Source: an uncultured Planctomycetales bacterium (lineage in GTDB: Bacteria > 4484-113 > JAFGCY01). Taken from it: a stretch of DNA of 64,000 bases. This document shows, one piece after another, positions 1-64,000 of the stretch (within the stretch, counting starts at the first letter, position 1; every line of letters starts with the position of its first letter). The position numbers were made by a program, and so were the translations under genes. Location of the stretch: NCBI GenBank assembly GCA_964512635.1, contig CAZEJB010000006.1:1500-65499 (forward strand), given 5' to 3'. The notes beneath the pieces are model-generated. The model was not told the DNA's origin. It did not search any database and worked only from the letters and a program-made list of their open reading frames with translations.

Positions 1-470
1 CTGACCCGCCCGGCGGGGGTCAGCGGCTCGCGCGCCAGCTCCGCGAGCGCCAGCGACAGCACCTCACGCTGCTGCCCATGGTCATCCAGCGGCCGGTTGC
101 GCGCCCGCAGGTTATGCAGCAGGAAGCAGCAGCGGTAGTAGACCGCCTCCCAGAGCTCGGCGGGATCGGCATCCTCGGGAAGCTCTGTGCCCGCCGGCGC
201 GCGGCCCGCGCCAAGCGCGTCGAGGGTCGCGCTGAGCCAGTTCTCAAAGAGCGGCAGCGCCTTGGCATCCTCCCCCGCGTGCTGGAGCTTGAGAAAGCCG
301 TTGACCTGCGGGTAGAGGAAGTCGTAGAACTGCTGTCGCGTGAGTGGCACGCAGTGATTATTGCAGGCGGATGGCAGAGAACGCCGGTTTAGCCAGCAAC
401 TGCTTGAGCTCTTCTGATCTTTGAGCACCTGGCCGATAAGACTCTTTGCGATGATTTGCAAAGCGTCCAT
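1..470 (-). CDS. hypothetical protein, partial (3' end runs off window start)
   Basis: Reverse-strand frame not in the ORF track because it runs off the edge. ATG at 470 (or GTG at 362), then ...VPLTRQQFYDFLYPQVNGFLKLQHAGEDAKALPLFENWLSATLDALG...REPLTPAGRV, with strong GC3 bias from ~360 down to 1. The listed ORFs 20..268(-) and 78..392(+) are Arg/Ala-rich off-frame artefacts. Confidence 0.4.
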   Translation of the reverse strand, partial: MDALQIIAKSLIGQVLKDQKSSSSCWLNRRSLPSACNNHCVPLTRQQFYDFLYPQVNGFLKLQHAGEDAKALPLFENWLSATLDALGAGRAPAGTELPEDADPAELWEAVYYRCCFLLHNLRARNRPLDDHGQQREVLSLALAELAREPLTPAGRV

Positions 471-511
471 GAATGCCGGCTAAAGCCGGCGGTCCGACTT
501 GGGGACCTTCC

Positions 512-1699
512 CTACCCCGCTGCGGCGGCCTTGCTGGCCACGCCCTTGACGGTGCCCATCAGCGCGCGGGCGATGACGATGCGCTGCATCTCCTGGGTGC
601 CCTCGTAGATCTGCGTGATCTTGGCGTCGCGGAAATAGCGCTCGGCCGGGAAGTCGGTGGTGTAGCCATAGCCGCCGAGGATCTGCACCGCACGGTCGGC
701 GACCCAGACGGCGGTGTCGCCGGCGTAGAGCTTGGCCATGGAGCTTTCCTTGGTGTGCACCGCGCCCTGGTCCTTCATCCAGGCGGCGCGGTAGACCAGC
801 AGCCGGGCGGCGTCGATGCGCGTGGCCATGTCGGCGAGGTAGTTGCCGATGGTCTGGTGCTCGATGATCTTGCGACCGAAGGTCTCGCGCTGCTGGGCGT
901 ACTGCAGGGCGAAATCGAAGGCGCCCTGGGCGATGCCAAGCGCCTGGGCGGCGATGCCGATGCGGCTGACATCCAGCGCGTTGAAGGCCACCTTGAGGCC
1001 GCCGCCGGCCGGGCCCATCAGCATGTCGCCGGGGATCTTCACATCCTGCAGCACGATCTCGGCGGTATCCGACGCGCGGATGCCCATCTTGTCTTCCAGC
1101 TTGGAGACTGACAGGCCGGGGGTATCGCGCGGCACGATGAAGGCGCTGACCTGCTCGCTCTTGCGCGGGTTCTCGGGATGGCTGCGGGCGAAGATGATGT
1201 AGACGCTGGCGATGGCGCCGTTGGTGACCCAGAGCTTGGTGCCGTTCAGCACCCAGCCGCCGCTGCCGTCGGGCTTCGCCTCGCAGCTCATCGCCGCGGC
1301 GTCGGAGCCGCTGCCGGCCTCGGAGAGGCTGTAGGCCGCGATCCACTCGCCGGAGGCCATTTTGCTGCCGACGAGCTGCTTCTGCTCCTCGGTGCCCCAG
1401 TTCATCAGGGTCTTGCCGGTCAGGCCGCTGTGGACCGCCATGCAGACGCCGAAGGAAGCGTCGCAGCGCGAGAGCTCCTCGATGACGATGGCCTCGGAGA
1501 TGCCGTCTAGCGGGGTGCCGCCATAGGCCTCTTCGATGGTCATGCCGGGGAAGCCCAGCTCGCTCCACTTGGCCCACTTGTCTTTCGGGAAGGTCTTGCT
1601 CTTGTCGCGCTCCAGCGCGCCGGGCATCAGCTCGGTCTCGGCAAACTCGCGCACCGTCTGGCGTACCATTTCCTGCTCTTCAGTGGGGGCGAAAAACAT
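512..1699 (-). CDS. acyl-CoA dehydrogenase
   Basis: 395 aa with family-typical motifs (…GGYGYTTDFPAERYFRDAKITQIYEGTQEMQRIVIARAL…). AGGAGG 7 nt upstream of the ATG. Confidence 0.9.
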   Translation of the reverse strand: MFFAPTEEQEMVRQTVREFAETELMPGALERDKSKTFPKDKWAKWSELGFPGMTIEEAYGGTPLDGISEAIVIEELSRCDASFGVCMAVHSGLTGKTLMNWGTEEQKQLVGSKMASGEWIAAYSLSEAGSGSDAAAMSCEAKPDGSGGWVLNGTKLWVTNGAIASVYIIFARSHPENPRKSEQVSAFIVPRDTPGLSVSKLEDKMGIRASDTAEIVLQDVKIPGDMLMGPAGGGLKVAFNALDVSRIGIAAQALGIAQGAFDFALQYAQQRETFGRKIIEHQTIGNYLADMATRIDAARLLVYRAAWMKDQGAVHTKESSMAKLYAGDTAVWVADRAVQILGGYGYTTDFPAERYFRDAKITQIYEGTQEMQRIVIARALMGTVKGVASKAAAAG

Positions 1700-1875
1700 C
1701 GCGGGCCTCCTGGGGTTGACCGCTCAATTTTAGCCTGCGCGGGGCCAGTGCAGCAGATGGCGTGATGTTACCCAATGATACTTGTGAGGCGGGCAGCTCA
1801 GGGATAGGCTGTCGTATCAGACACAGCTGAAGGGGCGGGCATCTTCGGCCCGGCCTTCGCCTGAGGAGAATTGAG

Positions 1876-4635
1876 ATGAGAAGCCGCAACAATGCTCTAC
1901 CCGGCCTTGCGCGCCGGATGAACCAACTCTGGCTCCAGACTTTGAGCATCTGCCTGACAGCCGTGTTCTTCACCGCCTGCACTGGTACGCGAAGGGAGCT
2001 GCCATCGGACCTGGATCTGACTGCTGCGCCGGGCGGGCCCGCCACAGGCAGCCTGGGGGCGGATACGCAGGCAACAGGCCCGGCGCAATTCCCGCTGAGT
2101 CTGCCGGTGGACCATGCCCAGCCCTGGGACGGGCAAGTACAGCGCGGCGCAAGCGACTTTGACGCCGACAGCGTCTGGGTTCCCGGCAGCGATTACCTGC
2201 AGGCCCGCGGCCTGTTCGAAGGCAAGGCCGGCGATCCGTCGGTGCTGGAGATTGACAGCACGCCGGCGGGAGGGACTAACCCACTGAGCTATGCCCTTTA
2301 CCGTCTGCCGATGGCGGGTGCAGAGCCCGGCGCGATCAGCCTTGACGTGAACCTCAGCGCGGCTGCGCAGAGCCCGGCAGCGGGCTCCGGCGATGACGCG
2401 GGACTGGTCTACTGGGTTGGCGTGGCCAACTATGCCAGTGCGCGCTGGGAGTGGCACGGCCCGATGACGGATTCAGCCGTGCGCGTTGCGACCGCTGCCG
2501 CAGTGAAGGGCGGCGCGAGTTATCTCAGCGAACTTGGAAATGCCTTTGTAGCTGTAGTCAGCTATGACGGGCCGTACATCGAGGTACTTGGCCTCGGGGC
2601 AGCACCGTATGACAGCAGCGATAACCTGGCGCCGGAGCAGGTGGCCTTCAGTGCCCTGAACGACAGGCCCGGCGGGCTCGATTATTTCTATGGGCGGCTG
2701 GAAGACAGCAGCATTGCTGGCTATCAGGTCTACTACAGCAAGCAGCCTTTCACCGCTGCATCCAAAGGCAGTGCCAGGCGCCTGGCCTGGCTGGACAACA
2801 GCAGCGTTATAGCGCCGGTGGACCAGGGCCTGGTCAGTTTCCCGGCACAGGGCTCGCTTTATGTCGCGGTTGCTGCCGTGGACCTGGGAGGGAATGAGGG
2901 CCCCCTGTCAGCAGTGCGGCAGGCGCAGGCCGGCAGCGGATCCAATGTGAGGTTGCTGCTCAGCGTTGACAGCGCGGAAGGCCTGGTGAACAGCAACTCG
3001 GAGCTACAGATCAGCTTTGACCCGCCGCTGAGCGCAGTGGAAGATGAGCTGGGCGAGGCAGTCATCCTGGCCTTCGACCTCGACGGTGACGGCAGCGTTG
3101 ATGCTGAGGGCCTCGGCGGCGGAACCAGCAGCATCAACCTTGACACCGGCAAAACCGGAATTCTGAGGCCCAGGGCCTATGCCTATGCCAGCGGTGGCGA
3201 ATACGTTGCTCATGGCAGCGTGAGCCTCTTCATCAGCAGTAATGCTGCGCCGCATGCGGTGCTGAATGCGGACCAGACCCGCCTGTTGCTGACGCCAGAC
3301 AAGAACGCTGCCCTGGGCACTGTTAAGTTCGACATGTCCGCCAGCAGCGACCCCGACAACAGCTATGACGAGCTGGACTTCAGCCTGGACCACGACGGCG
3401 ATGGCGTCTTTGAAGCGATCAGCGGCAGCCAGCTTAAGAGCGTCGTCTATTCGCAGCCCGGGCCATGGCTTTGCAGCCTGAAGGCGACAGACCCGGCCGG
3501 CTACAGCACCAGCGCCAGCGTGATGATCCAGGCGCGAATGCTGAGCAGCTTTGAGGCCTCGAAGGGCGCGCTCACCGCTGAAACCAGCAACAAGCTTTGT
3601 CTCGCGAAGGAGCAAAGCAGCGGGACCATGGCGATGTTCTTCTATGAGGGCAGCACGATCTATTGCGTGCGTTCCGTTGATGCGAGCGGAACCGCCTGGG
3701 GCAGCCCGGAAGTGGCAGCAAGTGATGTATTCCTCCCAGGACGGATTTCCGCGCTTGGCCTGAACGGACGCTTCCTGCTTGTCTATCAGGATCACAGCAG
3801 CGAGACCCTGATGGCCTGCCGCACGTCCGGCGTTTATGGCAGCTGGTCCAGTTCGGCGACAATCGCCGACACCGGTAACGCCAATGAGACCGGCCTGATC
3901 TGCAGCGCTGCCATGATCGGCGGCGTGCCTGTGGTGGCCTACTTCGAGGAAGAAGGAGACGGACAGCACAAGCTGCTCTACCGCCCGGCCAGTGACAATC
4001 AGGCCAACGCCTGGGGCGGCGCGGCAGCCGTACAGGTTGACGTGGCCAACCTTGATCCAGGCACCGCTGATAACTGTCTGGTGCTGCTGGAAGTGGGTGG
4101 CGAACCGGCTGTGTTCTATGTCAGTGATGGCGAGCTGAGCTATGAACGCCGCGGAAAGTTACTGGATATCCCGAACTGGAGCTCCAGCGGGGCGCTGCTT
4201 GACGCAACTGAAAGCATCCACACAAGCGGGTTGGCTGCGGCGATCATCGGCGGCAACCCCGCGGTTGCCTACAGCCGCTTTGACAGCAGTAAGACCGTGT
4301 TCATGCGTGCCGAGGACGCGACGGGATTTGCCTGGGCGGAGCCAGTCGTGTTTAACGCGAGCGGCAGCCAGTCGCTTGCTCTGCTTTCCCTGCCGGACGG
4401 GCGGGCGGCGCTTTACAGTATCAGCAATAGTGCGGACGCGAGCCTGCGCTTCAACCTGAGCCTGGACAACAGCGCGAGCAGTTGGACCGGCTTTGGATAC
4501 ATCCGCAGCGGTGGCTGCGGCGATGACTGCGCGGCCCTGCTTGGCAGTCTGGGCCAGCCCATCGCGGCCAGCTTCAGCTACTCACCCAACAGCAGCACCT
4601 GGTACGACCTGAACTGCGTCAGGCCTGTGTACTAG
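1876..4635 (+). CDS. secreted/probable lipoprotein: N-terminal WEWHGP module plus C-terminal ~45-aa beta-propeller-like repeats
   Basis: 919 aa. GAGGAG Shine-Dalgarno sequence and signal peptide ending FFTAC. Motif YWVGVANYASARWEWHGP is shared with two other secreted proteins in the window. Repeated ...IGG.P.VAY...-type blades in the C-terminal half. Confidence 0.8.
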   Translation: MRSRNNALPGLARRMNQLWLQTLSICLTAVFFTACTGTRRELPSDLDLTAAPGGPATGSLGADTQATGPAQFPLSLPVDHAQPWDGQVQRGASDFDADSVWVPGSDYLQARGLFEGKAGDPSVLEIDSTPAGGTNPLSYALYRLPMAGAEPGAISLDVNLSAAAQSPAAGSGDDAGLVYWVGVANYASARWEWHGPMTDSAVRVATAAAVKGGASYLSELGNAFVAVVSYDGPYIEVLGLGAAPYDSSDNLAPEQVAFSALNDRPGGLDYFYGRLEDSSIAGYQVYYSKQPFTAASKGSARRLAWLDNSSVIAPVDQGLVSFPAQGSLYVAVAAVDLGGNEGPLSAVRQAQAGSGSNVRLLLSVDSAEGLVNSNSELQISFDPPLSAVEDELGEAVILAFDLDGDGSVDAEGLGGGTSSINLDTGKTGILRPRAYAYASGGEYVAHGSVSLFISSNAAPHAVLNADQTRLLLTPDKNAALGTVKFDMSASSDPDNSYDELDFSLDHDGDGVFEAISGSQLKSVVYSQPGPWLCSLKATDPAGYSTSASVMIQARMLSSFEASKGALTAETSNKLCLAKEQSSGTMAMFFYEGSTIYCVRSVDASGTAWGSPEVAASDVFLPGRISALGLNGRFLLVYQDHSSETLMACRTSGVYGSWSSSATIADTGNANETGLICSAAMIGGVPVVAYFEEEGDGQHKLLYRPASDNQANAWGGAAAVQVDVANLDPGTADNCLVLLEVGGEPAVFYVSDGELSYERRGKLLDIPNWSSSGALLDATESIHTSGLAAAIIGGNPAVAYSRFDSSKTVFMRAEDATGFAWAEPVVFNASGSQSLALLSLPDGRAALYSISNSADASLRFNLSLDNSASSWTGFGYIRSGGCGDDCAALLGSLGQPIAASFSYSPNSSTWYDLNCVRPVY

Positions 4636-4692
4636 CGTCCGGTACGATGCAGGCGGACCTTGCGCCAGGCCGGCAAGAAACGTCCGCAGCTC

Positions 4693-7263
4693 TCAGGGCG
4701 CCCAGATGTAGTTGAGGCTGCCGGCGCTGTAGTCCAGGTACGCAATGCCCGGCTGTTCGTCGTAGATGTCGGCGGCAATGCTGCAGCCCGTGCCGATATC
4801 CCCGCTGAAATCCAGCAGCTCGGGGGCGTTCCAGTTTGTAGCGTCCGAGATCTTGGACCGGACCAGCTTGAGGTTATCGTTATCGGCATCGTAGTAGCAG
4901 ACCATCGGAATCCCGTTGATCAGCGCCATGCCGCTGTCCCAGCCCAGGCTGTCACCGGCATCCAGCACGAGCGGAGCGGCCCAGGTGCTGCCATTGGGAC
5001 TGGTGGCGTTAATCACTCGCAGATGCCCCAGGTAGCGATAGCTGACCGAGGGTCTTGAGTTCAGCTTGTCAATCAGAACGATATCGCCCAGGCCGATGAA
5101 CTCGTTCCCCCCGGTGTCCAGCAGGATCCGGTCGCCCCATTGCACGCCCTTGGAGTCCTCCGCGCGGGTGTAGTACAGCTGGGTGAAGCTTGATTCAGTA
5201 TAAGCGACTGCCGGGCGCCCGTTGACAATTGCCAGCGAGCAATACTGTCCGCCATCGATAGGGGCGGATTCATTAATCAGACGAGCTGTATCCGGCCAGT
5301 CCTCACCGAGCGGATCAATAGCCCTTTTGTAACGTAGCTCTCTAACGCCATTCGACACAGAGGTGTAGGCGATGGCGGCCCGTCCATCAACCTGGGCCAG
5401 GGAGCAGAACTGACCCTCATCCGCATCAACAAGCTCCGGAAGGTCAAGCGGTGCGTCCCAGCTTGATCCGTTGAAATCAAGCGCGCGGATGAACATCAGA
5501 TTGTCATCCGTGTCGTTGTAGTAGGCAATGCAGGGATTGCCGTTAATGACCTTCAGGTCGCAGTAAAGGCCGGTCCGGCCGTTGCTGTCGAGAACCTGCA
5601 CCGCGCCCCAGCTTGCGCCAAGTGGGTCGTTGGCGTGGACAAAGCACAAGTCCTTGCCCGTCGACTCGTAGTAGGCGATCGCCGGCGTGTTGTTCACCAT
5701 GGCCAGTGAGGTATAGGTTGACGGCGTCCCGCTGGATGTAACCGTCACCGGGCCTGTACCGACGTTGACCTTGCAGGATGCCTCGCTCTGGTTGTTGGCC
5801 CCGTCAGTCACCCGCACTCGAACAAATCCTCTCCAGGGCGTGCTGAAGGTATGGAAAATGTCCGGGTCAGTGCCGGAATCCAGTTCGAAGATGTTGTCAC
5901 CGTTACGGTCCCATTCGTACTTGACGATGCTGTCCCCGCTGTCGCCGCCCGCATTGCTGGCGCTGGCGTCCAGATACACCGTGAATGGTGGCGCGGCCTT
6001 GTGCGCCTCGATCGGTGTGAGCACGGCGGCCGGCGGCGCATTCGACGGATCAAATACGCTGATCGTGACCTGTGCCGTGGCCTGGTTGCCGCCGGCGTCG
6101 GTAACACGCACCTTCGTACCGAACTGGCCGGCCGAGGTGAACGTATGGCTGAAGGTCGAATCGCTGGCCGAGTCTTCATCGTATGCGCCGCGGCCGTCCC
6201 AGTCCCACTCGTAGAGGATGATCTGATCGCCATCCAGTCCACCGTTGCTGGCGCTGGCATCGAAGTTGACCGTCAGCGGGAATTCGCCGGAGTAGGTATC
6301 GGCTTCTAGCGCAGCCACTGGTGGCACGCCGCCGGTACTGATGTTCATTTCGCAGCTGTCTGAAGCTTTCTGGCCGGTACTGTCGCTGACGAAGACCGTG
6401 ATGGTCCAGGCACCGGCGCTGAAGTTGAAGCTCTGCGAGGCCTCCGGCCCGGCGAGGTCGATGTTGCCGTCGCCGTCGAGGTCCCACTCGTAGAGCACGA
6501 TGCTGTCGCCGATATCGCCGCCCGCATCGCTCTGCGAAGCATCCAGCTCGGCAAAGTACGGCGCCTCGCCGGTGACACTTTCCGGGGTCAGGATGGCATT
6601 TGGCGGAACATTTCCAGTGATGTCAAGATGCAGGCTCAGGCCTTCAACAGAGGCGAGACTGCCCTTATCGCAGAGTACAGCGCAGTACAGCTTGCTGGCC
6701 GACGAGAGGTAGTCGGTGCCATTGCCGGTCGGCAGGCTAATCGTGTCAAAGGCATCGCCAGAATCGAAAGCCCCATGCCACTCCCAGGTGCCCTTCGCAA
6801 AATTGGATAAGGCGATCCAGCACTTGCTGTCACCCGGAACATCCAGCTCCAGATCCAGTCCCAGGATGTCAAGCTCGCCGCCGGCATAAAAGCCGTAGAC
6901 CGCCCACTCGGCTTGTGAGCCGCCGTTGGGGCCAGCAGCAGTTGCGTCGATCAGGCATGTGTCACCGGACGCCACAGCGCCGCTGCTGAGCTGAGTTGCC
7001 CCGGCGCCATCCTGGACCAGATCCTGTAGAGCGCTTGCAAGGTGGAGCTGATCCAGAACCGGCAAGGCCGGAAGTTCTGCCTGGGCTGGATGGAGTTTCT
7101 GTTGTTCTGAGACATTGGCACCGTTGTCATTCTCAGCTGCCGGCACAGGGGAAGAGCTGGTTCGTTGCCCGGCGCAGCCTGACAATGTGAAGATCAACAA
7201 CAATGCAATGATCCTGGTCGCAACTATACTGGCACAGCCCGTGCGCGTTGGCTGCTGGTTCAT
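4693..7263 (-). CDS. secreted lipoprotein: N-terminal WEWHG module, multiple PKD domains, beta-propeller-like repeats
   Basis: 856 aa. Lipobox LSGC, module CWIALSNFAKGTWEWHGAF, and at least three PKD-type repeats (…FDASASNGGLDGDQIILYEWDWDG…). C-terminal repeats of LxxVNGxPxIAYY…R(A)xD. Confidence 0.8.
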   Translation of the reverse strand: MNQQPTRTGCASIVATRIIALLLIFTLSGCAGQRTSSSPVPAAENDNGANVSEQQKLHPAQAELPALPVLDQLHLASALQDLVQDGAGATQLSSGAVASGDTCLIDATAAGPNGGSQAEWAVYGFYAGGELDILGLDLELDVPGDSKCWIALSNFAKGTWEWHGAFDSGDAFDTISLPTGNGTDYLSSASKLYCAVLCDKGSLASVEGLSLHLDITGNVPPNAILTPESVTGEAPYFAELDASQSDAGGDIGDSIVLYEWDLDGDGNIDLAGPEASQSFNFSAGAWTITVFVSDSTGQKASDSCEMNISTGGVPPVAALEADTYSGEFPLTVNFDASASNGGLDGDQIILYEWDWDGRGAYDEDSASDSTFSHTFTSAGQFGTKVRVTDAGGNQATAQVTISVFDPSNAPPAAVLTPIEAHKAAPPFTVYLDASASNAGGDSGDSIVKYEWDRNGDNIFELDSGTDPDIFHTFSTPWRGFVRVRVTDGANNQSEASCKVNVGTGPVTVTSSGTPSTYTSLAMVNNTPAIAYYESTGKDLCFVHANDPLGASWGAVQVLDSNGRTGLYCDLKVINGNPCIAYYNDTDDNLMFIRALDFNGSSWDAPLDLPELVDADEGQFCSLAQVDGRAAIAYTSVSNGVRELRYKRAIDPLGEDWPDTARLINESAPIDGGQYCSLAIVNGRPAVAYTESSFTQLYYTRAEDSKGVQWGDRILLDTGGNEFIGLGDIVLIDKLNSRPSVSYRYLGHLRVINATSPNGSTWAAPLVLDAGDSLGWDSGMALINGIPMVCYYDADNDNLKLVRSKISDATNWNAPELLDFSGDIGTGCSIAADIYDEQPGIAYLDYSAGSLNYIWAP

Positions 7264-7438
7264 GGGTTCCTCCTGGACTCAGGCGGCTGGCCTGCATCCC
7301 AAAACTCTACCCATCCTGTCTTGCTTCCGATAGTACGTGATATGCAATGTATCAACAACAAACCGGTCATTTCTCAGCGCGGCCTGGATAATCCAAACGG
7401 CCCCGGATCTGACCATACCACTGCCGCTGGTACCTGAA

Positions 7439-8743
7439 ATGCGCTTCGAAGATACAGTTGCCCTGAACCGTCAAACACTGAGCAGGCGTCTAGGTCAGCT
7501 TGGCCTGACCCAGTCTGCGCTGGCGGAAGATATTGGTGTAAGCCGCCTGACAGTCGGACGCTGGCTCAGCGGCAGGGTCGAGCGCATCAGCCGCAGCAAT
7601 CTCGAACGGTTGAGTCAGCGACTTGCCTGCAGCGTTGAGGAGCTGACAGAAGTTGACACGCACGGCCGTGGTCCGCGGCAAGAAGATCGGGAGCAGGCCG
7701 CCCGGATGATTGTCAGTCGAGAGGTACTTGACCTGTTTACTGCTTCGGGCCAGATAGCAAAGTACGAACAACTGCTCCGGGCGGTGGCTCACCCCAGTAT
7801 CGACTACCAGGAGCTCCTGGACCTGTATGTCATGCTGACCTTTGTTGCCGCTAAGCGTGGCGACATGCCGAGGACGAGGCGCTATGCCCGGCTCAAGCAA
7901 AGATTTGCAGAGCAGTGCGGCGATATCGAGATGCAGTTGGAGGCCCGGATGAATCTGGCGGTCAGTGAGGCCGTTTTGGGGCGACTGCGTCCCGCGCGGG
8001 AGCAGCTGCACGGTCTGTTGGCCATGGCTGAGAGCCTTAATGCAGCTGAGGTGCTTCCTGTTGCCCTGATAAACCTCATCCTGATCAACAGAGTGCTGGC
8101 TTTTCCCCGCCGTGCAGCGATACACAGCGTTCACGTGCTTCACGTACTGGCATCGCTGCCACTCCACAGCTTTGACCTCGGAGCAGCCTACAGCAACATT
8201 TCGCGGCTGCTGTTGGAGAGTGGCAGACTTTCGGAGGCGCGTGAGTTTCTAAATGCGGCGCGACCGCTTCTGCAACAACGCTTGACACCGCACGAGCTGG
8301 CTGAACTGGAGCTGTACTCAGTAGCATTGAACTGCCTGGCTGCTAAGACTGATGTTCCGGACGCGGAAATACTGCGCCTGAACGAACTCATGCTTGTCGC
8401 GCCGCAGGTCAATGCAGGAAGCTTATTCTGGGCGGCACTGATACTGCGCCGGCAGGGGAGCTTCGCCGCCGCTGGCAGGCTGATCGAGAGTATGCTGGGC
8501 TCAGGGGCCACAGGTGAGACTGACCGGGCTTTCCTGCTCCGTGAGCAGGCCCGGCTCTTCGTAGCGATGAGGCAGCCAGAACTCGCCCTTGAGGCCATTG
8601 AGGCCTCAAACAGCGCCTTTGCGCGTCTCGGGATATCAGGCCGCATAGACGCAGACCCGGGCACGGAGGCGGACGGGGTCTTTGTACTGCCTGTGGCAAT
8701 GGTTGGGCGGTTGACCCGTCTGCTTCCGCCGGCCAGTTGCTGA
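7439..8743 (+). CDS. XRE-family HTH regulator with C-terminal TPR-like helical domain (paralog 1 of 6, most divergent)
   Basis: MRFEDTVALNRQTLSRRLGQLGLTQSALAEDIGVSRLTVGRWLSGRVERISRSNLERLSQRLAC is a Cro/C1-type helix-turn-helix. About 350 aa of paired helices follow. The ATG at 7439 aligns with the starts of paralogs 2-6. The track ORF begins at 7337. Confidence 0.7.
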   Translation: MRFEDTVALNRQTLSRRLGQLGLTQSALAEDIGVSRLTVGRWLSGRVERISRSNLERLSQRLACSVEELTEVDTHGRGPRQEDREQAARMIVSREVLDLFTASGQIAKYEQLLRAVAHPSIDYQELLDLYVMLTFVAAKRGDMPRTRRYARLKQRFAEQCGDIEMQLEARMNLAVSEAVLGRLRPAREQLHGLLAMAESLNAAEVLPVALINLILINRVLAFPRRAAIHSVHVLHVLASLPLHSFDLGAAYSNISRLLLESGRLSEAREFLNAARPLLQQRLTPHELAELELYSVALNCLAAKTDVPDAEILRLNELMLVAPQVNAGSLFWAALILRRQGSFAAAGRLIESMLGSGATGETDRAFLLREQARLFVAMRQPELALEAIEASNSAFARLGISGRIDADPGTEADGVFVLPVAMVGRLTRLLPPASC

Positions 8744-9138
8744 GAATTGTCAGTCAGCACACTTCTGCTCAGCGAACGTGTTACCCAATGTTCATTGACC
8801 CGGATCGCCTGAGCAGGTAGTTTATTCACGGCAGCAGCGCGGCCGCAAGGCAGCGCGCTGGAGCGCCGGAAGCGGTTACCGACTGAAATGTCACACATGA
8901 ACTCAGCTGCGCATGACGGGGTCGCCAGACTGGCGGCGGCGGCGCTCAGCGCGCGCGTTGCCCTGGCCGGCCATCCGGCTGCGGCTGCTGGAATGCCGAG
9001 CGCGGTGCGCACAGACGATCAGGCATCCCCAACCCCGTCAAACGGATTCCCCCCCGTTTGGCCAGTTGCGGCGGGCCGGCCCGACCGGTCCGCCGCAGTT
9101 TCATCCTCCCGGCCTGCCGACAGGTCCGGGACTGAACA

Positions 9139-9285
9139 GGTTTTCTCTCTATCACAGCGGCAAGTCAGGACCGGGGACTTCCAACCGGTTCCCCGGTCCT
9201 GGCACCTCCACTTTGCCGCGCTGAGCGATTAACGGGTTTTCTCTATTCACAGCGGCAAGCCGGGACAGGCGCAAGTCTGTCCCGG
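9139..9285 (+). repeat. tandem duplicated ~95-bp module (GGTTTTCTCT(C)TAT(T)CACAGCGGCAAG plus a perfect hairpin) in the 600-bp gap between regulator paralogs 1 and 2
   Basis: Copy 1: 9139-9164 plus an 11-bp perfect stem (9167-9177/9190-9200). Copy 2: 9234-9259 plus a 9-bp perfect stem (9260-9268/9277-9285). The stems differ in sequence but both pair perfectly. Both are followed by GCAC(C)T…CACTTT. Confidence 0.5.
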
Positions 9286-9377
9286 CAACCTGTCTTCCTG
9301 CACTTTCCTGCAAGCGTTGGTCTGCATACTTCACCAGCGGCTGGCGCCGGCAGCTTGGCTTGCGGCCCAGGCGGGCC

Positions 9378-9383
9378 TATACT
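9378..9383 (+). promoter_or_regulatory. TATACT -10-like box 7 nt upstream of the GTG start of paralog 2 (leaderless-type)
   Basis: The same hexamer lies 6-8 nt upstream of the start of paralogs 2-6. No Shine-Dalgarno sequence. Confidence 0.4.
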
Positions 9384-9390
9384 TTGCACA

Positions 9391-10692
9391 GTGCACAAAC
9401 AGGACACCGCCACGCTGAACCAGCACGCTCTGGCCGAGCGCCTGCGTGAGCTGCAGCTTAAGCAGTGGTGGGTTGCCAGGCAGATAGGTGTTACGCCCCT
9501 GACGGTCAACCGCTGGCTGACCGGCAAGGTCCGGCGTATCGGGCGCGACAATCTTGTGCGGCTGGCCGAGATACTCAAGTGCGACGAAGGGCTGCTGGTG
9601 ATCAGCGATGAGGCGGACCTGCTGGCGACCCAGGTTGAGCAGACCGAAGCCGCGCACCTGCTGACCAGCCGTGAAAGCCAGAGCCTGTTTATCGCCAGCA
9701 AGAAATATGACGTTTACGAGCAGCTGCTTAAGGCCGTCATGCACCCTAACATGAAGGCCCAGCAGCTGGCGGAGATTTATGCCCGGCTGAGTACCGCCGC
9801 GGCCGGCCAGGGAAAGCTGGAGCAGCTGCGCAGCTATGCGCGGGCCGGTCTTGAGTATGCAGTCCGAGCCGGCGATACAGATACTGAATTCCTGATCCGC
9901 AACAACCTGATTGCCTGCGAGGGCCAAAGCGGCAACCTGGCCAAGAGCATCAGCGGGCTGCGCGATCTGGCCAGCGCCGCCGAAAGCGTTGGCAACACCC
10001 GGGCCCGGGTGATCGCTTTGATGAACCTGCTGTATGCCCTGAGACTGAGCGGACGTCTTGCCGAGGCGGTACGCTTCGCCAATGAAGTCATTGCCTACCT
10101 TAACCATAGTGAGGAGCCGCGCCTGCAGGGCAACTCGCTGAGCAACTGCTCGCTGCTGGCGCTGGACCTTGGCCGCTATGACCTGGCCGCCAAGCTGCGG
10201 ATGGAGGCAGAGCGACGCGGCGGGACCGTTGCCGATACAACCCGTGATGCGATTGCGATGAGCTTTACACTGCTGTGCCGCAGTCTTGACGGCAGCCCGG
10301 TCGACCTTGAGCTTCTGCGCAGCAAGCTGCCCACCATCATGGCTCAGCCGCTGAGCGATGGCTTTGGCACCTGGTCGGTGACGATCCTGCGCCGGGCCGG
10401 GCAGCTTGACGAAGCCGCGGAACTGCTTGAGCGGGTGGCAGGGCGTGAACCGCGGCCGGCCTACGACGAGCCCTTCGTGCTTGAAGAGCGCGCGCGCCTC
10501 GAGCTGGCGCGCGGCAGGGTTGATGCGGCCCGAAAAGTGCGCGGACAGGCGAACGAGGCTCTGCGCCGGCTGGGCATGCAGGGGCGCGTCTGCGAGGATC
10601 CCGGCGCCGAGCCCGGGCAGCAGATAAAGCCGCCGGCCCGGCTGAAACTCAGCGAACCCTGGAACGACAGCTCAAGTATCTGGCGCTTGTGA
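9391..10692 (+). CDS. XRE-HTH + TPR-like regulator (paralog 2)
   Basis: GTG start, in frame with track ORF 9355. VHKQDTATLNQHALAERLRELQLKQWWVARQIGVTPLTVNRWLTGKVRRIGRDNLVRLAEILKC followed by a helical repeat domain. Conserved C-terminal …LGMQGR..EDPGAE…. Confidence 0.75.
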   Translation: MHKQDTATLNQHALAERLRELQLKQWWVARQIGVTPLTVNRWLTGKVRRIGRDNLVRLAEILKCDEGLLVISDEADLLATQVEQTEAAHLLTSRESQSLFIASKKYDVYEQLLKAVMHPNMKAQQLAEIYARLSTAAAGQGKLEQLRSYARAGLEYAVRAGDTDTEFLIRNNLIACEGQSGNLAKSISGLRDLASAAESVGNTRARVIALMNLLYALRLSGRLAEAVRFANEVIAYLNHSEEPRLQGNSLSNCSLLALDLGRYDLAAKLRMEAERRGGTVADTTRDAIAMSFTLLCRSLDGSPVDLELLRSKLPTIMAQPLSDGFGTWSVTILRRAGQLDEAAELLERVAGREPRPAYDEPFVLEERARLELARGRVDAARKVRGQANEALRRLGMQGRVCEDPGAEPGQQIKPPARLKLSEPWNDSSSIWRL

Positions 10693-10693
10693 C

Positions 10694-10699
10694 TATACT
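10694..10699 (+). promoter_or_regulatory. TATACT box 6 nt upstream of the GTG start of paralog 3
   Basis: gacTATACTctgccgGTG. Confidence 0.4.
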
Positions 10700-10705
10700 C
10701 TGCCG

Positions 10706-12046
10706 GTGCCGAAGATCGACACTGTTTCCATCAATCCACACGCCCTCGCCGAGCAGCTGCGCAGCCAGCAGCTCAAGCAGTGGTGGGTCGCGCGGCAGAT
10801 CGGCGTGACTCCGCTGACCGTAAACCGCTGGCTGACCGGCAAAGTGCGGCGCATCAGCCCGGAGAATCTAAAACGCCTCAGCGGCCTTCTGGGCTGTGAA
10901 CCGGGGGCGCTGAGCCTGCACGATGAAAGCGAGGCGCGGGCGACCCAGGTTGAGCAAAGCAGGGCATCCAGGCTGCTGGTTTCCAACGAAAGCCAGGACA
11001 TGTTTCTGCAGGCCGGCCATCTGGAGACCTATGAGCGTCTGATCAAGGCCGTTATGCACCCCAACCTGTCGCTGAGCGACCTGCTTGAAATCTATACGCT
11101 GTTGACAATGGTGGCGGGCCTGCGTGGCGACTTTGAGCGCAGCCTCAGCTATGCCCGGCTGAAGCTGGACTATGCCCTGCGCTGCGGCGACGCCGAAAAG
11201 GAGCTGGAGGCGCGGATCAACCTGGCAACAGCCCAGGGAGCGCTGGGCAACCTGATCGCTTCGCACCGCGGGCTGCTGGAGCTGTTCAGCGCGGCGGAAA
11301 GCCAGGGCGCCCAGCGCAGCATGGTGGTGGCGCTGATCAACCTGACGGCGACCTTTCACCTGCTGGGGGATGTCGGTGCTTCGCTGCGCTCCGCGATCCG
11401 TGGGCTGGAGCTGCTGCAGACGGTCAGTTCCGAGCAAGGCTCCGAGCCTGATGAGCACTGGCGGATCCAGGCCAGTTCGTATATCTACTTTGCGGCGACC
11501 AGCGTAGCGCTGGAGAGCGGCGAGTTCGACCTGGTACGGCTGCTGATTCAGGCCCAGGCCCGGGCCAGCGAGATGATGCTGACCCCGATCGAGCGGGAGA
11601 CGCTGGAGCAGGCCGACATGCTTTGCACCAGCCTGCAGGGCGGAGAGGTTGACCCGGCAGCCTTGGACAGGCAGGTCAGCAGCACGCGCGAGTTCGACCA
11701 GTTCGCCATCGGTGGCTCGATTTATCCCGCGGTGCTGCTGCGGCGCAGCGGCCGTGCGCCGGAGGCGCAGGCATTTCTTGACTCGATCCAGGACAAGCCC
11801 TGTTGCCAGCGCTATGAGTCGGCCTACATTGCTGAAGAGCGGGCCAGGATTAATGCCGCCGGAGGAAAGGCCGAAACGGCGCTGGATCTGCGCGAACAGG
11901 CGAATCAGATTCTGCAGAGTCTGGGCATGCTGCGGCGGATTCAGCCGGATCCGGCTCTGGAGTTCGGCTCGCAGTTCCGGATGCCCGCGCGGCTGAGAAC
12001 CCAGCTCCAGACGCTTGCGCGAGCCGAAATCGAGCGGCAAGGCTGA
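10706..12046 (+). CDS. XRE-HTH + TPR-like regulator (paralog 3)
   Basis: 446 aa. MPKIDTVSINPHALAEQLRSQQLKQWWVARQIGVTPLTVNRWLTGKVRRIS…. Confidence 0.8.
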   Translation: MPKIDTVSINPHALAEQLRSQQLKQWWVARQIGVTPLTVNRWLTGKVRRISPENLKRLSGLLGCEPGALSLHDESEARATQVEQSRASRLLVSNESQDMFLQAGHLETYERLIKAVMHPNLSLSDLLEIYTLLTMVAGLRGDFERSLSYARLKLDYALRCGDAEKELEARINLATAQGALGNLIASHRGLLELFSAAESQGAQRSMVVALINLTATFHLLGDVGASLRSAIRGLELLQTVSSEQGSEPDEHWRIQASSYIYFAATSVALESGEFDLVRLLIQAQARASEMMLTPIERETLEQADMLCTSLQGGEVDPAALDRQVSSTREFDQFAIGGSIYPAVLLRRSGRAPEAQAFLDSIQDKPCCQRYESAYIAEERARINAAGGKAETALDLREQANQILQSLGMLRRIQPDPALEFGSQFRMPARLRTQLQTLARAEIERQG

Positions 12047-12095
12047 GAGAGAGCGCATTCGGCTAAATTGGACCAGCAACTGTCCGAGTTATGCG

Positions 12096-12101
12096 TATAC
12101 T
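12096..12101 (+). promoter_or_regulatory. TATACT box 6 nt upstream of the GTG start of paralog 4
   Basis: gTATACTtctgccGTG. Confidence 0.4.
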
Positions 12102-12107
12102 TCTGCC

Positions 12108-13457
12108 GTGCAAAGATTGGATACCGCGACACTGAACCACGAGGCGCTGGCCGAGCTGCTGCACGGCCGCAGCCTGAAGCAGTGGTGGGTGGCGCGCCAG
12201 ATCGGGGTAGTGCCGCTGACAGTCAACCGCTGGCTGACCGGCAAGGTGCGGCGGATCAGCCTCGACAACCTGGAGCGGCTGGCCCGGCTGCTTGAGTGTT
12301 CTGCCGATACGCTGGTGCTGAAAGACAACGTGCAGGTGCGGGCAACCCAGGTGGAACAATCGCAGGCGGCGCGGATGCTGATTACGCCGGAAAGCCAGGA
12401 TATGTTCGTCAAGGCCGGCCAGCTTGAGACCTATGAGCATTTGATCAAGGCGGTAATGCACCCCAACCTCGCTCTCAACACCCTGCTTGAAGTTTATTCA
12501 GTCCTGACGCTGGTGGCAGGGCTGAAGGGCGACTTCAACCGCAGCTATGAGTATGCCAAGCTGAAGCTGGACTATGCGCTGCGCTGCGGCGACGCCGACA
12601 AGGAACTGGAAGCGCGGATCAACCATGTCAGTGCGCAGGCTGCGCTGGGCAAACTGGCTGCTTCGCATCGCGGCCTGCTGGATTTGTACAGCACCGCCGA
12701 AAGCCAGGGAGCGGTGCGCAGCATGGTCCTGACCCGGATCAATCTAATCGCCACCTACCGGCTGCTTGGCCGGATGACGGCGGCTATGCGCTGCGGACTT
12801 GAAACCCTGCGCCTGCTGGAGGCCCTGCAGGCAGAGAATGACGACCAGCACCACTGGCGACAGCTGGCGGCTTCCTATGCGCTCTTTTCCATCACAACCT
12901 CGGCCCTCGAGTGCGGTGAGGACGAACTGGTACGGCTGCTGTTGAGAATTCAGCAACCCTTCATCGAGCAATTCCACACTCCAATTGAGCGGCTGACCAT
13001 GGAAGCTACCGAGATGCTGCTTGATCTGCGCTCCGGGGGCAAGGTAGATCAGCAGCGGCTGGATGAGCTTGGCGCCGCCTTTCTGGAGGCCAATCAGTAC
13101 GGAATTGGCGGTTCTATCCTGCCCTCTCTTTGCCTGCGTGGGAGCGGACGTTTCGAGGATGCGGCTGCTTATCTGGAGGCCGTTGAGTCAAGCCCGGGAT
13201 GCGAAAAGTACGAGGCTTGCTTTGTTGCAGACGAATGGCAGCGGCTGCACCAGGCCATGGGCAACAGCCGCAAGGCCAGCAGGGCCGCAGCACGTTCCCG
13301 GGCGCTGAAGCTGGGCTTCGGCATGATCCGGGAAGCACAGGCGGACTGTGTAGAGTTTGGCCGGCAGTACACGCTGCCACCGGCCCTGGTGCGCCGGATT
13401 GCGCTGCTTGCTCCGCAGGTTATCGGGCAGGTTCTGGCGAAGCGCAGCACGGGATAA
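12108..13457 (+). CDS. XRE-HTH + TPR-like regulator (paralog 4)
   Basis: GTG start in frame with track ORF 12015. (M)QRLDTATLNHEALAELLHGRSLKQWWVARQIGVVPLTVNRWLTGKVRRISLDNLERLARLLEC…. Confidence 0.75.
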   Translation: MQRLDTATLNHEALAELLHGRSLKQWWVARQIGVVPLTVNRWLTGKVRRISLDNLERLARLLECSADTLVLKDNVQVRATQVEQSQAARMLITPESQDMFVKAGQLETYEHLIKAVMHPNLALNTLLEVYSVLTLVAGLKGDFNRSYEYAKLKLDYALRCGDADKELEARINHVSAQAALGKLAASHRGLLDLYSTAESQGAVRSMVLTRINLIATYRLLGRMTAAMRCGLETLRLLEALQAENDDQHHWRQLAASYALFSITTSALECGEDELVRLLLRIQQPFIEQFHTPIERLTMEATEMLLDLRSGGKVDQQRLDELGAAFLEANQYGIGGSILPSLCLRGSGRFEDAAAYLEAVESSPGCEKYEACFVADEWQRLHQAMGNSRKASRAAARSRALKLGFGMIREAQADCVEFGRQYTLPPALVRRIALLAPQVIGQVLAKRSTG

Positions 13458-13479
13458 GCGGCAGCACTCAGAACATTAC

Positions 13480-13485
13480 TATACT
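13480..13485 (+). promoter_or_regulatory. TATACT box 7 nt upstream of the TTG start of paralog 5
   Basis: acTATACTgattgccTTGcataag. Confidence 0.35.
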
Positions 13486-13492
13486 GATTGCC

Positions 13493-14791
13493 TTGCATAA
13501 GCAGGACACCGCCACTTTGAACCAGGAGGCACTTGCCGCGCGCATGCATAAGCTTGGCGCGAAGCAGGCCTGGCTGGCGCTGGCCATAAATGTCACCCCT
13601 CTGACCGTCAACCGCTGGATGACCGGCAAGGTCAAGCGCATCAGCCGTGACAACCTGGCCCGACTGGCTGAGGCGCTTAAATGCGATCCCGACAGTCTGG
13701 TCTTCGCCGACGAGACTGATGTGGTGGCGACCGAGCTGGAGCAGTCGGCTGCGGCCCGGCTGCTGGTCAGGCGCGAGAATCAGGAGCTGTTCATCAAGGC
13801 CGGGCAGATGGAGAGCTACGAACGTCTGATCAAGGCAGTGGTGCATCCGCGTCTGCCACTTTCAGACCTGGCGGACATCTACAGCTCGCTGACCTTTGCC
13901 GCCGCCAAGCAGGGCAAGCTGGAGGATATCCGGCGCTACGCCCGGATGAAGCTGGAGTATGCCCAGCGCATCGGCGACGGCGCCCGCGAGCTGGGGGCAC
14001 GCACGCACCTGGTTCTGGTTGACGCTGAGGAAGGCAAGCTGCTAAAGGCACGCCGCGGTCTGCTGGACCTGCTTTCTTCTGCGGAGAGTCAGGGGCTGAC
14101 CAAGGGAACGAGCATTCCAATGATCAACCTGATCCAGGTCTACCGCCTGCTGGGAGATCCGCGCCGCGCCTGCGCCTATACCATCAGGGTCTTCCGCTAT
14201 CTGAGCGGGCGGCCGGATACATCCTGGCCCCGCGCCTATGCCTGCGGGAACATGGCGCTGGTGGCGGCTGATACCGGCAGGTTCCGTCTGGCCCGCAAGC
14301 TCAAGCAGGCCGAAGCGCAGCTCAGCCGCGTGCAGTCGCCGCACGAGCGCTGTGAAGGTTCGCTGTTCAAGCTGGCAATGCTCAGCCTCGGCGGTGGCGA
14401 CGAAGGGCGGGAGAACCTTGAGGCCCTGGTCAAAACCTATCTCGGCTCCACGAAGTTTGGCGATGGCCATGCAGCCTGGCCCGCGCTGATCTGGCGACGC
14501 CGGGGCGGTTTGAAACAGGCGATGGACTACCTTGATGCCTTGGACACGCACAGCGCCTGCGGGGTTTACGAGCGGCCCTTCATCCTGCGCGAGCGAGCGC
14601 GCCTGCTGGCTGCGCTGGAGGACCACCATGCTGCAGACGAAGTGCTGCAGGAGGCGAATGAGCTGTTTCGCAATCTGGCCATGCGCCGCCGCTGCGAAGA
14701 CGATCCGGCCGCCGAGTTTGGAAGCCAGCTCAAGCTGAGCCCGCGCAGCGCGAGTGAGGTTGTAAACCTGCTGCCGGCAGTTTTGACCTGA
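13493..14791 (+). CDS. XRE-HTH + TPR-like regulator (paralog 5)
   Basis: TTG start in frame with track ORF 13199. (L)HKQDTATLNQEALAARMHKLGAKQAWLALAINVTPLTVNRWMTGKVKRISRDNLARLAEALKC… The upstream part of the track ORF overlaps paralog 4. Confidence 0.7.
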   Translation: MHKQDTATLNQEALAARMHKLGAKQAWLALAINVTPLTVNRWMTGKVKRISRDNLARLAEALKCDPDSLVFADETDVVATELEQSAAARLLVRRENQELFIKAGQMESYERLIKAVVHPRLPLSDLADIYSSLTFAAAKQGKLEDIRRYARMKLEYAQRIGDGARELGARTHLVLVDAEEGKLLKARRGLLDLLSSAESQGLTKGTSIPMINLIQVYRLLGDPRRACAYTIRVFRYLSGRPDTSWPRAYACGNMALVAADTGRFRLARKLKQAEAQLSRVQSPHERCEGSLFKLAMLSLGGGDEGRENLEALVKTYLGSTKFGDGHAAWPALIWRRRGGLKQAMDYLDALDTHSACGVYERPFILRERARLLAALEDHHAADEVLQEANELFRNLAMRRRCEDDPAAEFGSQLKLSPRSASEVVNLLPAVLT

Positions 14792-14803
14792 TACAGAGCT
14801 GTC

Positions 14804-14809
14804 TATACT
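14804..14809 (+). promoter_or_regulatory. TATACT box 8 nt upstream of the GTG start of paralog 6
   Basis: gtcTATACTgttgtcccGTG. Confidence 0.4.
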
Positions 14810-14817
14810 GTTGTCCC

Positions 14818-16146
14818 GTGCTGAAACAGAACACTGTCGCCCTAAACCAGCTAGCCCTGGCCGAGCGACTGCGCGAACAGGACCTGAAACAGTACTGGGT
14901 GGCGCGTCAGATTGGCGTGACACCTCTGACAGTCAACCGCTGGCTGACCGGTAAGGTGCGACGCATTTCCCTTGATAACCTGGAGCGACTGGCTGAACTG
15001 TTGAAGTGCACGCAGGAGAGCCTGATCCTGCACAATGAGTTGCAATCCCAGGCCACGCAGGCCGAACAGTCACAGGCCGCGCGCCTGCTGGTCAGCCGCG
15101 AAACGCAGGCCCTGTTTGTCGCCCAAAGCCAGTTTTCCAGTTATGAGAGCCTGCTGCGCGCAGTTATGCACCCCAACCTGCCGCTGCGGGATCTGCTGGC
15201 GACCTATAGCAGCCTGACCATGGCTGCCGCCGAACAGGGACGCTTCGAGCAGGCGCGCAGCTATGGCCAGGCGCGGCTGGAGCTGGCGGCGCGGGCAGGG
15301 GATTTATCCAATGAACTTGAAGCAAGGCTGAACTTGCTGACCATTGACGGCGCCGACGGTCAGATCCTGCGGGCGCGCAAGGGCATCGAAGACCTTGTGC
15401 AGGATGCCCGCTGGCTGCCTGATTTTCGCGGCTTTGGTATGGCCCTGATGAACCTGTACTACATCTATTACCTGCAGGGCGAGCTTGACCCGGCGGTCAG
15501 GATGCTGCGCCGGGCCCTGGCCCAGTGCGCGCTGCAATACTGGCTGCAGATCCGAGATTCTCTGTTCCTTCAGGGCTGCCTGATGGCGCTGGAGATCGGT
15601 GAGCTCGAACTCGCCGAGCGCTGCCGGCAACTGAGCCTGAATGTCCGCCAGCTGACCCTGTCGCGGGACCAGCGTCTGGTGCTGAACATGCTGGGGCATC
15701 TGATCGCTTCGCTGCGCGGGCATCCGCCGGATATGCCGGCCATCGATCAGCTGCTGGCTGACTTCGCGGCCGCCGAGACCCACGACGAGCTCAGCCTGCA
15801 CATTCCGGCAGCAGTGCTGCGGCAGGCCGGCAGGCTCGAGGAGGCCGGCGACTACCTGCGGCAGGTCAGCCGCAGGAAACAGGGCCGGGCCTATGACGCC
15901 CCCTTTCTGCAGGCGGAAAGCGCGCGGCTGGCCCAGGCGCGCGGGCATGCTGTGCGCGCCGCCAAGATGGCCGCCAAGTCGCGCCAGTCCTGCCTTGAAC
16001 TGTGCCTGGATGCCCGGGCAAAGGCCGACCCGCTCAAGGATTTGGGAGGCATCAAGATCAGCGCCGCGGGGCGCCGCCTGCTGTTCGAACTGGTCGCGCA
16101 GGAAGAGGATCTGCTGGCCCGCACTGGTCCCGGGCCTGCCGGCTGA
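14818..16146 (+). CDS. XRE-HTH + TPR-like regulator (paralog 6)
   Basis: 442 aa. MLKQNTVALNQLALAERLREQDLKQYWVARQIGVTPLTVNRWLTGKVRRISLDNLERLAELLKC…. Confidence 0.8.
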   Translation: MLKQNTVALNQLALAERLREQDLKQYWVARQIGVTPLTVNRWLTGKVRRISLDNLERLAELLKCTQESLILHNELQSQATQAEQSQAARLLVSRETQALFVAQSQFSSYESLLRAVMHPNLPLRDLLATYSSLTMAAAEQGRFEQARSYGQARLELAARAGDLSNELEARLNLLTIDGADGQILRARKGIEDLVQDARWLPDFRGFGMALMNLYYIYYLQGELDPAVRMLRRALAQCALQYWLQIRDSLFLQGCLMALEIGELELAERCRQLSLNVRQLTLSRDQRLVLNMLGHLIASLRGHPPDMPAIDQLLADFAAAETHDELSLHIPAAVLRQAGRLEEAGDYLRQVSRRKQGRAYDAPFLQAESARLAQARGHAVRAAKMAAKSRQSCLELCLDARAKADPLKDLGGIKISAAGRRLLFELVAQEEDLLARTGPGPAG

Positions 16147-16203
16147 CCGGCATTCTGAAAGAGTGCAGGGGCCGCTGGGCCCCTTGGGTGTACAATCCGC
16201 CGC

Positions 16204-16680
16204 ATGATCCTCTCCGAACGCCTCGCCCAGCTTGGCCTGAGCATGCCCAAACTGGCCATGCCGGTGGCCAACTATGTGCCGTACAAGATGGTGCTCGACA
16301 AGCAGGCCACCGGGATGCTCTATATCTCAGGCATGATCCCCATCGTTGACGGCAAGCTGGTGCACAGCGGCAAGGTCGGCGTGGACGTCTCCATCGAGCA
16401 AGCCATCGAGTGCGCGCGCATTTGCACGCTGAACGGCCTGGCCTGGGTTAATGAGGCCCTGGTCGGCGACATGAGCAGGATCTGGGAGGTCGTGAAGGTG
16501 CAGGTCTTTGTGGCCAGCAGCCTTGACTTCCACGATCAGCCGCGGGTAGCGAACGGCTGCTCCGATCTGATCGTCGAGATCTTCGGCGAGCGCGGCAAGC
16601 ATGCCCGTGCGGCCGTCGGCGTGGCGGTGCTGCCGCTTAACGCGCCGGTTGAAATCGACTTCATTATCTCTGTTCAGTAG
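16204..16680 (+). CDS. RidA/YjgF-family protein (reactive enamine/imine deaminase family)
   Basis: 158 aa. …GKVGVDVSIEQAIECARICTLNGLAWVNEALVG…VKVQVFVASSLDF…AAVGVAVLPLNAPVEIDFII. Confidence 0.8.
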   Translation: MILSERLAQLGLSMPKLAMPVANYVPYKMVLDKQATGMLYISGMIPIVDGKLVHSGKVGVDVSIEQAIECARICTLNGLAWVNEALVGDMSRIWEVVKVQVFVASSLDFHDQPRVANGCSDLIVEIFGERGKHARAAVGVAVLPLNAPVEIDFIISVQ

Positions 16681-16754
16681 TCCCGGGCATTAACTGCGAC
16701 GGGCCTGAACGGGTGAAATGTATACTGTTGCTTTCCACTGTTGACGAGGGTTGA

Positions 16755-18167
16755 ATGTACCGGATTTATCTCTGGGTTGCGGCACTGACTGCTGTCTGCG
16801 CCGCGCTGATGTTCAGCGCCTGCCTCAGCCAGGCCCAGCCCCACGCGCCATTTGCAATTGCCTACAACTTTGATACCAGCGGCTATCTTGAGACCTGCGG
16901 CTGCTCAGCGCATCAGCTTGGCGGCCTGGGCCGCCGCGCGACAAAGCTTGATGAGCTGCGCCAGAAGCAGCCGGTGCTGGCGCTGGAAGGCGCGCACATC
17001 GTCGCCGACAAGGGCGGCTTCCAGCTTTTCAAGGGCCAGATCATCATCGCCAGCCTCAACGCGATGGGCTACAGCGGCATGCAGATCGGCGTGCGCGAGG
17101 CCCAGCAGGGCAAGGGCGACCTGGCCAAGCTGGTGGAGGGGGCGACCTTCCCCTGCTTCAGCGCCAACCTGCTGATCGACGGCAAGCCCTGGGAGACCGG
17201 CAGCTTTGTCACCGAGATCGCCGGCAACAAGATCGGGGTGACCGGCGTGACCCAGCCGGAGATGACCCGCGACCTGGAGATGCCCGCCGAGATGGCCTTT
17301 GCCAATCCGCAGGATGCGCTTGACGGCGCGCTGGCCACGCTGGATAACCAGCAGGTCGATTGTGTGGTCGTGTTGCTTGAAGGCGGCTACGAGTGGGTCG
17401 AGCAGATCTGTGCGCAATACAGCGGGCGGGCGGATGTGTTCCTGTCCGGCAACCGCGACGAGGGCTCGGCCAAGCTGGAGTTCAAGAGCGGCCCGCCGCG
17501 GCTGAATGTCTGGGACAAGGGCCGCTTTATGGGCCTGCTGACAGTCGACCCGATCATTGGCAATGGTTCAAGCCCAACCGGCTGGAACATCGCCGGGACG
17601 ACCGTGCAGCTTAATGACCAGCTTGAGGACGCTGTGGCGATCAAGCAGATCCTGGACAACGACTACAAGCCCAAGCTGAAGGACATGTTCTTTGATGTCT
17701 TCAAGGCCGACCTGCCGCAGCTTTTCATGCCGCCGGAATACTGCGCCGACTGCCACAAGCGCGAGTACGAGACCTACATGAAGACCGGCCACTCACGGGC
17801 GATGAAGACCCTGGAGGACAAGGGCCAGCTTTATAACCCCGACTGCATGAAATGCCACCTGACCTATGACTCGCGGGAAGACAAGCTCTACAGCATGGGC
17901 TGTGTTACCTGCCACACCAACATCACCGACGACCATGTCTGGCAGGCGACCGCTGATCCCAAGACGGTGGTCAAGCCTGAGACGCCGGTCACGACCTACA
18001 CCCACGACTGGTGCTATCGCTGCCACGACCCCCTGAACAGTGTTGAGTTTGAAGGCCACTGGCCGCAGTACATTAACAAGGTCTTCCACGGCGGCGACAT
18101 GAGCGAAGCCGAGCAGGCGGCCAAGGATATGGGCATCAACATCAAGGACCCACCGCCGGCGCATTAG
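16755..18167 (+). CDS. lipoprotein with a C-terminal tetra-heme c-type cytochrome domain (4 CxxCH motifs) and an uncharacterised N-terminal domain
   Basis: Signal peptide with lipobox FSAC. Heme motifs CADCH, CMKCH, CVTCH and CYRCH in the last 150 aa. Confidence 0.7.
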   Translation: MYRIYLWVAALTAVCAALMFSACLSQAQPHAPFAIAYNFDTSGYLETCGCSAHQLGGLGRRATKLDELRQKQPVLALEGAHIVADKGGFQLFKGQIIIASLNAMGYSGMQIGVREAQQGKGDLAKLVEGATFPCFSANLLIDGKPWETGSFVTEIAGNKIGVTGVTQPEMTRDLEMPAEMAFANPQDALDGALATLDNQQVDCVVVLLEGGYEWVEQICAQYSGRADVFLSGNRDEGSAKLEFKSGPPRLNVWDKGRFMGLLTVDPIIGNGSSPTGWNIAGTTVQLNDQLEDAVAIKQILDNDYKPKLKDMFFDVFKADLPQLFMPPEYCADCHKREYETYMKTGHSRAMKTLEDKGQLYNPDCMKCHLTYDSREDKLYSMGCVTCHTNITDDHVWQATADPKTVVKPETPVTTYTHDWCYRCHDPLNSVEFEGHWPQYINKVFHGGDMSEAEQAAKDMGINIKDPPPAH

Positions 18168-18455
18168 TTGTAGTTCGCAGTGCTCAGTGCTCAGTGCTCA
18201 GTGGTACGTTGTCGGTGGTCAGTAAGATCCGGAGGGGCCCAGCTCGCCTGGGCCCGCGGCGAGACATGCGGCTCGATGCCAATTCTCGGCTCTAATCTCC
18301 GGATGGTGTCAGTGGCCCGGCTCGCACCGTCCCCTCCGATCACCGAGGCATCTTGGTAGATACGGGCATCGAATTGTCACCCATGCCGCGGGCCGGGGCA
18401 AGCCCGGCCCCTCCGGAAAAGCGGCGCGGTGCAGGCATGCCTGCAGCCTACAAAA

Positions 18456-18848
18456 TTAGGCGCTTTGTGTGGCGCGGATGGACTGCAGAGTCTGCTTCTC
18501 CTGCTCCACGTCGCGGCTGAGCAGTTCAGGGTGCGGCTTGGGTGCGTTGCCGCTGAGGATATGCGCGAGCGCTTCGCGGCCGACCAGCTTCTCAAGGCGC
18601 TCATCAAGGCGCTTGATGTCCTCATCGCGATAGCCCATGGCCAGCGCGGTCTTCATCACATCCAGCTTGTCCTTCGCCAGGCTGTGGTAAATCTCCAGCG
18701 CGCGCAGGCGCTCCTGGCGGGTCAGCTTCGGCGCGGCAACAATCACCCGCGGACGGCCGAGCTGGGCCGGCGTCCAGCCGCTGCGCGTAATGCTCTTACC
18801 GATCGAGACGGCAAGGATGATCAGCGCGATTCCGATGAAGACTTCCAT
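18456..18848 (-). CDS. small single-pass membrane protein, paralog 1 of 3 (conserved KLDV(I/M)KTAL(A/S)MGY helix)
   Basis: 130 aa. MEVFIGIALIILAVSIG… transmembrane segment, then …DKLDVMKTALAMGYRDEDIKRLDERLEKLVG. Confidence 0.6.
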   Translation of the reverse strand: MEVFIGIALIILAVSIGKSITRSGWTPAQLGRPRVIVAAPKLTRQERLRALEIYHSLAKDKLDVMKTALAMGYRDEDIKRLDERLEKLVGREALAHILSGNAPKPHPELLSRDVEQEKQTLQSIRATQSA

Positions 18849-18985
18849 GAGACGAATTATATCGCCGCCTTAGTGAATTGCAAGATAAACCTTAGAAAGA
18901 TCAAGGCGATTCTTCAAATTCCGCGCGAACGAGACCCCTTTAGGCAAGAGTCCAGCATTTTCAGCACGGATTCCTGAACGCCTGT

Positions 18986-19537
18986 TCAGGCTTTGCTGCG
19001 ACGGCGCTGCTCCAGTTCCTTGCTGAGCGCCTCCAGGGTTGCGCGGTCCATCAGGTCCTCGCTGCCGAGCAGCAGCTCTTCAGTTGTGTCAGGCCGCGAC
19101 GGACTGCCTGCCGGCGAAGGTACGCGGGGCACCGCCGGCGGGTCGGGTATGGTCGTCATCGAGACCTTGACCTTGACCGGCTCGAAATCGCTGCGGCCTT
19201 TGCTCTTTGACTTGCTCTTACCCAGCGGCGCGGGCTCGGCCAGCAGCTCTGACATTTTCTCAGAGCCGACCAGCATCTCCAGCCGGCGGTCGAGCTCGGC
19301 CAGCTCGTCGGTCTTATAGCCCATCGAGATGGCAGTCTTGATAATGTCCAGCTTCTCCATCGCGATCTTCTCGTAGAGGCGGCGCGATTCAGCGCGCTCG
19401 ATGGTGTCGCGCTTCAGCTTCGCCCGGCTGGTCAAAAAGCTGGCGGTGATCGCCACGATGGGAATAAACAGCGCGGTCAGGGGAATAAAGACCCAGACTG
19501 TCTCCGGCTGCAGTATCTGCTGAAAGATCAAAGCCAA
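18986..19537 (-). CDS. small single-pass membrane protein, paralog 2 of 3
   Basis: 183 aa. Transmembrane segment, then …EKLDIIKTAISMGYKTDELAELDRRLEMLVG. Low-complexity S/P/K tail. Confidence 0.6.
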   Translation of the reverse strand: MALIFQQILQPETVWVFIPLTALFIPIVAITASFLTSRAKLKRDTIERAESRRLYEKIAMEKLDIIKTAISMGYKTDELAELDRRLEMLVGSEKMSELLAEPAPLGKSKSKSKGRSDFEPVKVKVSMTTIPDPPAVPRVPSPAGSPSRPDTTEELLLGSEDLMDRATLEALSKELEQRRRSKA

Positions 19538-19629
19538 CGCGCGGACCCTCCTGTCTTTGCAGCACCGCTGCCAAACGCCCTCACGACGGATTCGCGGATT
19601 CTAGCATTCATCCTGTCATCCGTTGGCTC

Positions 19630-20094
19630 CTAAGTCTGCTCCCGCCCGGCCCGAGCCCGGACTTCAGCTGCGCTCGCCGCAGGCAGATCCTGGCCCAGCA
19701 GGCTGCCAACCGCAGCCTGAGAGGCGTCGGCGGCGCTGGAAGCAGCGCCTGAGGCCGCTGCCGTTGCGGCCTGAGCAGCGTTCTGCGCATTGGCTGCAGC
19801 CTGCGCGGCATTGGGATCGGTGATCCTGATGTTCTCCACGAGCTGCAGGTACTGCTCCTCGCTCAGCATCTGACGCAGGCGGCCATCCAGTTCTTCAAGG
19901 CGCAGCTGGTCATAGCCCATGCTGAGTGCGGTTTTAATCACGTCGAGGCGTTCGCGGGTCAGGGCCAGGAGCAGGTCGCGATCGCGCTGGCGCTCGCGGT
20001 TGCGCAGCCAGACGTTCAGCGGGAAGAAAAGCACGCCGGCCATTGAGATGCTGCCGAGCGCGATCACCAGGATTTCCATTACGCCGGGGGTCAC
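19630..20094 (-). CDS. small single-pass membrane protein, paralog 3 of 3
   Basis: Transmembrane segment, then …RERLDVIKTALSMGYDQLRLEELDGRLRQMLS. Ala/Gln-rich tail. The true start is possibly the internal MEILVIALG. Confidence 0.6.
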   Translation of the reverse strand: MTPGVMEILVIALGSISMAGVLFFPLNVWLRNRERQRDRDLLLALTRERLDVIKTALSMGYDQLRLEELDGRLRQMLSEEQYLQLVENIRITDPNAAQAAANAQNAAQAATAAASGAASSAADASQAAVGSLLGQDLPAASAAEVRARAGREQT

Positions 20095-20150
20095 GTGCAG
20101 ATTCTAACATCGCAGACTGCAGCCGCCGGGCATGAGAAGTGCAGTCCGGT

Positions 20151-21473
20151 CTAACGCGGACTGCGCCCCCGGACAAAGCTTGAGCGGTCGGCCTGCGTCT
20201 CCTTGCTCCACTTGCCGCCGTTAGTCTCGAGCACCTTGACCGCGCTGCTGGAGACCAGCACCCGTACCTCGATATCGCTGTCCTTGCCTTCAACTATGTC
20301 CGAAGCGTTGAAGGGCACGATGCGATAGATAAACTCCTGCGCCGGTCCGCCCTCCGGCAGGCAGTCGTCGTAATAGCGGTAGCAGATCCGCTGGGTCGGG
20401 TTCCAGCGCACCGGGCGGTGGACACTCATCGGCAGCATCGGGTTGGTGCGGTGCGGCAGCAGCACCTCCGTGCCGCGGGGCAGATCGGCCTTGCGGCGGT
20501 AGACGCGGTATCCCTGCAGCAGCGCGCCATAGTTTTCCTCGATCAGCCAGGTATCGCGGCGGTTGACCTCGCCGTCACGGTTGCCGTCGACCAGCCAGTC
20601 CCATGAATCTTCATAGGCATCCGTGGTGAAGCGGCCGTAGCGCCGGGTTATCGGCAGCAGGTCCGTCATGCTGACTTCGCCGTCATTGTTGTAGTCCCCG
20701 GTGTTGGTCTCCTCCCAGTAGAGGACGACATCGCAGTCGTGCGGATCGCGGCTCTCGCGCTCGCCGCTGTCGTGGTAGTACTTCGGGATTACCGGGTCGA
20801 GATAGGCTTGAATGTTGGTGGCGCGGTTGCGCGGCTTGTCCGGGGCGTGGTTCAGAAACACGGGCTTGTAATTGAATTCCCGCTCTTTGAAGACGACCTC
20901 GCAGATAACCCCCTCGGCCAGCTTCATGCCGCCGTTGATGTCCGGTCGAATGCGGCTGACCCCGACGCAGACCACTCCCGGCACATTGAGCTTGCCGAAG
21001 AAGAGCTTGTCGCCCTTGAAGCCCAGCGCCGTGCCGGTCTCGATCTGCCGCGGATGCCAGAGATCCTGGTCATAGCGGATGTAAAAGAACAGGTCCTCCA
21101 CCGCCGGGGCAGCTTTGGTGTGCACCACAAGGTGGTAGTCACCGTGCTCCAGGTTCTTTCCGGTCAGCCGCAGATAGGACTGCTCCGCCGGCGCAGGATT
21201 GAGCAGGTCGTCAACTGTCCAGAGCGTAAAGCCGTCGACGCCAAGACCAGTCTTTGGATCAAAGTCATAGACCCGCAGCTTCGCCAGCTGCTCGAGCGTG
21301 GGCGGGATATCGTCCTTCAGCTCGCGCTCGGGCAGACGCTTATGTGGCACCTCGCCTGGAATAGCCTGGGTGTTGCCGGGGGTGCCGAAAGTCGGCGGGG
21401 CGGCTTCGCGCGCGCCGGGAAGGATGGCCAGTGCGGCCAGCAGCCCCAGTGTGATTGTCAGCGCACGCAACAT
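20151..21473 (-). CDS. secreted protein with a dockerin-type (double Ca-binding loop) module
   Basis: Signal peptide MLRALTITLGLLAALAILPGA. DYNNDGEVSMTDLLPI…DGNRDGEVNRRDTWLIEENYG is a dockerin-like repeat pair. Confidence 0.7.
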   Translation of the reverse strand: MLRALTITLGLLAALAILPGAREAAPPTFGTPGNTQAIPGEVPHKRLPERELKDDIPPTLEQLAKLRVYDFDPKTGLGVDGFTLWTVDDLLNPAPAEQSYLRLTGKNLEHGDYHLVVHTKAAPAVEDLFFYIRYDQDLWHPRQIETGTALGFKGDKLFFGKLNVPGVVCVGVSRIRPDINGGMKLAEGVICEVVFKEREFNYKPVFLNHAPDKPRNRATNIQAYLDPVIPKYYHDSGERESRDPHDCDVVLYWEETNTGDYNNDGEVSMTDLLPITRRYGRFTTDAYEDSWDWLVDGNRDGEVNRRDTWLIEENYGALLQGYRVYRRKADLPRGTEVLLPHRTNPMLPMSVHRPVRWNPTQRICYRYYDDCLPEGGPAQEFIYRIVPFNASDIVEGKDSDIEVRVLVSSSAVKVLETNGGKWSKETQADRSSFVRGRSPR

Positions 21474-21737
21474 GAATGGTGGATGACGGCCCCATTAGAG
21501 CCAATCGGGGTGAGCGCGCAGGCTTCCGCCTTCCGATGCCTTCCTGCCCGCACGCCCACCAGTATAGGAGACGTGGAAAGAGCTGCGCGTCTTCACGGCG
21601 CGGGCTGCGGATGGCAGACAACCAGCACCATGCCGCTGCTGGTGGCCCTGGAACCGACCAGCAGCGCAGGGACTTCCATTTGACAGCACCTTAGGACTTC
21701 CGCTAGACTCCTACTTGCGTATGATACGCAACTAGGA

Positions 21738-22220
21738 ATGAGAACAGAAATAAGCCCTGAGGAAGTAGAGCTGCGCGTTGAGCACTTTAAGGACGCGGTA
21801 CGCAAGGCCGGCGTCAAGCTGACGCATCAGCGACTGGAGATCTTTCGCGAGGTCGCTGCCAGCGTGGATCACCCCAGCGCCGATTCGCTTTATGAAGCGC
21901 TCAGGCCACGGTTGCCGGTGCTGTCGCTTGACACTGTCTACCGCACCCTGTGGCTGCTGCACGACCTCGGCCTGGTGAGCACGCTGGGACCGCGGCGCGA
22001 AAGCGTGCGCTTTGACGCAAATCCCCTGCCCCACCACCACTACATCTGCACGCGCTGCGGACTGGCCCGCGACTTTGAGAGCAGCGAGCTGAACATGCTT
22101 CATATCCCCGACCTGGTAACGGAATTCGGCAGCATCAACGCCACCCATGTTGAGGTCCACGGCGTTTGCAAGGGCTGTATGAGCGCCCCGGAAACGAGTT
22201 CCAAGGCCAGGCACAAGTAA
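21738..22220 (+). CDS. Fur-family transcriptional regulator (FurA/PerR-like), immediately upstream of katG
   Basis: …LTHQRLEIFREVAASVDHPSADSLYEAL…HHHYICTRCG…VHGVCKGC. Fur-family winged helix plus metal-binding His/Cys. Confidence 0.85.
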   Translation: MRTEISPEEVELRVEHFKDAVRKAGVKLTHQRLEIFREVAASVDHPSADSLYEALRPRLPVLSLDTVYRTLWLLHDLGLVSTLGPRRESVRFDANPLPHHHYICTRCGLARDFESSELNMLHIPDLVTEFGSINATHVEVHGVCKGCMSAPETSSKARHK

Positions 22221-22232
22221 ATCAGGAAGTAG

Positions 22233-24440
<2,208 letters not shown>

Positions 24441-24574
24441 CGCCTGACACAGCCGCAATTAGATAAGTTAACAACCTGCCAAGGCAAGCAATGGCCGGCC
24501 CGGGAATGAAGATCAGGATCTCTTCCCGGGCCGGCTTTTCTCTAAAAAGGATAGGTGTGCCAAGTGATGGACGG

Positions 24575-25189
24575 CTACCCCGCCAGTTTCGCGGCGAACT
24601 CCGCCACCCGCTTTCCCTGCGAGCGGCCGATGGACAGCTCGTTTTCGCTGGGAAGGCGGCTGCCATCCACGTTGCTCAGGGTGCCGGCGCCATAAGGCGC
24701 TCCGCCGGTGATCTCGTTCATGTTCATGATCTCGCGGACGCTGTAGGGCACGCCGATGATCAGCATGCCGTGATGAATGAAGGTGTTGTAGATCGTGGTC
24801 AGGGTGCTTTCCGCGCCGCCATGCTGGGTGCCGGTGCCGACGAAGGCCGAGCCGAGCTTGCCTTCAAGCTGGCCCTGGAACCACAGGTTGACCGTACTGT
24901 CCCAGAAAGCCCGCATCTGGAAGGACATGTTGCCAAAGCGCGTCGGGGTGCCGACGATAATCGCGTCGGCTTCGCCGATCAGCTCCGGCGTGGCCACCGG
25001 CAGATGGGCAAACTGCTGCTGGGCATCCCAGGCGCCGGTGGCGCGCAGCATCTCCTCGGGCAGCAGCTCCGGAACGCGGTGCAGCCGCACTTCAGTGCCC
25101 TCGACGCCGCGGGCGCCCTCGGCAATGGCTTCGGCCAGCCGCCAGACATGGCCGTAGGTGCTGTGGAAGATAACCTGGACAATCGCCAT
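24575..25189 (-). CDS. wrbA: NAD(P)H:quinone oxidoreductase, WrbA-type flavodoxin-like protein
   Basis: MAIVQVIFHSTYGHVWRLAEAIAEG… The start was taken at the internal ATG that matches the WrbA N-terminus. Confidence 0.8.
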   Translation of the reverse strand: MAIVQVIFHSTYGHVWRLAEAIAEGARGVEGTEVRLHRVPELLPEEMLRATGAWDAQQQFAHLPVATPELIGEADAIIVGTPTRFGNMSFQMRAFWDSTVNLWFQGQLEGKLGSAFVGTGTQHGGAESTLTTIYNTFIHHGMLIIGVPYSVREIMNMNEITGGAPYGAGTLSNVDGSRLPSENELSIGRSQGKRVAEFAAKLAG

Positions 25190-25421
25190 CTGACTCTCCG
25201 TGCTTGTGTTGTTGAATGTTGGGTGCAGCTGCCGGGGCCGGTAAAGCGCAGACGGCCTGTCAGCATGCCTGCGGGACGCCAATACTATAGCGGCCAGTTC
25301 GAACAGCTGCCTGCGGCGGAGGGTGATGAAGCTTGTGGACTGGCCCTAAGGAGCCGCGCTGCCCGTTACCGGGTGTAGCGCGTTCAGGTGGCCGGTGCGG
25401 CCGGCCGGGGCTGTCCAGCGC

Positions 25422-25901
25422 CTAGCGTTCGGCTATGGCGCGTCCAAGTTTTTTGCACAGGGCGGCAAGCTGATCCTGTTCTTCCGGGCTGAGAGCACTG
25501 AACTCGCTGGTAATGAGCTTGACGTGCGGGTGAAAGATGCTCTCAATCAGACTGCGGCCCTCGGGCGTCAGGATCACGGTGATGCAGCGTCGATCCAGGT
25601 TGTCACGTTCGCGGCGAACCAGCCCGCGCTTCTCGAGATGGTCGACGACCATCGTGATGTTGCCTGAGCTCTTGAGGAGCTTCTCGCCTATGCGATTCTG
25701 ATGCAGCGGGCCGAGGTGATACAGCGCCTCCAGGGCGCCGAACTGGCTCATGGACAGGCCCTTGTCCGTTATCCAGCGGTTGAGCCGCGACGTAAGGCTG
25801 TCCGCCGCACGCAGCAGCTTGATGTACGTATTGAGCGCCCGGACCTCGTCCGCGGTGCCCTTGAATTTAGTCCCCACAGCAACTCCAGACTCGCTTGCCA
25901 C
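25422..25901 (-). CDS. MarR-family transcriptional regulator
   Basis: …LSMSQFGALEALYHLGPLHQNRIGEKLLKSSGNITMVVDHLEKRGLVRRERDNLDRRCITVILTPEG…. Confidence 0.8.
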   Translation of the reverse strand: MASESGVAVGTKFKGTADEVRALNTYIKLLRAADSLTSRLNRWITDKGLSMSQFGALEALYHLGPLHQNRIGEKLLKSSGNITMVVDHLEKRGLVRRERDNLDRRCITVILTPEGRSLIESIFHPHVKLITSEFSALSPEEQDQLAALCKKLGRAIAER

Positions 25902-26125
25902 GCAGCAGCTCTACGAACTGCAGATGCGAACAGCGGGGGTGGATTGCTGCGATTATCAGCCCTTGCCGCCTCAGAGTCAAGCAAAAATGAACCTTCCTGA
26001 AGGAAATCCAGTTACCCGAGGGCAACAAAATTTATCTGAGCGAGGGCGAATAAGATCTGCCAGGATGCAGCTGGACAAGCCGCTGCACTGGCAGCGACCC
26101 GTTAACCTTGCTAACCGGACGGTGA

Positions 26126-26554
26126 CTATTCTGCCGGGGCCGGCGGGATGAGTTCCTTGTGTGTGCCGTCGCAGAAGGGGGGGTTCTTGCTGCGCTTGCA
26201 GGTACACAGGCTGACTGTGATCTCTTCCTTCACCTCAAACTTATAGCTGCGGCGGTTGGTGCAGTACTGCTCCTCTCGGTGGCTGTCGTCGCAAAATGGC
26301 TGGGTCTTGCTGTAGCCGCAGGAGCACCAGGAATACTTGCCGGGGTGCAGCGTCATTTTGAGGCTGCCATAGCCCGCGCAGAAGGCCTCGCTCAGATCGG
26401 CGGGTGGCGCTTCCTTATAGCCGCGCAGCAGAATTTTGCCCTCGCGTAGCAGATAGCCCGCCGGGCTGTCAGCGGAGTTCACCGGGTGCGGGGCGGTCTC
26501 GCCCTGGGGAATGACGATCGGCTCGCCGGCGGGGTTAACGGGGTTGTCGCTCAT
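26126..26554 (-). CDS. CDGSH-type iron-sulfur domain protein (two CDGSH motifs)
   Basis: WCSCGYSKTQPFCDDSH and LCTCKRSKNPPFCDGTH. Start taken at the internal MSDNPVN. Confidence 0.75.
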   Translation of the reverse strand: MSDNPVNPAGEPIVIPQGETAPHPVNSADSPAGYLLREGKILLRGYKEAPPADLSEAFCAGYGSLKMTLHPGKYSWCSCGYSKTQPFCDDSHREEQYCTNRRSYKFEVKEEITVSLCTCKRSKNPPFCDGTHKELIPPAPAE

Positions 26555-26643
26555 GCGCTTGACTCCTACAGAACGGCAATTATATTCCGGGGTTTCAGCC
26601 CTTAACGTTGACATTACTTATGCGTTCAGCTTGAATACTGACA

Positions 26644-27002
26644 TGAATGATGAATTCAGTCCGTGGTGGTTGCTGCTGAGCCTGGCGATCCGCGCTGCCT
26701 GGGCCTGGGGGACGGCGGCAAAGGCCGAAGAAAAGGGGCGCAGCCCGGTAGCTGGCGCTCTGTGCGGCTTCTTCCTTGGCATCATCGGTTATATGATCTT
26801 CTACTTCATGTCAGCGGTGGATGGTGGAACCAGTGTCGGCAGCGGCACAAACCGCAGCGCATCACGTAATGTCAGCGGGACGGAGGCCAAGCGCCAGCTG
26901 ATGGCCGAAGCCCCGCCAGGTACCTGCAAGGTCTGCGGCTATGAGAACGCACCGCGGGACAGCCGCTGCTATCAGTGCGGGAACATGATGGCGCAGTACT
27001 AG
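26644..27002 (+). CDS. small membrane protein (2 transmembrane helices) with a C-terminal CxxC…CxxC zinc-ribbon
   Basis: MNDEFSPWWLLLSLAIRAAWAWG…GALCGFFLGIIGYMIFYFM…CKVCGYENAPRDSRCYQCG. Start taken at the internal ATG to avoid overlap with the CDGSH gene. Confidence 0.5.
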
Positions 27003-27055
27003 GCGTCTCAACGTACACGCTTAGGACTAAATGTCGCTGCGCCTGATTCGCCCGC

Positions 27056-28942
27056 TCAAGGCCGGCCTTCGTAGGCTCCGATATCCGGCAAGCCCTGGCT
27101 TTCGCGCTGGAAAGTGGAGAACTCCGGCACATAGCTGGCATCGGGAAACACCGGGATAAAGAATGCATCGCTTGGAAACAGTTGCGTGATACCAATTCCC
27201 GCGTCGCTGATCCCGGCAGCCTGAACCGGCAGGAGGTGATAGTCCCCGGCGGCGGAATCAACAAAGGGCGGGCTGACACCGGCGGCGGCGAAAGTGGTTG
27301 AAGCTAAATCCCAGTCGCCGCCATCCGCCAGGACAAAGCCGGAGCTCAGCCAGTTATGCCCGCCATGGCAGTTGGCCAGCGCTGCTCCATTGCGGGCGTT
27401 GACCACGGCCTGGCCCGACTGCGCCGAGCCTGCATCCCAGATGATGTTGTTGAAGATTACTGCGCCGGCACCCGGGGCACTGAGGTCCACAACTGGCGAG
27501 ATATAGGGAGTGACGATGGTGTTATATAACAGATAGATCGAGCCGGAATGCTCGCCTCCCCCATCCTGTCCGAAGTGAATCACGGTCTTGTTGCCGTCGA
27601 TCGGATCAGCCTTGACGATGACATTGCCAAGCAGCAGCGTATCGGATCCCGGCAGGTTCGTGTTGCCGGCCTCATCAACCAGGTCAAACTCGCGGTTGCT
27701 GCTGTCGTGGATGTAGCAATACAAGATCTCGTTGATATGTGCACGGCTCTTGACGTTGTGCCCGGTCAGGCTGCCATAGACCTCGCAGCCGCGCATGACC
27801 AGGTGGTAGCCACCCGCGTAGATGTTGTGGTTGTAGCCGGGGTCGGCGAGGTTGCCGTTGCTGTTGATCCGGCAGTTCCAGAGCAGCACTTCGCCGGTCT
27901 TAGCGCCGGCGTCGCCGTTGCTCATCAGGCCCATGTCGCAGTCATGGATCAGGCAGTCGTGGATGACGATGCCGCGGGCCTGGTTGACCCTGACGCCGGC
28001 TCCATTAAAGCTGTCGTTGTGGGCGTCGAGCAGCTCAATGCCAGCCAGCGAGCTGCCATCGGAGCCCGGGTTGAACTGCACAATCGCCCGCGGAACCGAG
28101 CCGGCGCCGGTGTAGTTAAAGCCGCCGCCAGCCAGCCGCGGACGCTGGTTGTCGGCGGTCCTCACGCCAATAATGCTGATGTTCGGGGCGGTCACCAGCA
28201 GGGCTTCCTGTTCATAAGGTGCGTTATCCGCCCGGGGATAGACCACAATCTCGTTGCGCCCATAAGCCTGGGCAAATTCCAGCGCCGCCGTGACTGTGTC
28301 AAAGTCGCGGCCCGGTCCCACAGTGACGGCCTGCGGGCCGGGCTGCCAGGTCACCGAGTCCCTGAGAAAGGCGTTCTCAACCCGGCAGCGCGAGCCGGCC
28401 TCAACAGCTACGCTTATAAAGCCCATGCCGTAGTCGTTGGAAAAGTGGCGGTCCTGGCCCGGCACCAGTGTCTTATCCGCAGTATCAAAGGGGCCATACC
28501 AGTCCCACCTTGACTGGCGATAGTCGCTAAGCCCCAGCCAGTAGCGGCTGGGCTCGCCATCCTGTGCCGGCAGGGGTGTGACGCTGCTTTGCAGGTACTC
28601 GTAACTGTAGAGGAGACGCTGCTGGCGGAACATCACCCAGCTGCGGGCTGCGGCGCCAGTATCGGTGCTGCCGATGATGAGCCCTGTGCCATCGGCCTGC
28701 ACATCTCCGCCGCTGGCCCACAGATGGCCACTCGGGGCGGAGGATGGATCCAGTGCGAGATCGGTTCTTGGAGGCGAGGTAAGCGGCAGATTTGCCGGGG
28801 CTATGAGGGGCGGAGCAGCCTGCGCCAGTGGTGCAGCCGAGCGCCCGCTGCAGGCGCTGCACAGCAGGGCCAGAAACAGCAGGGCCAGGACCAGCAGGCC
28901 GGCCCTGGTAACAAGGCGTTTATGCGCAGTCCAGCTTCGCAT
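27056..28942 (-). CDS. secreted right-handed parallel beta-helix (pectate-lyase-like) protein with an N-terminal WDWYGP module
   Basis: AAGGAG Shine-Dalgarno sequence plus ATG at 28942. Lipobox LCSAC and module YWLGLSDYRQSRWDWYGPFDTAD. PbH1-like repeats (…IVIHDCLIHDCDMGLMSNGD…NCRINSNGN…NHNIYAGGYHLVMRGCEV…). Confidence 0.8.
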   Translation of the reverse strand: MRSWTAHKRLVTRAGLLVLALLFLALLCSACSGRSAAPLAQAAPPLIAPANLPLTSPPRTDLALDPSSAPSGHLWASGGDVQADGTGLIIGSTDTGAAARSWVMFRQQRLLYSYEYLQSSVTPLPAQDGEPSRYWLGLSDYRQSRWDWYGPFDTADKTLVPGQDRHFSNDYGMGFISVAVEAGSRCRVENAFLRDSVTWQPGPQAVTVGPGRDFDTVTAALEFAQAYGRNEIVVYPRADNAPYEQEALLVTAPNISIIGVRTADNQRPRLAGGGFNYTGAGSVPRAIVQFNPGSDGSSLAGIELLDAHNDSFNGAGVRVNQARGIVIHDCLIHDCDMGLMSNGDAGAKTGEVLLWNCRINSNGNLADPGYNHNIYAGGYHLVMRGCEVYGSLTGHNVKSRAHINEILYCYIHDSSNREFDLVDEAGNTNLPGSDTLLLGNVIVKADPIDGNKTVIHFGQDGGGEHSGSIYLLYNTIVTPYISPVVDLSAPGAGAVIFNNIIWDAGSAQSGQAVVNARNGAALANCHGGHNWLSSGFVLADGGDWDLASTTFAAAGVSPPFVDSAAGDYHLLPVQAAGISDAGIGITQLFPSDAFFIPVFPDASYVPEFSTFQRESQGLPDIGAYEGRP

Positions 28943-28982
28943 CGCACCACTCCTTATCCGGATGTCACAGGCCAGGCGGCCT

Positions 28983-29546
28983 TCAGGACCGCGCTGTTTC
29001 AAACAGCGAGCCGCTCAGCGCGCCTTCGTGCTCCAGCAGCCAGCGCTTGACAGGCAGACCGCCGCCATAGCCAACCAGACTGCCGTCGGCGCCGATCACA
29101 CGGTGGCAGGGGATAACCAGCCAGATAGGATTGCCGCCATTGGCAGCGCCGACAGCCCGGCTCAGCGAAGGGTCGCCCAGCCGCCTCGCCTGCTCGCCAT
29201 AGCTGATCGTCTGGCCATAGGGGATGCGGGTCAGCTCCTCCCAGACGCGCAGCTGGAACTCGCTGCCCCGCGGGGCGAGCCTAAGTTCAAACTCGCGCCG
29301 CTCGCGGGCGAAGTACTGCTCAAGTTGCTGGCGCACCTCGCTGCAGGCCGCAGTGTCCTCGAGTATCTCATCGCCGCTGTAGCTGCGTTCATAGCGCTCC
29401 AGCGGCGGTGGCGTATAGCCCTCGGCGGCCTGGCCGTCGTGCTGCAGCGTCAGGGCGACCAGCGCGCCATCCGCATCGACAACGATACGGCAGGGCCCGC
29501 AGGGCGTGTCGAAGCGGTCCGTGAACAGTCTGGCGCGTGTTTCCAC
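28983..29546 (-). CDS. ogt: methylated-DNA--protein-cysteine methyltransferase
   Basis: …IPCHRVIGADGSLVGYGGGLPVKRWLLEHEG active-site PCHR motif. Confidence 0.9.
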   Translation of the reverse strand: METRARLFTDRFDTPCGPCRIVVDADGALVALTLQHDGQAAEGYTPPPLERYERSYSGDEILEDTAACSEVRQQLEQYFARERREFELRLAPRGSEFQLRVWEELTRIPYGQTISYGEQARRLGDPSLSRAVGAANGGNPIWLVIPCHRVIGADGSLVGYGGGLPVKRWLLEHEGALSGSLFETARS

Positions 29547-29632
29547 AAGCAGATATTACAGCGCTGCCGGCAAAGGCCGGTAGCAGCGCTACAATTGTTG
29601 CGCCGCTGATCAACAATAATCAGGGGTGTAGT

Positions 29633-29728
29633 GTGGCTGGACATGTGAAGGAACTGCTGGAGGGCATCGCCCTGCTGGGCGTGCTGGTCGTCATTGTTGT
29701 TGTGCTGCGGCGCAGCCGCGGGAGATGA
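29633..29728 (+). CDS. tiny single-transmembrane peptide (31 aa), not in the ORF track
   Basis: GTG start after AGGGG. (M)AGHVKELLEGIALLGVLVVIVVVLRRSRGR. Paralogous to the next peptide. Confidence 0.35.
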   Translation: MAGHVKELLEGIALLGVLVVIVVVLRRSRGR

Positions 29729-29811
29729 TTGCAGGCTGAACGCAGAATTCAGGCTGTAGCCATCGCTGGTCTTACAATCCTGCGCTCAGCTTTGCACCCA
29801 GGGGAACAGGC

Positions 29812-29916
29812 ATGCAGTCGATCGAGAAACTCCTTATCGCGCTGGTCATCATCGGCCTGCTGATCATGGCCGGCGGCTTTGTCGCGCAGGCCATCGCGAA
29901 GAAGACGAAGGGATAG
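29812..29916 (+). CDS. tiny single-transmembrane peptide (34 aa), not in the ORF track
   Basis: AGGGGA Shine-Dalgarno sequence plus ATG. MQSIEKLLIALVIIGLLIMAGGFVAQAIAKKTKG. Confidence 0.4.
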   Translation: MQSIEKLLIALVIIGLLIMAGGFVAQAIAKKTKG

Positions 29917-29941
29917 CAGCGCGGCAATATGTCCGCGCGTC

Positions 29942-30027
29942 CCGGTAGCGCCGCTACTGCGTGGCGGATTAAGGGTGGCGATAGCTCGGTGTTGGGATTG
30001 AAGATCAACCACAAAGGGCACGAAGAA
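29942..30027 (+). repeat. repeat A, copy 1 (86 bp, about 85% identical to 30898..30980)
   Basis: CCGGTAGCGCCGC…GGTGGCGATAGCTCGGTGTTGGGATTGAAGATCAACCACAAAGGGCACGAAG. Confidence 0.7.
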
Positions 30028-30071
30028 CACCAAGAAGAGCTCGCAGCCTGCCCCCGAGTGCTCACTGACTC

Positions 30072-30172
30072 GTAGGGGCGCACAGAGTGCGCCCGGCCCA
30101 ACGCTTGATCCAGCAGTCTTCGGCATTCCGAATCATATCGACGATTGCCGGGCGCACTCTGTGCGCCCCTAC
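30072..30172 (+). repeat. REP-like doublet: two 26-bp perfect inverted copies of GTAGGGGCGCACAGAGTGCGCCCGGC, each itself a hairpin
   Basis: 30072-30097 and 30147-30172 are exact reverse complements. Each contains the palindrome GCGCACagaGTGCGC. Confidence 0.7.
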
Positions 30173-30176
30173 TGAC

Positions 30177-30312
30177 GCATCACGCCCAGTCCACGCTGCT
30201 CGATATCAGCTGCTTCGCGCCGTCACGCAGTGCGGCGCTACCGGCCTAGCCGAGTTCCGGCGTTGTGATATCAGCCGCATCGCGCCGCCACGCAGTAGCC
30301 GCGCTGGTGGCC
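30177..30312 (+). repeat. repeat B, copy 1 (86 bp), plus a partial extra copy B' (30266-30312)
   Basis: GCATCACGCCCAGTCCACGCTGCTCGATATCAGCTGCTTCGCGCCGTCACGCAGTGCGGCGCTACCGGCCTAGCCGAGTTCCGGCG, about 93% identical to 31007..31092. Confidence 0.7.
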
Positions 30313-30768
30313 TCAAGCATCCCACCTGAACCACTCAACCCACTGGTAACTCTTGGCCCCGGGCCAGCGTTTCTGTGGGTTGTTAACGATGTACTGCAGC
30401 TTTTCGATGAACTCGTTCTCGTCGCGCATGATACGGTCAAAGTACTCGCGCTGCCAGACAGCGCCAATTCGTCCGTGCTCTCGTTGCAAACGATTGGCGG
30501 TGAAGGACTTCCAGCTGTACATGATCTGCTGGATCGTATACCCGCTTCGAGGCTCCAGCAGCGCATGGCAGTGGTCATTCATCACCACATAGCCGTAAAG
30601 CTTGTAGCGCTGGCCGTCAAAATGCTTGATTGCTGATGCAACGAGCGTTCGCTCTGCAGGCTGGAGCTCACTCTGCTTCTCATGCATACGCCAGGTCAAG
30701 AAATATACCGACCCCGACAAACGCCAATGGGGCAGGTTGCGACGATAGATGAAGAAGTCCTCAGGCAT
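30313..30768 (-). mobile_element. REP-associated tyrosine transposase (RAYT, IS200-like Y1 HUH transposase)
   Basis: 151 aa. …YFLTWRMHEKQ…YVVMNDHCHALLEP…WQREYFDRIMRDENEFIEKLQYIVNNP. HUH (HCH) motif and the family-typical C-terminus. Flanked by the REP/BIME-like repeats. Confidence 0.8.
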
Positions 30769-30897
30769 GAGAGTAGCTTAGCAAATCAAATTGGGAATTG
30801 ATGCGGCGTGCATAGATATTCACAAGATCTCTTCGCCGAGACTGAGCTACCTGTAACTCAGAAGTGGGAGTTCGCGAGTAGTCGGCAGGCATTGAGG

Positions 30898-30980
30898 CCG
30901 GTAGCGCCGCACTCAGTGGCGGCGCAAAGGTGGTGATTGCTCGGTGTTGGGATCGAAAATCAACCACAAAGGGCACGAAG
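30898..30980 (+). repeat. repeat A, copy 2
   Basis: CCGGTAGCGCCGCACTCAGTGGCGGCGCAAAGGTGGTGATTGCTCGGTGTTGGGATCGAAAATCAACCACAAAGGGCACGAAG. Confidence 0.7.
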
Positions 30981-31006
30981 GGCACGAAGAAGAATCGCCG
31001 CTAGTC

Positions 31007-31092
31007 GCATCACGCCCAGTCCACGCTCCTCGATATCAGCTGCTTCGCGCCGCCACCGAGTGCGGCGCTACCGGCCTAGCCGAGTCCCGGCG
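31007..31092 (+). repeat. repeat B, copy 2 (abuts the hutU stop)
   Basis: GCATCACGCCCAGTCCACGCTCCTCGATATCAGCTGCTTCGCGCCGCCACCGAGTGCGGCGCTACCGGCCTAGCCGAGTCCCGGCG. Confidence 0.7.
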
Positions 31093-31105
31093 TCGAGGCA
31101 ATATG

Positions 31106-32794
31106 CTAAATCACCCCGCTCACCTTAGCCCCATTCTGCTTGGCATAGGTGATCGCCTCCTCGTAGCCCGCGTCGGCGTGGCGCATTACGCCCGTCCCCG
31201 GGTCGGTCGTCAGCACGCGGTGCAGCTTCTTGGCCTGCGCGTCCGTGCCGTCGGCCACCACCACCATCCCCGCGTGCAGCGAATAACCCATCCCCACCCC
31301 GCCGCCGTGGTGCACCGAGACCCAGCTGGCGCCGCTGGCCGTGTTGACCAGCGCGTTTAAGATCGGCCAGTCGGCAATCGCGTCGGAGCCGTCGAGCATG
31401 CCCTCGGTCTCGCGGTTGGGGCTGGCGACCGATCCTGCGTCGAGATGGTCGCGGCCGATCACGATCGGCGCCTTGACCTTGCCGTCGCGCACCAGGTTGT
31501 TGAACAGGATGCCGGCCAGGTCACGCTCGGCATAGCCCAGCCAGCAGATGCGGCTGGGCAGGCCCTGGAACTTGACCTTCTGCGCCGCCTTATCGAGCCA
31601 GCGGATCAGGCCTTCCTTTTCAGGGAAGAGATCCTTCAGCGCGGCGTCCGTCACCGCGATGTCCTGCGGGTCGCCACTCAGCGCGACCCAGCGGAAGGGC
31701 CCGGTGCCGGTGCAGAAGAGCGGGCGGATGTACTCCGGCACGAAGCCGGGGTACTCGAAGGCGTTGCTGAAGCCATGGGCCAGGGCCTGGCCGCGCAGGT
31801 TGTTGCCATAGTCGAAGGCCACGCTGCCCGCGCGCTGCAGGTCGACGATCGCCTGGCAGTGGATCACCATGCTGTCGAGGCTGCGCTTGATGTAGTCCTT
31901 AGGGTCGCGCTCACGCAATTCGTCGGCCTCTTCCTTGCTCAGTCCGGCGGGGTAGTAGCCGTTTAGCTCATCGTGCGCCGAGGTCTGGTCGGTCACGATA
32001 TCGATCTTCACCCCGCGCTTGACGATCTCCGGCAGCAGCTCAGCGGCATTGCCGAGCAGGCCGACCGACAACGGCTCGCGCTGAGCGCAGGCCTTCTCGC
32101 AGAGGCCCAGCGCCTCATCAAGGCTGGAGCTGTAGGTGTCGAGGTAGCCGGTGTCATAGCGGCGGCGGATGCGGTACTCGTCGATCTCGATGCACAGCGC
32201 AACGCCGTCGTTCATCGTGACGGCCAGGGGCTGGGCGCCGCCCATGCCGCCGAGGCCGGCGGTGAGGGTCAGTGTGCCGGCGAGGCTGCCGCCGAAGTGC
32301 TTGCGGGCGACCTCGGCCAGGGTCTCATAGGTGCCCTGCAGGATGCCCTGGGAACCGATGTAGATCCAGGACCCGGCGGTCATCTGGCCGTACATCGTCA
32401 GGCCCATGCGCTCGTACTCGCGGAAGTGCTCCCAGTCGGCCCACTTCGGCACCAGCAGGGAGTTGGCAAGCAGCACGCGCGGCGCCCACTCATGCGTCTG
32501 GAAGACGCCGACGGGCTTGCCGGACTGCACCAGCAGGGTCTCATCGTCGCGCAGGTCCTTGAGCAGGGCGAGAATCTTGTCGAAGCATTCCCAGTTGCGG
32601 GCGGCCTTGCCGGTGCCGCCATAGACGATCAGCTCGCTGGGCTTCTCGGCCACCTCAGGGCTGACGTTGTGCTGCAGCATGCGGTAGGCGGCTTCCTGGA
32701 CCCAGCCGCGGCAGTGCAGGCGCGGCCCGGTGGGCGGATGCACGATGCGCGGGGCGTGTTCTTCGGTGGCGGGATCGTCGTGGCGGAAAGACAT
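31106..32794 (-). CDS. hutU: urocanate hydratase
   Basis: 562 aa, full-length urocanase signature (…[17 protein letters not shown]…[25 protein letters not shown]…). Confidence 0.95.
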
Positions 32795-32816
32795 GCAGGC
32801 ATTTTAGCGGGCGCGG

Positions 32817-33209
32817 CTAACGCGGTGTGATGTTGAGCGTGATCAACCCGCCCTGGACCAGTGCTTTGTAGGAGAAAACCATCAGATAGCGCTTGTTGCG
32901 GCTTTCATAGGCAATCCCCTTGTCGGCAATGGGGTTGGCGTCGCTGACCTGTGAAAGTTTGTGCATGCCATTGCTGCGCGAGAGCGTGGCCAGATAGCGC
33001 ACGAAGCCTGCTTCATCGGTGGGAACCGTGCCCGTGTAGAACCAGTAATTGGGCATTTCGACGCCCTTCTGATACTCCGAACCCGGAGGCAGGTAAAGGT
33101 CCTCCACCGGGCAGTCGGCAACCAGCACCGAACCTGGCGGCGGGCCGGAGGTGCAGCCGCTCAGCAGCAAAATCCAGACGAAGAACAAAGTGATTCCAGC
33201 GTTGCGCAT
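32817..33209 (-). CDS. lipoprotein, hypothetical
   Basis: MRNAGITLFFVWILLLSGCTSG lipobox. 130 aa. Confidence 0.6.
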   Translation of the reverse strand: MRNAGITLFFVWILLLSGCTSGPPPGSVLVADCPVEDLYLPPGSEYQKGVEMPNYWFYTGTVPTDEAGFVRYLATLSRSNGMHKLSQVSDANPIADKGIAYESRNKRYLMVFSYKALVQGGLITLNITPR

Positions 33210-33241
33210 CTGCTGATTCTAGCCCTTGCGCCGCAGACGGG

Positions 33242-34561
33242 CTACTGAGCAGTCGGATCCTCGACCCGGCCCATGAAGAGGATGGCACCGCTCGCCTTGT
33301 CGCGGATCAGGAAGAGGAAGGGATGATCGGCGATGAAAGTTATGGGGTTCATCGCCGCTCCCGTGGGGCGCATAACGATGCCGCTGGCGGCGGCGGCTTC
33401 CGTGCCTTCCTCGTTGACCTCAACAAAGGCCTGATGGACAGCTGCGCCGATCTTGAGGTCCTTGCCGCCGGTCATGCCGCTGAAGTCCGCGTCATCGCTG
33501 AAAGCGGTCGGCATGCCAAGGGCGGCCAGCGTTTCGTTCAGCTCAAACTTGCTCTTGAAGGTGAAACGCGGGATCTGGACGATGACGTTCTTGCTGGCGA
33601 GTCCGGCGTCCACCCGGGAAATCAGCTCCGCGCCGAGCGCCGCGTCCAGCGCGGCAAGGTCATCAGCCTTGGGCAGTAGCATCAGCATGGCCAGGCGATC
33701 GCCCTCGTAAGGCAGTTCCAGCGCCTTGAGCATTTCGTCTTCAAAATAGCGATAGTCCTTGTCTTCGCCGGCAGGGATCATGAAACGGGCGTTGACCGCT
33801 CCCGCGGGGCGCCGGAAGCTCTGGTCAAAGGTGCGCTCGGGGTCGAACTGCCGTGCCCAGCGGCCCTTGAAGAAGATCGCGTTGGCCAGCACCAGGCGGG
33901 TATCGGGACGGATCACGCCTTCCTGGAACAGGTCCTTGATGCGGTCGTTGGTGCGCTGGGCCACCCACTTGTTGATCATCTCGCGGGAATCCTCAGCGTG
34001 GTTCTGGAAGTCCATAGTGGCGGCCTCGCTGGCATAGCGGTCTTTCAGCACCGCGACGTATTCCGGCAGCAGCGCGAAGTCCTGCTGGGACCAGATGCCG
34101 TTGGCCACCGCAAGCTGATAGGGCGCCTTCTGCGGGTTCAAGCTGTTGTGCAGCGCGGCCACCGCCGGCTGGCGCTGCGTCCCGGAGGCAGGGAACTTGA
34201 TGACGCTCTGAATCTCATCGGCGGTGCTTCCCGCTGCGCCTTCATAAACCATGGAAATCGCTGTGGCCAGGCTGTAGGGCGAAAAGAACAGGTTGCCGGG
34301 TTCGGCCTTGACTTCCCTGTACAGGCGCAGTCCGAACTGATTGATGCCGCCAGCGACTTCCTTCAGCGCCTCTGCAGTTGACCCCTTGTCGTCGGCCATG
34401 GCAACCCCCTTGCTCTTGGTTTTCTCCTGGCCATGCTCTTTGCTGGCCGCCTTTTCCTTGTCCGATGGCCGCCCGGCCTGAACCTGCTTGAGGCAGCCGG
34501 TAGCCAGCAGCAGTGCTGTGGCCGCAACCGCGATAAACAGATAGAGCGAACGGCTTGGCAT
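33242..34561 (-). CDS. serpin-family protease inhibitor, secreted/lipoprotein
   Basis: AGGAGG Shine-Dalgarno sequence plus ATG at 34561. Signal peptide LLLATGC. Serpin body and hinge/reactive-loop region …EVNEEGTEAAAASGIVMRPTGAAMNPITFIADHPFLFLIRD…. Confidence 0.85.
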   Translation of the reverse strand: MPSRSLYLFIAVAATALLLATGCLKQVQAGRPSDKEKAASKEHGQEKTKSKGVAMADDKGSTAEALKEVAGGINQFGLRLYREVKAEPGNLFFSPYSLATAISMVYEGAAGSTADEIQSVIKFPASGTQRQPAVAALHNSLNPQKAPYQLAVANGIWSQQDFALLPEYVAVLKDRYASEAATMDFQNHAEDSREMINKWVAQRTNDRIKDLFQEGVIRPDTRLVLANAIFFKGRWARQFDPERTFDQSFRRPAGAVNARFMIPAGEDKDYRYFEDEMLKALELPYEGDRLAMLMLLPKADDLAALDAALGAELISRVDAGLASKNVIVQIPRFTFKSKFELNETLAALGMPTAFSDDADFSGMTGGKDLKIGAAVHQAFVEVNEEGTEAAAASGIVMRPTGAAMNPITFIADHPFLFLIRDKASGAILFMGRVEDPTAQ

Positions 34562-34683
34562 GGGGGCCTCCTGCGCCTTAACCCGGCAGCGCGCCAATTA
34601 TGACTGTCGGCCGCTTGTGCTGGTTCAATCAGACCTGCCGCCGCGGGAAGGAGACCAATGAGACAGCCCTGATCAGTGAGATG

Positions 34684-35013
34684 CTACTTTGCCGGCAGGC
34701 TGGCGGCGAAGCCGAGGGCGCGCTGCACCCAGGCCTGCAGCTCGGCATCAGTCTCCACACCCGCAGCGTCGACAAAAAGCATGCTCTTGAGCACCTTGCC
34801 GGTGAAGTCCATCGGGCGGGTGTGCGGCTCTTCGAGCGCAGCGGCGGTAAGCTCATTGCCCAGGCGCAGCATCAGTTCATCGCCGGCCACTCCGCAGGCC
34901 ATATTGCCGTTAACCATGAAGCAGACGCCGCCAAACATGCGCCTTTCGCTGACGCCGGGCTGGTCGGCGAGCAGAACGCGGATGCGCTCAACGAGCAGTT
35001 CATCGCAGGCCAT
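34684..35013 (-). CDS. TfoX N-terminal domain protein
   Basis: 109 aa. …RRMFGGVCFMVNGNMACGVAGDELMLRLG… The start ATG overlaps the stop of the upstream small gene (TGATG). Confidence 0.65.
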   Translation of the reverse strand: MACDELLVERIRVLLADQPGVSERRMFGGVCFMVNGNMACGVAGDELMLRLGNELTAAALEEPHTRPMDFTGKVLKSMLFVDAAGVETDAELQAWVQRALGFAASLPAK

Positions 35014-35189
35014 CAGACGTCCCCGCCTTCACCTTCGCTGTGGGGAGAGTCGCCAGGGCCGAAAACATCGTCGTCATGAGTGAACTCGTCACCGTCGAGG
35101 CCGCCCACGCAGCAGCAGGAGGCCAGCAGCGCGATGACTAACACCGCGCAAAGCAGCAGGATATGGCAAAGCCGTGTGAAAGATCGCAT
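35013..35189 (-). CDS. tiny acidic lipopeptide, paralog A (58 aa), not in the ORF track
   Basis: MRSFTRLCHILLLCAVLVIALLASCCCVGGLDGDEFTHDDDVFGPGDSPHSEGEGGDV. Lipobox LASC. Confidence 0.5.
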   Translation of the reverse strand: MRSFTRLCHILLLCAVLVIALLASCCCVGGLDGDEFTHDDDVFGPGDSPHSEGEGGDV

Positions 35190-35305
35190 GCCAGGATACT
35201 AAGCCACCGCCTGCACAAAGACAAGCCCGGTGGGCTGGCGCTCGGCCCTGTTCCGATTGTGGGACTTAACTTAACCCGAGGGAATCTGGATGCATCAAGG
35301 ACAGA

Positions 35306-35449
35306 CTAAGCGTCGCCGCCGGTGCCTTCGTTGTGCGGGATCGGGTTGAAGTCGTCGTCATCGCCTGAGCTGTCGCCGCAGCAGCCGCCCAGGCAGAAGA
35401 TGAGGCCGATCAGGGCCAGAGCCGTGGTGAGATAACGCCATGTGTTCAT
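35306..35449 (-). CDS. tiny acidic lipopeptide, paralog B (47 aa)
   Basis: GGAGG plus ATG. MNTWRYLTTALALIGLIFCLGGCCGDSSGDDDDFNPIPHNEGTGGDA. Confidence 0.55.
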   Translation of the reverse strand: MNTWRYLTTALALIGLIFCLGGCCGDSSGDDDDFNPIPHNEGTGGDA

Positions 35450-35551
35450 TTCAGTCCTCCCGGAAGTTATATCGCGCCAGGAGCAAGCCTAAACAGGACT
35501 GAACCATTAATTAACTATCTTGTGCGGCAGCTGCCAGAGGCCCAACCACGA

Positions 35552-35695
35552 CTACACGTCGCCGGCATTGCCTTCGTTATGCGGGTCCGGGTTGATGTTG
35601 TCATCATCGAAGATGCCCGAGAGACAGCAGCTGCCAAGCAGGCTGAGGCCAAGCAGCAGGAGCATCAGCGTTAAGTGGGTACGTAGAGTGTGCAT
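35552..35695 (-). CDS. tiny acidic lipopeptide, paralog C (47 aa)
   Basis: GGAGG plus ATG. MHTLRTHLTLMLLLLGLSLLGSCCLSGIFDDDNINPDPHNEGNAGDV. Confidence 0.55.
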   Translation of the reverse strand: MHTLRTHLTLMLLLLGLSLLGSCCLSGIFDDDNINPDPHNEGNAGDV

Positions 35696-35750
35696 TAAAT
35701 ACCTCCGCTCACTCAGACCCGCCTGAGAGCAGAAAGGTTGGCGAAAGCCT

Positions 35751-35784
35751 CAAAGAAAGCAAAAGGGGCAGCCGTGGCTGCCCC
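35751..35784 (-). terminator. rho-independent terminator after lipopeptide D
   Basis: Perfect 8-bp stem GGGGCAGC/GCTGCCCC (35765-35772/35777-35784), followed on the minus strand by TTTTGCTTTCTTT. Confidence 0.55.
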
Positions 35785-35811
35785 AGTGTCGTTCTGACTG
35801 ATGTCGAGAGA

Positions 35812-35961
35812 CTAGGCGTCGCCGCCGGTACCCTCGTTGTGCGGAAGCGGATTGAAGTCGTCGTCGTCATCATCCGTTCCGCCAAGGCAGCAGCAGCTGG
35901 CCAGAGAAACCAGCAACATCGCCGCTACCAGACCTTTCACAAGCCACGCGAGCTTACTCAT
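35812..35961 (-). CDS. tiny acidic lipopeptide, paralog D (49 aa)
   Basis: GGAGGG plus ATG. MSKLAWLVKGLVAAMLLVSLASCCCLGGTDDDDDDFNPLPHNEGTGGDA. Differs from paralog B mostly at synonymous sites in the C-terminal motif. Confidence 0.55.
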   Translation of the reverse strand: MSKLAWLVKGLVAAMLLVSLASCCCLGGTDDDDDDFNPLPHNEGTGGDA

Positions 35962-36000
35962 ACTCAACCCTCCAAAAAACCTGGTCCATCGAGAGAAACG

Positions 36001-36036
36001 AACTAATGAACCAGAGGGCAGTTTCCCACCCTCTGG
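36001..36036 (-). terminator. hairpin plus T-rich tract after lipopeptide E
   Basis: 8-bp stem CCAGAGGG/CCCTCTGG (36011-36018/36029-36036), followed on the minus strand by TTCATTAGTT. Confidence 0.4.
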
Positions 36037-36068
36037 TTCATTACATTCTTGTGTTAACCAGCGCAGGG

Positions 36069-36227
36069 TTAGGCGTCGCCGCCCACGCCCTCATTGTGCT
36101 GACCCGGACCGAAAATATCGGTGTCGCTCGGGTCATCATCAGTGCCGCCGGTGCAGCAGCAGCTCGCCAGCGCCAGCAAAAGAACTGACACGGCGATGCC
36201 CTTGAGGATGCTGTCCAAGACCTTCAT
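36069..36227 (-). CDS. tiny acidic lipopeptide, paralog E (52 aa)
   Basis: GGAGG plus ATG. MKVLDSILKGIAVSVLLLALASCCCTGGTDDDPSDTDIFGPGQHNEGVGGDA. Confidence 0.55.
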   Translation of the reverse strand: MKVLDSILKGIAVSVLLLALASCCCTGGTDDDPSDTDIFGPGQHNEGVGGDA

Positions 36228-36862
36228 ACGTCCTCCACGATGGAAAGCTGAGGGTGATTATAGAACAGGATATAGCGATTTGAGAAGTGCAAGACGTCCA
36301 AAATCGGCAGGCCTTCCCCCGTCCTGTTCCCACACCGGCAAGCCGGTATGGTTCGCGCATTATAGCGCAGCGCGTGGTCATTGGTGATGAACTTGGGATA
36401 AATCGACCTATGCTCCCCGCGCAGGGCTATTTTCGGCCTGCTGCGGCCCGGCTTGAGCCCCCGTCTCAGCGGCACAGAAATATCAGCCTGTGGCTGGCTT
36501 TTGTCAGCGCAGGCGGATTCGCGCGTTGGGAAAATCTCAATTCCTGAGGAAAGTCAGTTCTGGTCAGTCAAATGTGACGAATGAAACTATGGGCTGGATG
36601 CCATGCCGAATTGTCGCTGCCGGACAACAGGGGCTTGCCTGGACAACCACAGTTACTTCCGGTGTCCTATGAGGTCGTCTGGAAGCCACGGCAAGCCATT
36701 GAGCATCCTTGAAAGCTCAGGCCTGTTGACAATAGAGGGAACACACGGTCAAACCACTACCTGAAAGCTGCTGAGAGCCATGTAGCGGGCTTGAAGGCAT
36801 TTGTGGTTCAATGCGCCCCGCACAAGAGTCCGGCACGAGATTCCGGGGCCGGCTTCAGGCAT

Positions 36863-38179
36863 TTACCACTCAGTGGAAGCAGCCTTGTCCAGACGGTCGC
36901 GGGCCTCGTCAAACATCCCGGAACCCTTGGTGCCGACTTCCTCGCTGGCAGCGGCCTGAAGATAGATCTGGATGTTGTAGACATGGATCCGCTGGCCGTT
37001 GACCCAGTCGAACTCGTCGCCATAAACCGGGCGGTACTGGCAGCGCGGTAACAGCTGCTCAATCGCCTGGCTGATGATCGAGTCCGGGTTGACCTTGCCA
37101 TCCCGCAGGTCCTTGATGCTGGGCTGCTTAATCAGCGCCTGCAGGCGGCTGGTCAGATAGGCGTCGTAGTTGCCGTTGCGGTCGCGGACGCTGACGCTGA
37201 CCGGCAGCCAGGCGCCGGCGGCGGGCACCAGCGCCTCTGTTGGCGTGCCCTGTCCGCGCCCAATGCCAAGCGAGGTCAGATAGGCCCGGGTGCCGTCACG
37301 CAGACCGGCCTGCTCAGACTCGGTCAGCTCTTTGTAAGGCTGCATCTTGATGGCCAGATCGCTGGGCCAGGCTGGAACGGTGAAGCTGAACTCTTCGTCT
37401 TCCAGGGCCTGCTGGGCTTCAACCGGCGAGACGAAGCGGCTGTCAAGCACCTGGATTTCGCGGGCCGTTGTGCTGAGCGCACCGCTGAGCCCATACGCGA
37501 TCTGGTCGGCGTGACGAGCAGCGATCTGCGCGGGGCTGTTATCCGGCTGTTGCCCGACATAGGCCTCGCCCTGCGGGCGCAGGCGAGAGACCAGCATCCC
37601 CACCGGACTGACCCGGCGGGTGGTCTCGACCAGGGCGGACTGGGAGAACATCGGCTCCAGGCCACCACGGCCGTGGACGATCACCAGTTGACGCAGGCGC
37701 TCTTCCAGCTTGCTGCGGCTGGTGTCAAAGGCTGTAGCGTTAATACGCAGGTGTCCTGAGCCACCTTCCGGCGCCTGCAGGTCAGTCGCACCGACCGGGC
37801 TGAAACTGGCGCTGAGGATGGTTCCACGCGGCTCGTTCTTCAGCAGCTCGGAATAAAGCTCAGAAGCCTCGCGGCGGCTGAGGTCCTTTTCGAAGCCCAT
37901 CTGCAGGGCCAGAATTGAGCTGCGCATGGGCAGCCAGGGGGCAAGCAGCAGGGCCAGCACCAGGACTGCGGCAGCAGCGCCGCCGACGGCCTTGCCGCCC
38001 GGCTTGCTGCGCGGCAGCGGGCCCATGGTCTGGGCCTTGAACAGAATGCTCTTTACGGAGGGCGCGCCCGCGGCGAAGGCCGCGAAGTCAAGGTCCTTGC
38101 GCGCGTTGCCCAGCGGGTCAGGCCCGCTGTACAGATCCTCCTCGTGCACGTCTTTCAGATCTTTTCCCAGCAGCATCAT
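36863..38179 (-). CDS. membrane protein co-transcribed with the ECF sigma factor (putative anti-sigma factor)
   Basis: 438 aa. Its start overlaps the stop of the ECF sigma gene (ATGA). N-terminal cytoplasmic segment, one transmembrane helix (AVGGAAAAVLVLALLLAPWL), and a large periplasmic domain. Confidence 0.6.
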   Translation of the reverse strand: MMLLGKDLKDVHEEDLYSGPDPLGNARKDLDFAAFAAGAPSVKSILFKAQTMGPLPRSKPGGKAVGGAAAAVLVLALLLAPWLPMRSSILALQMGFEKDLSRREASELYSELLKNEPRGTILSASFSPVGATDLQAPEGGSGHLRINATAFDTSRSKLEERLRQLVIVHGRGGLEPMFSQSALVETTRRVSPVGMLVSRLRPQGEAYVGQQPDNSPAQIAARHADQIAYGLSGALSTTAREIQVLDSRFVSPVEAQQALEDEEFSFTVPAWPSDLAIKMQPYKELTESEQAGLRDGTRAYLTSLGIGRGQGTPTEALVPAAGAWLPVSVSVRDRNGNYDAYLTSRLQALIKQPSIKDLRDGKVNPDSIISQAIEQLLPRCQYRPVYGDEFDWVNGQRIHVYNIQIYLQAAASEEVGTKGSGMFDEARDRLDKAASTEW

Positions 38180-38736
38180 TGCTGCACCTCAAAATCCGGG
38201 CCAAGAATCTCAAGCAGCTTCTTGCGGGCCCGGTGAACTCGAACCTTCACCGCGCCAGCGGTGAGGCCCATGATTTGAGCAACTTCTTCAAGTGAATAGC
38301 CTTCCAGCGCCGTCAGAGCCAGGGGCAGGCGCAGCTGCTCCGGCAGGCTGTCGAGGGCGCGGAAAACCTGGCGGCTCTCCAGCTTGCGGCCGGGGTTGCC
38401 GTGCATCGGATAACGCTCGAGGCGCTCCCAGAGCACGCCGTCCCCTCCATAATCGGCCACATCAAGCTGACGCTTGCGTCCGCGGCAATGGTCGATATGC
38501 AGGTTGCGCATCAGGCGCATGAACCACCAGTGGAAGCGCGTGGGGTCTTTGAGCTTGTCGTAGGCCTTGATGGCACGGGCGACACTTTCGGCCAGCAGAT
38601 CCTCGGCGTCCTCGCGGCGGCCGCAAAGATAAAGCGCCAGACGCCAGGCCTGCTGGTGCACTTCTTCATAGTGCGCCACGAAGGCCTCGTTGCGGGCGGC
38701 CACCGAATCACTGCGTGTTAGCGCCAAGGCGATCAC
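38176..38736 (-). CDS. ECF-family RNA polymerase sigma factor (sigma-70 regions 2 and 4)
   Basis: …AFVAHYEEVHQQAWRLALYLCGRREDAEDLLAESVARAIKAYDKL… and …LPEQLRLPLALTALEGYSLEEVAQIMGLTAGAVKVRVHRARKKL. Confidence 0.85.
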   Translation of the reverse strand: MIALALTRSDSVAARNEAFVAHYEEVHQQAWRLALYLCGRREDAEDLLAESVARAIKAYDKLKDPTRFHWWFMRLMRNLHIDHCRGRKRQLDVADYGGDGVLWERLERYPMHGNPGRKLESRQVFRALDSLPEQLRLPLALTALEGYSLEEVAQIMGLTAGAVKVRVHRARKKLLEILGPDFEVQQ

Positions 38737-38812
38737 ATTCTACCCAGACGCCATGACCGCGGGACGGTTACATATATGTATGGCGAATACGCGAGAAATT
38801 TTGACTATTGCG

Positions 38813-39736
38813 CTAGTCTGGGTCGCAGCAGCGTGCAATGATCCGCTCAACTTCCGCCGGCATGGCCCCGCCCTGCTCTGTCAGGCTGCCATAGAGCTCC
38901 GACGCCCGTCGAGCGGCTTTGCAGGCGCGGGGGCGATCCCCCATGACTTCATAAGCCAGAGCCTCGTTAAAGGCCAGATCCGGATCTGCAGCCTGGCCGA
39001 GTTTAAGCCTGGTATTCTCGGCTTCGCGATAGGCTTCGAGCGCTTCTTCGAGACGACCGGCCTCCTTGAGCAGCACCCCGCGATTCATCGGCAGATCGGG
39101 GTCAGGCGGCAAACCGGCAGCAGCCCGCAGCTCGGCCGCGCGGGTCAACTTTTGCAGAGCTTCGTCGCGGCGTCCAAGTGCAATCAACACCGCGCCGCGA
39201 TTCTTGATGAGAGAAAAGCCAGGCTCATCGCCCTGCGAGATGGTCTGGGCCTCGGATTCGTCATAGAAGCGAATGGCGGTGTCATAGTTGCCCATCCGAA
39301 CATGGCAGTTACCGGCATTCATGGTCAGCCCCGGGTCGGGCAACAGCCCCTGGCTCAGCCGCTCCTCCTGGCCCTGGCGGTAACTCTCCAGCGCCTCACG
39401 GTGCAGCTCCAGGGAGGCCAGAATATTGCCGCGATTCTTGAATATCTCAGGGTCGGGCAGCAGGCCCTGTTCCCTGCGCATGGATTCAGCTTCAGTCAGC
39501 GCCAGCAGCGCTTCATCAAGCTCCCCAAGCTGGGCCAGCGCCAGGGCGCGCAGCCGCTGCAGCTCAGGATCCGCCGGCAGGCCATCTTTCAGAAGCTTTT
39601 CCTGCCGGGCGTCGATCTCCTCCAGAGAGGGAATGTCATCGCCAATGATGTTCATGCGCTGGCGAGTATAGCGTCTCAGGAGCGCAGAGGGCCGCAGACG
39701 CGCCCACTGCCGCGGTAACATGGCCCGAGCAGCCAC
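38813..39736 (-). CDS. tetratricopeptide-repeat protein
   Basis: Repeated …ALxxYRxAExxRxxxGLxPDPDLxxNRGxxL… TPR units. 307 aa. Confidence 0.75.
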   Translation of the reverse strand: MAARAMLPRQWARLRPSALLRRYTRQRMNIIGDDIPSLEEIDARQEKLLKDGLPADPELQRLRALALAQLGELDEALLALTEAESMRREQGLLPDPEIFKNRGNILASLELHREALESYRQGQEERLSQGLLPDPGLTMNAGNCHVRMGNYDTAIRFYDESEAQTISQGDEPGFSLIKNRGAVLIALGRRDEALQKLTRAAELRAAAGLPPDPDLPMNRGVLLKEAGRLEEALEAYREAENTRLKLGQAADPDLAFNEALAYEVMGDRPRACKAARRASELYGSLTEQGGAMPAEVERIIARCCDPD

Positions 39737-39777
39737 GGGCTAGATTAGATTCAGTCTCAGTCTGGTAGTAGGTAGGG

Positions 39778-40638
39778 ATGAGTTTACTGACCCCCATTGC
39801 CAAAAGCCCGCTGCTCTGGATGGTCCTGGTCGCAGGCGCCGCCGTCTTTGTCTGGTCGGCAGCGGCTCGCACCAACCATGAAGCGGCTGAAGCCGCCGCC
39901 AAGGAGGATTCCGTGCTTTTTTCCTGCCCTGCTGCCCCAAAAGATGCACAGCTCGCAGCGACTCTGCCTGCTACGGCGCCGATCGATGCCGCGCAGCCGG
40001 AGCACTTTGAGACGGCAAGTTTCGCGCTTGGCTGATTCTGGGGCCCTGACTCCCAGTTTGGGGGTCTTGACGGAGTGATCCGTACCCGCGTTGGCTATAT
40101 GGGTGGTGCCAAGCAGCGACCGACCTATCACAGCCTTGGCGACCATACCGAGAGCATTGAGATTGACTTCGACCCCGGCAAGATCAGCTATGAAGAGCTG
40201 GTACGCCAGTTCTTTGCCGCGCACTTTGCCGGGAGGCCGCCGTACAGCCGGCAGTATCGCAGCGCGGTCTTCTATCACAGCGACGCACAGCGCGAAACCG
40301 TGCAGCAGGTGATGGCGGAGCTGGAGCGCAGCAGCGGCAGCCTGTATACAGCGGTGGAGCCAGCGGGGACATTCTGGCTGGCCGAAGACTATCACCAGAA
40401 GTACTACCTGAAGCACGACCGGGTGTTCAGTCGCGAGATCAAAAGGCTGTTTGGCAACGATGAAGAAGCCCTGATCAACAGCACGGCTGCAGCGCGCCTG
40501 AGCGGTCTGGTCGGCGGTTACGCACCGGCGTCGCTGCGCGCCGAGAACATCAGCGATCTTGGCCTGAGCCCGGAAGGCGAAAAGCACGCGCTGGACATGC
40601 TGAGCGGCTCAGTCCGGCCTCAGATTATGTGTAAGTAG
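39778..40638 (+). CDS. msrA: peptide methionine sulfoxide reductase MsrA with signal peptide; in-frame TGA (40033-40035) at the catalytic Cys position: selenocysteine candidate or pseudogene
   Basis: Track ORFs 39778..40035 and 40075..40638 share one frame split only by TGA. Translation reads …FETASFALG-TGA-FWGPDSQFGGLDGVIRTRVGYMGG…, which is the MsrA GCFWG active site with Cys replaced by the TGA codon. Small hairpin 3 nt after the TGA (CTGGGG-ccctgac-TCCCAG). Confidence 0.65.
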
Positions 40639-40653
40639 CTCTTTCCAGCCGCT

Positions 40654-41064
40654 TCAAAAGCCCCACAAGCTGGGTGTGGCGAACTCCAGGCTGTTCCCGG
40701 CGGGATCACGAAAGTAGATGCTGCGGCCACCGCTGGGCCAGACATGCTCGTGCTCAATCGGGATAGATTCGCCCAGCAGCCATTGGCGGCGCTGGTCATA
40801 GTCCTCGTCCTCGATGCGAAAGCAAAGGTGACCAGGATAGGGACCACCGTGAGTTGCCACCGGCAGCCCGGCCGCAAGGTTCTCTTCCGCCGTGGTGTAG
40901 CGGTAGTCAAAAAGCAGCAGGAGCTGCGAGCCGAGCTTATAAAACGCGTGGCGCCGGGCCCCACGCAGAAATGGCTCGGCGCCAAGCAGCCGGTTGTAGA
41001 AACGCTCGGCGGCGTCGATGTCATCGACATACAGCACTGTTTCGAGGATCGTCAGCGGGCGCAT
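40654..41064 (-). CDS. VOC-family (glyoxalase/bleomycin-resistance fold) protein
   Basis: 136 aa. …LGAEPFLRGARRHAFYKLGSQLLLLFD…GHLCFRIEDEDYDQ…SIYFRDPAGNSLEF. Confidence 0.8.
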   Translation of the reverse strand: MRPLTILETVLYVDDIDAAERFYNRLLGAEPFLRGARRHAFYKLGSQLLLLFDYRYTTAEENLAAGLPVATHGGPYPGHLCFRIEDEDYDQRRQWLLGESIPIEHEHVWPSGGRSIYFRDPAGNSLEFATPSLWGF

Positions 41065-41359
41065 GGGAAAAGAGTAGCGCGGGTCAGGGGGTTACGCCGC
41101 GCGCCTGTTTCTGGTAGATTATTGCAGCGATGAAAAGTTCGCCATCAGGTCGTTTGCAGCGTTCCTGCCACCTGACCCCACTGCTCAGATGGGGTTGGCA
41201 GGACGATTCGCGCGACCCGCTTAACCCAAACCTCCCCGGCCTGGTCCCGCAAAAGATCCCCGGCGGCTAAGTTCCTTTCTACCAGTTGGCCGCAGGCTGC
41301 GGCGTTAACACGCAAAGCCCGCCCGTGTGGGCGCGGCGACAGAGCCAAAGGAGGCAGAA

Positions 41360-42706
41360 ATGAGCAATGAGCACCAGAAGAAGCAGTTTAACAAGGGCGT
41401 GCCAAGCGCGGACTTTGAGTACCTCTTCGATGCTGATCCGGATGACGCGACCAGCGAGCGGATCCTGGCCGAGACCTTCAGCAACTACCACGACCACCTC
41501 AACCCCGGCTTCATCGCCTTCAAGCGCAGCGCGAAGCTGGACAGCCATGGCGTGGAGTGGCGCGGTGAAGGCTGTTATATGTACGACATCCATGGCCACC
41601 GCTTCCTGGACTGTCTGGGAGGCTATGGCGTCTTCACCCTGGGACACCGCCATCCGCATGTGATCAAGCGCGTGCAGCAGACCATGGAGCGTATCGGGAT
41701 GTACAGCCAGGAGCTGCTGAACCCTCTGCAGGCCGTGCTGGCCCGTGAGATCAGCCTGCGGGCGCCCGGCGACCTGCAGTATGTCTATTACCACTGCGGA
41801 GGCGGCGAGAGCAACGATGCGGCGCTGAAGCTGGCCCGTCTTTCCACCGGCCGCTTCAAGCACGTGAGCTTCAGCAACGCCTTCCACGGTAAGACCATGG
41901 GCGCGCTGACCGCTACCAACCGCCCGCGGATCCAGCGTCCCTTTGAGCCGCTGATCCCCGGTTTCAGCGTGGCCCGCTATAACGAGATCGAAGATGTTGA
42001 GCGGCTGGTCCAGGACGACACCGCCAGCGTGATCGTTGAAGCGGTTCAGGGCGAGGGCGGCATCATCCCGGGCCACAAGGAGTTCCTGCAGGCGATCCGC
42101 CGGCGCTGCGACGAGACCGGCGCGCTGATGCATGTTGACGAGGTACAGAGTGGCTGGGGCCGCAGTGGCCGCCTGTTCTGCATCGAGCACTTCGACGTCA
42201 ATCCGGATATCGTGACGCTGGGCAAGGCGCTGGGCGGCGGCATGTTCCCGCACAGCGCGCTGATCGCCAACAAGAAGGCCTTTGGCCGCATGGCCGAGAA
42301 TCCCTGGTGGCTGACCAATACCTTCGCCGGCAGCCAGCTGGGCTGCGCCGCGGCGCTGGCCACGCTGGAGGTTTATGAGCAGGAGAACCTGGTGGCGCAG
42401 TGCCGCGACAAGGGCGCCTGGCTTAAGGACAAGCTGAGCGAGATGGTGCAGCGCTATCCGGGGCACGTTAAGGAAGTCCGCGGTCTGGGCCTGTGGATCG
42501 GCTTCGAGCTCCACACTCCCGAACTTGGCACCCGGATGGCCGACGAACTCTTCAAGCGCGACATCTTGGTAGCACAGACCATCAACAACCCGACGACCCT
42601 GCGCTTCCAGCCGCCCTTCATCATCGACCAGGAGCAGATGGACACGATCATCGGCGCCGTCGAGAGCAGCATTGGCGTGCTGGAAAAGAACCCGGTGGGG
42701 ATGTAA
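41360..42706 (+). CDS. class-III (PLP-dependent) aminotransferase, putrescine/acetylornithine-aminotransferase-like
   Basis: AGGAGG plus ATG (MSNEHQ). …LGHRHPHVIKRVQQ…HVDEVQSGWGRSGRLFCIEHFDVNPDIVTLGKALGGGMFP…. Confidence 0.85.
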   Translation: MSNEHQKKQFNKGVPSADFEYLFDADPDDATSERILAETFSNYHDHLNPGFIAFKRSAKLDSHGVEWRGEGCYMYDIHGHRFLDCLGGYGVFTLGHRHPHVIKRVQQTMERIGMYSQELLNPLQAVLAREISLRAPGDLQYVYYHCGGGESNDAALKLARLSTGRFKHVSFSNAFHGKTMGALTATNRPRIQRPFEPLIPGFSVARYNEIEDVERLVQDDTASVIVEAVQGEGGIIPGHKEFLQAIRRRCDETGALMHVDEVQSGWGRSGRLFCIEHFDVNPDIVTLGKALGGGMFPHSALIANKKAFGRMAENPWWLTNTFAGSQLGCAAALATLEVYEQENLVAQCRDKGAWLKDKLSEMVQRYPGHVKEVRGLGLWIGFELHTPELGTRMADELFKRDILVAQTINNPTTLRFQPPFIIDQEQMDTIIGAVESSIGVLEKNPVGM

Positions 42707-42746
42707 GCGAGACTCGAGGCAGCAGGTAGAAGGCTTAAGCGGAATG

Positions 42747-42780
42747 TCTGAACAACCAAGGGGGCGCTGACTTGCGCCCC
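42747..42780 (+). terminator. hairpin terminator after the aminotransferase
   Basis: Perfect 11-bp stem CAAGGGGGCGC/GCGCCCCCTTG with a 6-nt loop. Confidence 0.5.
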
Positions 42781-42856
42781 CTTGCGTTAAGCCACATTGC
42801 GTGCTGAGTTACACTTTGTTTAGGGTTCAACAGAATCACCGAGCAGGAGGAATTGA

Positions 42857-43414
42857 ATGACCTGGAGGTTAACCTGTTTCGCAGCTGCAGCATGGCTGGG
42901 AGTTGTTTCAATGCTAATCCTCAATTGTCCGGTCTGCGCTTTGGCCACCGACGAAGAGGTTGGCAGCGTCTCCAAAGGCGATGACCCCCGAGATGCTTCA
43001 GTTCTGACTGCCGAAGAGACGGCAAATCTTCGCGCAACGGAAGAATTTTTCGAAATGCTCTTTTGTAGAGAAGTCGATAGTGCGACTACCCTTCTGGCTG
43101 AAGATCTATTCTGGTGCGTGCCTTCCTCTCAAGAGAGTTTACCTGCGCATGGGATTTGGCACGGCAAGCAGGGTTTCTTAGAATGGACTCGAGATTTTGA
43201 CGAGCACTGGATTGCGGAAAAGGGACTTGTAAGCGGAATATGGCCCTCCGAAAACACAGTGATCGCATACTTCGTTGTTGATTGCACAGCCAGGAGTACT
43301 GGAAAGGACTTTCACGATTCCGGACTTGCTATGTTGAGCTATGAAGACGGTAAGCTTGTGAGCCTGCTTGGTTACCACGACTCCGCATCGTCAAGCTGGT
43401 CCTTGCAACCCTAA
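42857..43414 (+). CDS. secreted SnoaL/NTF2-like domain protein (paralog 1)
   Basis: 185 aa. Signal peptide. Ends …SSWSLQP, like 44904..45437. Local GC content well below the window average. Confidence 0.65.
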   Translation: MTWRLTCFAAAAWLGVVSMLILNCPVCALATDEEVGSVSKGDDPRDASVLTAEETANLRATEEFFEMLFCREVDSATTLLAEDLFWCVPSSQESLPAHGIWHGKQGFLEWTRDFDEHWIAEKGLVSGIWPSENTVIAYFVVDCTARSTGKDFHDSGLAMLSYEDGKLVSLLGYHDSASSSWSLQP

Positions 43415-43589
43415 ACTCCATTGTTTCGACTGTCTAAGGGCACGCTTCTTGGAACTCTAAACAAGCTGGATTCAGCACATCCATTGCGTTGACTATGTGC
43501 ATTTGAAGCGATCTTGTTTAAGCTGGATGTAGGTCGAGACTGCGCCAGTGGCGGCTAGGAATCTGCCTGACACTTGAATCGAAACAACA

Positions 43590-43617
43590 GAGGCGCTGCA
43601 CCTGCCTCTTTCTTTTG
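43590..43617 (+). terminator. hairpin plus T-tract in the low-GC spacer
   Basis: AGAGGC-gctgcacct-GCCTCT followed by TTCTTTTGG. Confidence 0.4.
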
Positions 43618-43748
43618 GTATGGCCGCGAGTATCCTCGATAGACTGTTCGGCAGTGCATGGAGCCTTTCTGGTCAGTGACCGGATCGCCAGCATGTGCAG
43701 GTTTGGGATCGCTGATAGGCCTTGCTTTCACACAAGTCCACCGGCGGC

Positions 43749-44207
43749 TCAGAGCTTCTTTTCATGAGTTGCCGGCGGTGGGCGGAGGCTGATCGCGGTC
43801 ACGTCGCCGATCGACTGCATGACTGCCTGGAATCCGCTCAACTGTGCTTCACTTAGTCCAGCCAGTACGGCTGCCTCAAGCTTCAGATGCAGCCTGCGCA
43901 GCTTCTCCGCCATCCGCCGGCCCGGCGGCCGCAGCTGCACCAGCCAGGAGCGGCGGTCGCGCGGGTTTGCGCTGCGCGCCAACAACCCGCGGGCCTCAAG
44001 GCGGTCGAGCATGGAGGTCAAGGTGGAGGGTTGGAGCCCCAGCACCCGGCTTAGTTCACCAGCTGTCCGCGGACCCGCGCCCTGCACGTAGCCAAGCAAG
44101 TGGGCCTCAATGCTGCTGATACTGAACTGGCGGCAGTTCTCCCCCATACGCAGCTCCACCTGGCGGCAAGCCTTGTGAAGCTGCGAGAAGATCCTGAAGC
44201 TGCTCAT
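43749..44207 (-). CDS. MarR-family transcriptional regulator
   Basis: …IEAHLLGYVQGAGPRTAGELSRVLGLQPSTLTSMLDRLEARGLLARSANPRDRRSWLVQL… Start uncertain (44207 or 44147). Confidence 0.7.
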   Translation of the reverse strand: MSSFRIFSQLHKACRQVELRMGENCRQFSISSIEAHLLGYVQGAGPRTAGELSRVLGLQPSTLTSMLDRLEARGLLARSANPRDRRSWLVQLRPPGRRMAEKLRRLHLKLEAAVLAGLSEAQLSGFQAVMQSIGDVTAISLRPPPATHEKKL

Positions 44208-44211
44208 TCGC

Positions 44212-44727
44212 CTAGATCTGCAGCCCGGATGGCATACCAAGTGCGCGGCGCGCCAGTCCGAGCTGACCTACATGGTAGGCCTCATGAAACAGAAGTGTTG
44301 TCATCAGCGTAGCCAAGGTGGGCTGCTCAACGGGCATAGGGAACATCGCTGGGTCTATCTGTTGCTCAAAGTCAGCGTCCTCCATCAAAGAGAGTCTCGC
44401 CATGACTTTGGCGTGTGATTCATGCAGACCAGTTAGAAGCCGCTCGAGCGGCTGACCCGGATTGCTCTGGCTGGGCGGGGCGCTGCCCTGCAGGTAGGGC
44501 TGAGCTTCTTCAGCTTGCAGGAAGGCAGTGTGCTCACCCAGCGCACCAAGAACTGCCGAACGGGAGCTGAGCAGATGACCGGCGATCCAGTTCATGCAGT
44601 TGCCGGCATTGCCTGCCACAGCAAGGCTATCGGCCTGGCTGACATCTTTCAGGTTGGCCATCAGCACCATCTGGGCGACCCCAAAGCCATGTTTGTACTG
44701 CTCGCTGAGCATTCCTCGAACCTCCAT
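44212..44727 (-). CDS. DinB-family (DinB_2 / metal-dependent hydrolase-like) protein
   Basis: …MNWIAGHLLSSR… and …LLFHEAYHVGQLGLARRALG. Confidence 0.7.
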   Translation of the reverse strand: MEVRGMLSEQYKHGFGVAQMVLMANLKDVSQADSLAVAGNAGNCMNWIAGHLLSSRSAVLGALGEHTAFLQAEEAQPYLQGSAPPSQSNPGQPLERLLTGLHESHAKVMARLSLMEDADFEQQIDPAMFPMPVEQPTLATLMTTLLFHEAYHVGQLGLARRALGMPSGLQI

Positions 44728-44903
44728 TTACTACGCTTTCGTATTATACTAGATCGTACTTTGATCTGATCTGTGACTTGCTGTCCTCCTCTGCTGGATG
44801 AGGAACCTCGCGGCAGCCCCCCTGGTCTAAGCGACTGTTGAAGCAGCAGGCATTCGCTGCCAAGGGAGTCTTCTTTGTGGCGTGCTCGTCTAAGGAGAAG
44901 CTG

Positions 44904-45437
44904 ATGTTCAGATTCGCACTTGTTCTGGGACTGCTGGCTCTGGGGGCTCTGCTGGTCATGAACCTGAGTGTCATGACCGCCAACGCTCAGTACTCAAACA
45001 CTTCAGATGCAGATATCAACCCCGATCACAGTCTTGAGGAACAGCAGAATGTTGAGGCGGCAAAGAACCTCATTCAAACCTTTGCTTCAGGCGACCGGGA
45101 CTACCTGCTTGGTGCGATCTCACGGGATGTCATCTGGGAGGTCAAGGGCGCGCCCATGCAGCTGCCGACACATGGAATCTGGAAAGGCAGTAATGGTCTG
45201 ATCGCCCTGCTGGATACAAGCGACGGGCTGTGGCGAACCGAGAGCTTCCAGGCAGACGGCATCTGGGCGGACGGGCGTGTAGTTGTTGTACGCGGCCGCG
45301 AAACAGATGCTGCAATATCAACGGGCAAGCACTTCGAACAGAACTGGGTCCTGATTCTGACTTTCTATGAAGGCAAGGTTACACATGGTGAAATCTATGG
45401 CGACAGCGGCGCCCAGCTCTGGTCGCTGCAGCCCTGA
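44904..45437 (+). CDS. secreted SnoaL/NTF2-like domain protein (paralog 2)
   Basis: AAGGAG plus ATG (MFRFALVLGLLALGALLVMNLSVMTANA). Ends …AQLWSLQP. Confidence 0.65.
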   Translation: MFRFALVLGLLALGALLVMNLSVMTANAQYSNTSDADINPDHSLEEQQNVEAAKNLIQTFASGDRDYLLGAISRDVIWEVKGAPMQLPTHGIWKGSNGLIALLDTSDGLWRTESFQADGIWADGRVVVVRGRETDAAISTGKHFEQNWVLILTFYEGKVTHGEIYGDSGAQLWSLQP

Positions 45438-45494
45438 GCTGCTAGCAGCGCCAAACCCCAGCGCAGACAGGAGCGATGCGTTACACTCTGCGCG

Positions 45495-45842
45495 ATGCTG
45501 AAAAAGATCACGGATGATGCGGGCGCCTGGGCGCTGTGGAAAGGGCTGGACTGGGCCTTTGAGCGCTACTTCGCGCATTACTTCAGCACGCGGCAGGAGC
45601 TCCATCCGGAACTGGCTCGCAGCACAGCAGGGCTTTCGGAAGAGCATATGGACGCGCTGCTGCAGCTTGGTCGCGAGGGCAGCCCGCTGCGCCAGCACGT
45701 TGAAGAAATCCTGGCCCAGGAGTACCCTGACTTCGAAACTGCTGCCGACGATCTCAGCCGCCGCCTTGAAAGCCTGACCCGACCCGAAGCAGAGGTGTTG
45801 GTGGCACTGATGCTGCTGGGCAAGGGCGCGCAGCCAGCTTAG
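45495..45842 (+). CDS. hypothetical protein
   Basis: 115-aa ORF with a coding-like GC3 bias and no recognisable domain. Confidence 0.45.
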   Translation: MLKKITDDAGAWALWKGLDWAFERYFAHYFSTRQELHPELARSTAGLSEEHMDALLQLGREGSPLRQHVEEILAQEYPDFETAADDLSRRLESLTRPEAEVLVALMLLGKGAQPA

Positions 45843-45961
45843 GCTTTGAGACTTGACCAGGAACAGCTGGTCTACTGCAAAGCACTATCCGGCCGGCGCC
45901 ACCCCTGTTAATCCGTGTGACTTCAAGAGCCAGGACCGCTGCGCAGGATGCAAGCGTGCGC

Positions 45962-46192
45962 TTAGGCCGCAGCGCCACTGAAGCGCAGAATGAGCTGGAC
46001 GACCGCGCAGGCACCAACCAGGGCATAGACCACGCGGCTGATCAGGCTGTACTCATAGCGCGACTTATCGGCGGGCGGAAAGATAGTCCGTACGAGGTCG
46101 AAGTTCAGCCAGCCCACGAGTCCCCAGTTGACTGCACCGATGATAACAAGGACGAAGGTGATCAGGTCCAAGGCCTGCATTTTGATCTCCAA
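45962..46192 (-). CDS. DUF378-family small membrane protein
   Basis: …ITFVLVIIGAVNWGLVGWLNFDLV… 76 aa. Confidence 0.65.
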   Translation of the reverse strand: MEIKMQALDLITFVLVIIGAVNWGLVGWLNFDLVRTIFPPADKSRYEYSLISRVVYALVGACAVVQLILRFSGAAA

Positions 46193-46362
46193 GCTTTGTT
46201 AGTCGGACGAAGCATCGTCCGCTGAACAGAGCTACCGGCTCTTTGCGCCGGGCTGTCTGGACCTGCAGCAAGCTTGGCACAATCTTGTTACTTTCTGCAA
46301 AGCCGCTCGGCTGCAAGGGCTAGACTGGCCCTGCGCCGAGTTTGCAAGGCGCAGGATGCTGG

Positions 46363-48018
46363 ATGTCCTCCTTTTCAAAACAGCCGGTCATCGTCTGGTT
46401 GCGCATTGGCGACCTCCGCCTTGCCGACAATCCCGCCCTGCATGCCCTGGCCGGCTGGTCGGCGAGCGGGCGCCCTTGCATCCCAGTTTATGTCCATGAA
46501 GAGCGGCAAGCCGCATCGGAGCATGCACCGGGAGCAGCCAGCCGCTGGTGGCTGCACGAGAACCTGCAGGCTCTCGATGCCCAGCTCCAGTCTCTTGGAG
46601 CAAGGCTGATCCTGCGCCGAACTGCGGGCCGCAGTTCAGATGAACTTCTGGCCCTGGCAGAAGAGTGCGGTGCCAGTGCGATCTTCTGGAATGGCGGGTC
46701 AGCTTCGATCCAGAGCAGCGATGAGCGCTGGTTGTGCAAGGCTCTGGAGATGCGCGGCATAGGCAGGAACTGCCATGCCGACAACCGGCTGTTCAGTCCA
46801 ACTGAGATCTTCACAGCCAGCGGCAAGCCCTTTCAGGTGTTCACGCCTTTCTATAAGGCCTGTCTGCGCCTGCTTGAGGAACGGGCAGCAGGTGGAATCG
46901 ATCTGCTGGACGCCTTGCCGGCTCCGCTGTCGCTGCCGCTGGCCGCTCCCTTAGATGACTCCGGCAGCCGACCCCGCACGCTGGCACTGAAAGATCTAAA
47001 CCTGCTGCCGAGCAGGGACTGGTACGGCGGCATGGCCGAGCACTGGCAGCCTGGCGAGCATGGAGCTGAACTGGCCGTACAGCGCTTTCTGGCCTCCCGC
47101 GGGCCGGCTTTGTATCCCGAGCAGCGCGACTTTCCGGCGACCGAAGGTACGTCCAAGCTGAGTCCGTATCTGCACTTCGGCAATCTGACCGCCCGGCAGC
47201 TTTGGCGCAGTTGCCGCCTGTGGCAGCAGGCCAGCGGGATTGCGCTCAGTGGTCTGGCGGCTTCCCCGGAAGGCTGGAAGGAGCGCGACGCACACCCTTC
47301 GGCAGCCAGCAAGGGTGTGGAGGCTTTCCTGCGTCAGCTGATCTGGCGGGAATTCGCTCATCATCTGCTGCATCACTTTCCGCATACAGTGGATCAGCCG
47401 CTGCGCGAGGACTTCGCGGCTTTCCCCTGGGCCCAGCCGGTTGGTGCTGGCGACAGCCCAGAACTGCTGGCCTGGAAGCGCGGCCAGACCGGCTACCCGA
47501 TCGTCGACGCTGCCATGCGCGAGTTGTGGCACACCGGCTGGATGCACAACCGCTGCCGCATGATTGTGGCGAGTTTCCTCTGCAAACATTTGCTGATCCC
47601 CTGGCAGGAAGGGGCGGCCTGGTTCTGGGATACCCTCGTCGATGCGGACCTCGCCAACAACACTTTGGGTTGGCAGTGGGTTGCCGGCTGCGGCGCCGAT
47701 GCCGCACCTTACTTCCGCATATTCAACCCGGTGCTGCAGGGTGAGAAGTTCGACCCGCGCGGGGACTATGTGCGGCGCTGGTGCCCGGAGCTGGCCGCGC
47801 TGCCGGACAAGCTGATTCATGCGCCCTGGACGGCCAGCCCGCTCGAGCTGGCCAGCGCCGGGGTAACGCTGGTGGACAGCCTGCGGGATGCCGAGAAGTT
47901 GCCGGCCCACAAGGTCGGCCCCCTGCCCCAGCCCGGTAGCTACCCGCGGCCAATCGTCGATCACAGCTTCGCCCGGGATCGCGCACTGGCTGCCTATTCC
48001 GCGATCAAGAGGAATTAA
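46363..48018 (+). CDS. deoxyribodipyrimidine photolyase / cryptochrome-family protein
   Basis: …VIVWLRIGDLRLADNPAL… N-terminus and …YFRIFNPVLQGEKFDPRGDYVRRWCPELA… FAD-binding C-terminus. Start taken at the internal MSSFSK. Confidence 0.85.
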   Translation: MSSFSKQPVIVWLRIGDLRLADNPALHALAGWSASGRPCIPVYVHEERQAASEHAPGAASRWWLHENLQALDAQLQSLGARLILRRTAGRSSDELLALAEECGASAIFWNGGSASIQSSDERWLCKALEMRGIGRNCHADNRLFSPTEIFTASGKPFQVFTPFYKACLRLLEERAAGGIDLLDALPAPLSLPLAAPLDDSGSRPRTLALKDLNLLPSRDWYGGMAEHWQPGEHGAELAVQRFLASRGPALYPEQRDFPATEGTSKLSPYLHFGNLTARQLWRSCRLWQQASGIALSGLAASPEGWKERDAHPSAASKGVEAFLRQLIWREFAHHLLHHFPHTVDQPLREDFAAFPWAQPVGAGDSPELLAWKRGQTGYPIVDAAMRELWHTGWMHNRCRMIVASFLCKHLLIPWQEGAAWFWDTLVDADLANNTLGWQWVAGCGADAAPYFRIFNPVLQGEKFDPRGDYVRRWCPELAALPDKLIHAPWTASPLELASAGVTLVDSLRDAEKLPAHKVGPLPQPGSYPRPIVDHSFARDRALAAYSAIKRN

Positions 48019-48058
48019 ACGGGGCCGCGGCGCGGCGGTATGCGATGATCAGCATGAT

Positions 48059-48748
48059 TTGGAAACGCTAATTCAGAAAGAGCACTATGCCCGGCCTTCC
48101 GGCGCGGTCTTTGAAATCCGCCAGTCCGGCTGGAAACAGGAGTTCATAAGCACCGACGCCGCCGGCAATGCCATGCTGCTGGTACGCCGCAACGGCAACG
48201 ATGCCAGCTCGGGCTATGACGCCTATGGCGACAAGCGCGGACGCGAATCGCTCTACCGGGTGCGGCCGAAGGATGCGGAGGCAGTTGACCCGCCGTTTCG
48301 GATCTGCAAGGCGGCGGATCTCAGCAGCCTTGCCGCAGTGATCCAGTTCAAGAGCTCGCGGACACGCCGTGAGTATCGCCTGCAAAACAGCCTCAGCGGC
48401 GCGGTGCTGTTCTTTGCTTCGCAGGAACGCGGCGCGCGCGTGAACAGCATGGGCAATCTCTCCTGGGACGGAATGCTGCAGTTTGGTCCTGTCGACAGTC
48501 CGCCACTGGGCAGTCTGGTCTATAGCCTGAGCGCCTCCCATGCGCCCAAGACAGGCCTGAGCATAGGCACGCTGATAGCTCGACTAAGTCTCGCCCAGGC
48601 GTCCTCCGAGCGAACGCCTGAGCTGCTTTTGCTGCTGACCGCGGTGCATTTTGTGATCTTCCGTGAAACCGTTCTCGGAACCGCGGAGTATGACGAGCTG
48701 ACCCGCTGCGCCCGCAGCGCGCGCGAATCCAGCCCGAAGCTGCCCTGA
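48059..48748 (+). CDS. hypothetical protein
   Basis: Strong GC3 bias. …FEIRQSGWKQEFISTDAAGNAMLLVRRNG… The start codon is uncertain (TTG at 48059 or a downstream ATG). The track ORF 47888 extends back over the photolyase 3' end. Confidence 0.45.
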   Translation: METLIQKEHYARPSGAVFEIRQSGWKQEFISTDAAGNAMLLVRRNGNDASSGYDAYGDKRGRESLYRVRPKDAEAVDPPFRICKAADLSSLAAVIQFKSSRTRREYRLQNSLSGAVLFFASQERGARVNSMGNLSWDGMLQFGPVDSPPLGSLVYSLSASHAPKTGLSIGTLIARLSLAQASSERTPELLLLLTAVHFVIFRETVLGTAEYDELTRCARSARESSPKLP

Positions 48749-48827
48749 TGTTTCAAGAGGGCGAACAAACTCTTTGAGGATTCTTTGAATTGCGGCCGCC
48801 AGCCCAACATATGCGGTAGCATGGCTG

Positions 48828-49814
48828 GTGAGTACTGCCGAAGTTCTCAGTAACTGGACTGCGCCGCGCTGGATCAAAGTCTGGCTCTGGCTGGCTACAG
48901 CCTTCAACCTGCTCTGGGGTTCCTGGGTGGCGCTGTTCCCAAGACACAGCTTTGAGCTGCTGGGCATCGTCCCGCCAAACTACCTTTCACTATGGCAATG
49001 CGTCGGCTTTATCATCGCCCTGTACGGAATCTGTTACGCAATGGCCGCCATCGATACGGTGCGTTTCTGGCCTAATGTGGCAGTCGGCCTGCTGGGCAAG
49101 CTGATCGGTCCGGTCGGTTTCATGTTTACGGCCCTGCGCGGCGAGCTTCCATGGAGCTACGGCATCAACGTGATCTTCTGCGATCTGATCTGGTGGATAC
49201 CCTTTGCCCTGATCATCCGCTGGGCCTACCGCAGCGAGCTGGACCGCCGAGACGCAGCAGACATGCAGACAGCACCAAGCCTGGACGAGGCATTTGTGCT
49301 GGGCCATGACCAGACGGGCCGCAGTCTGCTGGAGTTGTCGCGTCAGGGGCCACAGCTTGTGATTTTCCTGCGCCATCTGGGCTGTATTTTCTGTGCCGAG
49401 CTGCTGGGCGACCTTCAGCGCGGGCGCAGCAGCTTCGAGGCCGGCGGGCTGGGGCTGGTCTTTGTGCACATGGGTGGTGACGAAGAAGCCCGGGAGCGGT
49501 TGGCACCATTTGGCCTTGATGATCTGCCGCGGATCAGCGATCCCGATCGGAAACTCTATCGCGCCTTTGGACTGCGCCGCGGCAGAATCGGCCAGCTGTT
49601 GGGGCCAGGCGTGATCTGGCGGGCCATCCTGGCTAGCCTTAAAGGCGCCGGCCTGAACCACCCCGGTCGCAACATGGACCAGCTGCCAGGCATTTTTATT
49701 GTTCGTGACGGCCAGATCGTGCGGCGCTTCGAGGCCAGCAGCGCTGCAATGTTTGCGCCCAGCAGTGAATTCCGTCCGGCGGCAGCGCCGGCGCCTCGCG
49801 ACAGTCAGGTCTGA
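48828..49814 (+). CDS. membrane protein with a C-terminal thioredoxin-fold (AhpC/TSA/peroxiredoxin-like) domain
   Basis: N-terminal about 4 transmembrane helices. C-terminal …LVIFLRHLGCIFCAELLGDLQ… with a CxxC. Confidence 0.65.
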   Translation: MSTAEVLSNWTAPRWIKVWLWLATAFNLLWGSWVALFPRHSFELLGIVPPNYLSLWQCVGFIIALYGICYAMAAIDTVRFWPNVAVGLLGKLIGPVGFMFTALRGELPWSYGINVIFCDLIWWIPFALIIRWAYRSELDRRDAADMQTAPSLDEAFVLGHDQTGRSLLELSRQGPQLVIFLRHLGCIFCAELLGDLQRGRSSFEAGGLGLVFVHMGGDEEARERLAPFGLDDLPRISDPDRKLYRAFGLRRGRIGQLLGPGVIWRAILASLKGAGLNHPGRNMDQLPGIFIVRDGQIVRRFEASSAAMFAPSSEFRPAAAPAPRDSQV

Positions 49815-49912
49815 GTCCTGAATCTCCAGCAGCAAAAAAGAAACCCGCCACCACAGCAAGCTGTGATGGCGGGTTGATGCCCTTGTTTCCGCCAAGCCGG
49901 CGGAGGGTCGAA

Positions 49913-50668
49913 CTAGACGGCCTTCTCGCCCTTGCGGCTGAGGATGGTCTTCTCGCCGCTGCGGACTTCCTGAACCGTCAGCGTGTAGCCCGTCTCAGTC
50001 ACAGCCACGTTACCGATAACCAGTACGTCGCTGCCGGCGGCGGGAAGCTGGCCGCTGTAGAGGCTCATATCGAGCTTGACAGGGATCTGGGCCTCAGCGC
50101 AGCAAGGCTTGGTGCAGCCGTCGGCCTTCATGCCCTCGTCTACACAGTTCTTCAGCATGAAGGTGCCCTTGTCCGCGAACACCTGAGCCACCTCACCGTC
50201 GATTGCGACAACGCCGCTGTGGTTCCTGTAATCGCCGTCAAGCAGACCGACGTTGATCACCTGAACCGCGCTGCCATCAGCCAGCTTGATCGTGCCAGCC
50301 TCTTCGGCGCCAGCAGGGGCACCGGCCTCAGCGCCGCCCTTGCCGGGGCAATTGGCGCAGGAACCACCGGCAGCGCCGGCACCCTTGGCCGGGCAGCTCT
50401 TGCAGTTAGCATCCTTGCAGCCGCCGTCGGCGCAGGTGCAGGTGGCCTTACCGGCGGCGGCGCACTCGGCGCACTTGCCTTCGGTCTTGGCGGCAGCGCC
50501 TTCGCCATTGGTATCTGAGCCGTGCGGGACGGGCTGGACATTTGACGCCGCCACAGTGTTACTGGGCACCTTGGCGCCGGTGGAACCGCTGTCCGCGGGC
50601 TTGTTACATGCCGTCAGGCCAAAGCCGAGCAGCGCTGACACCGCCAGCACCGCAGCATACTTGTACAT
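49913..50668 (-). CDS. Cys-rich lipoprotein, putative metal-binding; last gene of the ABC exporter operon
   Basis: GGAGG plus ATG at 50668. Lipobox LTAC. KCAECAAAGKATCTCADGGCKDANCKSCPAKG…SCANCPGKG, a cluster of CxxC/CxC motifs. Confidence 0.65.
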   Translation of the reverse strand: MYKYAAVLAVSALLGFGLTACNKPADSGSTGAKVPSNTVAASNVQPVPHGSDTNGEGAAAKTEGKCAECAAAGKATCTCADGGCKDANCKSCPAKGAGAAGGSCANCPGKGGAEAGAPAGAEEAGTIKLADGSAVQVINVGLLDGDYRNHSGVVAIDGEVAQVFADKGTFMLKNCVDEGMKADGCTKPCCAEAQIPVKLDMSLYSGQLPAAGSDVLVIGNVAVTETGYTLTVQEVRSGEKTILSRKGEKAV

Positions 50669-50735
50669 GGGATTCAACCTCCAGGAGATTAGTGTAATAA
50701 CGACCGGATTGATGGATTCGTTCATTTTTCGCTTC

Positions 50736-51908
50736 CTAGCGACCTTTCAACCCGTCAACGATTGCAATTCTACCGACAGAGGCCACTGGCACCAGTGCCC
50801 CCAGAATGCCGATCAGCAGGGCCAGAGCCAGGCCGATGCTGATGGTGAGCGGGTCGATGATGAAGCGGAAAGCCCCCATCGGCACCCGCATGGGCAGGCC
50901 GTTCAACAACAGGCCCGCCGCTCCGCCCAGTGCCCCGCCGACCAGGCAGAGCAGTACAGACTCCAGGATGAAGCTGATCAACACCGAGCGGCGCTTGTAG
51001 CCGACGACCAGCAGCACCATCATTTCACGGACGCGGCCCGCGATGGAGTTGAACATGGTGTTCATGCCCGCCATCAGCCCGCCCAGTACCAGAATGCAGG
51101 TCATGACCCAGCTGACCACCTGCACCGGCTTCAGGCGCTGACCGATGGCGGCATAGTAATCCCGCTCCAGAAAGCTGGTCGTACGTACGTCAGTGCGGGT
51201 GTCCAGCTCGAACTTGATGTCTTCAAGAGCCTTTGCGTCAGCGCCACGCATGACCAGCGCGCTGTAGTCCTCGCGCTTGGACGCCGTCATGACGTCGTCC
51301 AGATTTGTCCAGATTTCGCTCTCAAAGACCGTCCCGGGAGCCTCAAAGCGGCCGACGATGTCCCATTTCTGGCCTTCGAAGTGGATCTGGCCACCCACCG
51401 GCAGAGCTCCCTCCGGCAGACCGAGTTTGGTCGTGGCCAGCTTGCCGACCATTACCTGGTAGCCGCGCTCAGGAAGCTTGCCTTCCAGCAGCTTCACCTG
51501 TTCGTGGAGCTGGTATCCGATGGGATACACCCCGTGGATCAGGCCAAGGCTCTCCGTGCCGGCCGCCGCTGTTTCGGGCCGCACAAGGCTTGTGATGTAG
51601 ACCTCCGGGCTGACCAGAGCCTCGCCACCACTGTCAGCTGCGCTGCTCGCAGCAATTCCGCTCATGCTGGACAGCAGGTGCAAAGCCTCGGGATCGAGCG
51701 CTGAGAACTCCATGCTGTCCGCACCTTTGGACAGAATGATCACATTCAGCGGGTTACCACTGTTGAGGTTGGTGGCCAGCAGGCCGCGCGACAGCCCGAT
51801 CATCATGACCGCGAGGAATATCGAGAGCCCGACGCCGAGCACTGTAAGCAGGCTGCGCAGTTTGCGCTGGCTCATGCTCTGCAGGTTGTACTTAAGAGGC
51901 AGCTTCAT
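50736..51908 (-). CDS. ABC transporter permease, FtsX/MacB-like
   Basis: 390 aa. N-terminal transmembrane helix, periplasmic domain, three C-terminal transmembrane helices. Stop/start abuts the next permease. Confidence 0.85.
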   Translation of the reverse strand: MKLPLKYNLQSMSQRKLRSLLTVLGVGLSIFLAVMMIGLSRGLLATNLNSGNPLNVIILSKGADSMEFSALDPEALHLLSSMSGIAASSAADSGGEALVSPEVYITSLVRPETAAAGTESLGLIHGVYPIGYQLHEQVKLLEGKLPERGYQVMVGKLATTKLGLPEGALPVGGQIHFEGQKWDIVGRFEAPGTVFESEIWTNLDDVMTASKREDYSALVMRGADAKALEDIKFELDTRTDVRTTSFLERDYYAAIGQRLKPVQVVSWVMTCILVLGGLMAGMNTMFNSIAGRVREMMVLLVVGYKRRSVLISFILESVLLCLVGGALGGAAGLLLNGLPMRVPMGAFRFIIDPLTISIGLALALLIGILGALVPVASVGRIAIVDGLKGR

Positions 51909-53062
51909 CAGTCCACCTCCCTGAGCGCTTCAACGATCGGCTGCTTTGCCGAGCCGCGGGCGGCCAGCAGCGCGCCAGCGAAGCCCAGCCCCAGCCCGGA
52001 GGCCAGGGCAAGCGTAATCACATCGCTGTTCATCCAGGGACGGATGGTAAAGCCCTCGACACTGATGGACAGGTTGGCAAAAGTGGTCAAAGTCCAGGCC
52101 AGCGCGGTGCCGATGAAGGCCGCGAACAGGCCCAGCAGGGCGGTTTCCGTGGTGACCAGCGCGATCACCTTTTCGCTGTCGAAGCCCAGCAGCTTGAGGA
52201 TGGCCATTTCGCGCAGCCGGTCGCGGACGCTCATCGACACGCTGTTAACCACTGCCGCCAGCAGCAGGATCAGGGCGGCATAAGCGATGAGCTGGCTAAA
52301 GGAGACCATTTCCTTGAAGTCGTGGATCATCGCCGCAATAAAGCTCTTCTCCGAGCTGCTTTTGGTCTGCGTCTCGTAGTTGGCAAAGAAGCTGTCGATG
52401 GCCTGGCCAACACTGTCGACCTGCTTTGGGTCCTTGACCTTGACCCGAAAGAGCGTGGCGATACCCTGCTGTTCCTGGGACTGGTCCAGATAGACGCGGT
52501 CGACAAATACGAGCTGATTGGCCGAAGAGCCCTCGGCGTCGAAAACTCCGCGAAGCGCGAAAGAAATGCCGTTGAGCTGGGGCAGGCTGACCTGTTGGCC
52601 GACCTGCCAGCCATACTTGTCTGCTACCTGGCGGCCGCAGATCGCGCTGCCTTTTTCCGCGGCAAAGGCGCTGTACTGGTCCTCAGGAATGTTGATGTCC
52701 ATAAAGCTGCGCAGCTTGGCCGGGTCGATACCGTGGATTGCGACCAGATCGGTGGTGGTGCCGCAGGTGGACAGCAGGAAGCGCACCGGCATGACTTCCT
52801 CCACCCCGGCGATTCCGGTGATCTTGTCGGTGTAGTGCACGGGCAGATGACTGAAGGGCGGACAGGCCTTGTACTTCTCAAACACAGTGATCACGCTGTC
52901 GTCGCCGGTGGTCTCGATCATACGCTGAACGCCATGGTCCAGGCTGAGCAGAGCGGCAAAAATGAACACGCTCATCGCCACACCCAGCAGCGTCAGCAAC
53001 GTGCGCGCCTTGGCGCGTGTCAGGTTGCGCAGGATCAGCTTGCTGAAGCGGATGCCGGTCAT
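51908..53062 (-). CDS. ABC transporter permease, FtsX/MacB-like
   Basis: 384 aa, same architecture as 50736..51908. Overlaps the ATPase stop by 4 nt. Confidence 0.85.
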   Translation of the reverse strand: MTGIRFSKLILRNLTRAKARTLLTLLGVAMSVFIFAALLSLDHGVQRMIETTGDDSVITVFEKYKACPPFSHLPVHYTDKITGIAGVEEVMPVRFLLSTCGTTTDLVAIHGIDPAKLRSFMDINIPEDQYSAFAAEKGSAICGRQVADKYGWQVGQQVSLPQLNGISFALRGVFDAEGSSANQLVFVDRVYLDQSQEQQGIATLFRVKVKDPKQVDSVGQAIDSFFANYETQTKSSSEKSFIAAMIHDFKEMVSFSQLIAYAALILLLAAVVNSVSMSVRDRLREMAILKLLGFDSEKVIALVTTETALLGLFAAFIGTALAWTLTTFANLSISVEGFTIRPWMNSDVITLALASGLGLGFAGALLAARGSAKQPIVEALREVD

Positions 53063-53925
53063 TGGCTGGCCTCCGCCGCCTGCAGCTGGACCGTTTGCTC
53101 CGCATTGCCAGATAGTGCTGGTGATGCGGCTACCGCCTTGAGCCGGTTCTCTTCGGCCAGGCGGGCATCGATCTCAGCTTGCTCCAGCAACTCGCCCTTG
53201 TCCAAATGGAGCGGGGTGCTGGCGCGCTGGGCCACATGCGGATCATGGGTCACCATGACGATAGTCTTGTTGTAGCGCTCGTTAAGCTCGACGAAGAGGT
53301 CCATTACGCCCAGTGCGCTGTCGCGGTCCAGGTTTCCTGTAGGTTCGTCCGCCAGCAGGACCAGCGGATCAGTGGCCAGGCTGCGGGCAATGGCCACGCG
53401 CTGTTCCTGACCGCCCGAAAGCTGGCGCGGGTAGTGGCCAGAGCGGTCCGACAGACCGACAAGATCAAGCGCCGTCATCACAAGGCTTTTGCGCTTGGCC
53501 GCGGTAAGTGGAACCAGCAGTAATGGCAGCTCGACGTTTTCATAGGCTGTCAGCACCGGCATCAGGTTGAACTGCTGGAAGATGTAGCCAATTGCCCGGG
53601 TGCGCCACTCAGCCAGGTCGTCCTCCGACCAGTCGGTGATGTCTTCGCCGTGCACGACAACCCGGCCGTTGGTGGGCTTGTCGATGCCGCTGATGAGGTT
53701 CAGCAGGGTGCTCTTGCCCGAGCCCGAAGGGCCCATCAAAGCGATGAAGTCGCCAGGGTAGATGTCGAGGTCAACATTGTGCAGGGGCGTTACCTTGTGT
53801 CCGCCCTTGCTGTAGGTCTTGGTCACGTTACGCAGCATGACCACAGGCTGGCTGCGTTCACTGCCGCGCTGTGATGTCGGAGCCGCACCGTTTCGCTGGC
53901 CTTCATTGGGATTTGTTCTGCTCAT
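53059..53925 (-). CDS. ABC transporter ATP-binding protein (MacB/LolD-like)
   Basis: Walker A GPSGSGKST, signature LSGGQEQR, Walker B LLADEPT. Confidence 0.9.
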   Translation of the reverse strand: MSRTNPNEGQRNGAAPTSQRGSERSQPVVMLRNVTKTYSKGGHKVTPLHNVDLDIYPGDFIALMGPSGSGKSTLLNLISGIDKPTNGRVVVHGEDITDWSEDDLAEWRTRAIGYIFQQFNLMPVLTAYENVELPLLLVPLTAAKRKSLVMTALDLVGLSDRSGHYPRQLSGGQEQRVAIARSLATDPLVLLADEPTGNLDRDSALGVMDLFVELNERYNKTIVMVTHDPHVAQRASTPLHLDKGELLEQAEIDARLAEENRLKAVAASPALSGNAEQTVQLQAAEASQ

Positions 53926-55331
53926 TTCTGCTCCGCTGCTTTGATCTTGATTTTCTGGCCGTCGCTCAGGCCCTGCGGGTTCAGCACGAGCTGGTCCCCG
54001 CCGCTGACTCCCGAAAGCAGGCGGATCTCGCTGCCCTCAGCACCGCCATCTTCAATGGTCCGCCAGACGGCCTGCTCGCCGGAGACGGCGAATACACCCT
54101 TTGCCCCATCAATCTCGACAACGGCACTGGCCGGGACCAGAACGCCGGGATTGACGGGCGCGGCATCTTCAGCGCTCTCGGGAGGCAGGAAGGTGACCTT
54201 GACACTCAGTTCCGGGCGCAGATCGGCAGGCGGGTCCTGAATGCTGATCTTGACCTGCACTGTGTTTTTCTGCAGGTTGGCTCGCGGCATGATGCGGCTG
54301 ACTGTGCCCTTGATCTCGCGGCCGGGCTGAGAGTCCGTGGTGATCTTTACAGCCTGGCCGAGGCTGATGTTCTCGCTGTCGCGCTGGTTAATGTCGACAT
54401 AGGCCTGAATCAACTTTGGATCTATCAGGCTGCAGACAGCCGCGGCGTCGGGGCCGCCGTCCAGGGGCGCCAGCCAGTCGCCTTCCTGAGCCAGCTGTTC
54501 ATAGACCACCCCGTCGCGGGGCGCCTTGAGGCTGCACTGTCCGATTCGCCAGTTAACCTCTTCAAGGCGTGCACTGGCGGCATCCACCTCTGCCTGAGCG
54601 ATCTGGATCTCCTCAGGCCGGGTACCGCTGCGCAACATGTCCAGCGCGGACTGCTTGCTGAATACGTCCTGCTCAGCCTGCGACGACTCAGTTCGAAAGG
54701 TCTCGAGCTCAGACATGGAGATTACGCCCTTGACGTAGAGCTCCTCCATGCGGGTCAGGTCGGCGCGCGCCTTATCCAGCCGTGCCTGACTGCTGCGAAG
54801 GGCCGCCTCGGCCTGCGCGATCTCCTCGCTGCGATAGCCCGCGCGGGCACGGGCCAGGCGGCTTCGGGCCAGCTCAACATCACTGGCGCGCAGATGTGCT
54901 TCCTGCTCGAGCAGGCTGCAATCCACCCGGGCCAGCACCATGCCGGCCCTAACCTCCTGTCCGGGCGTGACCAGCACTTCGCTGACCTTTCCCGGGACCA
55001 GAGCAGAAACGACGCTCGGCCCGGGCGGGATAACCTCTAGATAGCCGCCCGCTGAGATTGAGCCGGGAGGCCCGCTCGCCTGACTGGGCACCGTATAGAC
55101 CTCTACTTCGCTTGCACCAGCGACCATTGAGCGCATGCTGGAGGCTGCGGGCAGCTTGACCCCACCGCGAAGAAAAAGCCATGCCAGCACTATGCAGGCC
55201 AGCAGGATCCAGGGCCAGACGGTTGGCCTGCGGCGGCGCGGTTTGGGTATGGCTGAATCAATCCGCAGGTCGTCAATGCTGGCCATAGTCAGCTGACCTC
55301 CGGGCTGTAATGGAATTGGCTGCCAGCACAA
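53922..55331 (-). CDS. HlyD-family periplasmic adaptor (membrane fusion protein)
   Basis: N-terminal transmembrane helix, long coiled-coil (…AEAALRSSQARLDKARADLTRMEEL…), beta-barrel C-terminus. Overlaps the ATPase start by 4 nt. Confidence 0.85.
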   Translation of the reverse strand: MCWQPIPLQPGGQLTMASIDDLRIDSAIPKPRRRRPTVWPWILLACIVLAWLFLRGGVKLPAASSMRSMVAGASEVEVYTVPSQASGPPGSISAGGYLEVIPPGPSVVSALVPGKVSEVLVTPGQEVRAGMVLARVDCSLLEQEAHLRASDVELARSRLARARAGYRSEEIAQAEAALRSSQARLDKARADLTRMEELYVKGVISMSELETFRTESSQAEQDVFSKQSALDMLRSGTRPEEIQIAQAEVDAASARLEEVNWRIGQCSLKAPRDGVVYEQLAQEGDWLAPLDGGPDAAAVCSLIDPKLIQAYVDINQRDSENISLGQAVKITTDSQPGREIKGTVSRIMPRANLQKNTVQVKISIQDPPADLRPELSVKVTFLPPESAEDAAPVNPGVLVPASAVVEIDGAKGVFAVSGEQAVWRTIEDGGAEGSEIRLLSGVSGGDQLVLNPQGLSDGQKIKIKAAEQK

Positions 55332-55412
55332 ATGTGGCAGCTTGCATGAGTGAATGCACTTGCTTGCTCCTGAATTGGCGTGAACACCAGTGGGCCCAGA
55401 GGGCCTCAGGAG

Positions 55413-55901
55413 CTAAATGCGCAGTTGAAGAATGCCCGGCACTGCCGGGCTGCCGCGGCCGGGTGGCGCCTTTGAACGCTGCTCAACCGCCGCAATCTGC
55501 AGAACCACAGAAGGAACTGAAGTGTGTGGCAGGGCCACTGCTATCAGTTCAGGGGCGGAACGCTGCGGTACTTTCGCAGCAAGACCCTGGCCGTAGCTCA
55601 GGCTGTGGTCGATGCAGCAGGCGTGGGCCGGACGACTGCTGAGACCGGCTGACTCACTCTGGTCTGCAGTTGAGTGGCAAACGGATTCTGCGGCAGCATT
55701 CTGGCAGGGGGTGTCGGAACCGCAGGAGCAGCTGTCTTCAGCTGGTGCGTCTTTGCAGTGACTGCAGGAGCAGGCTGCCCCATAACTGCGGCTCCCGTCG
55801 GCGCGCATGCAGGCGACTGCCCCGTGCGGTCCCAGGTGCAGGACCATCAGCACGAGAAGCAGGCTGTGCAAAACACGCAACTGCCGACAGAGATTAAGCA
55901 T
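55413..55901 (-). CDS. Cys/His-rich small protein with a hydrophobic N-terminus (hypothetical)
   Basis: 162 aa, moderate GC3 bias. …ACMRADGSRSYGAACSCSHCKDAPAEDSCSCGSDTPCQNAAAESVCH…HACCIDH…. Confidence 0.4.
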   Translation of the reverse strand: MLNLCRQLRVLHSLLLVLMVLHLGPHGAVACMRADGSRSYGAACSCSHCKDAPAEDSCSCGSDTPCQNAAAESVCHSTADQSESAGLSSRPAHACCIDHSLSYGQGLAAKVPQRSAPELIAVALPHTSVPSVVLQIAAVEQRSKAPPGRGSPAVPGILQLRI

Positions 55902-55946
55902 TCGCCGCCTGAATTATACACAGAACGGGTCGGCTCTGCGCATTTC

Positions 55947-58900
55947 TCATGCGGCAGGCAAGCCGATCTGCGATTCACGCCCCAGATAGTCCTTCAGGTT
56001 GTCGAACTCCTGGCGCAGGCGTGCATACAGCAGCGGCGCATTTTCCAGGCTCCCGCTGCGCGCGAGCATTTCAAGCTCACCAGCCGTGCGGCGGACGCAT
56101 TCGGCCAGTACTTCAGAGGAACCGCCTTTGATTGTGTGGGCCTCGCGATGAACAATGGCCAGTTCGCCCGCCTCAACTGCCTCGCCCAGCCTGTACAACC
56201 GGACCGCAGTTTCTTCAAAGTATGCATCCATCAGCTCACGCCAGAAGACCTCGTCACCAGCGCGCTCTATGCTGGCCGGAATGTCCATCGGAAGCTCCGG
56301 TACTGGCTTAGTATCCGCGCCCAAACCAACGCTAGGAGTATCTGCAGGGTCAAGCGCCCCTGATTCAGATTCTATGACCAGATCCTCGTCTGCAAAACCT
56401 GGCGTGCGGCCCCAGCGACTAATTGCCTCGATCAAGGCCTCGCGGTTGATAGGCTTGGTTATATAGTCGCTCATACCGGAAGCCAGGCAGCGCTCGCGGT
56501 CTCCGGCCATGGCATGGGCCGTCATCGCGATGATGGGGACCCTGGAGATCGGCAGATCCAGCCGTCGAATGGCCTCCGAAGCGGCATAGCCGTCCATCTC
56601 AGGCATCTGGCAGTCCATCAGTACCAGGTCGTAGTTCTTCAACTGGACCTGCTCCAGAGCTTCAAGGCCCGTAGAAGCCACATCAACGCTGCAATCAAGC
56701 TTGCCGAGGATGTTCAGGGCGACCTTCTGGTTAACCGGGTTGTCCTCGGCCAGCAGGATCCTGATGCTTTGGTGGTTCTGAGCCAGCAGCAGGCTCTGGG
56801 TCACCATCGGCCGCACAGCGTCGTCGGAAGAGGCCCGGCTTAGCCCTAACACCAGCGTTATACACTCAAGCAGCGTGGCCCGCTTTACGGGCTTGACCAG
56901 GAAGCCGGAGAACCCGGCTTCCTTCAGCCGGTCAGAATCGCCCTTGCTGCTCGCTGAGCTCAGCATCACCAGCGGCAGGTCACGCCAGCGTACAGAACTT
57001 CGAAGTTCGTAGCCCAGCTCTTCGCCATTCATCCCTGGCATGTGACAGTCAATAAGGGCCAGAGCTACCGGCTCAGAGCCGCCAAGCCCCGCCAGGAGGC
57101 CAAGGGCCTCGACCCCGGATGAAGCAACTAGCGCCCGCATGCCCCAGGCTGCCAGTTCCCGTTCCAGGATAGTCAGGTTTAGCTGTGTGTCATCCACAAC
57201 CAGCACATTGAGCCCCTGCAACTCGCTGAAGTGGACAGGATCAGGCAGCGATTCTCCTGTAGCAGGCTGCAACAGTGCAGTAAACCAGAAGGTGCTGCCC
57301 CGGCCAAGCTCACTTTCAACCCCTGTTCTTCCGCCCATCAGCTCAGCCAGCTGGCGTGAGATAGAGAGGCCAAGACCGGTCCCGCCATATTTGCGGGTAA
57401 CAGAAGCGTCAACCTGGCTGAAAGCGTCGAAGATCGAACTCAGCTTTTCTTCGGGGATGCCAATGCCATTGTCGATTACTTCGAAACGGAACACCATGCC
57501 TTTGGCGGAGTGCTCTATGCAGTTCACACGCAATTGTATGACGCCGTCGCGGGTGAACTTTATTGCGTTGCCAAGCAGGTTCAAGAGTATCTGACGGACG
57601 CGCCCCGGGTCGCCGAGCAGCAGATTTGGTACATACGGCGGCAGGTCAAGAATCAACTCATTACCGCGCTCGCCGGCCTTGCCCGCCAGCAATTCGAGCA
57701 CGCTCTCCGCCAGATTGCGCAGGTCGAAGTTAATGCTCTCAAGCTCGAGCTTGCCCGCTTCGATCTTTGAGAAGTCCAGGATGTCGTTAATGACTGTCAA
57801 CAGCGCCTTGCCGGAGGCGTGAGTGGTCTCAGCAAAGTCCCGCTGGTCGCGGGACAGGTTGGTCTCCAGCAACAGTTCCGTCATACCCAGCACACCGTTC
57901 ATGGGGGTCCGGATCTCATGACTCATGCGGGCAAGGAATTCGCTCTTGGCCTTGGTTGCGGCCTCGGCCTGGACCAGAGCCTGGTCAAGCGCGGTGTTGC
58001 GTTCCGCCAGCTCGTCGGCATAGAGGCTGAGCTGCGTTTCCGCCTGGTAACGGTCGTTGATGTCGAGGTGGATACCCGACATCAGTTTCGGTGCCCCATC
58101 TTCAGCCACCTGCGCCAAGCGGCCGCTCTCCAGGACCATAACCCAGTCGCCGCTCTTGCTGCGGGCCCGCAGCTCGCACTCGTAGTAGTCCTGCTCGCCA
58201 CGGAAGTGGCGCTCAAGCTGCTGAAGTGAGGCGCTCAGGTCGTCAGGGTGACAAAGCCCGCGCCAGGTTTCGATGGTCAGCGGCTGCAACTCCTCGGAGC
58301 GGTAGCCCAGCATTTCGGCCCAGCGCTCATTGCAGATCAGCTCCCCGGTTGCGATGCTCCACTCCCAGGTGCCCGCCCGCGTGCCATCGAGAATCTGCTC
58401 GGCCCGCTGACGCTCTGCTCGCAGTGCCATGGTCCGCTGCGAAACCTCTCTTTCAAGCCGTTCGCGGTGGCCGGAGAATGTACCCACGACAAGCGCCAGA
58501 GCCAGGGTAAGAGACAGGCCCAGCAGCGCGGCGATCAGGTCTGTTCGGACAACGTCTGCGCTGCTGTAATTGGCATCCGGAGTAGCTTTGACGGCATAGG
58601 TTTTGCTGAAGCACAGTAGCGGCCTGTAAAGCGCCAGCTCCATGCCGGACCCGCGGTCCAGACTGGAACGGGTTGAGGCAAGGAGCCGGCGTTCTGATCC
58701 AAGTTCATAAAGTTCAAGCTGAATATCGCTGGAGCCATCCAGATCGCTGCTGAGCTGACTCGCGTGTTGAAGCAGTTGGCTAAACTCGAGGATTGCCAGC
58801 ACATGGCCGCGTAGTTTGCCCTGACCAAACACAGGCCGGCAAAGGGCTACCCCCAGGTTGCTGCCGTCCGGCGTTTCCAGCCGAATAGGCTCCGTGGCAG

Positions 58901-60275
58901 TCACCATGCCACTGACAGCTGCCTCATAAAGCGCCCGATTGCGCAAAGGGTCTGAGAAGAGATCGAAACCCCGACGCAGTTCCCCCAGTTCCGGCGGATT
59001 GCTGAGCATCAAGGGAAGATGCTGCGCTGTGCCCGATACGGGAATCTCCTTGCCCTGGCTGTCATACTGCCAAATGCGGAAGTTAAGCAGTCCATCTTCC
59101 TGGGCCCTTTGCTCCGCCGCGTCCTCTTCCCCCGGCTCTACCACTGGGGCCCATTCCCAGGAGCGAACACCGCGATTGCGGGTCAAAAATGCTGTGTATT
59201 CCGAGAATTCCTGTGGTGTGACATGTTCACTGCCCTCAAAGAAGCGCCCCAGGCCCTCAAGCTCCACCCGAGAAACATGGGTAAGGAGTTCTTTGACGTC
59301 CATGGCCTTGTGACTGGCAACCTGGCGGAATTCAGTCAGAGCCTGCCGTCGCACCTCTTTGGCCGCAACCCAGGTCGCTGCCCCAGTCAGCAGAAGACCC
59401 AGCAGTACTGTGATCATCACTTCCAGCCGGCGGACAATCAAAGGACAGCGATTGGATCTGGCACGGCGATATTGCAGTGCACCACCGGCAATCAGAAGCA
59501 GGGCTGCCGCCAGCGTGAGCCAGAGCGGGACCAGCGCGGCCCGCGAGGCTCTTTTGCTCCAGTCCGCGGCGTTCATGTCCAGGCCCAGGACCGCAATCAG
59601 CTGGCCATCCTGCTGGATCGGAACAAAGGCCGAGACCCACACGCCCCAACGATCGCTCACCGGTCCGGAAACCAGTTCCTGACGCGAATCAAAGACTACA
59701 GCATCAGTCTCGGGAAACTCGTCATAGGTTTGGCCGGGCGGAGACTCATCTTCCGATCCTACCGGTTCCGAGTCAAGGTAAAAGAACACCTTGCCATCCT
59801 GCCGGCGGCCCATCAGATAAATGAATCTGCTTCCGGGAACCACTTGCAGGATACTTGCAAGCTGCTGTTTAAGGCGCAGATAGTTGAGCGTCTGCTCATC
59901 CGCATTGCTGCCGGACAGCACCTGTATGCGTTCAGGCTGGATCGCCTGAGCAACGAGCCGCGCCTGAAACAGGAGGTCGCTGCGCATCTGCTGGTCTTCG
60001 CGCCAGACGGACCACCAGGCGAAAAGTCCGCCGACAATGAAGGTGAGAATGAGCATGCGCCAGAGGCTCGGCCCCCACAGGGACAGCACCGACTCGCGCT
60101 CTTTTACCGGCCTGATCATTGTTTGGATCCGGCGCAGAGGCCAGATCGCTATGGACCCGGCCTGACGCGCTGAACTGTGGTGTCCCGGCCTGGCCGCGGC
60201 AGAAACGGCCTGGGTCAGAACAGCAGTACTTTGATTTATCGGATTGAATGGATCCGACTTGATTGTGGAAGCCAC
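55947..60275 (-). CDS. hybrid sensor histidine kinase (periplasmic sensor, PAS, HisKA, HATPase, two REC domains, C-terminal Hpt)
   Basis: 1442 aa. H-box …LARMSHEIRTPMNGVLGMTELL…, N/G boxes, receivers …VLVVDDTQLN… and …ILLAEDNPVNQ…DLVLMDCQMPEMDG…, Hpt …HTIKGGSSEVLAECV…. Confidence 0.9.
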   Translation of the reverse strand: MASTIKSDPFNPINQSTAVLTQAVSAAARPGHHSSARQAGSIAIWPLRRIQTMIRPVKERESVLSLWGPSLWRMLILTFIVGGLFAWWSVWREDQQMRSDLLFQARLVAQAIQPERIQVLSGSNADEQTLNYLRLKQQLASILQVVPGSRFIYLMGRRQDGKVFFYLDSEPVGSEDESPPGQTYDEFPETDAVVFDSRQELVSGPVSDRWGVWVSAFVPIQQDGQLIAVLGLDMNAADWSKRASRAALVPLWLTLAAALLLIAGGALQYRRARSNRCPLIVRRLEVMITVLLGLLLTGAATWVAAKEVRRQALTEFRQVASHKAMDVKELLTHVSRVELEGLGRFFEGSEHVTPQEFSEYTAFLTRNRGVRSWEWAPVVEPGEEDAAEQRAQEDGLLNFRIWQYDSQGKEIPVSGTAQHLPLMLSNPPELGELRRGFDLFSDPLRNRALYEAAVSGMVTATEPIRLETPDGSNLGVALCRPVFGQGKLRGHVLAILEFSQLLQHASQLSSDLDGSSDIQLELYELGSERRLLASTRSSLDRGSGMELALYRPLLCFSKTYAVKATPDANYSSADVVRTDLIAALLGLSLTLALALVVGTFSGHRERLEREVSQRTMALRAERQRAEQILDGTRAGTWEWSIATGELICNERWAEMLGYRSEELQPLTIETWRGLCHPDDLSASLQQLERHFRGEQDYYECELRARSKSGDWVMVLESGRLAQVAEDGAPKLMSGIHLDINDRYQAETQLSLYADELAERNTALDQALVQAEAATKAKSEFLARMSHEIRTPMNGVLGMTELLLETNLSRDQRDFAETTHASGKALLTVINDILDFSKIEAGKLELESINFDLRNLAESVLELLAGKAGERGNELILDLPPYVPNLLLGDPGRVRQILLNLLGNAIKFTRDGVIQLRVNCIEHSAKGMVFRFEVIDNGIGIPEEKLSSIFDAFSQVDASVTRKYGGTGLGLSISRQLAELMGGRTGVESELGRGSTFWFTALLQPATGESLPDPVHFSELQGLNVLVVDDTQLNLTILERELAAWGMRALVASSGVEALGLLAGLGGSEPVALALIDCHMPGMNGEELGYELRSSVRWRDLPLVMLSSASSKGDSDRLKEAGFSGFLVKPVKRATLLECITLVLGLSRASSDDAVRPMVTQSLLLAQNHQSIRILLAEDNPVNQKVALNILGKLDCSVDVASTGLEALEQVQLKNYDLVLMDCQMPEMDGYAASEAIRRLDLPISRVPIIAMTAHAMAGDRERCLASGMSDYITKPINREALIEAISRWGRTPGFADEDLVIESESGALDPADTPSVGLGADTKPVPELPMDIPASIERAGDEVFWRELMDAYFEETAVRLYRLGEAVEAGELAIVHREAHTIKGGSSEVLAECVRRTAGELEMLARSGSLENAPLLYARLRQEFDNLKDYLGRESQIGLPAA

Positions 60276-60478
60276 GAGTCCTGATCAAGGGCACAGCCGG
60301 GATCATCGGCAGGGTTTAACATCAAAAGACCGTTATCCAAGCGACTCCGTTTAGCCAGCACAGTCTCTTTGATATGGCTGAAATGGTTGATTCGGCTCTG
60401 GGTGTAACACTATTCTTGCGGCAGCGAAGTGTCTCGATGGATGGCCAAAAGCAGGAGTTTCTGCAATGGGGGAAGAAG

Positions 60479-60550
60479 TAGCCCCAACGGGGATCGAACC
60501 CGTACCTTCACCTTGAAAGAGTGACGTCCTAACCACTAGACTATGGGGCC
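60479..60550 (-). tRNA. tRNA-Glu (anticodon TTC)
   Basis: Reverse complement GGCCCCATAGTCTAGTGGTTAGGACGTCACTCTTTCAAGGTGAAGGTACGGGTTCGATCCCCGTTGGGGCT folds as a cloverleaf. D-stem GTCT/GGAC, anticodon loop CTTTCAA, T-loop TTCGATC. Ends fixed to within about 2 nt. Confidence 0.8.
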
Positions 60551-60602
60551 AAGCGGGCTTGCGGCGCCATCAAAAGATCCGCACCGGCGCAGAGGGAAAA
60601 TC

Positions 60603-60674
60603 TGCGCCATGAAGGGTTCGAACCTTCGACCACCTGATTAAAAGTCAGATGCTCTTCCACTGAGCTAATGGCGC
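60603..60674 (-). tRNA. tRNA-Lys (anticodon TTT)
   Basis: Reverse complement GCGCCATTAGCTCAGTGGAAGAGCATCTGACTTTTAATCAGGTGGTCGAAGGTTCGAACCCTTCATGGCGCA. 7-bp acceptor stem, D-stem GCTC/GAGC, anticodon loop CTTTTAA, T-loop TTCGAAC. Confidence 0.85.
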
Positions 60675-60790
60675 CTGGCCGGGCAATATTATACCTGTCT
60701 CGAGCCGGTTGCTCCAGTGGGTCGCTGAAAATTGGGCTCGCGAGCTTCTGCGGGACAAGCTGCAAGCTCACTTCTGCCGCGGGTCACGGA

Positions 60791-60879
60791 TAAAGGAAAA
60801 AGGCCCGGCACCGGCCAGGCCCTCTCATTCCGATTCATCCTTGCAGCCCTGCCAGGAACCTGCAGGATGCATCACAGCC
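60791..60879 (-). other. conserved ~90-110-nt module (about 45 nt at ~90% identity, plus a GC hairpin and T-tract), copy 1. Paralogous to 62224..62309
   Basis: 60835-60879 TCATCCTTGCAGCCCTGCCAGGAACCTGCAGGATGCATCACAGCC matches 62265-62309 at 41/45 positions. Followed by the imperfect hairpin GGCCCGGC/GCCAGGCC and a minus-strand T-tract. Confidence 0.5.
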
Positions 60880-60914
60880 AATTTTGTTTACGGCGCCGGG
60901 CCAGCCATGCCCCG

Positions 60915-60943
60915 AAAAAAGAGAGGCGGCCGAAGCCGCCTCT
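60915..60943 (-). terminator. rho-independent terminator directly after the lipoprotein gene 60965..62062
   Basis: Perfect 9-bp stem AGAGGCGGC/GCCGCCTCT with loop CGAA, followed on the minus strand by TCTTTTTTCGG. Confidence 0.7.
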
Positions 60944-60964
60944 TTGCTTCGAGCTTGAGATCAC

Positions 60965-62062
60965 TTAGACCGCCGGGTCGTCCCCGCCGCCGTTGTCGTC
61001 GCCAGCCGGATCGTCTCCGCCGCCGATGTCGTCACCAGCAGGGTCATCACCGCCATCGTTTCCGTCGTCGGTTGTCGGGTCGTCGCCACCGCCGTTGTCA
61101 TCGTCCCCTGCATCGCCGTCGTCCACTCCGGTGTTGTCATCGTCGCCGCTTCCGCTATCATCTCCGGTGCTCGGATCGTCATCACCGCCGCTGGAATCGT
61201 CACCACCGTCCACTGAATCATTGCCGTCGTCGCCGGCAGGATCATCATCGCCGCCTGCGCCGGTGTCGTCATCTCCGCCATTGTCGTCGGCAGAATCGTC
61301 GCCGCCATCATCATCGCCGGAATCAACTGAGTCGTCGTTTCCATCATTGTCGTTATCGTTGTCGTCGATGCTGTCACCATCGCCATCATCATCACTGGAT
61401 CCGTCGACACTGCCGTCGCTGCCGCCATTGCCTTCCATTGAGTCCGGGCGGTTGTCGCAATCGCTGTCTTCGAAGGCGGTTTCATCCTCGAGGCTGCCAT
61501 CGTTGTCGCTGTCCGCCACGGTCTCGCCGCTGCGCATGCGGTGCTGATGATGCATGTGTTCGTTGGCGCCATGGTCATCGCCAAACTCACTCTCAACGTC
61601 CAACGAGTCTGACTCGCCGTCGGAATCGGTATCAGTTTCGTCAATCGTTTGAGTAAGCTCAGCAGTCGACCCCTCAGTCAGAGTTACCGGGAAGGCAATC
61701 TGGGCATTGTCCGGGCTGCCATCGCCATTTAGGTCGCTGGCGGATGAATAGTCCACCGTCACGTCATACTCGCGGCCGCCCGGCACATCGTAGAAATCGA
61801 AGTTGCCGTTGTCGTCCGTCACATCGTGTCCCGCCGCAGCACCGGTGGTGGAATCAACCAGGGTAACCGCCGCGTTGCTGATGGCGCCAGGGGCTGCCGA
61901 AGTGAGGTGATTGCCGCCGCCACCGCGCAGGAGCTGGCCGTGCAGGTCAGCGGTGGTGTTGTCCGCAGGCGCCGGGGAGCTGCTGCCTCCGCCGCAGCCA
62001 GTGATGGCGAGGGTGAGAGTGGCCACACAGGCCAGCAGGGCGACGGTGCAATTCTTGTTCAT
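60965..62062 (-). CDS. lipoprotein with a CarboxypepD_reg-like domain, His-rich segment and an extreme poly-(Asp/Gly) C-terminal tail (paralog 1)
   Basis: AGGAGA plus ATG at 62062 (MNKNCTVALLACVATLTLAITGCGGG). …HMHHQHRMRSGE… About 150-aa tail of GDDxGGDD-type repeats. Confidence 0.75.
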   Translation of the reverse strand: MNKNCTVALLACVATLTLAITGCGGGSSSPAPADNTTADLHGQLLRGGGGNHLTSAAPGAISNAAVTLVDSTTGAAAGHDVTDDNGNFDFYDVPGGREYDVTVDYSSASDLNGDGSPDNAQIAFPVTLTEGSTAELTQTIDETDTDSDGESDSLDVESEFGDDHGANEHMHHQHRMRSGETVADSDNDGSLEDETAFEDSDCDNRPDSMEGNGGSDGSVDGSSDDDGDGDSIDDNDNDNDGNDDSVDSGDDDGGDDSADDNGGDDDTGAGGDDDPAGDDGNDSVDGGDDSSGGDDDPSTGDDSGSGDDDNTGVDDGDAGDDDNGGGDDPTTDDGNDGGDDPAGDDIGGGDDPAGDDNGGGDDPAV

Positions 62063-62223
62063 GTTTGATTCTCCTGGGCCAATCGCGGCTCCACACAAGT
62101 AGTCTACGGCCACTATGAACAAAACAAAAGACACACTTTGAGGTCATTTCGACATATACAGCGGGCGCACTTAGTTAAACTTCTGTTCAACCTTCTGGTC
62201 TTTGCGGCGTGAAGTGTGGGCCG

Positions 62224-62309
62224 AAAATTAAAGGCCCGGCTTGCGCCGGGCCCCTCTTACCGAGTCATCCTTGCAGCCCTGCCAGGAAACTGCCGGATGT
62301 GTCACAGCC
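62224..62309 (-). other. conserved module, copy 2, including terminator hairpin GGCCCGGC-ttgc-GCCGGGCC and a T-tract
   Basis: Begins 8 nt after the stop of 62317..63609. Stem at 62233-62240/62245-62252, followed on the minus strand by TTTAATTTT. Confidence 0.55.
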
Positions 62310-62316
62310 GTAGTTT

Positions 62317-63609
62317 CTAGTTGTCGCCGCTGCCCTGGTCAGGCGTGCCGTCATCGCCACCACCATCATTACCAGAGTCGTCGCTGCCTCCGTTGTCATC
62401 GCCGCCGTTATCGTCGCCGCCGTGACCGCCTCCAGAATTGTCATCGCCGCCGTTGTCGTCGCCGCCGCCGCCGGATCCGCTGTCAGTTCCACTCTTGATT
62501 TCCGTGGCGCGGTAGCCGTCGCCATCTGCGACAGCCTCAACTTTGACTTCCATGCCAACACTGAAGGAATCAACACTGACGTGCTCGCCGTTGAGCTTCC
62601 ACTCGGTAGCGGAGTCAAACTTAAAGCGCGTTCCGCTGATAGTCACGCCATCGACACCGAGGTTCTCGATGGTGCCAAAAGTCTCGACGTGGTCCACCAC
62701 GCCGGGGTCATCATCCCCGGAGCTCTGGCCGGTCTTGACCTCCGTGGCGACGAAGTCTCCGTTCGCAGCCTTGAAGCCTTCAACCTTCACCTCGGTCCCA
62801 ACCGGGAAGGCGCTGGGGCTGGCGTGGTGGTTGTCGCCGACCTGCCATTCCGTCGCGCTGGTGAAGGTGAATGAGACACCGCCGACGCTGAAGCTGGAGC
62901 TGTCGATGCTCTCGATTGCACCGAAGAGCTCGATGCCGCTGCCGGTTGAACCGCCGCTGCTGTCGCTGCTGTCGGGCAGGTTGTCGCAGTTGCTGTCGTC
63001 AAAGCCGCTGTCATCGCTGAAGCTGCCATTGTTGTTGCTGTCGTCCACTGTCATGCCATCGCGGAAGCGGTGCTGGCGATGATGACTCTCCTGATGCCCC
63101 TTGTCATCGCCGATTTCAGTCTTGACGACAAGCGAGTCGTCGCTGCCGTCGCTGTTGCTGTCATCGACGCCAATGGTCTGCACCAGATTGGTAATGCTCT
63201 GGTCGGCTACGCTGACCGGGAAGAACAACTCCACCTGGTCGTTGCTGCCGTCGCCATCCAGATCCTTGCTGGATGTGAACTCAACTTTCACGAGGTAGCT
63301 GCTGCCGCTGGGAATCGCCTTGAACTCGAAATTGCCTGAGGCGTTGGTGACATTGCTGCCCTGCAGAGCGCCAGTCACCGCATTGATCAGACTCACGGGG
63401 ATGCCTGACAGACCATCGCCGACGGTGCTGGTTACGCGGCCGCCAGCGCCTTCACGGAGCTGACCGGTGAGGTTCGCCGTGCCGGCGGCAGGTCCGCCGC
63501 CTCCAGGGTTGACCGGGGCGCCGCCGCCGCCGCCGCCGCAGGACGCGGCCAGCAGTGACAGGCCGGTGAGTGTGGCCAGGGCAATACAGTTCTTGGTGTT
63601 CTTAGTCAT
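62317..63609 (-). CDS. lipoprotein with a CarboxypepD_reg-like domain, His-rich segment, two DUF5666-like beta repeats and a poly-(Asp/Gly) tail (paralog 2)
   Basis: AGGAGA plus ATG at 63609 (MTKNTKNCIALATLTGLSLLAASCGGG). …HESHHRQHRFRDG… Two ~70-aa repeats …ATEW…VG.EVKVE…ATE(V/I)K(T/S)G. Tail GGGGDDNGGDDNSGGGHGGDDNGG…. Confidence 0.75.
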   Translation of the reverse strand: MTKNTKNCIALATLTGLSLLAASCGGGGGGAPVNPGGGGPAAGTANLTGQLREGAGGRVTSTVGDGLSGIPVSLINAVTGALQGSNVTNASGNFEFKAIPSGSSYLVKVEFTSSKDLDGDGSNDQVELFFPVSVADQSITNLVQTIGVDDSNSDGSDDSLVVKTEIGDDKGHQESHHRQHRFRDGMTVDDSNNNGSFSDDSGFDDSNCDNLPDSSDSSGGSTGSGIELFGAIESIDSSSFSVGGVSFTFTSATEWQVGDNHHASPSAFPVGTEVKVEGFKAANGDFVATEVKTGQSSGDDDPGVVDHVETFGTIENLGVDGVTISGTRFKFDSATEWKLNGEHVSVDSFSVGMEVKVEAVADGDGYRATEIKSGTDSGSGGGGDDNGGDDNSGGGHGGDDNGGDDNGGSDDSGNDGGGDDGTPDQGSGDN

Positions 63610-63866
63610 AGTTGTTACTCTCCTGTTGATGTAGCGCTCAGCGCTTCTTGGTGCCAGCGCAAATGCGCCTTCCTTGACTAGTCCTGCAGCTCCGGGCTGT
63701 TTAGCCAGACCCAGAATCTGCGAATCCATCCCATTGCCGCATCTTTCAGCCTGCGGCCAGCTGTTTCATGCACCTGCATGACTGCCTCCGTGGTCTGCCG
63801 GGGTTAGTTCCCGGCCATGTTTTCCAAGCTTCAATGTTCACTGAGATGCCGTCTCACAGCCATCTC

Positions 63867-63903
63867 AATAAAAGGCGCGGGACACCTCGCGGAGCCCCGC
63901 GCC
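63867..63903 (-). terminator. rho-independent terminator after the partial gene at the window end
   Basis: 8-bp stem GGCGCGGG/CCCGCGCC (63874-63881/63896-63903), followed on the minus strand by TTTTATTGAG. Confidence 0.55.
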
Positions 63904-63915
63904 ATTCATTCCGAC

Positions 63916-64000
63916 TTAGTCCTCCATGCGGATCCGGGTAGCAATCCAGCCGCCTTCTCCGTCCGCGTCGCCCTGGACTGAGACCAGCATCCCGACCGTG
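63916..64000 (-). CDS. 3' end of an unidentified gene (partial, enters from beyond the window end)
   Basis: Minus frame …TVGMLVSVQGDADGEGGWIATRIRMED* with a strong GC3 bias. Stop codon at 63916-63918. Confidence 0.35.
   Translation of the reverse strand, partial: TVGMLVSVQGDADGEGGWIATRIRMED

Follow-up and report, generated by a model that had tools for sequence, protein, structure and literature searches.

To our knowledge, one-component receptors that combine a helix-turn-helix (HTH) with TPRs have been studied almost only in Bacillota and their phages, as RRNPPA peptide sensors. The RRNPP(A) signature comprises five criteria, i.e., a receptor of 250-500 aa, TPRs, an adjacent propeptide, secretion, and subfamily homology (PMC10075063). 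The propeptide gene encodes 10-100 aa, is located -60 to 400 bp from the receptor gene, and its product is secreted by Sec or PptAB (PMC10075063). Here we describe an array of six HTH-TPR genes in a window of 64 kb (the whole stretch of DNA analyzed) from an uncultured lineage. The family is known only from metagenomes, with 476 matches to the family profile at E ≤ 1e-10, 78 cluster representatives at E ≤ 1e-30, and about 100 full-length proteins among the matches listed.

Open reading frame calls confirmed six consecutive genes on the plus strand (7439-16146) at the start positions of the first-pass annotation. The array comprises copy 1 (7439-8743; 434 aa), copy 2 (9391-10692; 433 aa; GTG start), copy 3 (10706-12046; 446 aa; GTG), copy 4 (12108-13457; 449 aa; GTG), copy 5 (13493-14791; 432 aa; TTG), and copy 6 (14818-16146; 442 aa; GTG). 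The TTG start of copy 5 is supported by the conserved N-terminus HKQDTATLN, which lies upstream of the ATG chosen by the gene caller. Protein lengths of 432-449 aa replace the 440-470 aa estimated before and fall within the size range of RRNPP(A) receptors. The spacers between copies 2 to 6 measure 13, 61, 35, and 26 bp, as annotated (13-61 bp), and copies 1 and 2 are separated by a gap of 647 bp. Paralogues are 31-54% identical; copies 3 and 4 are sisters, and copy 1 is the most divergent. The array is no assembly artefact: its genes are also found on the independent Logan assemblies SRR14271334 and SRR14271333, and the metagenome-assembled genome (MAG) SJ870 contains it in full.

All six proteins share the architecture initially proposed. 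A Cro/C1-type HTH and a linker lead into approximately nine pairs of TPR-like helices, and the C-terminal tail is conserved. HTH_3 and/or HTH_26 matched above the Pfam gathering cut-offs in every copy (residues ~14-70), and this domain forms five helices in AF2 models, in agreement with an XRE (Cro/C1) domain. Single TPR matches in Pfam were below threshold in all six proteins. The TPR-like nature of the following region was nevertheless borne out by the all-alpha AF2 models with about nine helix pairs (pLDDT 84 and 88; 83.8 for copy 1) and by a family profile, which matched LGN/Pins, kinesin light chain, consensus TPR, and the AfsR TPR domain in the PDB (E 1e-12 to 1e-79). The C-terminal block LGMxxRxxxDPxxEFGxQ was found as described and is conserved across the wider family; residues ~401-430 are predicted to be non-helical (pLDDT 82-94), and this tail may itself sit in the groove of the TPRs, either of its own chain (in cis) or of another (in trans). 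In structure comparisons, domain III of MalT was the closest fold, followed by Rap, AimR, and NprR. Such a fold could accommodate a small molecule in the groove, or else an extended peptide. HMM searches, as advised by the first-pass annotation, placed the proteins neither in RNPP nor in any other characterized family.

These folds bear on the question of whether the proteins act as protein-binding adaptors, with TPRs that sequester or deliver partners such as sigma factors and response regulators, or with paralogues that titrate one another, the HTH serving as a DNA tether. The nearest folds include Rap proteins, TPRs of the LGN and kinesin-light-chain type bind proteins, and the conserved tail could mediate contacts between paralogues. 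We nonetheless consider adaptors unlikely, given that across genomes no conserved partner gene adjoins, save lipoprotein genes and a divergent gene of ~250 aa, and that the strongly conserved HTH and a co-occurring DNA box (see below) favor direct transcriptional control.

The resemblance to RNPP-type regulators noted before holds for architecture and fold, including the similarity to solved RRNPPA receptors, but not for family membership. The 60 best PDB profile hits included no RNPP chain, and the NCBIfam AimR model matched with an E-value of 0.088 (11.8 bits; cut-off 70), restricted to the HTH. As already stated in the annotation, no small exported-peptide genes were seen between the copies: no ORF of 10-100 aa in the spacers (±60 nt) or the 647-bp gap is conserved between the window and SJ870, where the spacers before copies 3, 5, and 6 lack any ORF of 10 aa or more. 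By a hydrophobicity proxy, no conserved small ORF with a signal-like segment was detected in spacers or gap. Two minus-strand ORFs of 69-70 aa starting with MIERK were rejected as propeptides, as they have only conserved DNA at their start in common. True quorum sensing of the RRNPP(A) type, in which the paralogues would be cytoplasmic receptors for secreted and re-imported oligopeptides, would rely on propeptides encoded elsewhere, in overlapping frames, or derived from other proteins. With MalT domain III as the better structural match, and a host lineage that carries MacB/HlyD-type efflux genes and no Bacillota label, and whose nearest urocanase relatives bear no label beyond "bacterium", we hold this explanation to be improbable.

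The phylogeny and synteny check proposed earlier revealed six 1:1 orthologues in SJ870 in the same order, each pair with 100% bootstrap support. Across all six pairs, dN/dS was 0.13-0.44, indicating purifying selection, values that are approximate as dS is near saturation (~1): copy 1 (43% identical, 0.44), copy 3 (66%, 0.29), copy 4 (77%, 0.13), copy 5 (72%, 0.23), and copy 6 (57%, 0.38). The copies evolve fast compared to neighboring genes, with KatG at a dN/dS of 0.08. SJ870 additionally carries a seventh paralogue. More distant relatives have a single copy (L006, L007, L010, L011, L012, L014, and the P0015 contig), in L007 with the same synteny as the array, and the array therefore represents an old local expansion. 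Copy 6, which is adjacent to a RidA gene, clusters with the single-copy genes P0013, P0279, and P0019 (89% bootstrap), P0013 being the syntenic gene of L007, and is probably the ancestral copy. The duplications happened before the two known genomes diverged, and selection has maintained each copy from then on. Tandem duplication easily yields redundant copies, and the relaxed dN/dS of copies 1 and 6 relative to KatG would suit redundant or decaying duplicates without separate functions. However, all six genes are intact in two genomes about one synonymous substitution per site apart, with 1:1 order, start contexts, and full length retained and dN/dS below 0.45 for each copy, which makes redundancy very unlikely.

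The locus is syntenic in three genomes and surrounded by RidA, cytochrome, KatG, and lipoprotein genes. Upstream of copy 1 lies a divergent gene on the minus strand (4693-7263) encoding an 856-aa PKD-domain lipoprotein, a paralogue of the 919-aa lipoprotein encoded at 1876-4635 and a recurrent neighbor of family members: L001, L007, and the P0015 contig each have PKD proteins beside the regulator. Conserved downstream partners are a RidA/YjgF gene (16204-16680, plus strand) and a multihaem cytochrome c gene (16755-18167, plus strand); in L007, GNAT, RidA, and cytochrome genes are tightly clustered with the lone regulator, with overlaps between genes. Of the two explanations for the six-fold amplification offered by the first-pass annotation, a multi-input sensory array agrees with the model favored below, and a toxin/antitoxin- or defence-like system is largely refuted. 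Antitoxins and phage repressors often carry XRE heads. In line with a mobile element, a toxin-antitoxin module, or an anti-phage defence system whose TPRs act as sensors in the manner of Avs/STAND, the HTH gave weak matches to DicA, RstR, and HigA, marginal PADLOC matches were obtained for a "TPR" component and RmrA (E 1e-5 to 1e-2), and the copies evolve faster than their neighbors. All NCBIfam and PADLOC matches are, however, far under the cut-offs and confined to generic HTH or TPR segments; PADLOC-DB 2.0 as a whole returned only marginal generic TPR, RmrA-HTH, and C-protein-HTH matches (E 1e-5 to 0.03) and no partner genes. No NTPase, nuclease, toxin, integrase, or transposase was found nearby, and the conserved synteny is accompanied by no GC anomaly at the locus, so that we give a mobile or defence origin almost no credence.

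Copies 2 to 6 share 67% identity in the HTH, including an identical recognition helix with TPLTVNRWLTGK invariant, whereas the middle of the TPR domain has diverged to 24%. Synonymous differences (pS) in the HTH are 0.49-0.67 and saturated as in the rest of the gene; this excludes gene conversion and attributes HTH conservation to selection at the protein level. The recognition helix of copy 1 differs (GVSRLTVGRWLSGR).

On the transcriptional side, each start codon of copies 2 to 6 is preceded, at a distance of 6-8 nt, by a -10 element. These elements read CTATACT before copies 2 (9377-9383, 7 nt before the GTG), 3 (10693-10699), 5 (13479-13485), and 6 (14803-14809), and TATACT before copy 4 (12096-12101), all on the plus strand; copy 1 is not of this leaderless type. 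CTATACT occurs seven times in the window (1.16 expected), four of these before paralogues, and also precedes all SJ870 orthologues and relatives in L005, L007, L011, and L014. Judging from this spacing, copies 2 to 6 are probably each transcribed alone as a leaderless mRNA. In model organisms, leaderless mRNAs initiate poorly at GTG and TTG, and CTATACT could therefore have another role. A generic promoter scan of the spacers recovered only the copy-2 promoter. When spacers before copies 3 to 6 were anchored on TATACT, neither a common motif nor a consistent -35 was found, and a shared operator there was discarded.

In seven genomes, promoters beside family genes carry a 14-nt box, GTGWTAnCCAATGT, directly against their -35. 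Three boxes are located in the window, all on the plus strand and in intergenic DNA ahead of family or lipoprotein genes. The first is in the 647-bp gap (8778-8823) and comprises the box GTGTTACCCAATGT (8778-8791), the -35 TTGACC (8795-8800), a 17-nt spacer, and the -10 TAGTTT (8818-8823); it points to a structured region and copies 2 to 6, is strongly conserved compared to L001, and its geometry is repeated in L014, L005, L007, L006, and L010. The second (7337-7392) comprises GTGATATGCAATGT at 7337-7350, which precedes copy 1 by 102 nt and is 74 nt away from the start of the divergent PKD-lipoprotein gene, and a conserved TG-GATAAT -10-like element (7385-7392); an orthologous box exists in L001 at 2577. 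The third (1765-1810) precedes the 919-aa lipoprotein gene, with ATGTTACCCAATGA at 1765-1778, TTGTGA at 1782-1787, and TAGGCT at 1805-1810. At the same relative place, the L007 orthologue of this gene has GTGATACCCAATGA-3-TTTACT-17-TAGCCT.

Exact matches to the box pattern number two in 64 kb against 0.04 expected. A position weight matrix (PWM) built only from other genomes gave exactly three hits in the window (21.9 bits at 8778, 19.7 at 1765, and 18.2 at 7337), with 11.8 bits for the next best site and 17.4 bits for the 95th percentile of shuffle maxima; no further site of at least 14 bits was present in ~230 kb of loci. The spacing box-3-(-35)-17-(-10) is fixed in 9 of 11 sites. From this co-occurrence, GTGWTAnCCAATGT is probably the binding site of the family proteins. 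The box could also be the site of another factor or an extension of the promoter. It lacks an obvious palindrome, with a partial dyad CAATG-N2-CATTG over the -35 in some sites only, and a non-palindromic site is unusual for XRE dimers. Furthermore, the box is absent near the family gene of L011 and from the short spacers before copies 3 to 6.

Downstream of the gap promoter, the conserved non-coding region 9030-9310 (plus strand) forms a series of GC-rich hairpins. Its minimum free energy is -143 kcal/mol, with z-scores of -8.3 on the plus and -4.8 on the minus strand, and six pairs are preserved through double changes in comparison to L001. No conserved ORF was found in this region, and no Rfam family matched the gap at the gathering threshold (E-values up to 10 gave chance-level matches only). 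TCACAGCGGCAAG is present as a direct repeat (9152-9164 and 9247-9259), with a hairpin behind each unit. We rejected it as a repeat or operator used genome-wide, as the only two exact copies are both in the gap; one similar site precedes the seventh paralogue of SJ870. We also rejected a sigma-54 promoter in the gap, where TGGCAC is conserved but, by eye in the alignment, the -12 element is mis-spaced and missing in SJ870.

Taken together, we slightly favor a model in which the six genes encode ligand-gated one-component transcription factors of an uncharacterized family that converge on shared box promoters. Each protein would couple an XRE HTH head to a closed TPR superhelix as sensor, and the array would have arisen by serial tandem duplication of one ancestral gene beside large PKD lipoprotein genes and the RidA-multihaem cytochrome pair. 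Copies 2 to 6 would be transcribed singly and leaderless from CTATACT, and the proteins would bind the 14-nt box next to the -35 hexamer, i.e., before the 919-aa lipoprotein gene, in the interval that separates the divergent PKD lipoprotein gene from copy 1, and within the 647-bp gap, from where transcription would proceed into the structured RNA and then towards copies 2 to 6. As copies 2 to 6 combine an invariant recognition helix with strongly diverged sensors, their signals most likely converge on the same promoters; five or six different intracellular signals would meet there via competition or mixed oligomers. Copy 1, with its other recognition helix, may read a variant site. A bolder version, to which we assign only a slim chance, would be RNPP-like signaling outside Gram-positives, with the C-terminal tail of the same or a neighboring paralogue, or peptides made elsewhere, as groove ligand. 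The six paralogues would then constitute a combinatorial tail-in-groove bank of hetero-oligomeric sensors on one operator box, with the structured RNA of the box promoter adding a feedback layer.

New here are the 14-nt box, the CTATACT elements before copies 2 to 6, and the conserved structured RNA region. The locus thereby offers a candidate operator and a promoter geometry that can be tested, as well as a clear group of conserved putative leaderless promoters with GTG/TTG starts in an uncultured lineage. A six-member paralogue series with one DNA-reading head and diversifying sensors offers a system for studying specificity change in TPRs and promoter sharing. Established concepts are unaffected unless the ligand turns out to be unusual.

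Compared to known systems, the family shares HTH-TPR architecture and fold with the RRNPP(A) receptors PlcR, NprR, AimR, PrgX, and Rgg; Rap lacks the HTH. It differs from them by the missing adjacent propeptide gene and sequence-profile relationship, by its conserved C-terminal tail motif, by canonical TPRs of the TPR_12/LGN type where those of RNPP are degenerate, and by a host that, unlike Bacillota, is probably diderm. STAND regulators (MalT, AfsR, and the LAL family) contain an NB-ARC/NACHT/AAA NTPase module, which is lacking here: Pfam and NCBIfam scans detected no NTPase domain, and the stretch between the HTH (1-70) and the TPR region (from ~120) is too short to hold one. Moreover, their DNA-binding domain is a C-terminal LuxR or a SARP domain, in contrast to the N-terminal XRE HTH of the present proteins, which are half as large or less. 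By sequence profile, the closest TPRs are those of LGN/Pins and kinesin light chain (E 1e-31 to 1e-35), superhelical repeats that bind extended peptides in their inner groove. These are eukaryotic scaffolds without a DNA-binding domain; the likeness is one of repeat type and not of orthology. The HTH-TPR receptor architecture occurs here in a metagenome-only family without adjacent propeptide genes.

Six consecutive ORFs on the forward strand at 7439-8743, 9391-10692, 10706-12046, 12108-13457, 13493-14791 and 14818-16146 (copies 1 to 6) encode products that share 31-54% identity pair by pair in full-length alignment. The start positions are those reported by the first-pass annotation; its length range of 440-470 aa was slightly high, as the products measure 432-449 aa. 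Spacers along the array are 647, 13, 61, 35 and 26 bp, in agreement with the 13-61 bp noted between copies 2 and 6. A Cro/C1-type HTH (residues ~14-70) was detected in all six copies, with HTH_3 and/or HTH_26 above the Pfam cut-offs. TPR matches of individual copies fell below the Pfam threshold in single-sequence scans; a profile of the wider family matched LGN/Pins, kinesin light chain, consensus TPR proteins and the AfsR TPR domain (E 1e-12 to 1e-79). AlphaFold models of copy 1 (pLDDT 83.8) and copy 2 (pLDDT 88, pTM 0.79) comprise a five-helix head, a linker of two to three helices and approximately nine helix pairs, which bears out the HTH-TPR architecture read from the sequence. The C-terminal motif LGMxxRxxxDPxxEFGxQ, likewise already recognized, is conserved, and since it is predicted as a non-helical segment at pLDDT 82-94, the models suggest that it packs against the TPR body, where it could possibly be a built-in groove ligand. 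A near-invariant cysteine closes the HTH domain family-wide (motif LxC; C64 in copy 2, ~9580-9582), and family neighbourhoods include genes for KatG, Fur, cytochromes and Rrf2-Rieske-cytochrome b. A redox role of this cysteine is conceivable.

The same genes were recovered from independent Logan assemblies, and the complete six-gene array recurs in a second MAG, SJ870 (GCA_020849855.1), with order and synteny kept: an opposite-strand PKD lipoprotein gene, the six regulators, RidA and a multihaem cytochrome. The nearest SJ870 match of each copy is the one at the same position (43, 76, 66, 77, 72 and 57% identity for copies 1 to 6), and all six positional pairs have 100% bootstrap support. Between the window and SJ870, dN/dS is 0.13-0.44 for the regulators; KatG has 0.08, RidA and the cytochrome have 0.20-0.24, and urocanase on the same contigs is 96% identical. 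The regulators thus evolve fast yet under purifying selection. SJ870 additionally holds a seventh paralogue, unlinked to the array (locus L005).

In an exhaustive profile search, 78 cluster representatives matched at E ≤ 1e-30, and a looser cut-off of E ≤ 1e-10 gave 476; approximately 100 of the best 150 listed matches were full-length (400-440 aa). All matches are metagenomic and carry generic names only. Relatives with readable context are single-copy: five loci (L006, L010, L011, L012 and L014) hold singletons, another contig has the regulator divergent from a PKD protein gene, and L007 has a lone regulator in a cluster of overlapping genes (PKD protein, regulator, GNAT, RidA, multihaem cytochrome). 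Copy 6 clusters with single-copy genes (89% bootstrap). The sister pair of copies 3 and 4 has 65% support, and its clade with the related metagenomic protein P0004 has 100%. Because relatives are single-copy, L007 shares the synteny and copy 6 groups with singletons, we infer that the array is old and arose where it stands, by expansion from an ancestor next to RidA. A third genome with an array is suggested by two short JGI contigs on which family genes have neighbours in tandem.

Conservation is unevenly distributed along the proteins. Copies 2-6 share 67% identity in the HTH, where the recognition helix (TPLTVNRWLTGK) is invariant, compared to only 24% in the mid-TPR domain. Gene conversion could have homogenized the heads; synonymous sites in the HTH are, however, saturated as much as elsewhere, which rules this out and argues for selection. 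The most economical reading of these sequences is a bank of sensors that would share one DNA specificity and respond to different inputs. The recognition helix of copy 1 differs, and this copy may read a variant site.

A candidate for the shared site lies in the 647-bp gap between copies 1 and 2, where alignment to SJ870 revealed a near-invariant block, GTGTTACCCAATGT-tca-TTGACC-17 nt-TAGTTT (8778-8823). A related box is found at 7337-7350, 102 nt before copy 1, and the degenerate 14-nt pattern (consensus GTGWTAnCCAATGT) matches twice in 64 kb (0.04 expected). Boxes also occur beside family genes of other loci: at -101 in L014 on the strand of the family gene, at -176 from the family gene in L005, upstream of the PKD-regulator operon in L007, and on the opposite strand in L006, L010 and L012, towards a conserved divergent gene of ~250 aa. 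Scored with a weight matrix from non-window sites only, the window has three high hits and no more, at 8778 (21.9 bits), 1765 (19.7) and 7337 (18.2); the next-best score was 11.8 bits, the 95th percentile of shuffle maxima was 17.4, and no further site of ≥14 bits was found in ~230 kb of loci. The 1765 box precedes a 919-aa lipoprotein gene whose L007 orthologue has a box at the same relative place. Nine of 11 sites have the geometry box, 3 nt, -35, 17 nt, -10. Purely by association, the box is the best candidate operator of the family, and through box promoters the sensor bank would act on the lipoprotein genes as well as on the array itself. As the box borders on the -35 and may share part of it, either activation or occlusion by a bound regulator is possible. 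In L005, the seventh paralogue is preceded at a distance of ~200 nt by a short tandem repeat (GCCATTA-like units, 9766-9810), which lies just before the box.

The genes at 1876-4635 (+) and 4693-7263 (-) are paralogues whose large, lipoprotein-like products share 24% identity over 766 aa; the second product has PKD domains. The L007 PKD protein is the orthologue of the first (29% over 902 aa), and in other genomes, too, homologues lie next to regulators of the family. In the distant branch of the family, the gene divergent from the regulator encodes in every case a conserved protein of ~240-320 aa without Pfam family, and the box promoter aims at that gene (L006 8962-9921(-), L010 4956-5786(-), L012 9222-9935(-); 44-46% identity among the three). 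Two small proteins encoded side by side (18456-18848(-) and 18986-19537(-)) are paralogues at 37% identity without a Pfam family; both have a hydrophobic segment at the N-terminus, and both are conserved in SJ870. The window also encodes a bacterial serpin (33242-34597(-)) and a hybrid histidine kinase of 1442 aa whose domains include CHASE, PAS, receiver and Hpt (55947-60275(-)), neither of them related to the array.

Each of copies 2-6 has (C/G)TATACT 6-8 nt ahead of its GTG, TTG or ATG start, with no Shine-Dalgarno sequence before any of them. The SJ870 orthologues of copies 2-6 all show this start context, as do the seventh paralogue and the relatives from three loci (L007, L011 and L014). 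CTATACT occurs seven times in the window (1.2 expected), four times before paralogues. Each paralogue thus probably has its own promoter. At the same start distance, -10-like hexamers also precede ridA, urocanase and several hypothetical genes. Many unrelated genes (16204, 18848(-), 20094(-), 32794(-), 33209(-) and 45495) lack a Shine-Dalgarno sequence and have TACAAT, TATAAT, TAGAAT, TAAAAT or TACACT 6-7 nt ahead of the start codon. Given these hexamers, leaderless mRNAs seem common in the host lineage.

Downstream of the gap promoter, 9030-9310 is predicted to form a chain of GC-rich hairpins (MFE -143 kcal/mol; z -8.3 on the forward and -4.8 on the reverse strand), with six base pairs preserved by double changes in SJ870. 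Two TCACAGCGGCAAG repeats lie in the region, with a hairpin after each of them; the region has neither an ORF conserved in SJ870 nor an Rfam match. After the first repeat-hairpin, TGGCACCTCC (9197-9206) is kept in SJ870; its CACCTCC is similar to the anti-Shine-Dalgarno sequence at the 3' end of 16S rRNA. A one-mismatch repeat copy within the ridA coding sequence (GCACAGCGGCAAG, 16362-16374) is probably due to chance.

Regarding known systems, the observation of the array is confirmed and its first interpretation partly supported. The suggested defence or toxin-antitoxin role found no backing: PADLOC and NCBIfam gave marginal generic matches only, and no mobile or effector genes were found in the neighbourhood. 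The proposed likeness to RNPP regulators holds for architecture and fold and fails as membership. RRNPP systems are defined by a five-criterion signature (PMC10075063); copies 1-6 agree with it in receptor size and TPRs, but the array lacks an adjacent propeptide, and NCBIfam and PDB profile searches found no sequence relationship to RNPP. As the first-pass annotation had noted, no small exported-peptide genes are visible between the copies: no ORF of ≥10 aa is conserved with SJ870 in any spacer or the gap, and three SJ870 spacers hold no such ORF whatsoever. Foldseek agrees on MalT DIII as the sensor resemblance; copies 1-6 have no NTPase domain and are therefore not STAND/MalT members. They belong to a known kind, the XRE-HTH/TPR one-component sensor, within which they stand out by their conserved array of six, a candidate operator, putative leaderless promoters and an associated structured RNA.

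Follow-up and report, generated by a model that had tools for sequence, protein, structure and literature searches.

Five mini-lipoprotein genes beside an ECF sigma factor gene

The DNA under study is a 64,000-nucleotide stretch from an uncultured Planctomycetales bacterium (hereafter the window). Its minus strand carries five small open reading frames in succession (c1 to c5), whose predicted sizes and positions were all verified. They lie downstream of genes for an ECF sigma factor and a single-pass membrane protein (the partner), and upstream of a TfoX_N gene. The features of the region, in the order of transcription, are as follows.

38747-38772, minus strand: ECF-type autoregulatory promoter, TGTAACC-N15-CGTC(T)GGGTA, upstream of the sigma gene
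38176-38736, minus strand: ECF sigma factor gene
36863-38179, minus strand: single-pass membrane partner gene, 438 aa, with a 4-nt overlap with the sigma gene
36359-36364, minus strand: distal TATAAT box (TGnTATAAT-like) upstream of c1
36257-36286, minus strand: proximal sigma70-type promoter, TTCTCA-18-TATAAT
36231-36238, minus strand: invariant Shine-Dalgarno sequence GTGGAGGA before c1
36069-36227, minus strand: mini-lipoprotein gene c1, 159 nt, 52 aa (predicted mature part 30 aa)
36004-36043, minus strand: intrinsic terminator after c1, with an 18-bp stem
35812-35961, minus strand: mini-lipoprotein gene c2, 150 nt, 49 aa
35765-35784, minus strand: intrinsic terminator after c2
35552-35695, minus strand: mini-lipoprotein gene c3, CC variant, 144 nt, 47 aa (identical to P0008)
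35306-35449, minus strand: mini-lipoprotein gene c4, CC variant, 144 nt, 47 aa (identical to P0002)
35013-35189, minus strand: mini-lipoprotein gene c5, 177 nt, 58 aa
34684-35013, minus strand: TfoX_N-only gene, 109 aa

The lipobox contexts are those first described: LASCCC in c1, c2 and c5, LGSCC in c3 and LGGCCG in c4. From c1 to c5 the encoded C-termini read HNEGVGGDA, HNEGTGGDA, HNEGNAGDV, HNEGTGGDA and HSEGEGGDV. A GGAGG-type Shine-Dalgarno sequence had been assigned to every gene; it is present before c1 to c4 but absent from c5. Because c5 lacks this element and has a −10-like TAGTAT box 6 nt upstream of its ATG (TATACT, likewise 6 nt upstream, in the L012 orthologue), its mRNA may be leaderless. 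Proteins of less than 60 aa are routinely missed, and on Logan contigs L001 and L002 Prodigal-type callers predicted four of the five mini-genes, c5 being the exception.

The product of the sigma gene scores 86.4 bits against TIGR02937 (cut-off 42.9), also matches Sigma70_r2, Sigma70_r4_2 and Sigma70_ECF, and contains regions 2 and 4 only, as do members of the ECF group (sigma70 group 4). Translation probably starts at the TTG at 38727, since other lineages have the M of MALTRS at the aligned position. The partner has the layout of a membrane anti-sigma factor, with a gene that overlaps the sigma gene and a protein composed of a cytoplasmic N-terminal segment, one TM helix near residues 65-79 and, in the periplasm, an alpha/beta domain of some 350 aa, and we infer that it serves as one. 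The protein is fast-evolving, and its periplasmic domain (about residues 83-438) has invariant residues at W271-P272, E289-Q290, D333, G336, Q347 and Q352-P353. Conservation is highest in the cytoplasmic N-terminus, a segment of about 50 aa with two helices for which Pfam, NCBIfam and PDB yielded no sequence match when an anti-sigma domain (ASD) of the zf-HC2 or RskA type was sought. Class II ASDs are short, at about 50 aa, and have two helices. Homologue searches with the partner recovered at least four to five proteins, and the alignment used for AF2 was shallow (five sequences); in the model, which is of moderate quality, the periplasmic domain shows generic ferredoxin-like units only, and no PDZ-like or peptide-binding fold was found in it. 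The original prediction placed the sigma/anti-sigma pair immediately upstream of the mini-genes. The pair is indeed upstream and on the same strand, but a 635-nt non-coding gap separates the partner gene from c1.

At the other end of the array, the TfoX_N protein matches Pfam PF04993 over residues 14-103 (E = 2.6e-20). It is a stand-alone N-domain protein and not a TfoX/Sxy competence regulator, in which TfoX_N is joined to TfoX_C. The proposed translational coupling between c5 and this gene has a basis in their TGATG overlap but was over-weighted, as the window shares the overlap with its sister MAG (L012) alone. In other lineages this position is occupied by a gene for a HAD hydrolase, by one for a 270-285 aa lipoprotein, or by hutU. 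The TfoX_N gene is a clade-specific passenger outside the conserved module.

Selection, homologues and architecture of the peptides

Selection at the protein level had been argued from copy differences described as mostly synonymous. That description does not fit the paralogues, in which non-synonymous changes outnumber synonymous ones (34 versus 20 between c1 and c2), but the conclusion holds. Values of dN/dS span 0.07-0.40, with 0.29-0.40 among the window paralogues and 0.07-0.36 between orthologues (0.19 for c1 and its L009 orthologue, 0.07 for c2, and 0.35 and 0.24 for c3 and c4 with their L012 orthologues); such low ratios despite the non-synonymous excess indicate that purifying selection is real. 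A search against 5.8 billion proteins returned 18 homologues with E-values from 5e-22 to 3e-8, which place the mini-genes far beyond chance, and an exhaustive HMMER profile scan of 1.84 billion representative proteins yielded 44 cluster representatives, almost all of 44-71 aa. Searching for homologues with the family profile had been set beforehand as a check, and among the members found the lipobox, the Cys run and the C-terminal motif are conserved. Coding constraint, lipobox and homologues thus bear out the view that these are protein-coding mini-genes with lipoprotein signal peptides. The family is rare, confined to uncultured lineages, and single-copy in several of them. Scanning the five peptides and the partner against Pfam and NCBIfam produced no meaningful match, a PDB search with the mini-lipoproteins gave no significant sequence match, and the motif strings had no genuine match in the literature, where one DNA primer string was the only hit; all four sources agree with the earlier statement that no described family has this signature.

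Family members carry a lipobox of the form [LVI][ASTVI][GAS]-C within about 40 N-terminal residues, together with a hydrophobic core. A PS51257-style regular expression matches 58 of 62 members, and the other four are near-misses. Among the 58, the run of Cys residues is three long in 48, two in 9 and one in 1. The linker that follows is polyanionic, with a median of seven acidic and no basic residues, and the protein ends in H-[NSD]-E-G-x-G-G-D-[VAI], directly before the stop codon. His and Gly are present in all of the 61 motif-bearing members and Glu in 55, with Q in its place in 5; the His is the ninth-from-last residue in 56/61, and 52/61 end in V, A, I or T. The tail's terminal Asp is more variable, and roughly one-third of members have G, N, S or A in its place. 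Conservation falls on the mature part rather than on the signal peptide. The mature peptide is predicted to have about 23-34 residues: a lipidated Cys, as a rule with two further Cys behind it, a Gly-Gly hinge, the acidic linker, and the tail with its free carboxylate. In AF2 modelling with 20 sequences a helix forms only at the signal peptide (residues 2-25) and the mature part is coil with a pLDDT of 44-64, which suggests that it is disordered.

The Cys run and the tail can each occur without the other. The tail motif is found with a single Cys in L012 (688-831), L003 (9660-9851), P0053 and 280-aa lipoproteins, and the CCC motif is found without the tail in L003 (10670-10816) and P0056, so there is no one obligatory joint site. 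The idea that CCC and tail together form a single metal site is weakened by these cases. The tail is also distinct from RTX-type Ca-binding repeats, which are tandem GGxGxDxUx nonapeptides; it is present in single copy, has the order E-G-x-G-G-D-U and has no Pfam match.

The same tail ends lipoproteins of 165-285 aa. In the 165-aa protein P0042 the end motifs flank a beta-rich domain, and lipoproteins of 269-285 aa with the same end motifs and a beta-rich domain are encoded directly downstream in L004, L005, L006, L008 and L010. After its signal, the 280-aa sibling begins C-S-G-D-D-D-D. Because the tail is common to mini- and larger lipoproteins, it is a portable C-terminal module, and the mini-proteins are close to tag-only versions of the larger ones. 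This portability had been overlooked in the original prediction.

Transcription signals and association with the ECF module

The ECF-type promoter occurs once in the 64-kb window, where 0.10 occurrences are expected by chance, and once per locus in 10 of the 10 loci that include the upstream region of the sigma gene. Its hexamers are conserved across lineages and its spacer is variable. Strict and relaxed pattern searches found this promoter only before sigma, and upstream of the mini-genes in no locus. A look-alike upstream of c1, GGAAGG-N16-CGTCT, was rejected as it is common only to a very close sister MAG and has a spacer indel.

The mini-genes carry promoters of another type. The proximal promoter before c1 scored 10/12 in a promoter scan and lies about 30 nt before the Shine-Dalgarno sequence, which, like the proximal TATAAT, is unchanged in seven lineages. 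The distal box is invariant in 7/7 aligned lineages and present in L015, L017 and L018. The scan also recovered equivalents of the proximal promoter in L010 and L003, and in L003 each of three separated mini-genes has a sigma70-like promoter. Hairpin and T-tract terminators had been predicted between some copies; they were found after c1 and c2, both are conserved in the sister MAG L009, and a terminator lies 3′ of a mini-gene in all three lineages scanned (the window, L003 and L010). The only candidate in the interval from the partner gene to c1 is a weak terminator-like site, so read-through from the partner gene is possible. A riboswitch or attenuator in the leader between the two TATAAT boxes was considered and dropped, as RNAalifold gave no conserved structure (−2.4 kcal/mol). 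An Rfam scan of positions 32000-40000 gave a sub-threshold SECIS_2 match elsewhere and nothing else.

Every locus of the HNEG[TV]GG[DN] subfamily, from at least four sublineages, has the order sigma, partner, mini-gene, with outer flanks that differ. The sigma proteins of related loci are 73-99% identical and hutU is 79% identical, which indicates that the ECF-linked clade is fairly shallow and that its synteny may be partly inherited. Among more distant members, five of five sampled have no sigma or partner neighbour on the available DNA, in contigs mostly of 0.6-1.2 kb; the ancestral function of the family therefore cannot depend on this ECF system. An argument that deep synteny proves functional coupling was tempered accordingly, given 73-79% identity of sigma and hutU across ECF-linked loci and distant members that lack the module. 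We consider it very likely that the mini-genes encode undescribed Sec/signal-peptidase-II mini-lipoproteins that share a portable nine-residue tail and are expressed from their own housekeeping-type promoters.

Possible functions and related systems

We tentatively favour a mechanism, possible rather than established, in which abundant lipid-tethered peptides present a C-terminal tail that is read by a periplasmic protein. The lipid would anchor each peptide at the membrane face as a tethered ligand and the acidic linker would keep it extended. The tail, with its invariant His and Gly, fixed distance from the C-terminus and small hydrophobic last residue, would act in the style of a PDZ or other tail-binding ligand. 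Within the clade of the window, the likeliest reader would be the periplasmic domain of the adjacent partner, for which the peptide PGQHNEGVGGDA is a candidate ligand, or a protease that acts on the partner. Changes in the peptide pool, whether by trafficking, by proteolysis or by thiol oxidation or metal loading at the two free Cys residues, might then modulate release of the ECF sigma factor. Restriction of the ECF promoter to sigma, together with the sigma70-type promoters and terminators of the mini-genes, fits an input or accessory role rather than an output, and the constant position beside an autoregulated sigma/anti-sigma pair makes the peptides a concrete candidate for feeding that uncharacterised sensor domain. 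The presence of the nonapeptide on larger lipoproteins implies a dedicated reader or binding function. A broader proposal, which we regard as unlikely, is that the tail serves lipoproteins as a portable address or recognition tag, with an undescribed tail-reading pathway, and that the mini-lipoproteins are tag-only tethered reporters; their availability, set by trafficking, thiol state or proteolysis, would be sensed by the fast-evolving periplasmic domain of a new single-pass class of ECF anti-sigma factor. The family is cleanly delimited and under selection, and we found no description of two of its features, a run of three Cys that begins at the lipidation site and a fixed C-terminal nonapeptide common to mini- and larger lipoproteins. 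To our knowledge, very few small lipoproteins have known roles.

Lipoproteins or periplasmic accessory proteins are tied, genetically or functionally, to the membrane sensors of stress regulons in RcsF-IgaA, NlpE-CpxA, CseA of the Streptomyces sigE operon, and RseB-RseA; NlpE relies on Cys chemistry and monitors the trafficking of lipoproteins. RcsF, NlpE, CseA and RseB are folded, at least 100 aa long and unrelated in sequence to the mini-lipoproteins. In concept, tail reading resembles signalling by OMP C-terminal Y-x-F peptides through DegS to sigmaE, in which a conserved extreme C-terminus, with its carboxylate free and its last residue hydrophobic, likewise acts as the periplasmic signal for an ECF pathway; the broader proposal, if true, would be the lipoprotein-based counterpart of that system. 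The motif differs, however, the ligand would be a dedicated lipopeptide rather than a misfolded porin, and among the conserved neighbouring genes none was recognised as coding for a PDZ protein.

The main rival to tail reading, which we hold to be doubtful, is that the peptides bind metals or divalent cations and buffer, chaperone or sense them at the membrane surface. The two free vicinal thiols beside the anchor and the invariant His would be the chelators for Zn, Cu or Cd, and Glu, the terminal Asp and carboxylate and poly-Asp those for Ca or Mg. Such residues are equally typical of metal-binding peptides, and the CC(C) run (57 of the 58 lipobox-positive members), the conserved His and Glu and the acidic bias favour such a role. 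The nearby ECF gene would be analogous to those of the metal-responsive systems CnrYXH, CorE and SigF/NrsF, and periplasmic Cys residues of the ECF16 anti-sigma NrsF, which are key for metal and oxidant sensing, provide a precedent (PMC3511200). Yet the tail is retained in single-Cys members, whose sole Cys would be lipidated and leave no free thiol, and CCC occurs without the tail; the terminal Asp and, less often, the Glu are substituted; it is not obvious what invariant glycines, or a last residue that is consistently small and hydrophobic, would do in chelation; and no genes for metal transport or resistance recur in the vicinity across the lineages examined. It is improbable that the mini-lipoproteins are envelope-stress effectors induced by the adjacent sigma, by analogy with the Met-rich sacrificial peptides BcrX and MrpX. 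Induction is favoured by their unvarying place next to sigma and partner, downstream and in the same orientation, and by the possible read-through into c1. It is also favoured by the −35 TGTAAC, which is that of the ECF16 consensus (T/C)GTAAC-N17-CGAA; ECF16 loci (SigF/BcrS, NrsF/AbcS and MrpX/BcrX) also combine an autoregulated sigma with small exported, redox-active peptides rich in oxidisable residues (PMC3511200, PMC8315932). The system described here nevertheless lies outside ECF16, with a −10 of CGTC after N15-16 and a single-pass partner of about 400 aa (one predicted TM, no Pfam domain) instead of a six-TM DUF1109 protein; MrpX and BcrX are soluble, Met-rich and ECF-driven, whereas the mini-lipoproteins bear Cys and have sigma70-type promoters. 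The suggestion in the original prediction that these are ECF-controlled envelope factors was not borne out: the ECF promoter never precedes a mini-gene, invariant TATAAT-type promoters stand at the first or only one, L003 has separate promoters, the window, L003 and L010 have terminators behind mini-genes, and distant members have no ECF neighbour.

We give equally little credence to a structural role, in which an abundant polyanionic lipopeptide would serve as tether, spacer or surface brush with its tail attached, covalently or otherwise, to the cell wall, an S-layer or an outer-membrane protein. A near-consensus promoter, a strong Shine-Dalgarno sequence, terminators in three lineages and several paralogues suggest high expression, as for lpp, and an extended 28-residue chain would reach several nanometres. 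Braun's lipoprotein Lpp of E. coli (PF04728) is likewise a tiny SPII lipoprotein made from its own strongly expressed unit with a terminator, and functions through its extreme C-terminal residue. But Lpp forms a helical coiled-coil trimer with a C-terminal Lys cross-linked to peptidoglycan, while the mini-lipoproteins are predicted to be disordered, are very acidic, carry a Cys run, end in D-[VAI] with no Lys or other known cross-linking chemistry and have no PF04728 match; a family of 44 representatives that is single-copy in several lineages also speaks against a structural part. Far less credible still is the view that these are precursors of RiPP-like modified or released signalling peptides. 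Tandem small paralogues, a hairpin after the first gene and Cys richness do resemble precursor loci. However, the proteins begin with a canonical SPII signal and lipobox rather than a non-Sec RiPP leader, genes for a modifying enzyme, a transporter or a protease are conserved alongside in none of the lineages, and conservation lies in the mature part.

Two further comparisons concern the disordered, acidic character of the mature peptide. LptM (YifL) is a lipoprotein whose mature part, of about 45 aa, is largely unstructured and which works by partner binding. It is bound to the LptDE translocon (PDB 8h1r_C, 9ia2_C) and resembles the mini-lipoproteins as a small disordered lipoprotein, but its sequence similarity to them is insignificant (E about 0.5-0.65) and covers only profile positions 5-29, where the signal peptide and its lipobox lie; a Cys run, an acidic linker and the tail motif are all absent from LptM. 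The lipoprotein export signal (LES) of Bacteroidota, C-X-K-(D/E)2-X, or SDDDD in B. fragilis, also places an acidic run soon after the lipidated Cys, at a position that is critical (PMC5080379); the C-S-G-D-D-D-D start of the 280-aa sibling lipoprotein is similar in this respect. LES is a signal of Bacteroidota, which may not be the phylum of the host, and in the mini-lipoproteins the acidic run begins at about +8, after CC-x-GG.

The mini-lipoprotein genes and their homologues

Reading of the minus strand together with an ORF listing revealed five consecutive mini-genes exactly as originally predicted, here termed c1 to c5, of which c1 is nearest to an ECF sigma gene and the overlapping gene for a membrane protein (the partner).

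Features of the region (window positions; c1 to c5 from a listing of ORFs of at least 30 aa, minus strand of 34000-37600)
38176-38736, minus strand: ECF sigma gene (TIGR02937, 86 bits versus a cut-off of 43)
36863-38179, minus strand: partner gene, 438 aa, overlapping the sigma gene by 4 nt
36364-36359, minus strand: TGnTATAAT-like box before the first mini-gene, invariant in seven aligned lineages
36286-36257, minus strand: second TATAAT with a TTCTCA/TTTTCA -35, invariant in the same lineages
Minus strand: SD of the first mini-gene, GTGGAGGA, invariant in the same lineages
36069-36227, minus strand: c1, MKVLDSILKGIAVSVLLLALASCCCTGGTDDDPSDTDIFGPGQHNEGVGGDA
35812-35961, minus strand: c2, MSKLAWLVKGLVAAMLLVSLASCCCLGGTDDDDDDFNPLPHNEGTGGDA
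35552-35695, minus strand: c3, MHTLRTHLTLMLLLLGLSLLGSCCLSGIFDDDNINPDPHNEGNAGDV
35306-35449, minus strand: c4, MNTWRYLTTALALIGLIFCLGGCCGDSSGDDDDFNPIPHNEGTGGDA
35013-35189, minus strand: c5, MRSFTRLCHILLLCAVLVIALLASCCCVGGLDGDEFTHDDDVFGPGDSPHSEGEGGDV
34684-35013, minus strand: TfoX_N-only gene, 109 aa (PF04993, E=2.6e-20)
33242-34597: serpin lipoprotein gene, after the TfoX_N gene (PF00079, E=5e-110)

Hairpin and T-tract terminators, expected between some copies, were found after c1 and c2. A GGAGG-type SD had been ascribed to every copy; it is present in four of the five, 6-9 nt before the ATG, and is lacking in c5. In c5 a -10-like TAGTAT (35196-35201, minus strand) ends 6 nt before the ATG, with TTGTCT 17 nt upstream, and the c5 orthologue on contig L012 of the sister MAG SJ870 has TATACT (~676-681) at the same 6-nt distance from its start codon. 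c5 and TfoX_N may be transcribed together as a leaderless bicistronic mRNA.

The proposed profile search with the five-member alignment returned 18 homologous proteins of 47-63 aa among 5.8 billion (E=5e-22 to 3e-8), and when 1.84 billion cluster representatives were scanned exhaustively with HMMER, 44 belonged to the family; these are 44-71 aa long apart from one of 165 aa. Pfam and NCBIfam scans gave no family for the mini-proteins, a PDB sequence search gave nothing significant (top match, the lipobox of LptM/YifL, E ~0.5) and a literature search on motif strings found no match, in agreement with the claim that no described family carries this signature. By the Nei-Gojobori method, dN/dS was 0.07-0.36 in orthologous pairs (window versus sister MAG, and loci L004, L008, L010 and L011 of related bacteria among themselves), 0.26-0.40 in paralogues and 0.29-0.39 among the window's own copies. 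Differences between copies had been described as mostly synonymous; raw non-synonymous changes in fact outnumber synonymous ones in the window copies, but the proposed protein-level selection holds (dN/dS 0.07-0.40). On sequence grounds the mini-ORFs are real genes, and the chance that they are an artefact is negligible. They represent a real family, not described before, of tri-cysteine mini-lipoproteins whose C-terminal nonapeptide is portable, and they fall within the small bacterial lipoproteins. The family is rare and restricted to uncultured lineages.

The cysteine run and the C-terminal tail

The homologues keep the predicted features: a PS51257-style lipobox in 58 of the 62 sequences used for family statistics, a CC(C) run in 57 of those 58 (three Cys residues from the lipobox Cys in 48, two in nine, a single one in the last) and the C-terminal motif in 61 of 62. 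Mature parts are 23-34 residues long (median 28), with medians of 7 acidic and 0 basic residues. Among the 61 tail-bearing members, the tail, H-[NSD]-E-G-x-G-G-D-[VAI], begins with an invariant His (61/61), continues with N, S or D, E (55/61; Q in five), G (61/61), any residue, G (57), G (46) and D (36; otherwise G, N, S or A), and closes with V, A, I or T in 52 members; in 56 the His occupies position nine counted from the C-terminus. AF2, run with a 20-sequence alignment, gave a helix for the signal peptide only and a low-confidence coil for the mature part (pLDDT 44-64). We infer that the mini-proteins are exported and lipidated, with a mature peptide that is predicted to be disordered.

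The tail also ends larger proteins. A six-frame scan of all loci found it on a 285-aa lipoprotein whose gene comes right after the mini-gene in L004-L006, and on a 280-aa counterpart in L010 that starts ...LSAAGCSGDDDD and ends ...HDGGGGGDI; L008 has a homologous 269-aa protein (43% identical) downstream of its mini-gene. In the 165-aa homologue P0042, a full SCCCTGGLDDD start and MHNEGGGGSV end flank a beta-rich domain homologous to that of the L010 protein (E=6e-16). The two motifs can also part company: a single-Cys lipobox accompanies the tail in L012 688-831, L003 9660-9851 and P0053, and CCC is present without the tail in L003 10670-10816 and P0056. Judging by these architectures the tail is a portable module, and since CCC and tail each occur alone, the mini-proteins come close to an anchor, a linker and a tail with nothing between.

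Locus L003 carries five dispersed paralogues (9483-11348), a series broken by a HAD hydrolase gene; the copies at 10670-10816 and 11223-11348 are tail-less, and the single-Cys variant ends HREGVGGGI. L012 of the sister MAG has a degenerate-looking sixth copy after TfoX_N (1216-1350, …LLLLGVAACCRIGGLKDYETVSEDIIGPPKHEMGHGGDV), where a stop codon just upstream leaves the signal peptide too short; the window has no counterpart.

The sigma-partner locus and its promoters

The predicted ECF sigma/anti-sigma pair is present upstream in the same orientation, the 438-aa ORF being a putative anti-sigma factor by its overlap with the sigma gene and its topology. In the partner alignment the cytoplasmic N-terminus is most conserved (DPLxxARxxLDFAAxAxxAPSVKxILFKAQTMGP); beyond it come a single TM helix and a periplasmic part ~330-360 aa long. 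Every locus of the HNEG[TV]GG[DN] subfamily has its mini-gene(s) downstream of homologues of sigma and partner: the window and L001/L002 (an identical sequence, on two Logan contigs), SJ870 (L009, L012), L003, L015, and the L004-8/L010/L011/L017/L018 group, whose L004 is one contig with L016. Further out the surroundings vary: the window has TPR, msrA and aminotransferase genes, L003 has DnaK-GrpE-DnaJ/TPR, and L008 and L011 have ClpB-D2-like AAA+. The genes 3' of the first or only mini-gene vary too (c2-c5, TfoX_N and serpin in the window, HAD hydrolase in L003, elsewhere the 270-285 aa lipoprotein or hutU). This pattern supports a putative sigma-partner-peptide core. Only the partner is fast-evolving (28-47% identity across ECF-linked loci); sigma is 73-99% and hutU 79% identical, and the clade is therefore not deep. 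Several lineages have hutU no more than a few kb downstream of the module (window 31106-32794, minus strand; L010 7278-8957; L011 6313-7995; L018 6346-7986), which shows that inherited synteny reaches beyond the three-gene core. The predicted translational coupling to tfoX is visible in the window as a TGATG overlap with the c5 stop and is kept only in the sister MAG. There the array is split over two contigs, L012 1-120 encoding the C-terminus of an ISL3-family transposase (PF01610, E=7.6e-9), and an IS element appears to lie between c2 and c3 (L009 3' end/L012 start).

The sigma/partner module was absent beside all five distant members sampled, in the DNA at hand (most contigs 0.6-1.2 kb). 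P0039 comes after an M42 peptidase gene, P0044 between M42 peptidase and MoeA genes, P0047 alone between divergent Clp_N and convergent S15 peptidase genes, and P0036 after a gene ending ...KWKFEF; P0031 is a tandem pair with a divergent upstream gene fragment. The family thus seems autonomous, and the ECF linkage specific to one clade. Proteolysis-related neighbours recur (M42 aminopeptidase in two independent samples, S15 X-Pro dipeptidyl peptidase, Clp_N/ClpB-D2-like AAA+ and the serpin lipoprotein; L020, the P0039 contig, L021, L008, L011 and window 33242-34597), which may be coincidence.

A shared element, TGTAAC(C/T)-N15-CGTC(T/A)GGGTA, precedes the sigma gene in the lineages; its hexamers are conserved and its spacer varies, and by its sequence it is a typical autoregulated ECF promoter. 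The window contains a single TGTAAC-N16-17-CGTC match versus 0.10 expected, and each of 10 loci covering this region contains exactly one. The mechanical GTG start of the sigma ORF (38725-38736, minus strand) is only ~10 nt downstream of the -10 element; in other lineages the start is the M of MALTRS, matching a TTG at 38727, which is probably the true start, with a very short leader.

The mini-genes had been proposed to be ECF-controlled. Pattern searches of the loci never placed the ECF promoter before a mini-gene, and the first or only mini-gene, with its TATAAT promoters, is not a visible member of an ECF regulon. The three invariant elements precede the first mini-gene in 7/7 aligned lineages and also in L015, L017 and L018. 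L003 has a sigma70-like promoter before each of three separated mini-genes, and in L003 and L010 mini-genes are followed by terminator-like hairpins. These features argue that at least the first or only mini-gene is a housekeeping-type unit, and it is probably strongly expressed. Its leader contains no conserved RNA structure. The non-coding gap between partner gene and c1 (36228-36862, minus strand) is 635 nt, compared with ~300 in L009 and ~170 in the L004/L008/L010/L011 group; the extra ~330 nt gave no Rfam match. A sub-threshold SECIS_2 match antisense within hutU (32494-32550, plus strand; 28 bits versus a gathering threshold of 70, E=0.022) is probably noise.

Possible roles of the mini-lipoproteins

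Our preferred reading, held at low confidence, is that the mini-lipoprotein might be a lipid-tethered ligand that presents its C-terminal tail to a periplasmic reader. In the window's clade a candidate reader would be the adjacent autoregulated ECF system with its fast-evolving sensor domain, acting directly or via a protease, and constitutive mini-gene promoters would be in keeping with an input or accessory role. A more specific and quite doubtful form of this proposal is a pathway in which recognition of lipoprotein tails feeds a new ECF anti-sigma factor. The main rival, a metal- or cation-binding peptide, we consider unlikely: the separability of CCC and tail speaks against a single joint metal centre, and the invariant His and glycines at a fixed distance from the free carboxylate, the small hydrophobic last residue and the reuse on larger lipoproteins resemble a C-terminal peptide ligand more than a chelation site. 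That the mini-lipoproteins are an output of the ECF system is improbable in view of their housekeeping-type promoters; a structural tether is likewise improbable, and a RiPP or signal precursor highly so.

The nearest functional analogues of the proposed tethered ligand are the accessory or small lipoproteins of envelope sensors, RcsF, NlpE and CseA, along with LptM as a disordered lipoprotein and OMP-tail signalling to DegS, all unrelated to the mini-lipoproteins in sequence. The acidic run that follows the anchor is reminiscent of the lipoprotein export signal of Bacteroidota (PMC5080379), but in the mini-proteins it is more distant from the Cys; the host sources are labelled 'bacterium', and one MAG is labelled Planctomycetales. 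ECF16 systems have the same -35 as the window sigma promoter and also adjoin small exported redox-active peptides (PMC3511200, PMC8315932); however, the -10 element, anti-sigma architecture and promoter type of the peptide gene differ, so the window system is not ECF16. Msr genes are recurrent ECF16 regulon members (PMC8315932). In the window, msrA (methionine sulfoxide reductase A; 40075-40638, plus strand; PF01625, E=3e-29) lies two genes from the sigma gene, and a pattern search found no ECF promoter before it. All nine aligned partners end in an acidic or polar residue plus an aromatic one (…TEW, …SDW, …SEW, …ANF, …LSY, …LEY, …VEY) after a variable stretch, and this end could be a recognition signal of its own.

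What the first reader, a model, noticed from the sequence alone, without database searches (positions are those of the whole stretch)
39778..40638. msrA reading frame with TGA replacing the catalytic Cys codon: selenocysteine-MsrA candidate
Two track ORFs (39778..40035 and 40075..40638) are in the same frame and separated only by TGA at 40033. Reading through gives …FALG-U-FWGPDSQFGGLDG…, which is the MsrA GCFWG active site with the nucleophilic Cys codon replaced by TGA. Selenocysteine-containing MsrA is known in a few bacteria and algae. The N-terminus carries a signal peptide, so this would be a periplasmic seleno-MsrA. A short hairpin (CTGGGG…TCCCAG) starts 3 nt after the TGA, but I cannot confirm a canonical bacterial SECIS. 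The alternative is a nonsense pseudogene or sequencing error
Basis: partly seen in the sequence, partly recalled or inferred. Interest (0 to 1): 0.65.

Follow-up and report, generated by a model that had tools for sequence, protein, structure and literature searches.

The report
Selenocysteine form of MsrA repair enzyme
This is almost certainly one intact gene for a protein-repair enzyme (methionine sulfoxide reductase A) whose in-frame TGA most likely encodes selenocysteine rather than "stop"; this enzyme type is already known and common, so the gene is a mis-annotated ordinary member, not a new kind.

Summary
ATG 39778 to TAG 40638 is one frame, broken only by TGA 40033-40035, which sits at the catalytic Cys position of the MsrA motif (G-U-FWG).

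- **Conserved TGA.** It is kept in the syntenic ortholog of a related MAG (76% aa identity, dS about 1). Purifying selection acts on both sides of it (dN/dS 0.04-0.19).
- **Widespread in the subfamily.** 73 of the 80 nearest species-representative genomes have TGA at this codon; 7 have TGT or TGC.
- **Normal stop elsewhere.** TGA ends 18 of 49 predicted genes in the window, so the genetic code is not reassigned.
- **SECIS-type hairpin.** Hairpin 40048-40066 (8 bp, GUU loop, 20 nt after UGA, about -12 kcal/mol) meets all four published bacterial SECIS constraints. It shows covariation and extreme codon bias across 66 TGA forms.
- **Closest solved structure.** This is the natively selenocysteine-containing MsrA of Clostridium oremlandii, including its C-terminal helical domain.

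Novelty is low: a new member of a known, experimentally verified selenoprotein family. Minor points of interest are a probable export signal or membrane anchor and a conserved C-terminal Cys.

The parts
39778..40638 (+). Complete selenoprotein msrA coding sequence: 286 codons plus TAG, with Sec at codon 86
   Evidence: Single frame with one internal TGA. PMSR E=6.9e-39. The ortholog in L002 3763-4626 has the same architecture. dN/dS is 0.04-0.19 on both sides of the TGA.
39811..39858 (+). Hydrophobic N-terminal segment (residues 12-27): probable signal peptide h-region or membrane anchor
   Evidence: Kyte-Doolittle 15-residue maximum is 2.41. A comparable segment is present in L002 and in most TGA-form homologs, many of them with lipobox-like L-x-G/A-C. 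No dedicated predictor was run, so this is an inference.
40033..40035 (+). UGA codon read as selenocysteine, at the catalytic position of the G-U-F-W-G motif
   Evidence: It aligns with the Cys of GCFWG in 98 of 120 protein homologs. The same codon is TGA in L002, L004, L086, L087 and in 73 of 80 GTDB species loci.
40048..40066 (+). Bacterial SECIS-type hairpin GACUCCCA-GUU-UGGGGGUC (8 bp, 3-nt apical loop)
   Evidence: MFE structure: -11.0 kcal/mol alone and -12.2 in context. The loop starts 20 nt after the UGA, with G then U in loop positions 1-2. It meets the four constraints quoted in PMC13188914. Covariation across 66 TGA forms gives 38 double-change cells against 17.8 +/- 2.7 in shuffles, 0 of 500 reaching the observed value. 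Mean MFE is -11.06 against -9.69 +/- 0.21 for synonymous shuffles.
40015..40422 (+). MsrA catalytic (PMSR) domain, residues 80-215
   Evidence: Pfam PF01625 covers aa 80-215. The conserved AEDYHQKYYL and RTRVGY motifs are present.
40423..40575 (+). C-terminal helical domain of the CoMsrA type, about residues 216-266
   Evidence: phmmer aligns query 78-266 with residues 8-195 of 4U66 and 4LWJ at E about 2e-46. The Pfam MsrA_helical PF20939 hit at aa 227-249 is weak: E=0.0026, below the cutoff. The domain is described for CoMsrA in PMC4333827.
40630..40632 (+). Cys285 (TGT) in the conserved C-terminal tail ...RPQIMCK: candidate resolving cysteine
   Evidence: The IMCK end is conserved in L002 and P0003. 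A subset of other TGA forms also has a Cys near the C-terminus. The functional role is an inference only.
40075..40638 (+). The 187-aa ORF called by public pipelines (P0001): an annotation artefact that lacks the active site
   Evidence: P0001, P0002 and P0003 are all called from the equivalent GTG or ATG, each preceded by an 85-86-aa ORF and a 39-nt gap.

Best explanation
[quoted passage not shown] UGA 40033-40035 is then decoded as selenocysteine instead of ending translation. This gives a 286-residue protein with the active site G-U-F-W-G.

The selenolate attacks the sulfoxide of Met-S-O, releasing Met and forming a selenenic acid. That intermediate is resolved either by the conserved C-terminal Cys285 or by an external thiol, and is then reduced.

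The N-terminal hydrophobic segment probably targets or anchors the enzyme outside the cytoplasm.

Shown here: the frame, the homology, conservation of the TGA, selection on both sides of it, and the conserved SECIS-type hairpin. Inferred: actual Sec insertion, the role of Cys285, and export.
For: - **One frame, one stop.** A single TGA sits on the catalytic Cys position.
- **Sec/Cys pair.** 98 of the 120 closest database proteins have Cys there.
- **Orthologs share the split.** P0002 (MAG GCA_020849855.1, 76% aa identity) and P0003 (JGI, 69%) are called as the same split ORFs. The L002 DNA shows the same in-frame TGA with conserved synteny.
- **Selection, window against L002.** dN/dS is 0.16 for the 25 codons before the TGA, 0.044 for the 13 codons between the TGA and the mis-called GTG start, and 0.19 downstream, at dS 0.8-1.15.
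- **Subfamily-wide TGA.** 73 of the 80 nearest species-representative genomes have TGA, 5 have TGT and 2 have TGC.
- **Standard code.** TGA ends 18 of 49 predicted genes in the window.
- **SECIS criteria.** Hairpin 40048-40066 meets the published bSECIS constraints on loop size, stem length, loop G, spacing and energy.
- **Hairpin conservation.** 63 of 66 TGA forms fold into a hairpin with a GUU-centred loop. Covariation exceeds all 500 shuffles. Mean MFE lies 6.5 sd below shuffles that keep each sequence's amino acids.
- **Codon bias in TGA forms.** Ser7 is TCC in 34 of 35, Gln8 CAG in 34 of 34, Arg8 CGG in 30 of 31, Gly10 GGG in 60 of 66 (the nearby Gly14 is GGG in only 5 of 66), and Ser11 AGY in 39 of 39.
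- **Closest solved structures.** These are the CoMsrA entries 4U66, 4LWJ and 4W8C at E about 2e-46, against 1e-26 for the next MsrA. CoMsrA is natively a selenoprotein (PMC4333827 and PMC4479559).
- **Recognised family.** GUFWG/H Sec-MsrA is listed as an experimentally verified prokaryotic selenoprotein family (PMC13188914).
Against: - No selA, selB, selD or tRNA-Sec lies in the 64-kb window. The rest of the genome could not be examined, so Sec-decoding capacity of this organism is not shown.
- No second selenoprotein gene was found in the window.
- The organism looks oxygen-exposed (KatG, photolyase). A review says such bacteria retain selenoproteins less often.
- RNAalifold's consensus picks the alternative UGA-proximal hairpin, not the one I favour.
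- The contrast with Cys-form DNA is weak: only 7 sequences, mean MFE -9.1 against -11.1.
- The Logan contig identical to the window probably comes from the same reads, so read-level support is not independent.
Confidence: 0.88

Rival explanations
1. Nonsense pseudogene or sequencing error: a former Cys-MsrA gene inactivated by a TGY-to-TGA change, or a base-calling error.
For: A single-base change from TGC or TGT gives TGA. Public pipelines call two fragments. No Sec machinery is seen in the window.
Against: The same TGA is present in an independently assembled MAG that has diverged to dS about 1. dN/dS is 0.04-0.19 on both sides and there are no frameshifts. A third relative (P0003) is split the same way. 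73 of the 80 nearest species have TGA. A hairpin conserved at the codon level follows the TGA.
Confidence: 0.03
2. Two separate products: translation stops at the TGA and only the downstream 187-aa ORF (GTG 40075) is made, as a non-catalytic MsrA-like protein.
For: This is what the gene callers output.
Against: The 187-aa product lacks the whole GxFWG active site. The 13 codons between the TGA and the GTG are the most constrained part of the gene (dN/dS 0.044), and the 25 codons before the TGA are constrained too (0.16). The GTG has no spacing from any Shine-Dalgarno-like sequence (sequence).
Confidence: 0.03
3. Sec-independent read-through: UGA decoded as Trp or Cys by near-cognate suppression, in an organism that has lost the Sec machinery. 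The gene would be a relic on its way to a sense codon.
For: The machinery is untested. One distant homolog (L003) carries a genuine TGG at this codon while keeping the hairpin, so TGA-to-TGG transitions do occur in this family.
Against: The TGA and the SECIS hairpin are retained in all three members of this lineage under purifying selection. Trp at the nucleophile position would be catalytically dead. Most 'W' forms in databases are TGA mistranslated with genetic code 4.
Confidence: 0.05
4. Genome-wide reassignment of TGA (genetic code 4 or 25), so the codon would encode Trp or Gly.
For: Some source pipelines translated homologs with W at this position.
Against: 18 of 49 predicted genes in the window end in TGA, including Pfam-supported ones. 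G+C is 62%.
Confidence: 0.01

Closest known systems
Selenoprotein MsrA of Clostridium (Alkaliphilus) oremlandii OhILAs (CoMsrA; PDB 4LWJ, 4U66, 4W8C)
   Same: Best solved-structure match: E about 2e-46 over query residues 78-266 against chain residues 8-195. It has the same G-U/C-FWGPD active site and the same two-domain layout, with the unusual C-terminal helical domain. The native catalytic residue is Sec encoded by UGA.
   Different: In CoMsrA the catalytic residue is at position 16. I take the enzyme to be cytoplasmic, which is inference from its short N-terminus. It is described as a 1-Cys type that glutaredoxin reduces efficiently. The window protein has an 85-residue N-terminal extension with a hydrophobic segment and a conserved C-terminal ...IMCK tail with a possible resolving Cys.
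Cys-containing MsrA of the same subfamily (for example Dehalococcoidia, Haloarcula, Bipolaricaulota; P0005-P0007, L027, L074)
   Same: 45-53% identity, the same domains, often the same N-terminal hydrophobic extension and IPPID motif.
   Different: TGT or TGC replaces TGA. The Gly10 codon is not GGG in 6 of 7. None of the 7 makes the 3-nt GUU-loop hairpin, although L074 has a comparable stem with a GGUUCG loop.
Classical E. coli and bovine MsrA (PDB 1FF3, 1FVA)
   Same: The same PMSR fold and GCFWG nucleophile chemistry. Their recycling cysteines lie in a flexible C-terminal tail (established knowledge), which is analogous to the Cys285 proposed here.
   Different: Much more distant: E about 1e-19 to 1e-20. 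They have no helical domain and use Cys, not Sec.
E. coli fdhF bacterial SECIS and the bSECIS consensus model (bSECISearch)
   Same: A stem-loop inside the coding region just 3' of the UGA, with G then U at the start of a small apical loop and 16-37 nt spacing. The window hairpin has 20 nt spacing, a GUU loop and an 8-bp stem.
   Different: There is no sequence similarity to fdhF. No bulged U is evident. No Rfam family covers it: no hit even at E<=10.

Membership tests
Bacterial selenoprotein MsrA (GUFWG type) | MsrA (PMSR) catalytic domain | tested here: met
   PF01625 at E=6.9e-39 and TIGR00401 at 109.4 bits against a cutoff of 108.1.
Bacterial selenoprotein MsrA (GUFWG type) | In-frame UGA aligned with the catalytic Cys of GCFWG, with Cys-containing homologs (Sec/Cys pair) | tested here: met
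   The context is FALG-TGA-FWGPD. 98 of 120 homologs have Cys at that column.
Bacterial selenoprotein MsrA (GUFWG type) | TGA-containing orthologs in other organisms | tested here: met
   L002, L004, L086 and L087, plus 73 of 80 GTDB species loci.
Bacterial selenoprotein MsrA (GUFWG type) | Bacterial SECIS downstream of the UGA: 3-9 nt loop, 4-16 bp stem, G in loop position 1-2, 16-37 nt spacing, MFE <= -7.5 kcal/mol | tested here: met
   40048-40066 has a 3-nt GUU loop, an 8-bp stem, 20 nt spacing and -11 to -12.2 kcal/mol. The criteria come from PMC13188914. Covariation and synonymous-shuffle tests are positive. bSECISearch itself was not run.
Bacterial selenoprotein MsrA (GUFWG type) | Sec-decoding machinery (selA, selB, selC, selD) in the same genome | not testable with these tools
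   None in the 64-kb window. The rest of the genome could not be fetched, and the genome was not among the 80 loci returned by the GTDB scan.
Bacterial selenoprotein MsrA (GUFWG type) | Selenium actually incorporated at residue 86 | not testable with these tools
   This needs 75Se labelling or mass spectrometry.
CoMsrA-type two-domain MsrA | C-terminal helical domain (PF20939) | tested here: met
   The alignment to 4U66 and 4LWJ runs to chain residue 195 of 209, covering most of the helical domain (145-209). The Pfam PF20939 hit alone is sub-threshold: 17.9 bits against 23.7.
Exported or extracytoplasmic MsrA | Cleavable signal peptide or N-terminal membrane anchor | tested here: inconclusive
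   A hydrophobic stretch at residues 12-27 is flanked by Lys9 and SAAAR, and similar segments or lipobox-like motifs occur in most homologs. No signal-peptide predictor or topology tool was available.
Pseudogene | Relaxed selection or frame disruption around the stop; stop not shared by orthologs | tested here: not met
   dN/dS is 0.04-0.19 on both sides, the frame is kept and the stop is shared.

The most novel reading that the evidence does not exclude
This would be an exported or membrane-anchored selenoenzyme working outside the cytoplasm. The Sec86 selenenic acid would be resolved by the conserved C-terminal Cys285, a '2-Cys-like' selenenylsulfide mechanism unlike the 1-Cys CoMsrA. Expression would be under the divergently encoded ECF sigma/anti-sigma pair, in an uncultured and apparently oxygen-exposed lineage. 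More broadly, most members of this Sec-MsrA subfamily carry signal or lipoprotein-like N-termini. Extracytoplasmic selenoproteins could therefore be much more common in bacteria than the characterised cytoplasmic example suggests.
Probability: 0.35. Interest if true: 0.45.

Novelty: new member of a known kind. Interest (0 to 1): 0.25.

Why it matters
The main value is for annotation. Public pipelines split this gene into an 85-aa and a 187-aa ORF, or translate the TGA as Trp using genetic code 4. As a result a functional antioxidant repair enzyme is recorded as a truncated, active-site-less protein.

The gene also indicates that this unnamed bacterial lineage probably uses selenocysteine.

Beyond that, the survey shows that TGA, not Cys, is the dominant state in this MsrA subfamily, and that most members look exported. 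That could motivate work on selenoproteins in the cell envelope. None of this changes current understanding of Sec decoding or of MsrA chemistry.

Tried and rejected
[quoted passage not shown] RNAalifold does pick an extended version of it, but with zero double-sided covariation.
- **'W' at the catalytic position in 18 of 120 database homologs as a real Trp subfamily: mostly rejected.** L004, L086 and L087 are TGA in the DNA. Only L003 is a true TGG.
- **A second selenoprotein gene in the window.** I scanned for TGA-joined coding-like ORF pairs and found only antisense-frame artefacts. The filter also missed msrA itself, because its N-terminus is Ala-rich, so the scan is insensitive.
- **Rfam.** There was no hit at gathering threshold apart from two tRNAs, and none at E<=10 around the TGA. 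I believe Rfam has no bacterial SECIS family.
- **Identifying the organism.** Urocanase homologs show only '[bacterium]' relatives, with Chloroflexota names at about 72% identity. A literature search for SRR14271333, GCA_020849855 and JADZFO found nothing. The GTDB scan did not return the window's own genome.
- **Kim et al. 2009 (PMC2671064).** The paper is not held in the library.
- **Promoter and terminator scan.** Nothing above chance around the gene.
- **Structure prediction.** Not run. The outputs give no inter-residue distances, so they could not test the Cys285-Sec86 idea, and the sequence match to solved structures was already decisive.

Full report
**Observation.** An ATG at 39778 opens a frame that runs to TAG 40636-40638. 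The only interruption is TGA at 40033-40035. The two mechanically listed ORFs (39778..40035 and 40075..40638) are in the same frame. The read-through product reads ...ETASFALG-[TGA]-FWGPDSQFGGLDGVIRTRVGY.... With Cys in place of the stop it matches Pfam PMSR (PF01625, E=6.9e-39, residues 80-215) and NCBIfam TIGR00401 msrA (109.4 bits, cutoff 108.1). In an alignment with 33 homologs the stop falls exactly on the nucleophilic Cys of the GCFWG motif.

**The gene is not broken.** The three closest database proteins are all called as 187-188-aa fragments. Each is preceded by an 85-86-aa ORF and a 39-nt gap.
- P0001 is this locus itself.
- P0002 is 76% identical, from MAG GCA_020849855.1.
- P0003 is 69% identical, from a JGI metagenome.

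The DNA of the P0002 locus (L002) shows the same in-frame TGA in ...ETASFALG*FWGPDSQFGSLDG.... It also shares the neighbours: an ECF sigma factor, a roughly 435-aa protein and a TPR protein upstream on the other strand, and a class-III aminotransferase downstream.

Between the window and L002, synonymous divergence is high (dS 0.8-1.15), yet dN/dS stays low throughout:

| Segment | dN/dS |
|---|---|
| 25 codons before the TGA | 0.16 |
| 13 codons between the TGA and the mis-called GTG start | 0.044 |
| Remaining downstream codons | 0.19 |

One Ser codon just upstream even changes AGT to TCC. Protein-level selection on both sides of a stop retained over that distance is incompatible with a nonsense pseudogene, a sequencing error, or initiation at 40075. 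TGA is an ordinary stop in this organism: it ends 18 of 49 predicted genes in the window, against 23 TAG and 8 TAA. The genetic code is therefore not reassigned.

**Distribution of the TGA.** I scanned one genome per GTDB species with an alignment of the subfamily. This returned 80 loci at 45-53% identity. At the catalytic codon 73 have TGA, 5 have TGT and 2 have TGC. The TGA forms come from:
- Syntrophorhabdales and other Desulfobacterota
- Dehalococcoidia and Anaerolineales
- Planctomycetota
- Syntrophomonadaceae
- Nitrospirota
- Acidobacteriota
- Desulforamulus aeronauticus DSM 10349
- Wukongibacter sp. M2B1
- Candidatus Uabimicrobium

Among the 120 best protein hits, 98 have Cys at this column and 18 have 'W'. 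The other 4 (P0001-P0003 and P0083) are truncated calls that lack the motif. Of the four 'W' cases checked at DNA level, three are TGA that the source pipeline translated with genetic code 4 on short contigs. This is the classical Sec/Cys pair pattern, and in this subfamily Sec is the majority state.

**The SECIS.** The review PMC13188914 quotes four constraints for the bacterial SECIS consensus:
- an apical loop of 3-9 nt on an upper stem of 4-16 bp;
- a G in one of the first two loop positions, usually followed by G or U;
- 16-37 nt between the UGA and the apical loop;
- MFE of -7.5 kcal/mol or lower.

The minimum-free-energy fold downstream of the UGA contains GACUCCCA-GUU-UGGGGGUC at 40048-40066. 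It has 8 bp, a GUU loop beginning 20 nt after the UGA, and -11.0 kcal/mol alone or -12.2 in context. All four constraints are met.

Across 66 distinct TGA forms, aligned without gaps over 54 nt (A3), the evidence for the 16-23/27-34 helix is as follows.
- It has 74% of cells paired.
- It has 38 cells with changes on both sides, against 17.8 +/- 2.7 in shuffles (0 of 500 reach the observed value). It also beats all slid registers.
- The closing pair alternates between G-C (CGG..UUC, 31 sequences) and A-U (CAG..UUU, 17 sequences).
- The pair below it alternates between U-A (Ser UCC with Ser AGY) and G-C (Ala GCC with GCN).

Folded individually, 63 of 66 make a hairpin whose apical loop is centred on GUU. 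Mean MFE is -11.06 kcal/mol. Shuffles that swap codons only among sequences with the same amino acid at that column give -9.69 +/- 0.21.

Codon usage is almost frozen where the stem needs it:

| Position | Codon | Count |
|---|---|---|
| Ser7 | TCC | 34 of 35 |
| Gln8 | CAG | 34 of 34 |
| Arg8 | CGG | 30 of 31 |
| Gly10 | GGG | 60 of 66 |
| Ser11 | AGY | 39 of 39 |
| Gly14 (four codons further on, for comparison) | GGG | 5 of 66 |

RNAalifold's consensus instead chose the UGA-proximal hairpin, but none of its pairs shows compensatory change. I attribute that result to invariant coding sequence. The comparison with Cys-form DNA is underpowered: 7 sequences, mean -9.1 kcal/mol, two of them high-GC haloarchaea. 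Rfam has no matching family.

**What it is related to.** The best solved-structure matches are 4U66, 7C13, 4LWJ-4LWM and 4W8C (E 1.8e-46 to 4.5e-40). The next MsrA structure scores 1e-26 and E. coli or bovine MsrA about 1e-19 to 1e-20. PMC4333827 identifies 4LWJ and 4W8C as Clostridium oremlandii MsrA. [quoted passage not shown] The window protein aligns from residue 78 to 266 with CoMsrA residues 8-195, so it includes most of that domain. The dedicated Pfam model PF20939 gives only a sub-threshold hit. The 2026 review lists MsrA with a GUFWG/H motif among experimentally verified prokaryotic selenoproteins.

**Differences from the characterised enzyme.** The window protein carries 85 residues before the Sec. 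These include a Lys-flanked hydrophobic stretch (residues 12-27) followed by SAAAR, and then an Ala/Pro-rich linker ending in a conserved PID...ETASFALG motif. L002 has an equivalent segment. Most TGA-form homologs have 50-110-residue extensions with a hydrophobic segment, many with lipobox-like L-x-G/A-C. Export or membrane anchoring is therefore plausible and appears typical of the subfamily. I could not run a signal-peptide predictor, and the envelope type of the organism is unknown, so 'periplasmic' is not established.

The C-terminus ...RPQIMCK is conserved in the three close relatives, and a subset of other members has a Cys near the end. By analogy with the C-terminal recycling cysteines of E. 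coli and bovine MsrA (established knowledge), Cys285 may resolve the selenenic acid. This is inference only.

**What could not be shown.** The window contains no selA, selB or selD and no tRNA-Sec. Its only tRNAs are Glu and Lys near 60.5 kb. The GTDB scan did not return this genome, and the protein look-up returned only an 11.8-kb Logan contig identical to the window. The organism belongs to an unnamed lineage. Its urocanase is 96% identical to that of GCA_020849855.1, and other close relatives are labelled only '[bacterium]', with Chloroflexota names appearing at about 72%. The window also encodes KatG next to a Fur-family regulator, a photolyase and a multihaem-type cytochrome c, which suggests exposure to oxygen and light. 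Possession of the Sec machinery is thus inferred from the conserved TGA plus SECIS, not observed.

**Verdict.** The gene is a new, mis-annotated member of a known and widespread selenoprotein family. Confidence in the Sec-MsrA reading is about 0.88. Interest is low to moderate. It rests mainly on the annotation fix, on the indication that this uncultured lineage decodes Sec, and on the side observation that most members of this Sec-MsrA subfamily look exported.

Noticed in passing
L003 3160-3162 (JGI 3300029288, contig Ga0265297_10006850): One homolog has a genuine TGG (Trp) at the catalytic Sec/Cys codon and a second TGG two codons into the hairpin (DSWFG). It still keeps a hairpin, GACUCC-UGGUUCG-GGAGUC, and an intact 259-aa ORF. 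This may be a Sec-to-Trp inactive variant, a lineage that lost Sec decoding, or an artefact.
   Followed up: partly
Protein hits P0004, P0027 and P0052 (loci L086, L087, L004): Public pipelines (JGI, NCBI-derived and probably Logan) translate the Sec TGA of these MsrA genes as 'W', apparently by choosing genetic code 4 on short contigs. In L086 the protein then also runs through the true TGA stop. 18 of the 120 closest database entries carry this W; of the four checked at DNA level, three are TGA and one (L003) is a genuine TGG.
   Followed up: yes
L005-L084, N-termini upstream of the TGA: Most TGA-form MsrA genes of this subfamily encode 50-110-aa N-terminal extensions with a hydrophobic segment, many with lipobox-like motifs (LLVGC, LHGCD, VLGCQ and others). 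A conserved IPPID motif lies about 20 residues before the Sec. This suggests exported or lipoprotein selenoenzymes are the common architecture.
   Followed up: partly
window 36863-39736 (- strand): A TPR protein, an ECF sigma factor (38176-38736) and an overlapping 438-aa protein with no Pfam hit (a possible anti-sigma factor) are encoded divergently from msrA. The same arrangement is conserved in L002. It might place msrA under ECF control, but this was not tested.
   Followed up: no
window 7337-16146 (+ strand): Five paralogous proteins of about 440-480 aa, each with an N-terminal Cro/C1-type HTH domain (HTH_3, HTH_26), sit in a row. Their long C-terminal parts have no Pfam match.
   Followed up: no
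window 21738-24440 (+ strand): A Fur-family regulator (PerR-like position) lies directly upstream of the catalase-peroxidase KatG. With the photolyase (46342-48018), an AhpC/TSA_2 protein (48828-49814) and msrA, the window is rich in oxidative and light-stress genes.
   Followed up: no
window 35000-36500 and L001 3078-3999, L002 180-595, L085 195-831: Clusters of three or four tandem ORFs of about 47-52 aa with no Pfam hit lie next to the TfoX_N and serpin genes in the related contigs. They may be a small-peptide gene array. I did not inspect the window copy.
   Followed up: no
L087 249-1741: In one metagenomic relative an msrB (SelR) gene lies 17 nt upstream of the Sec-msrA, which suggests an msrB-msrA operon. 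No such partner is adjacent in the window.
   Followed up: no
window 30313-30768 (- strand): An IS200-like Y1 transposase ORF (PF01797, E=2e-9) lies between the methyltransferase/unknown pair and the urocanase-serpin block. The equivalent region of the related MAG (L085) differs in gene content.
   Followed up: no
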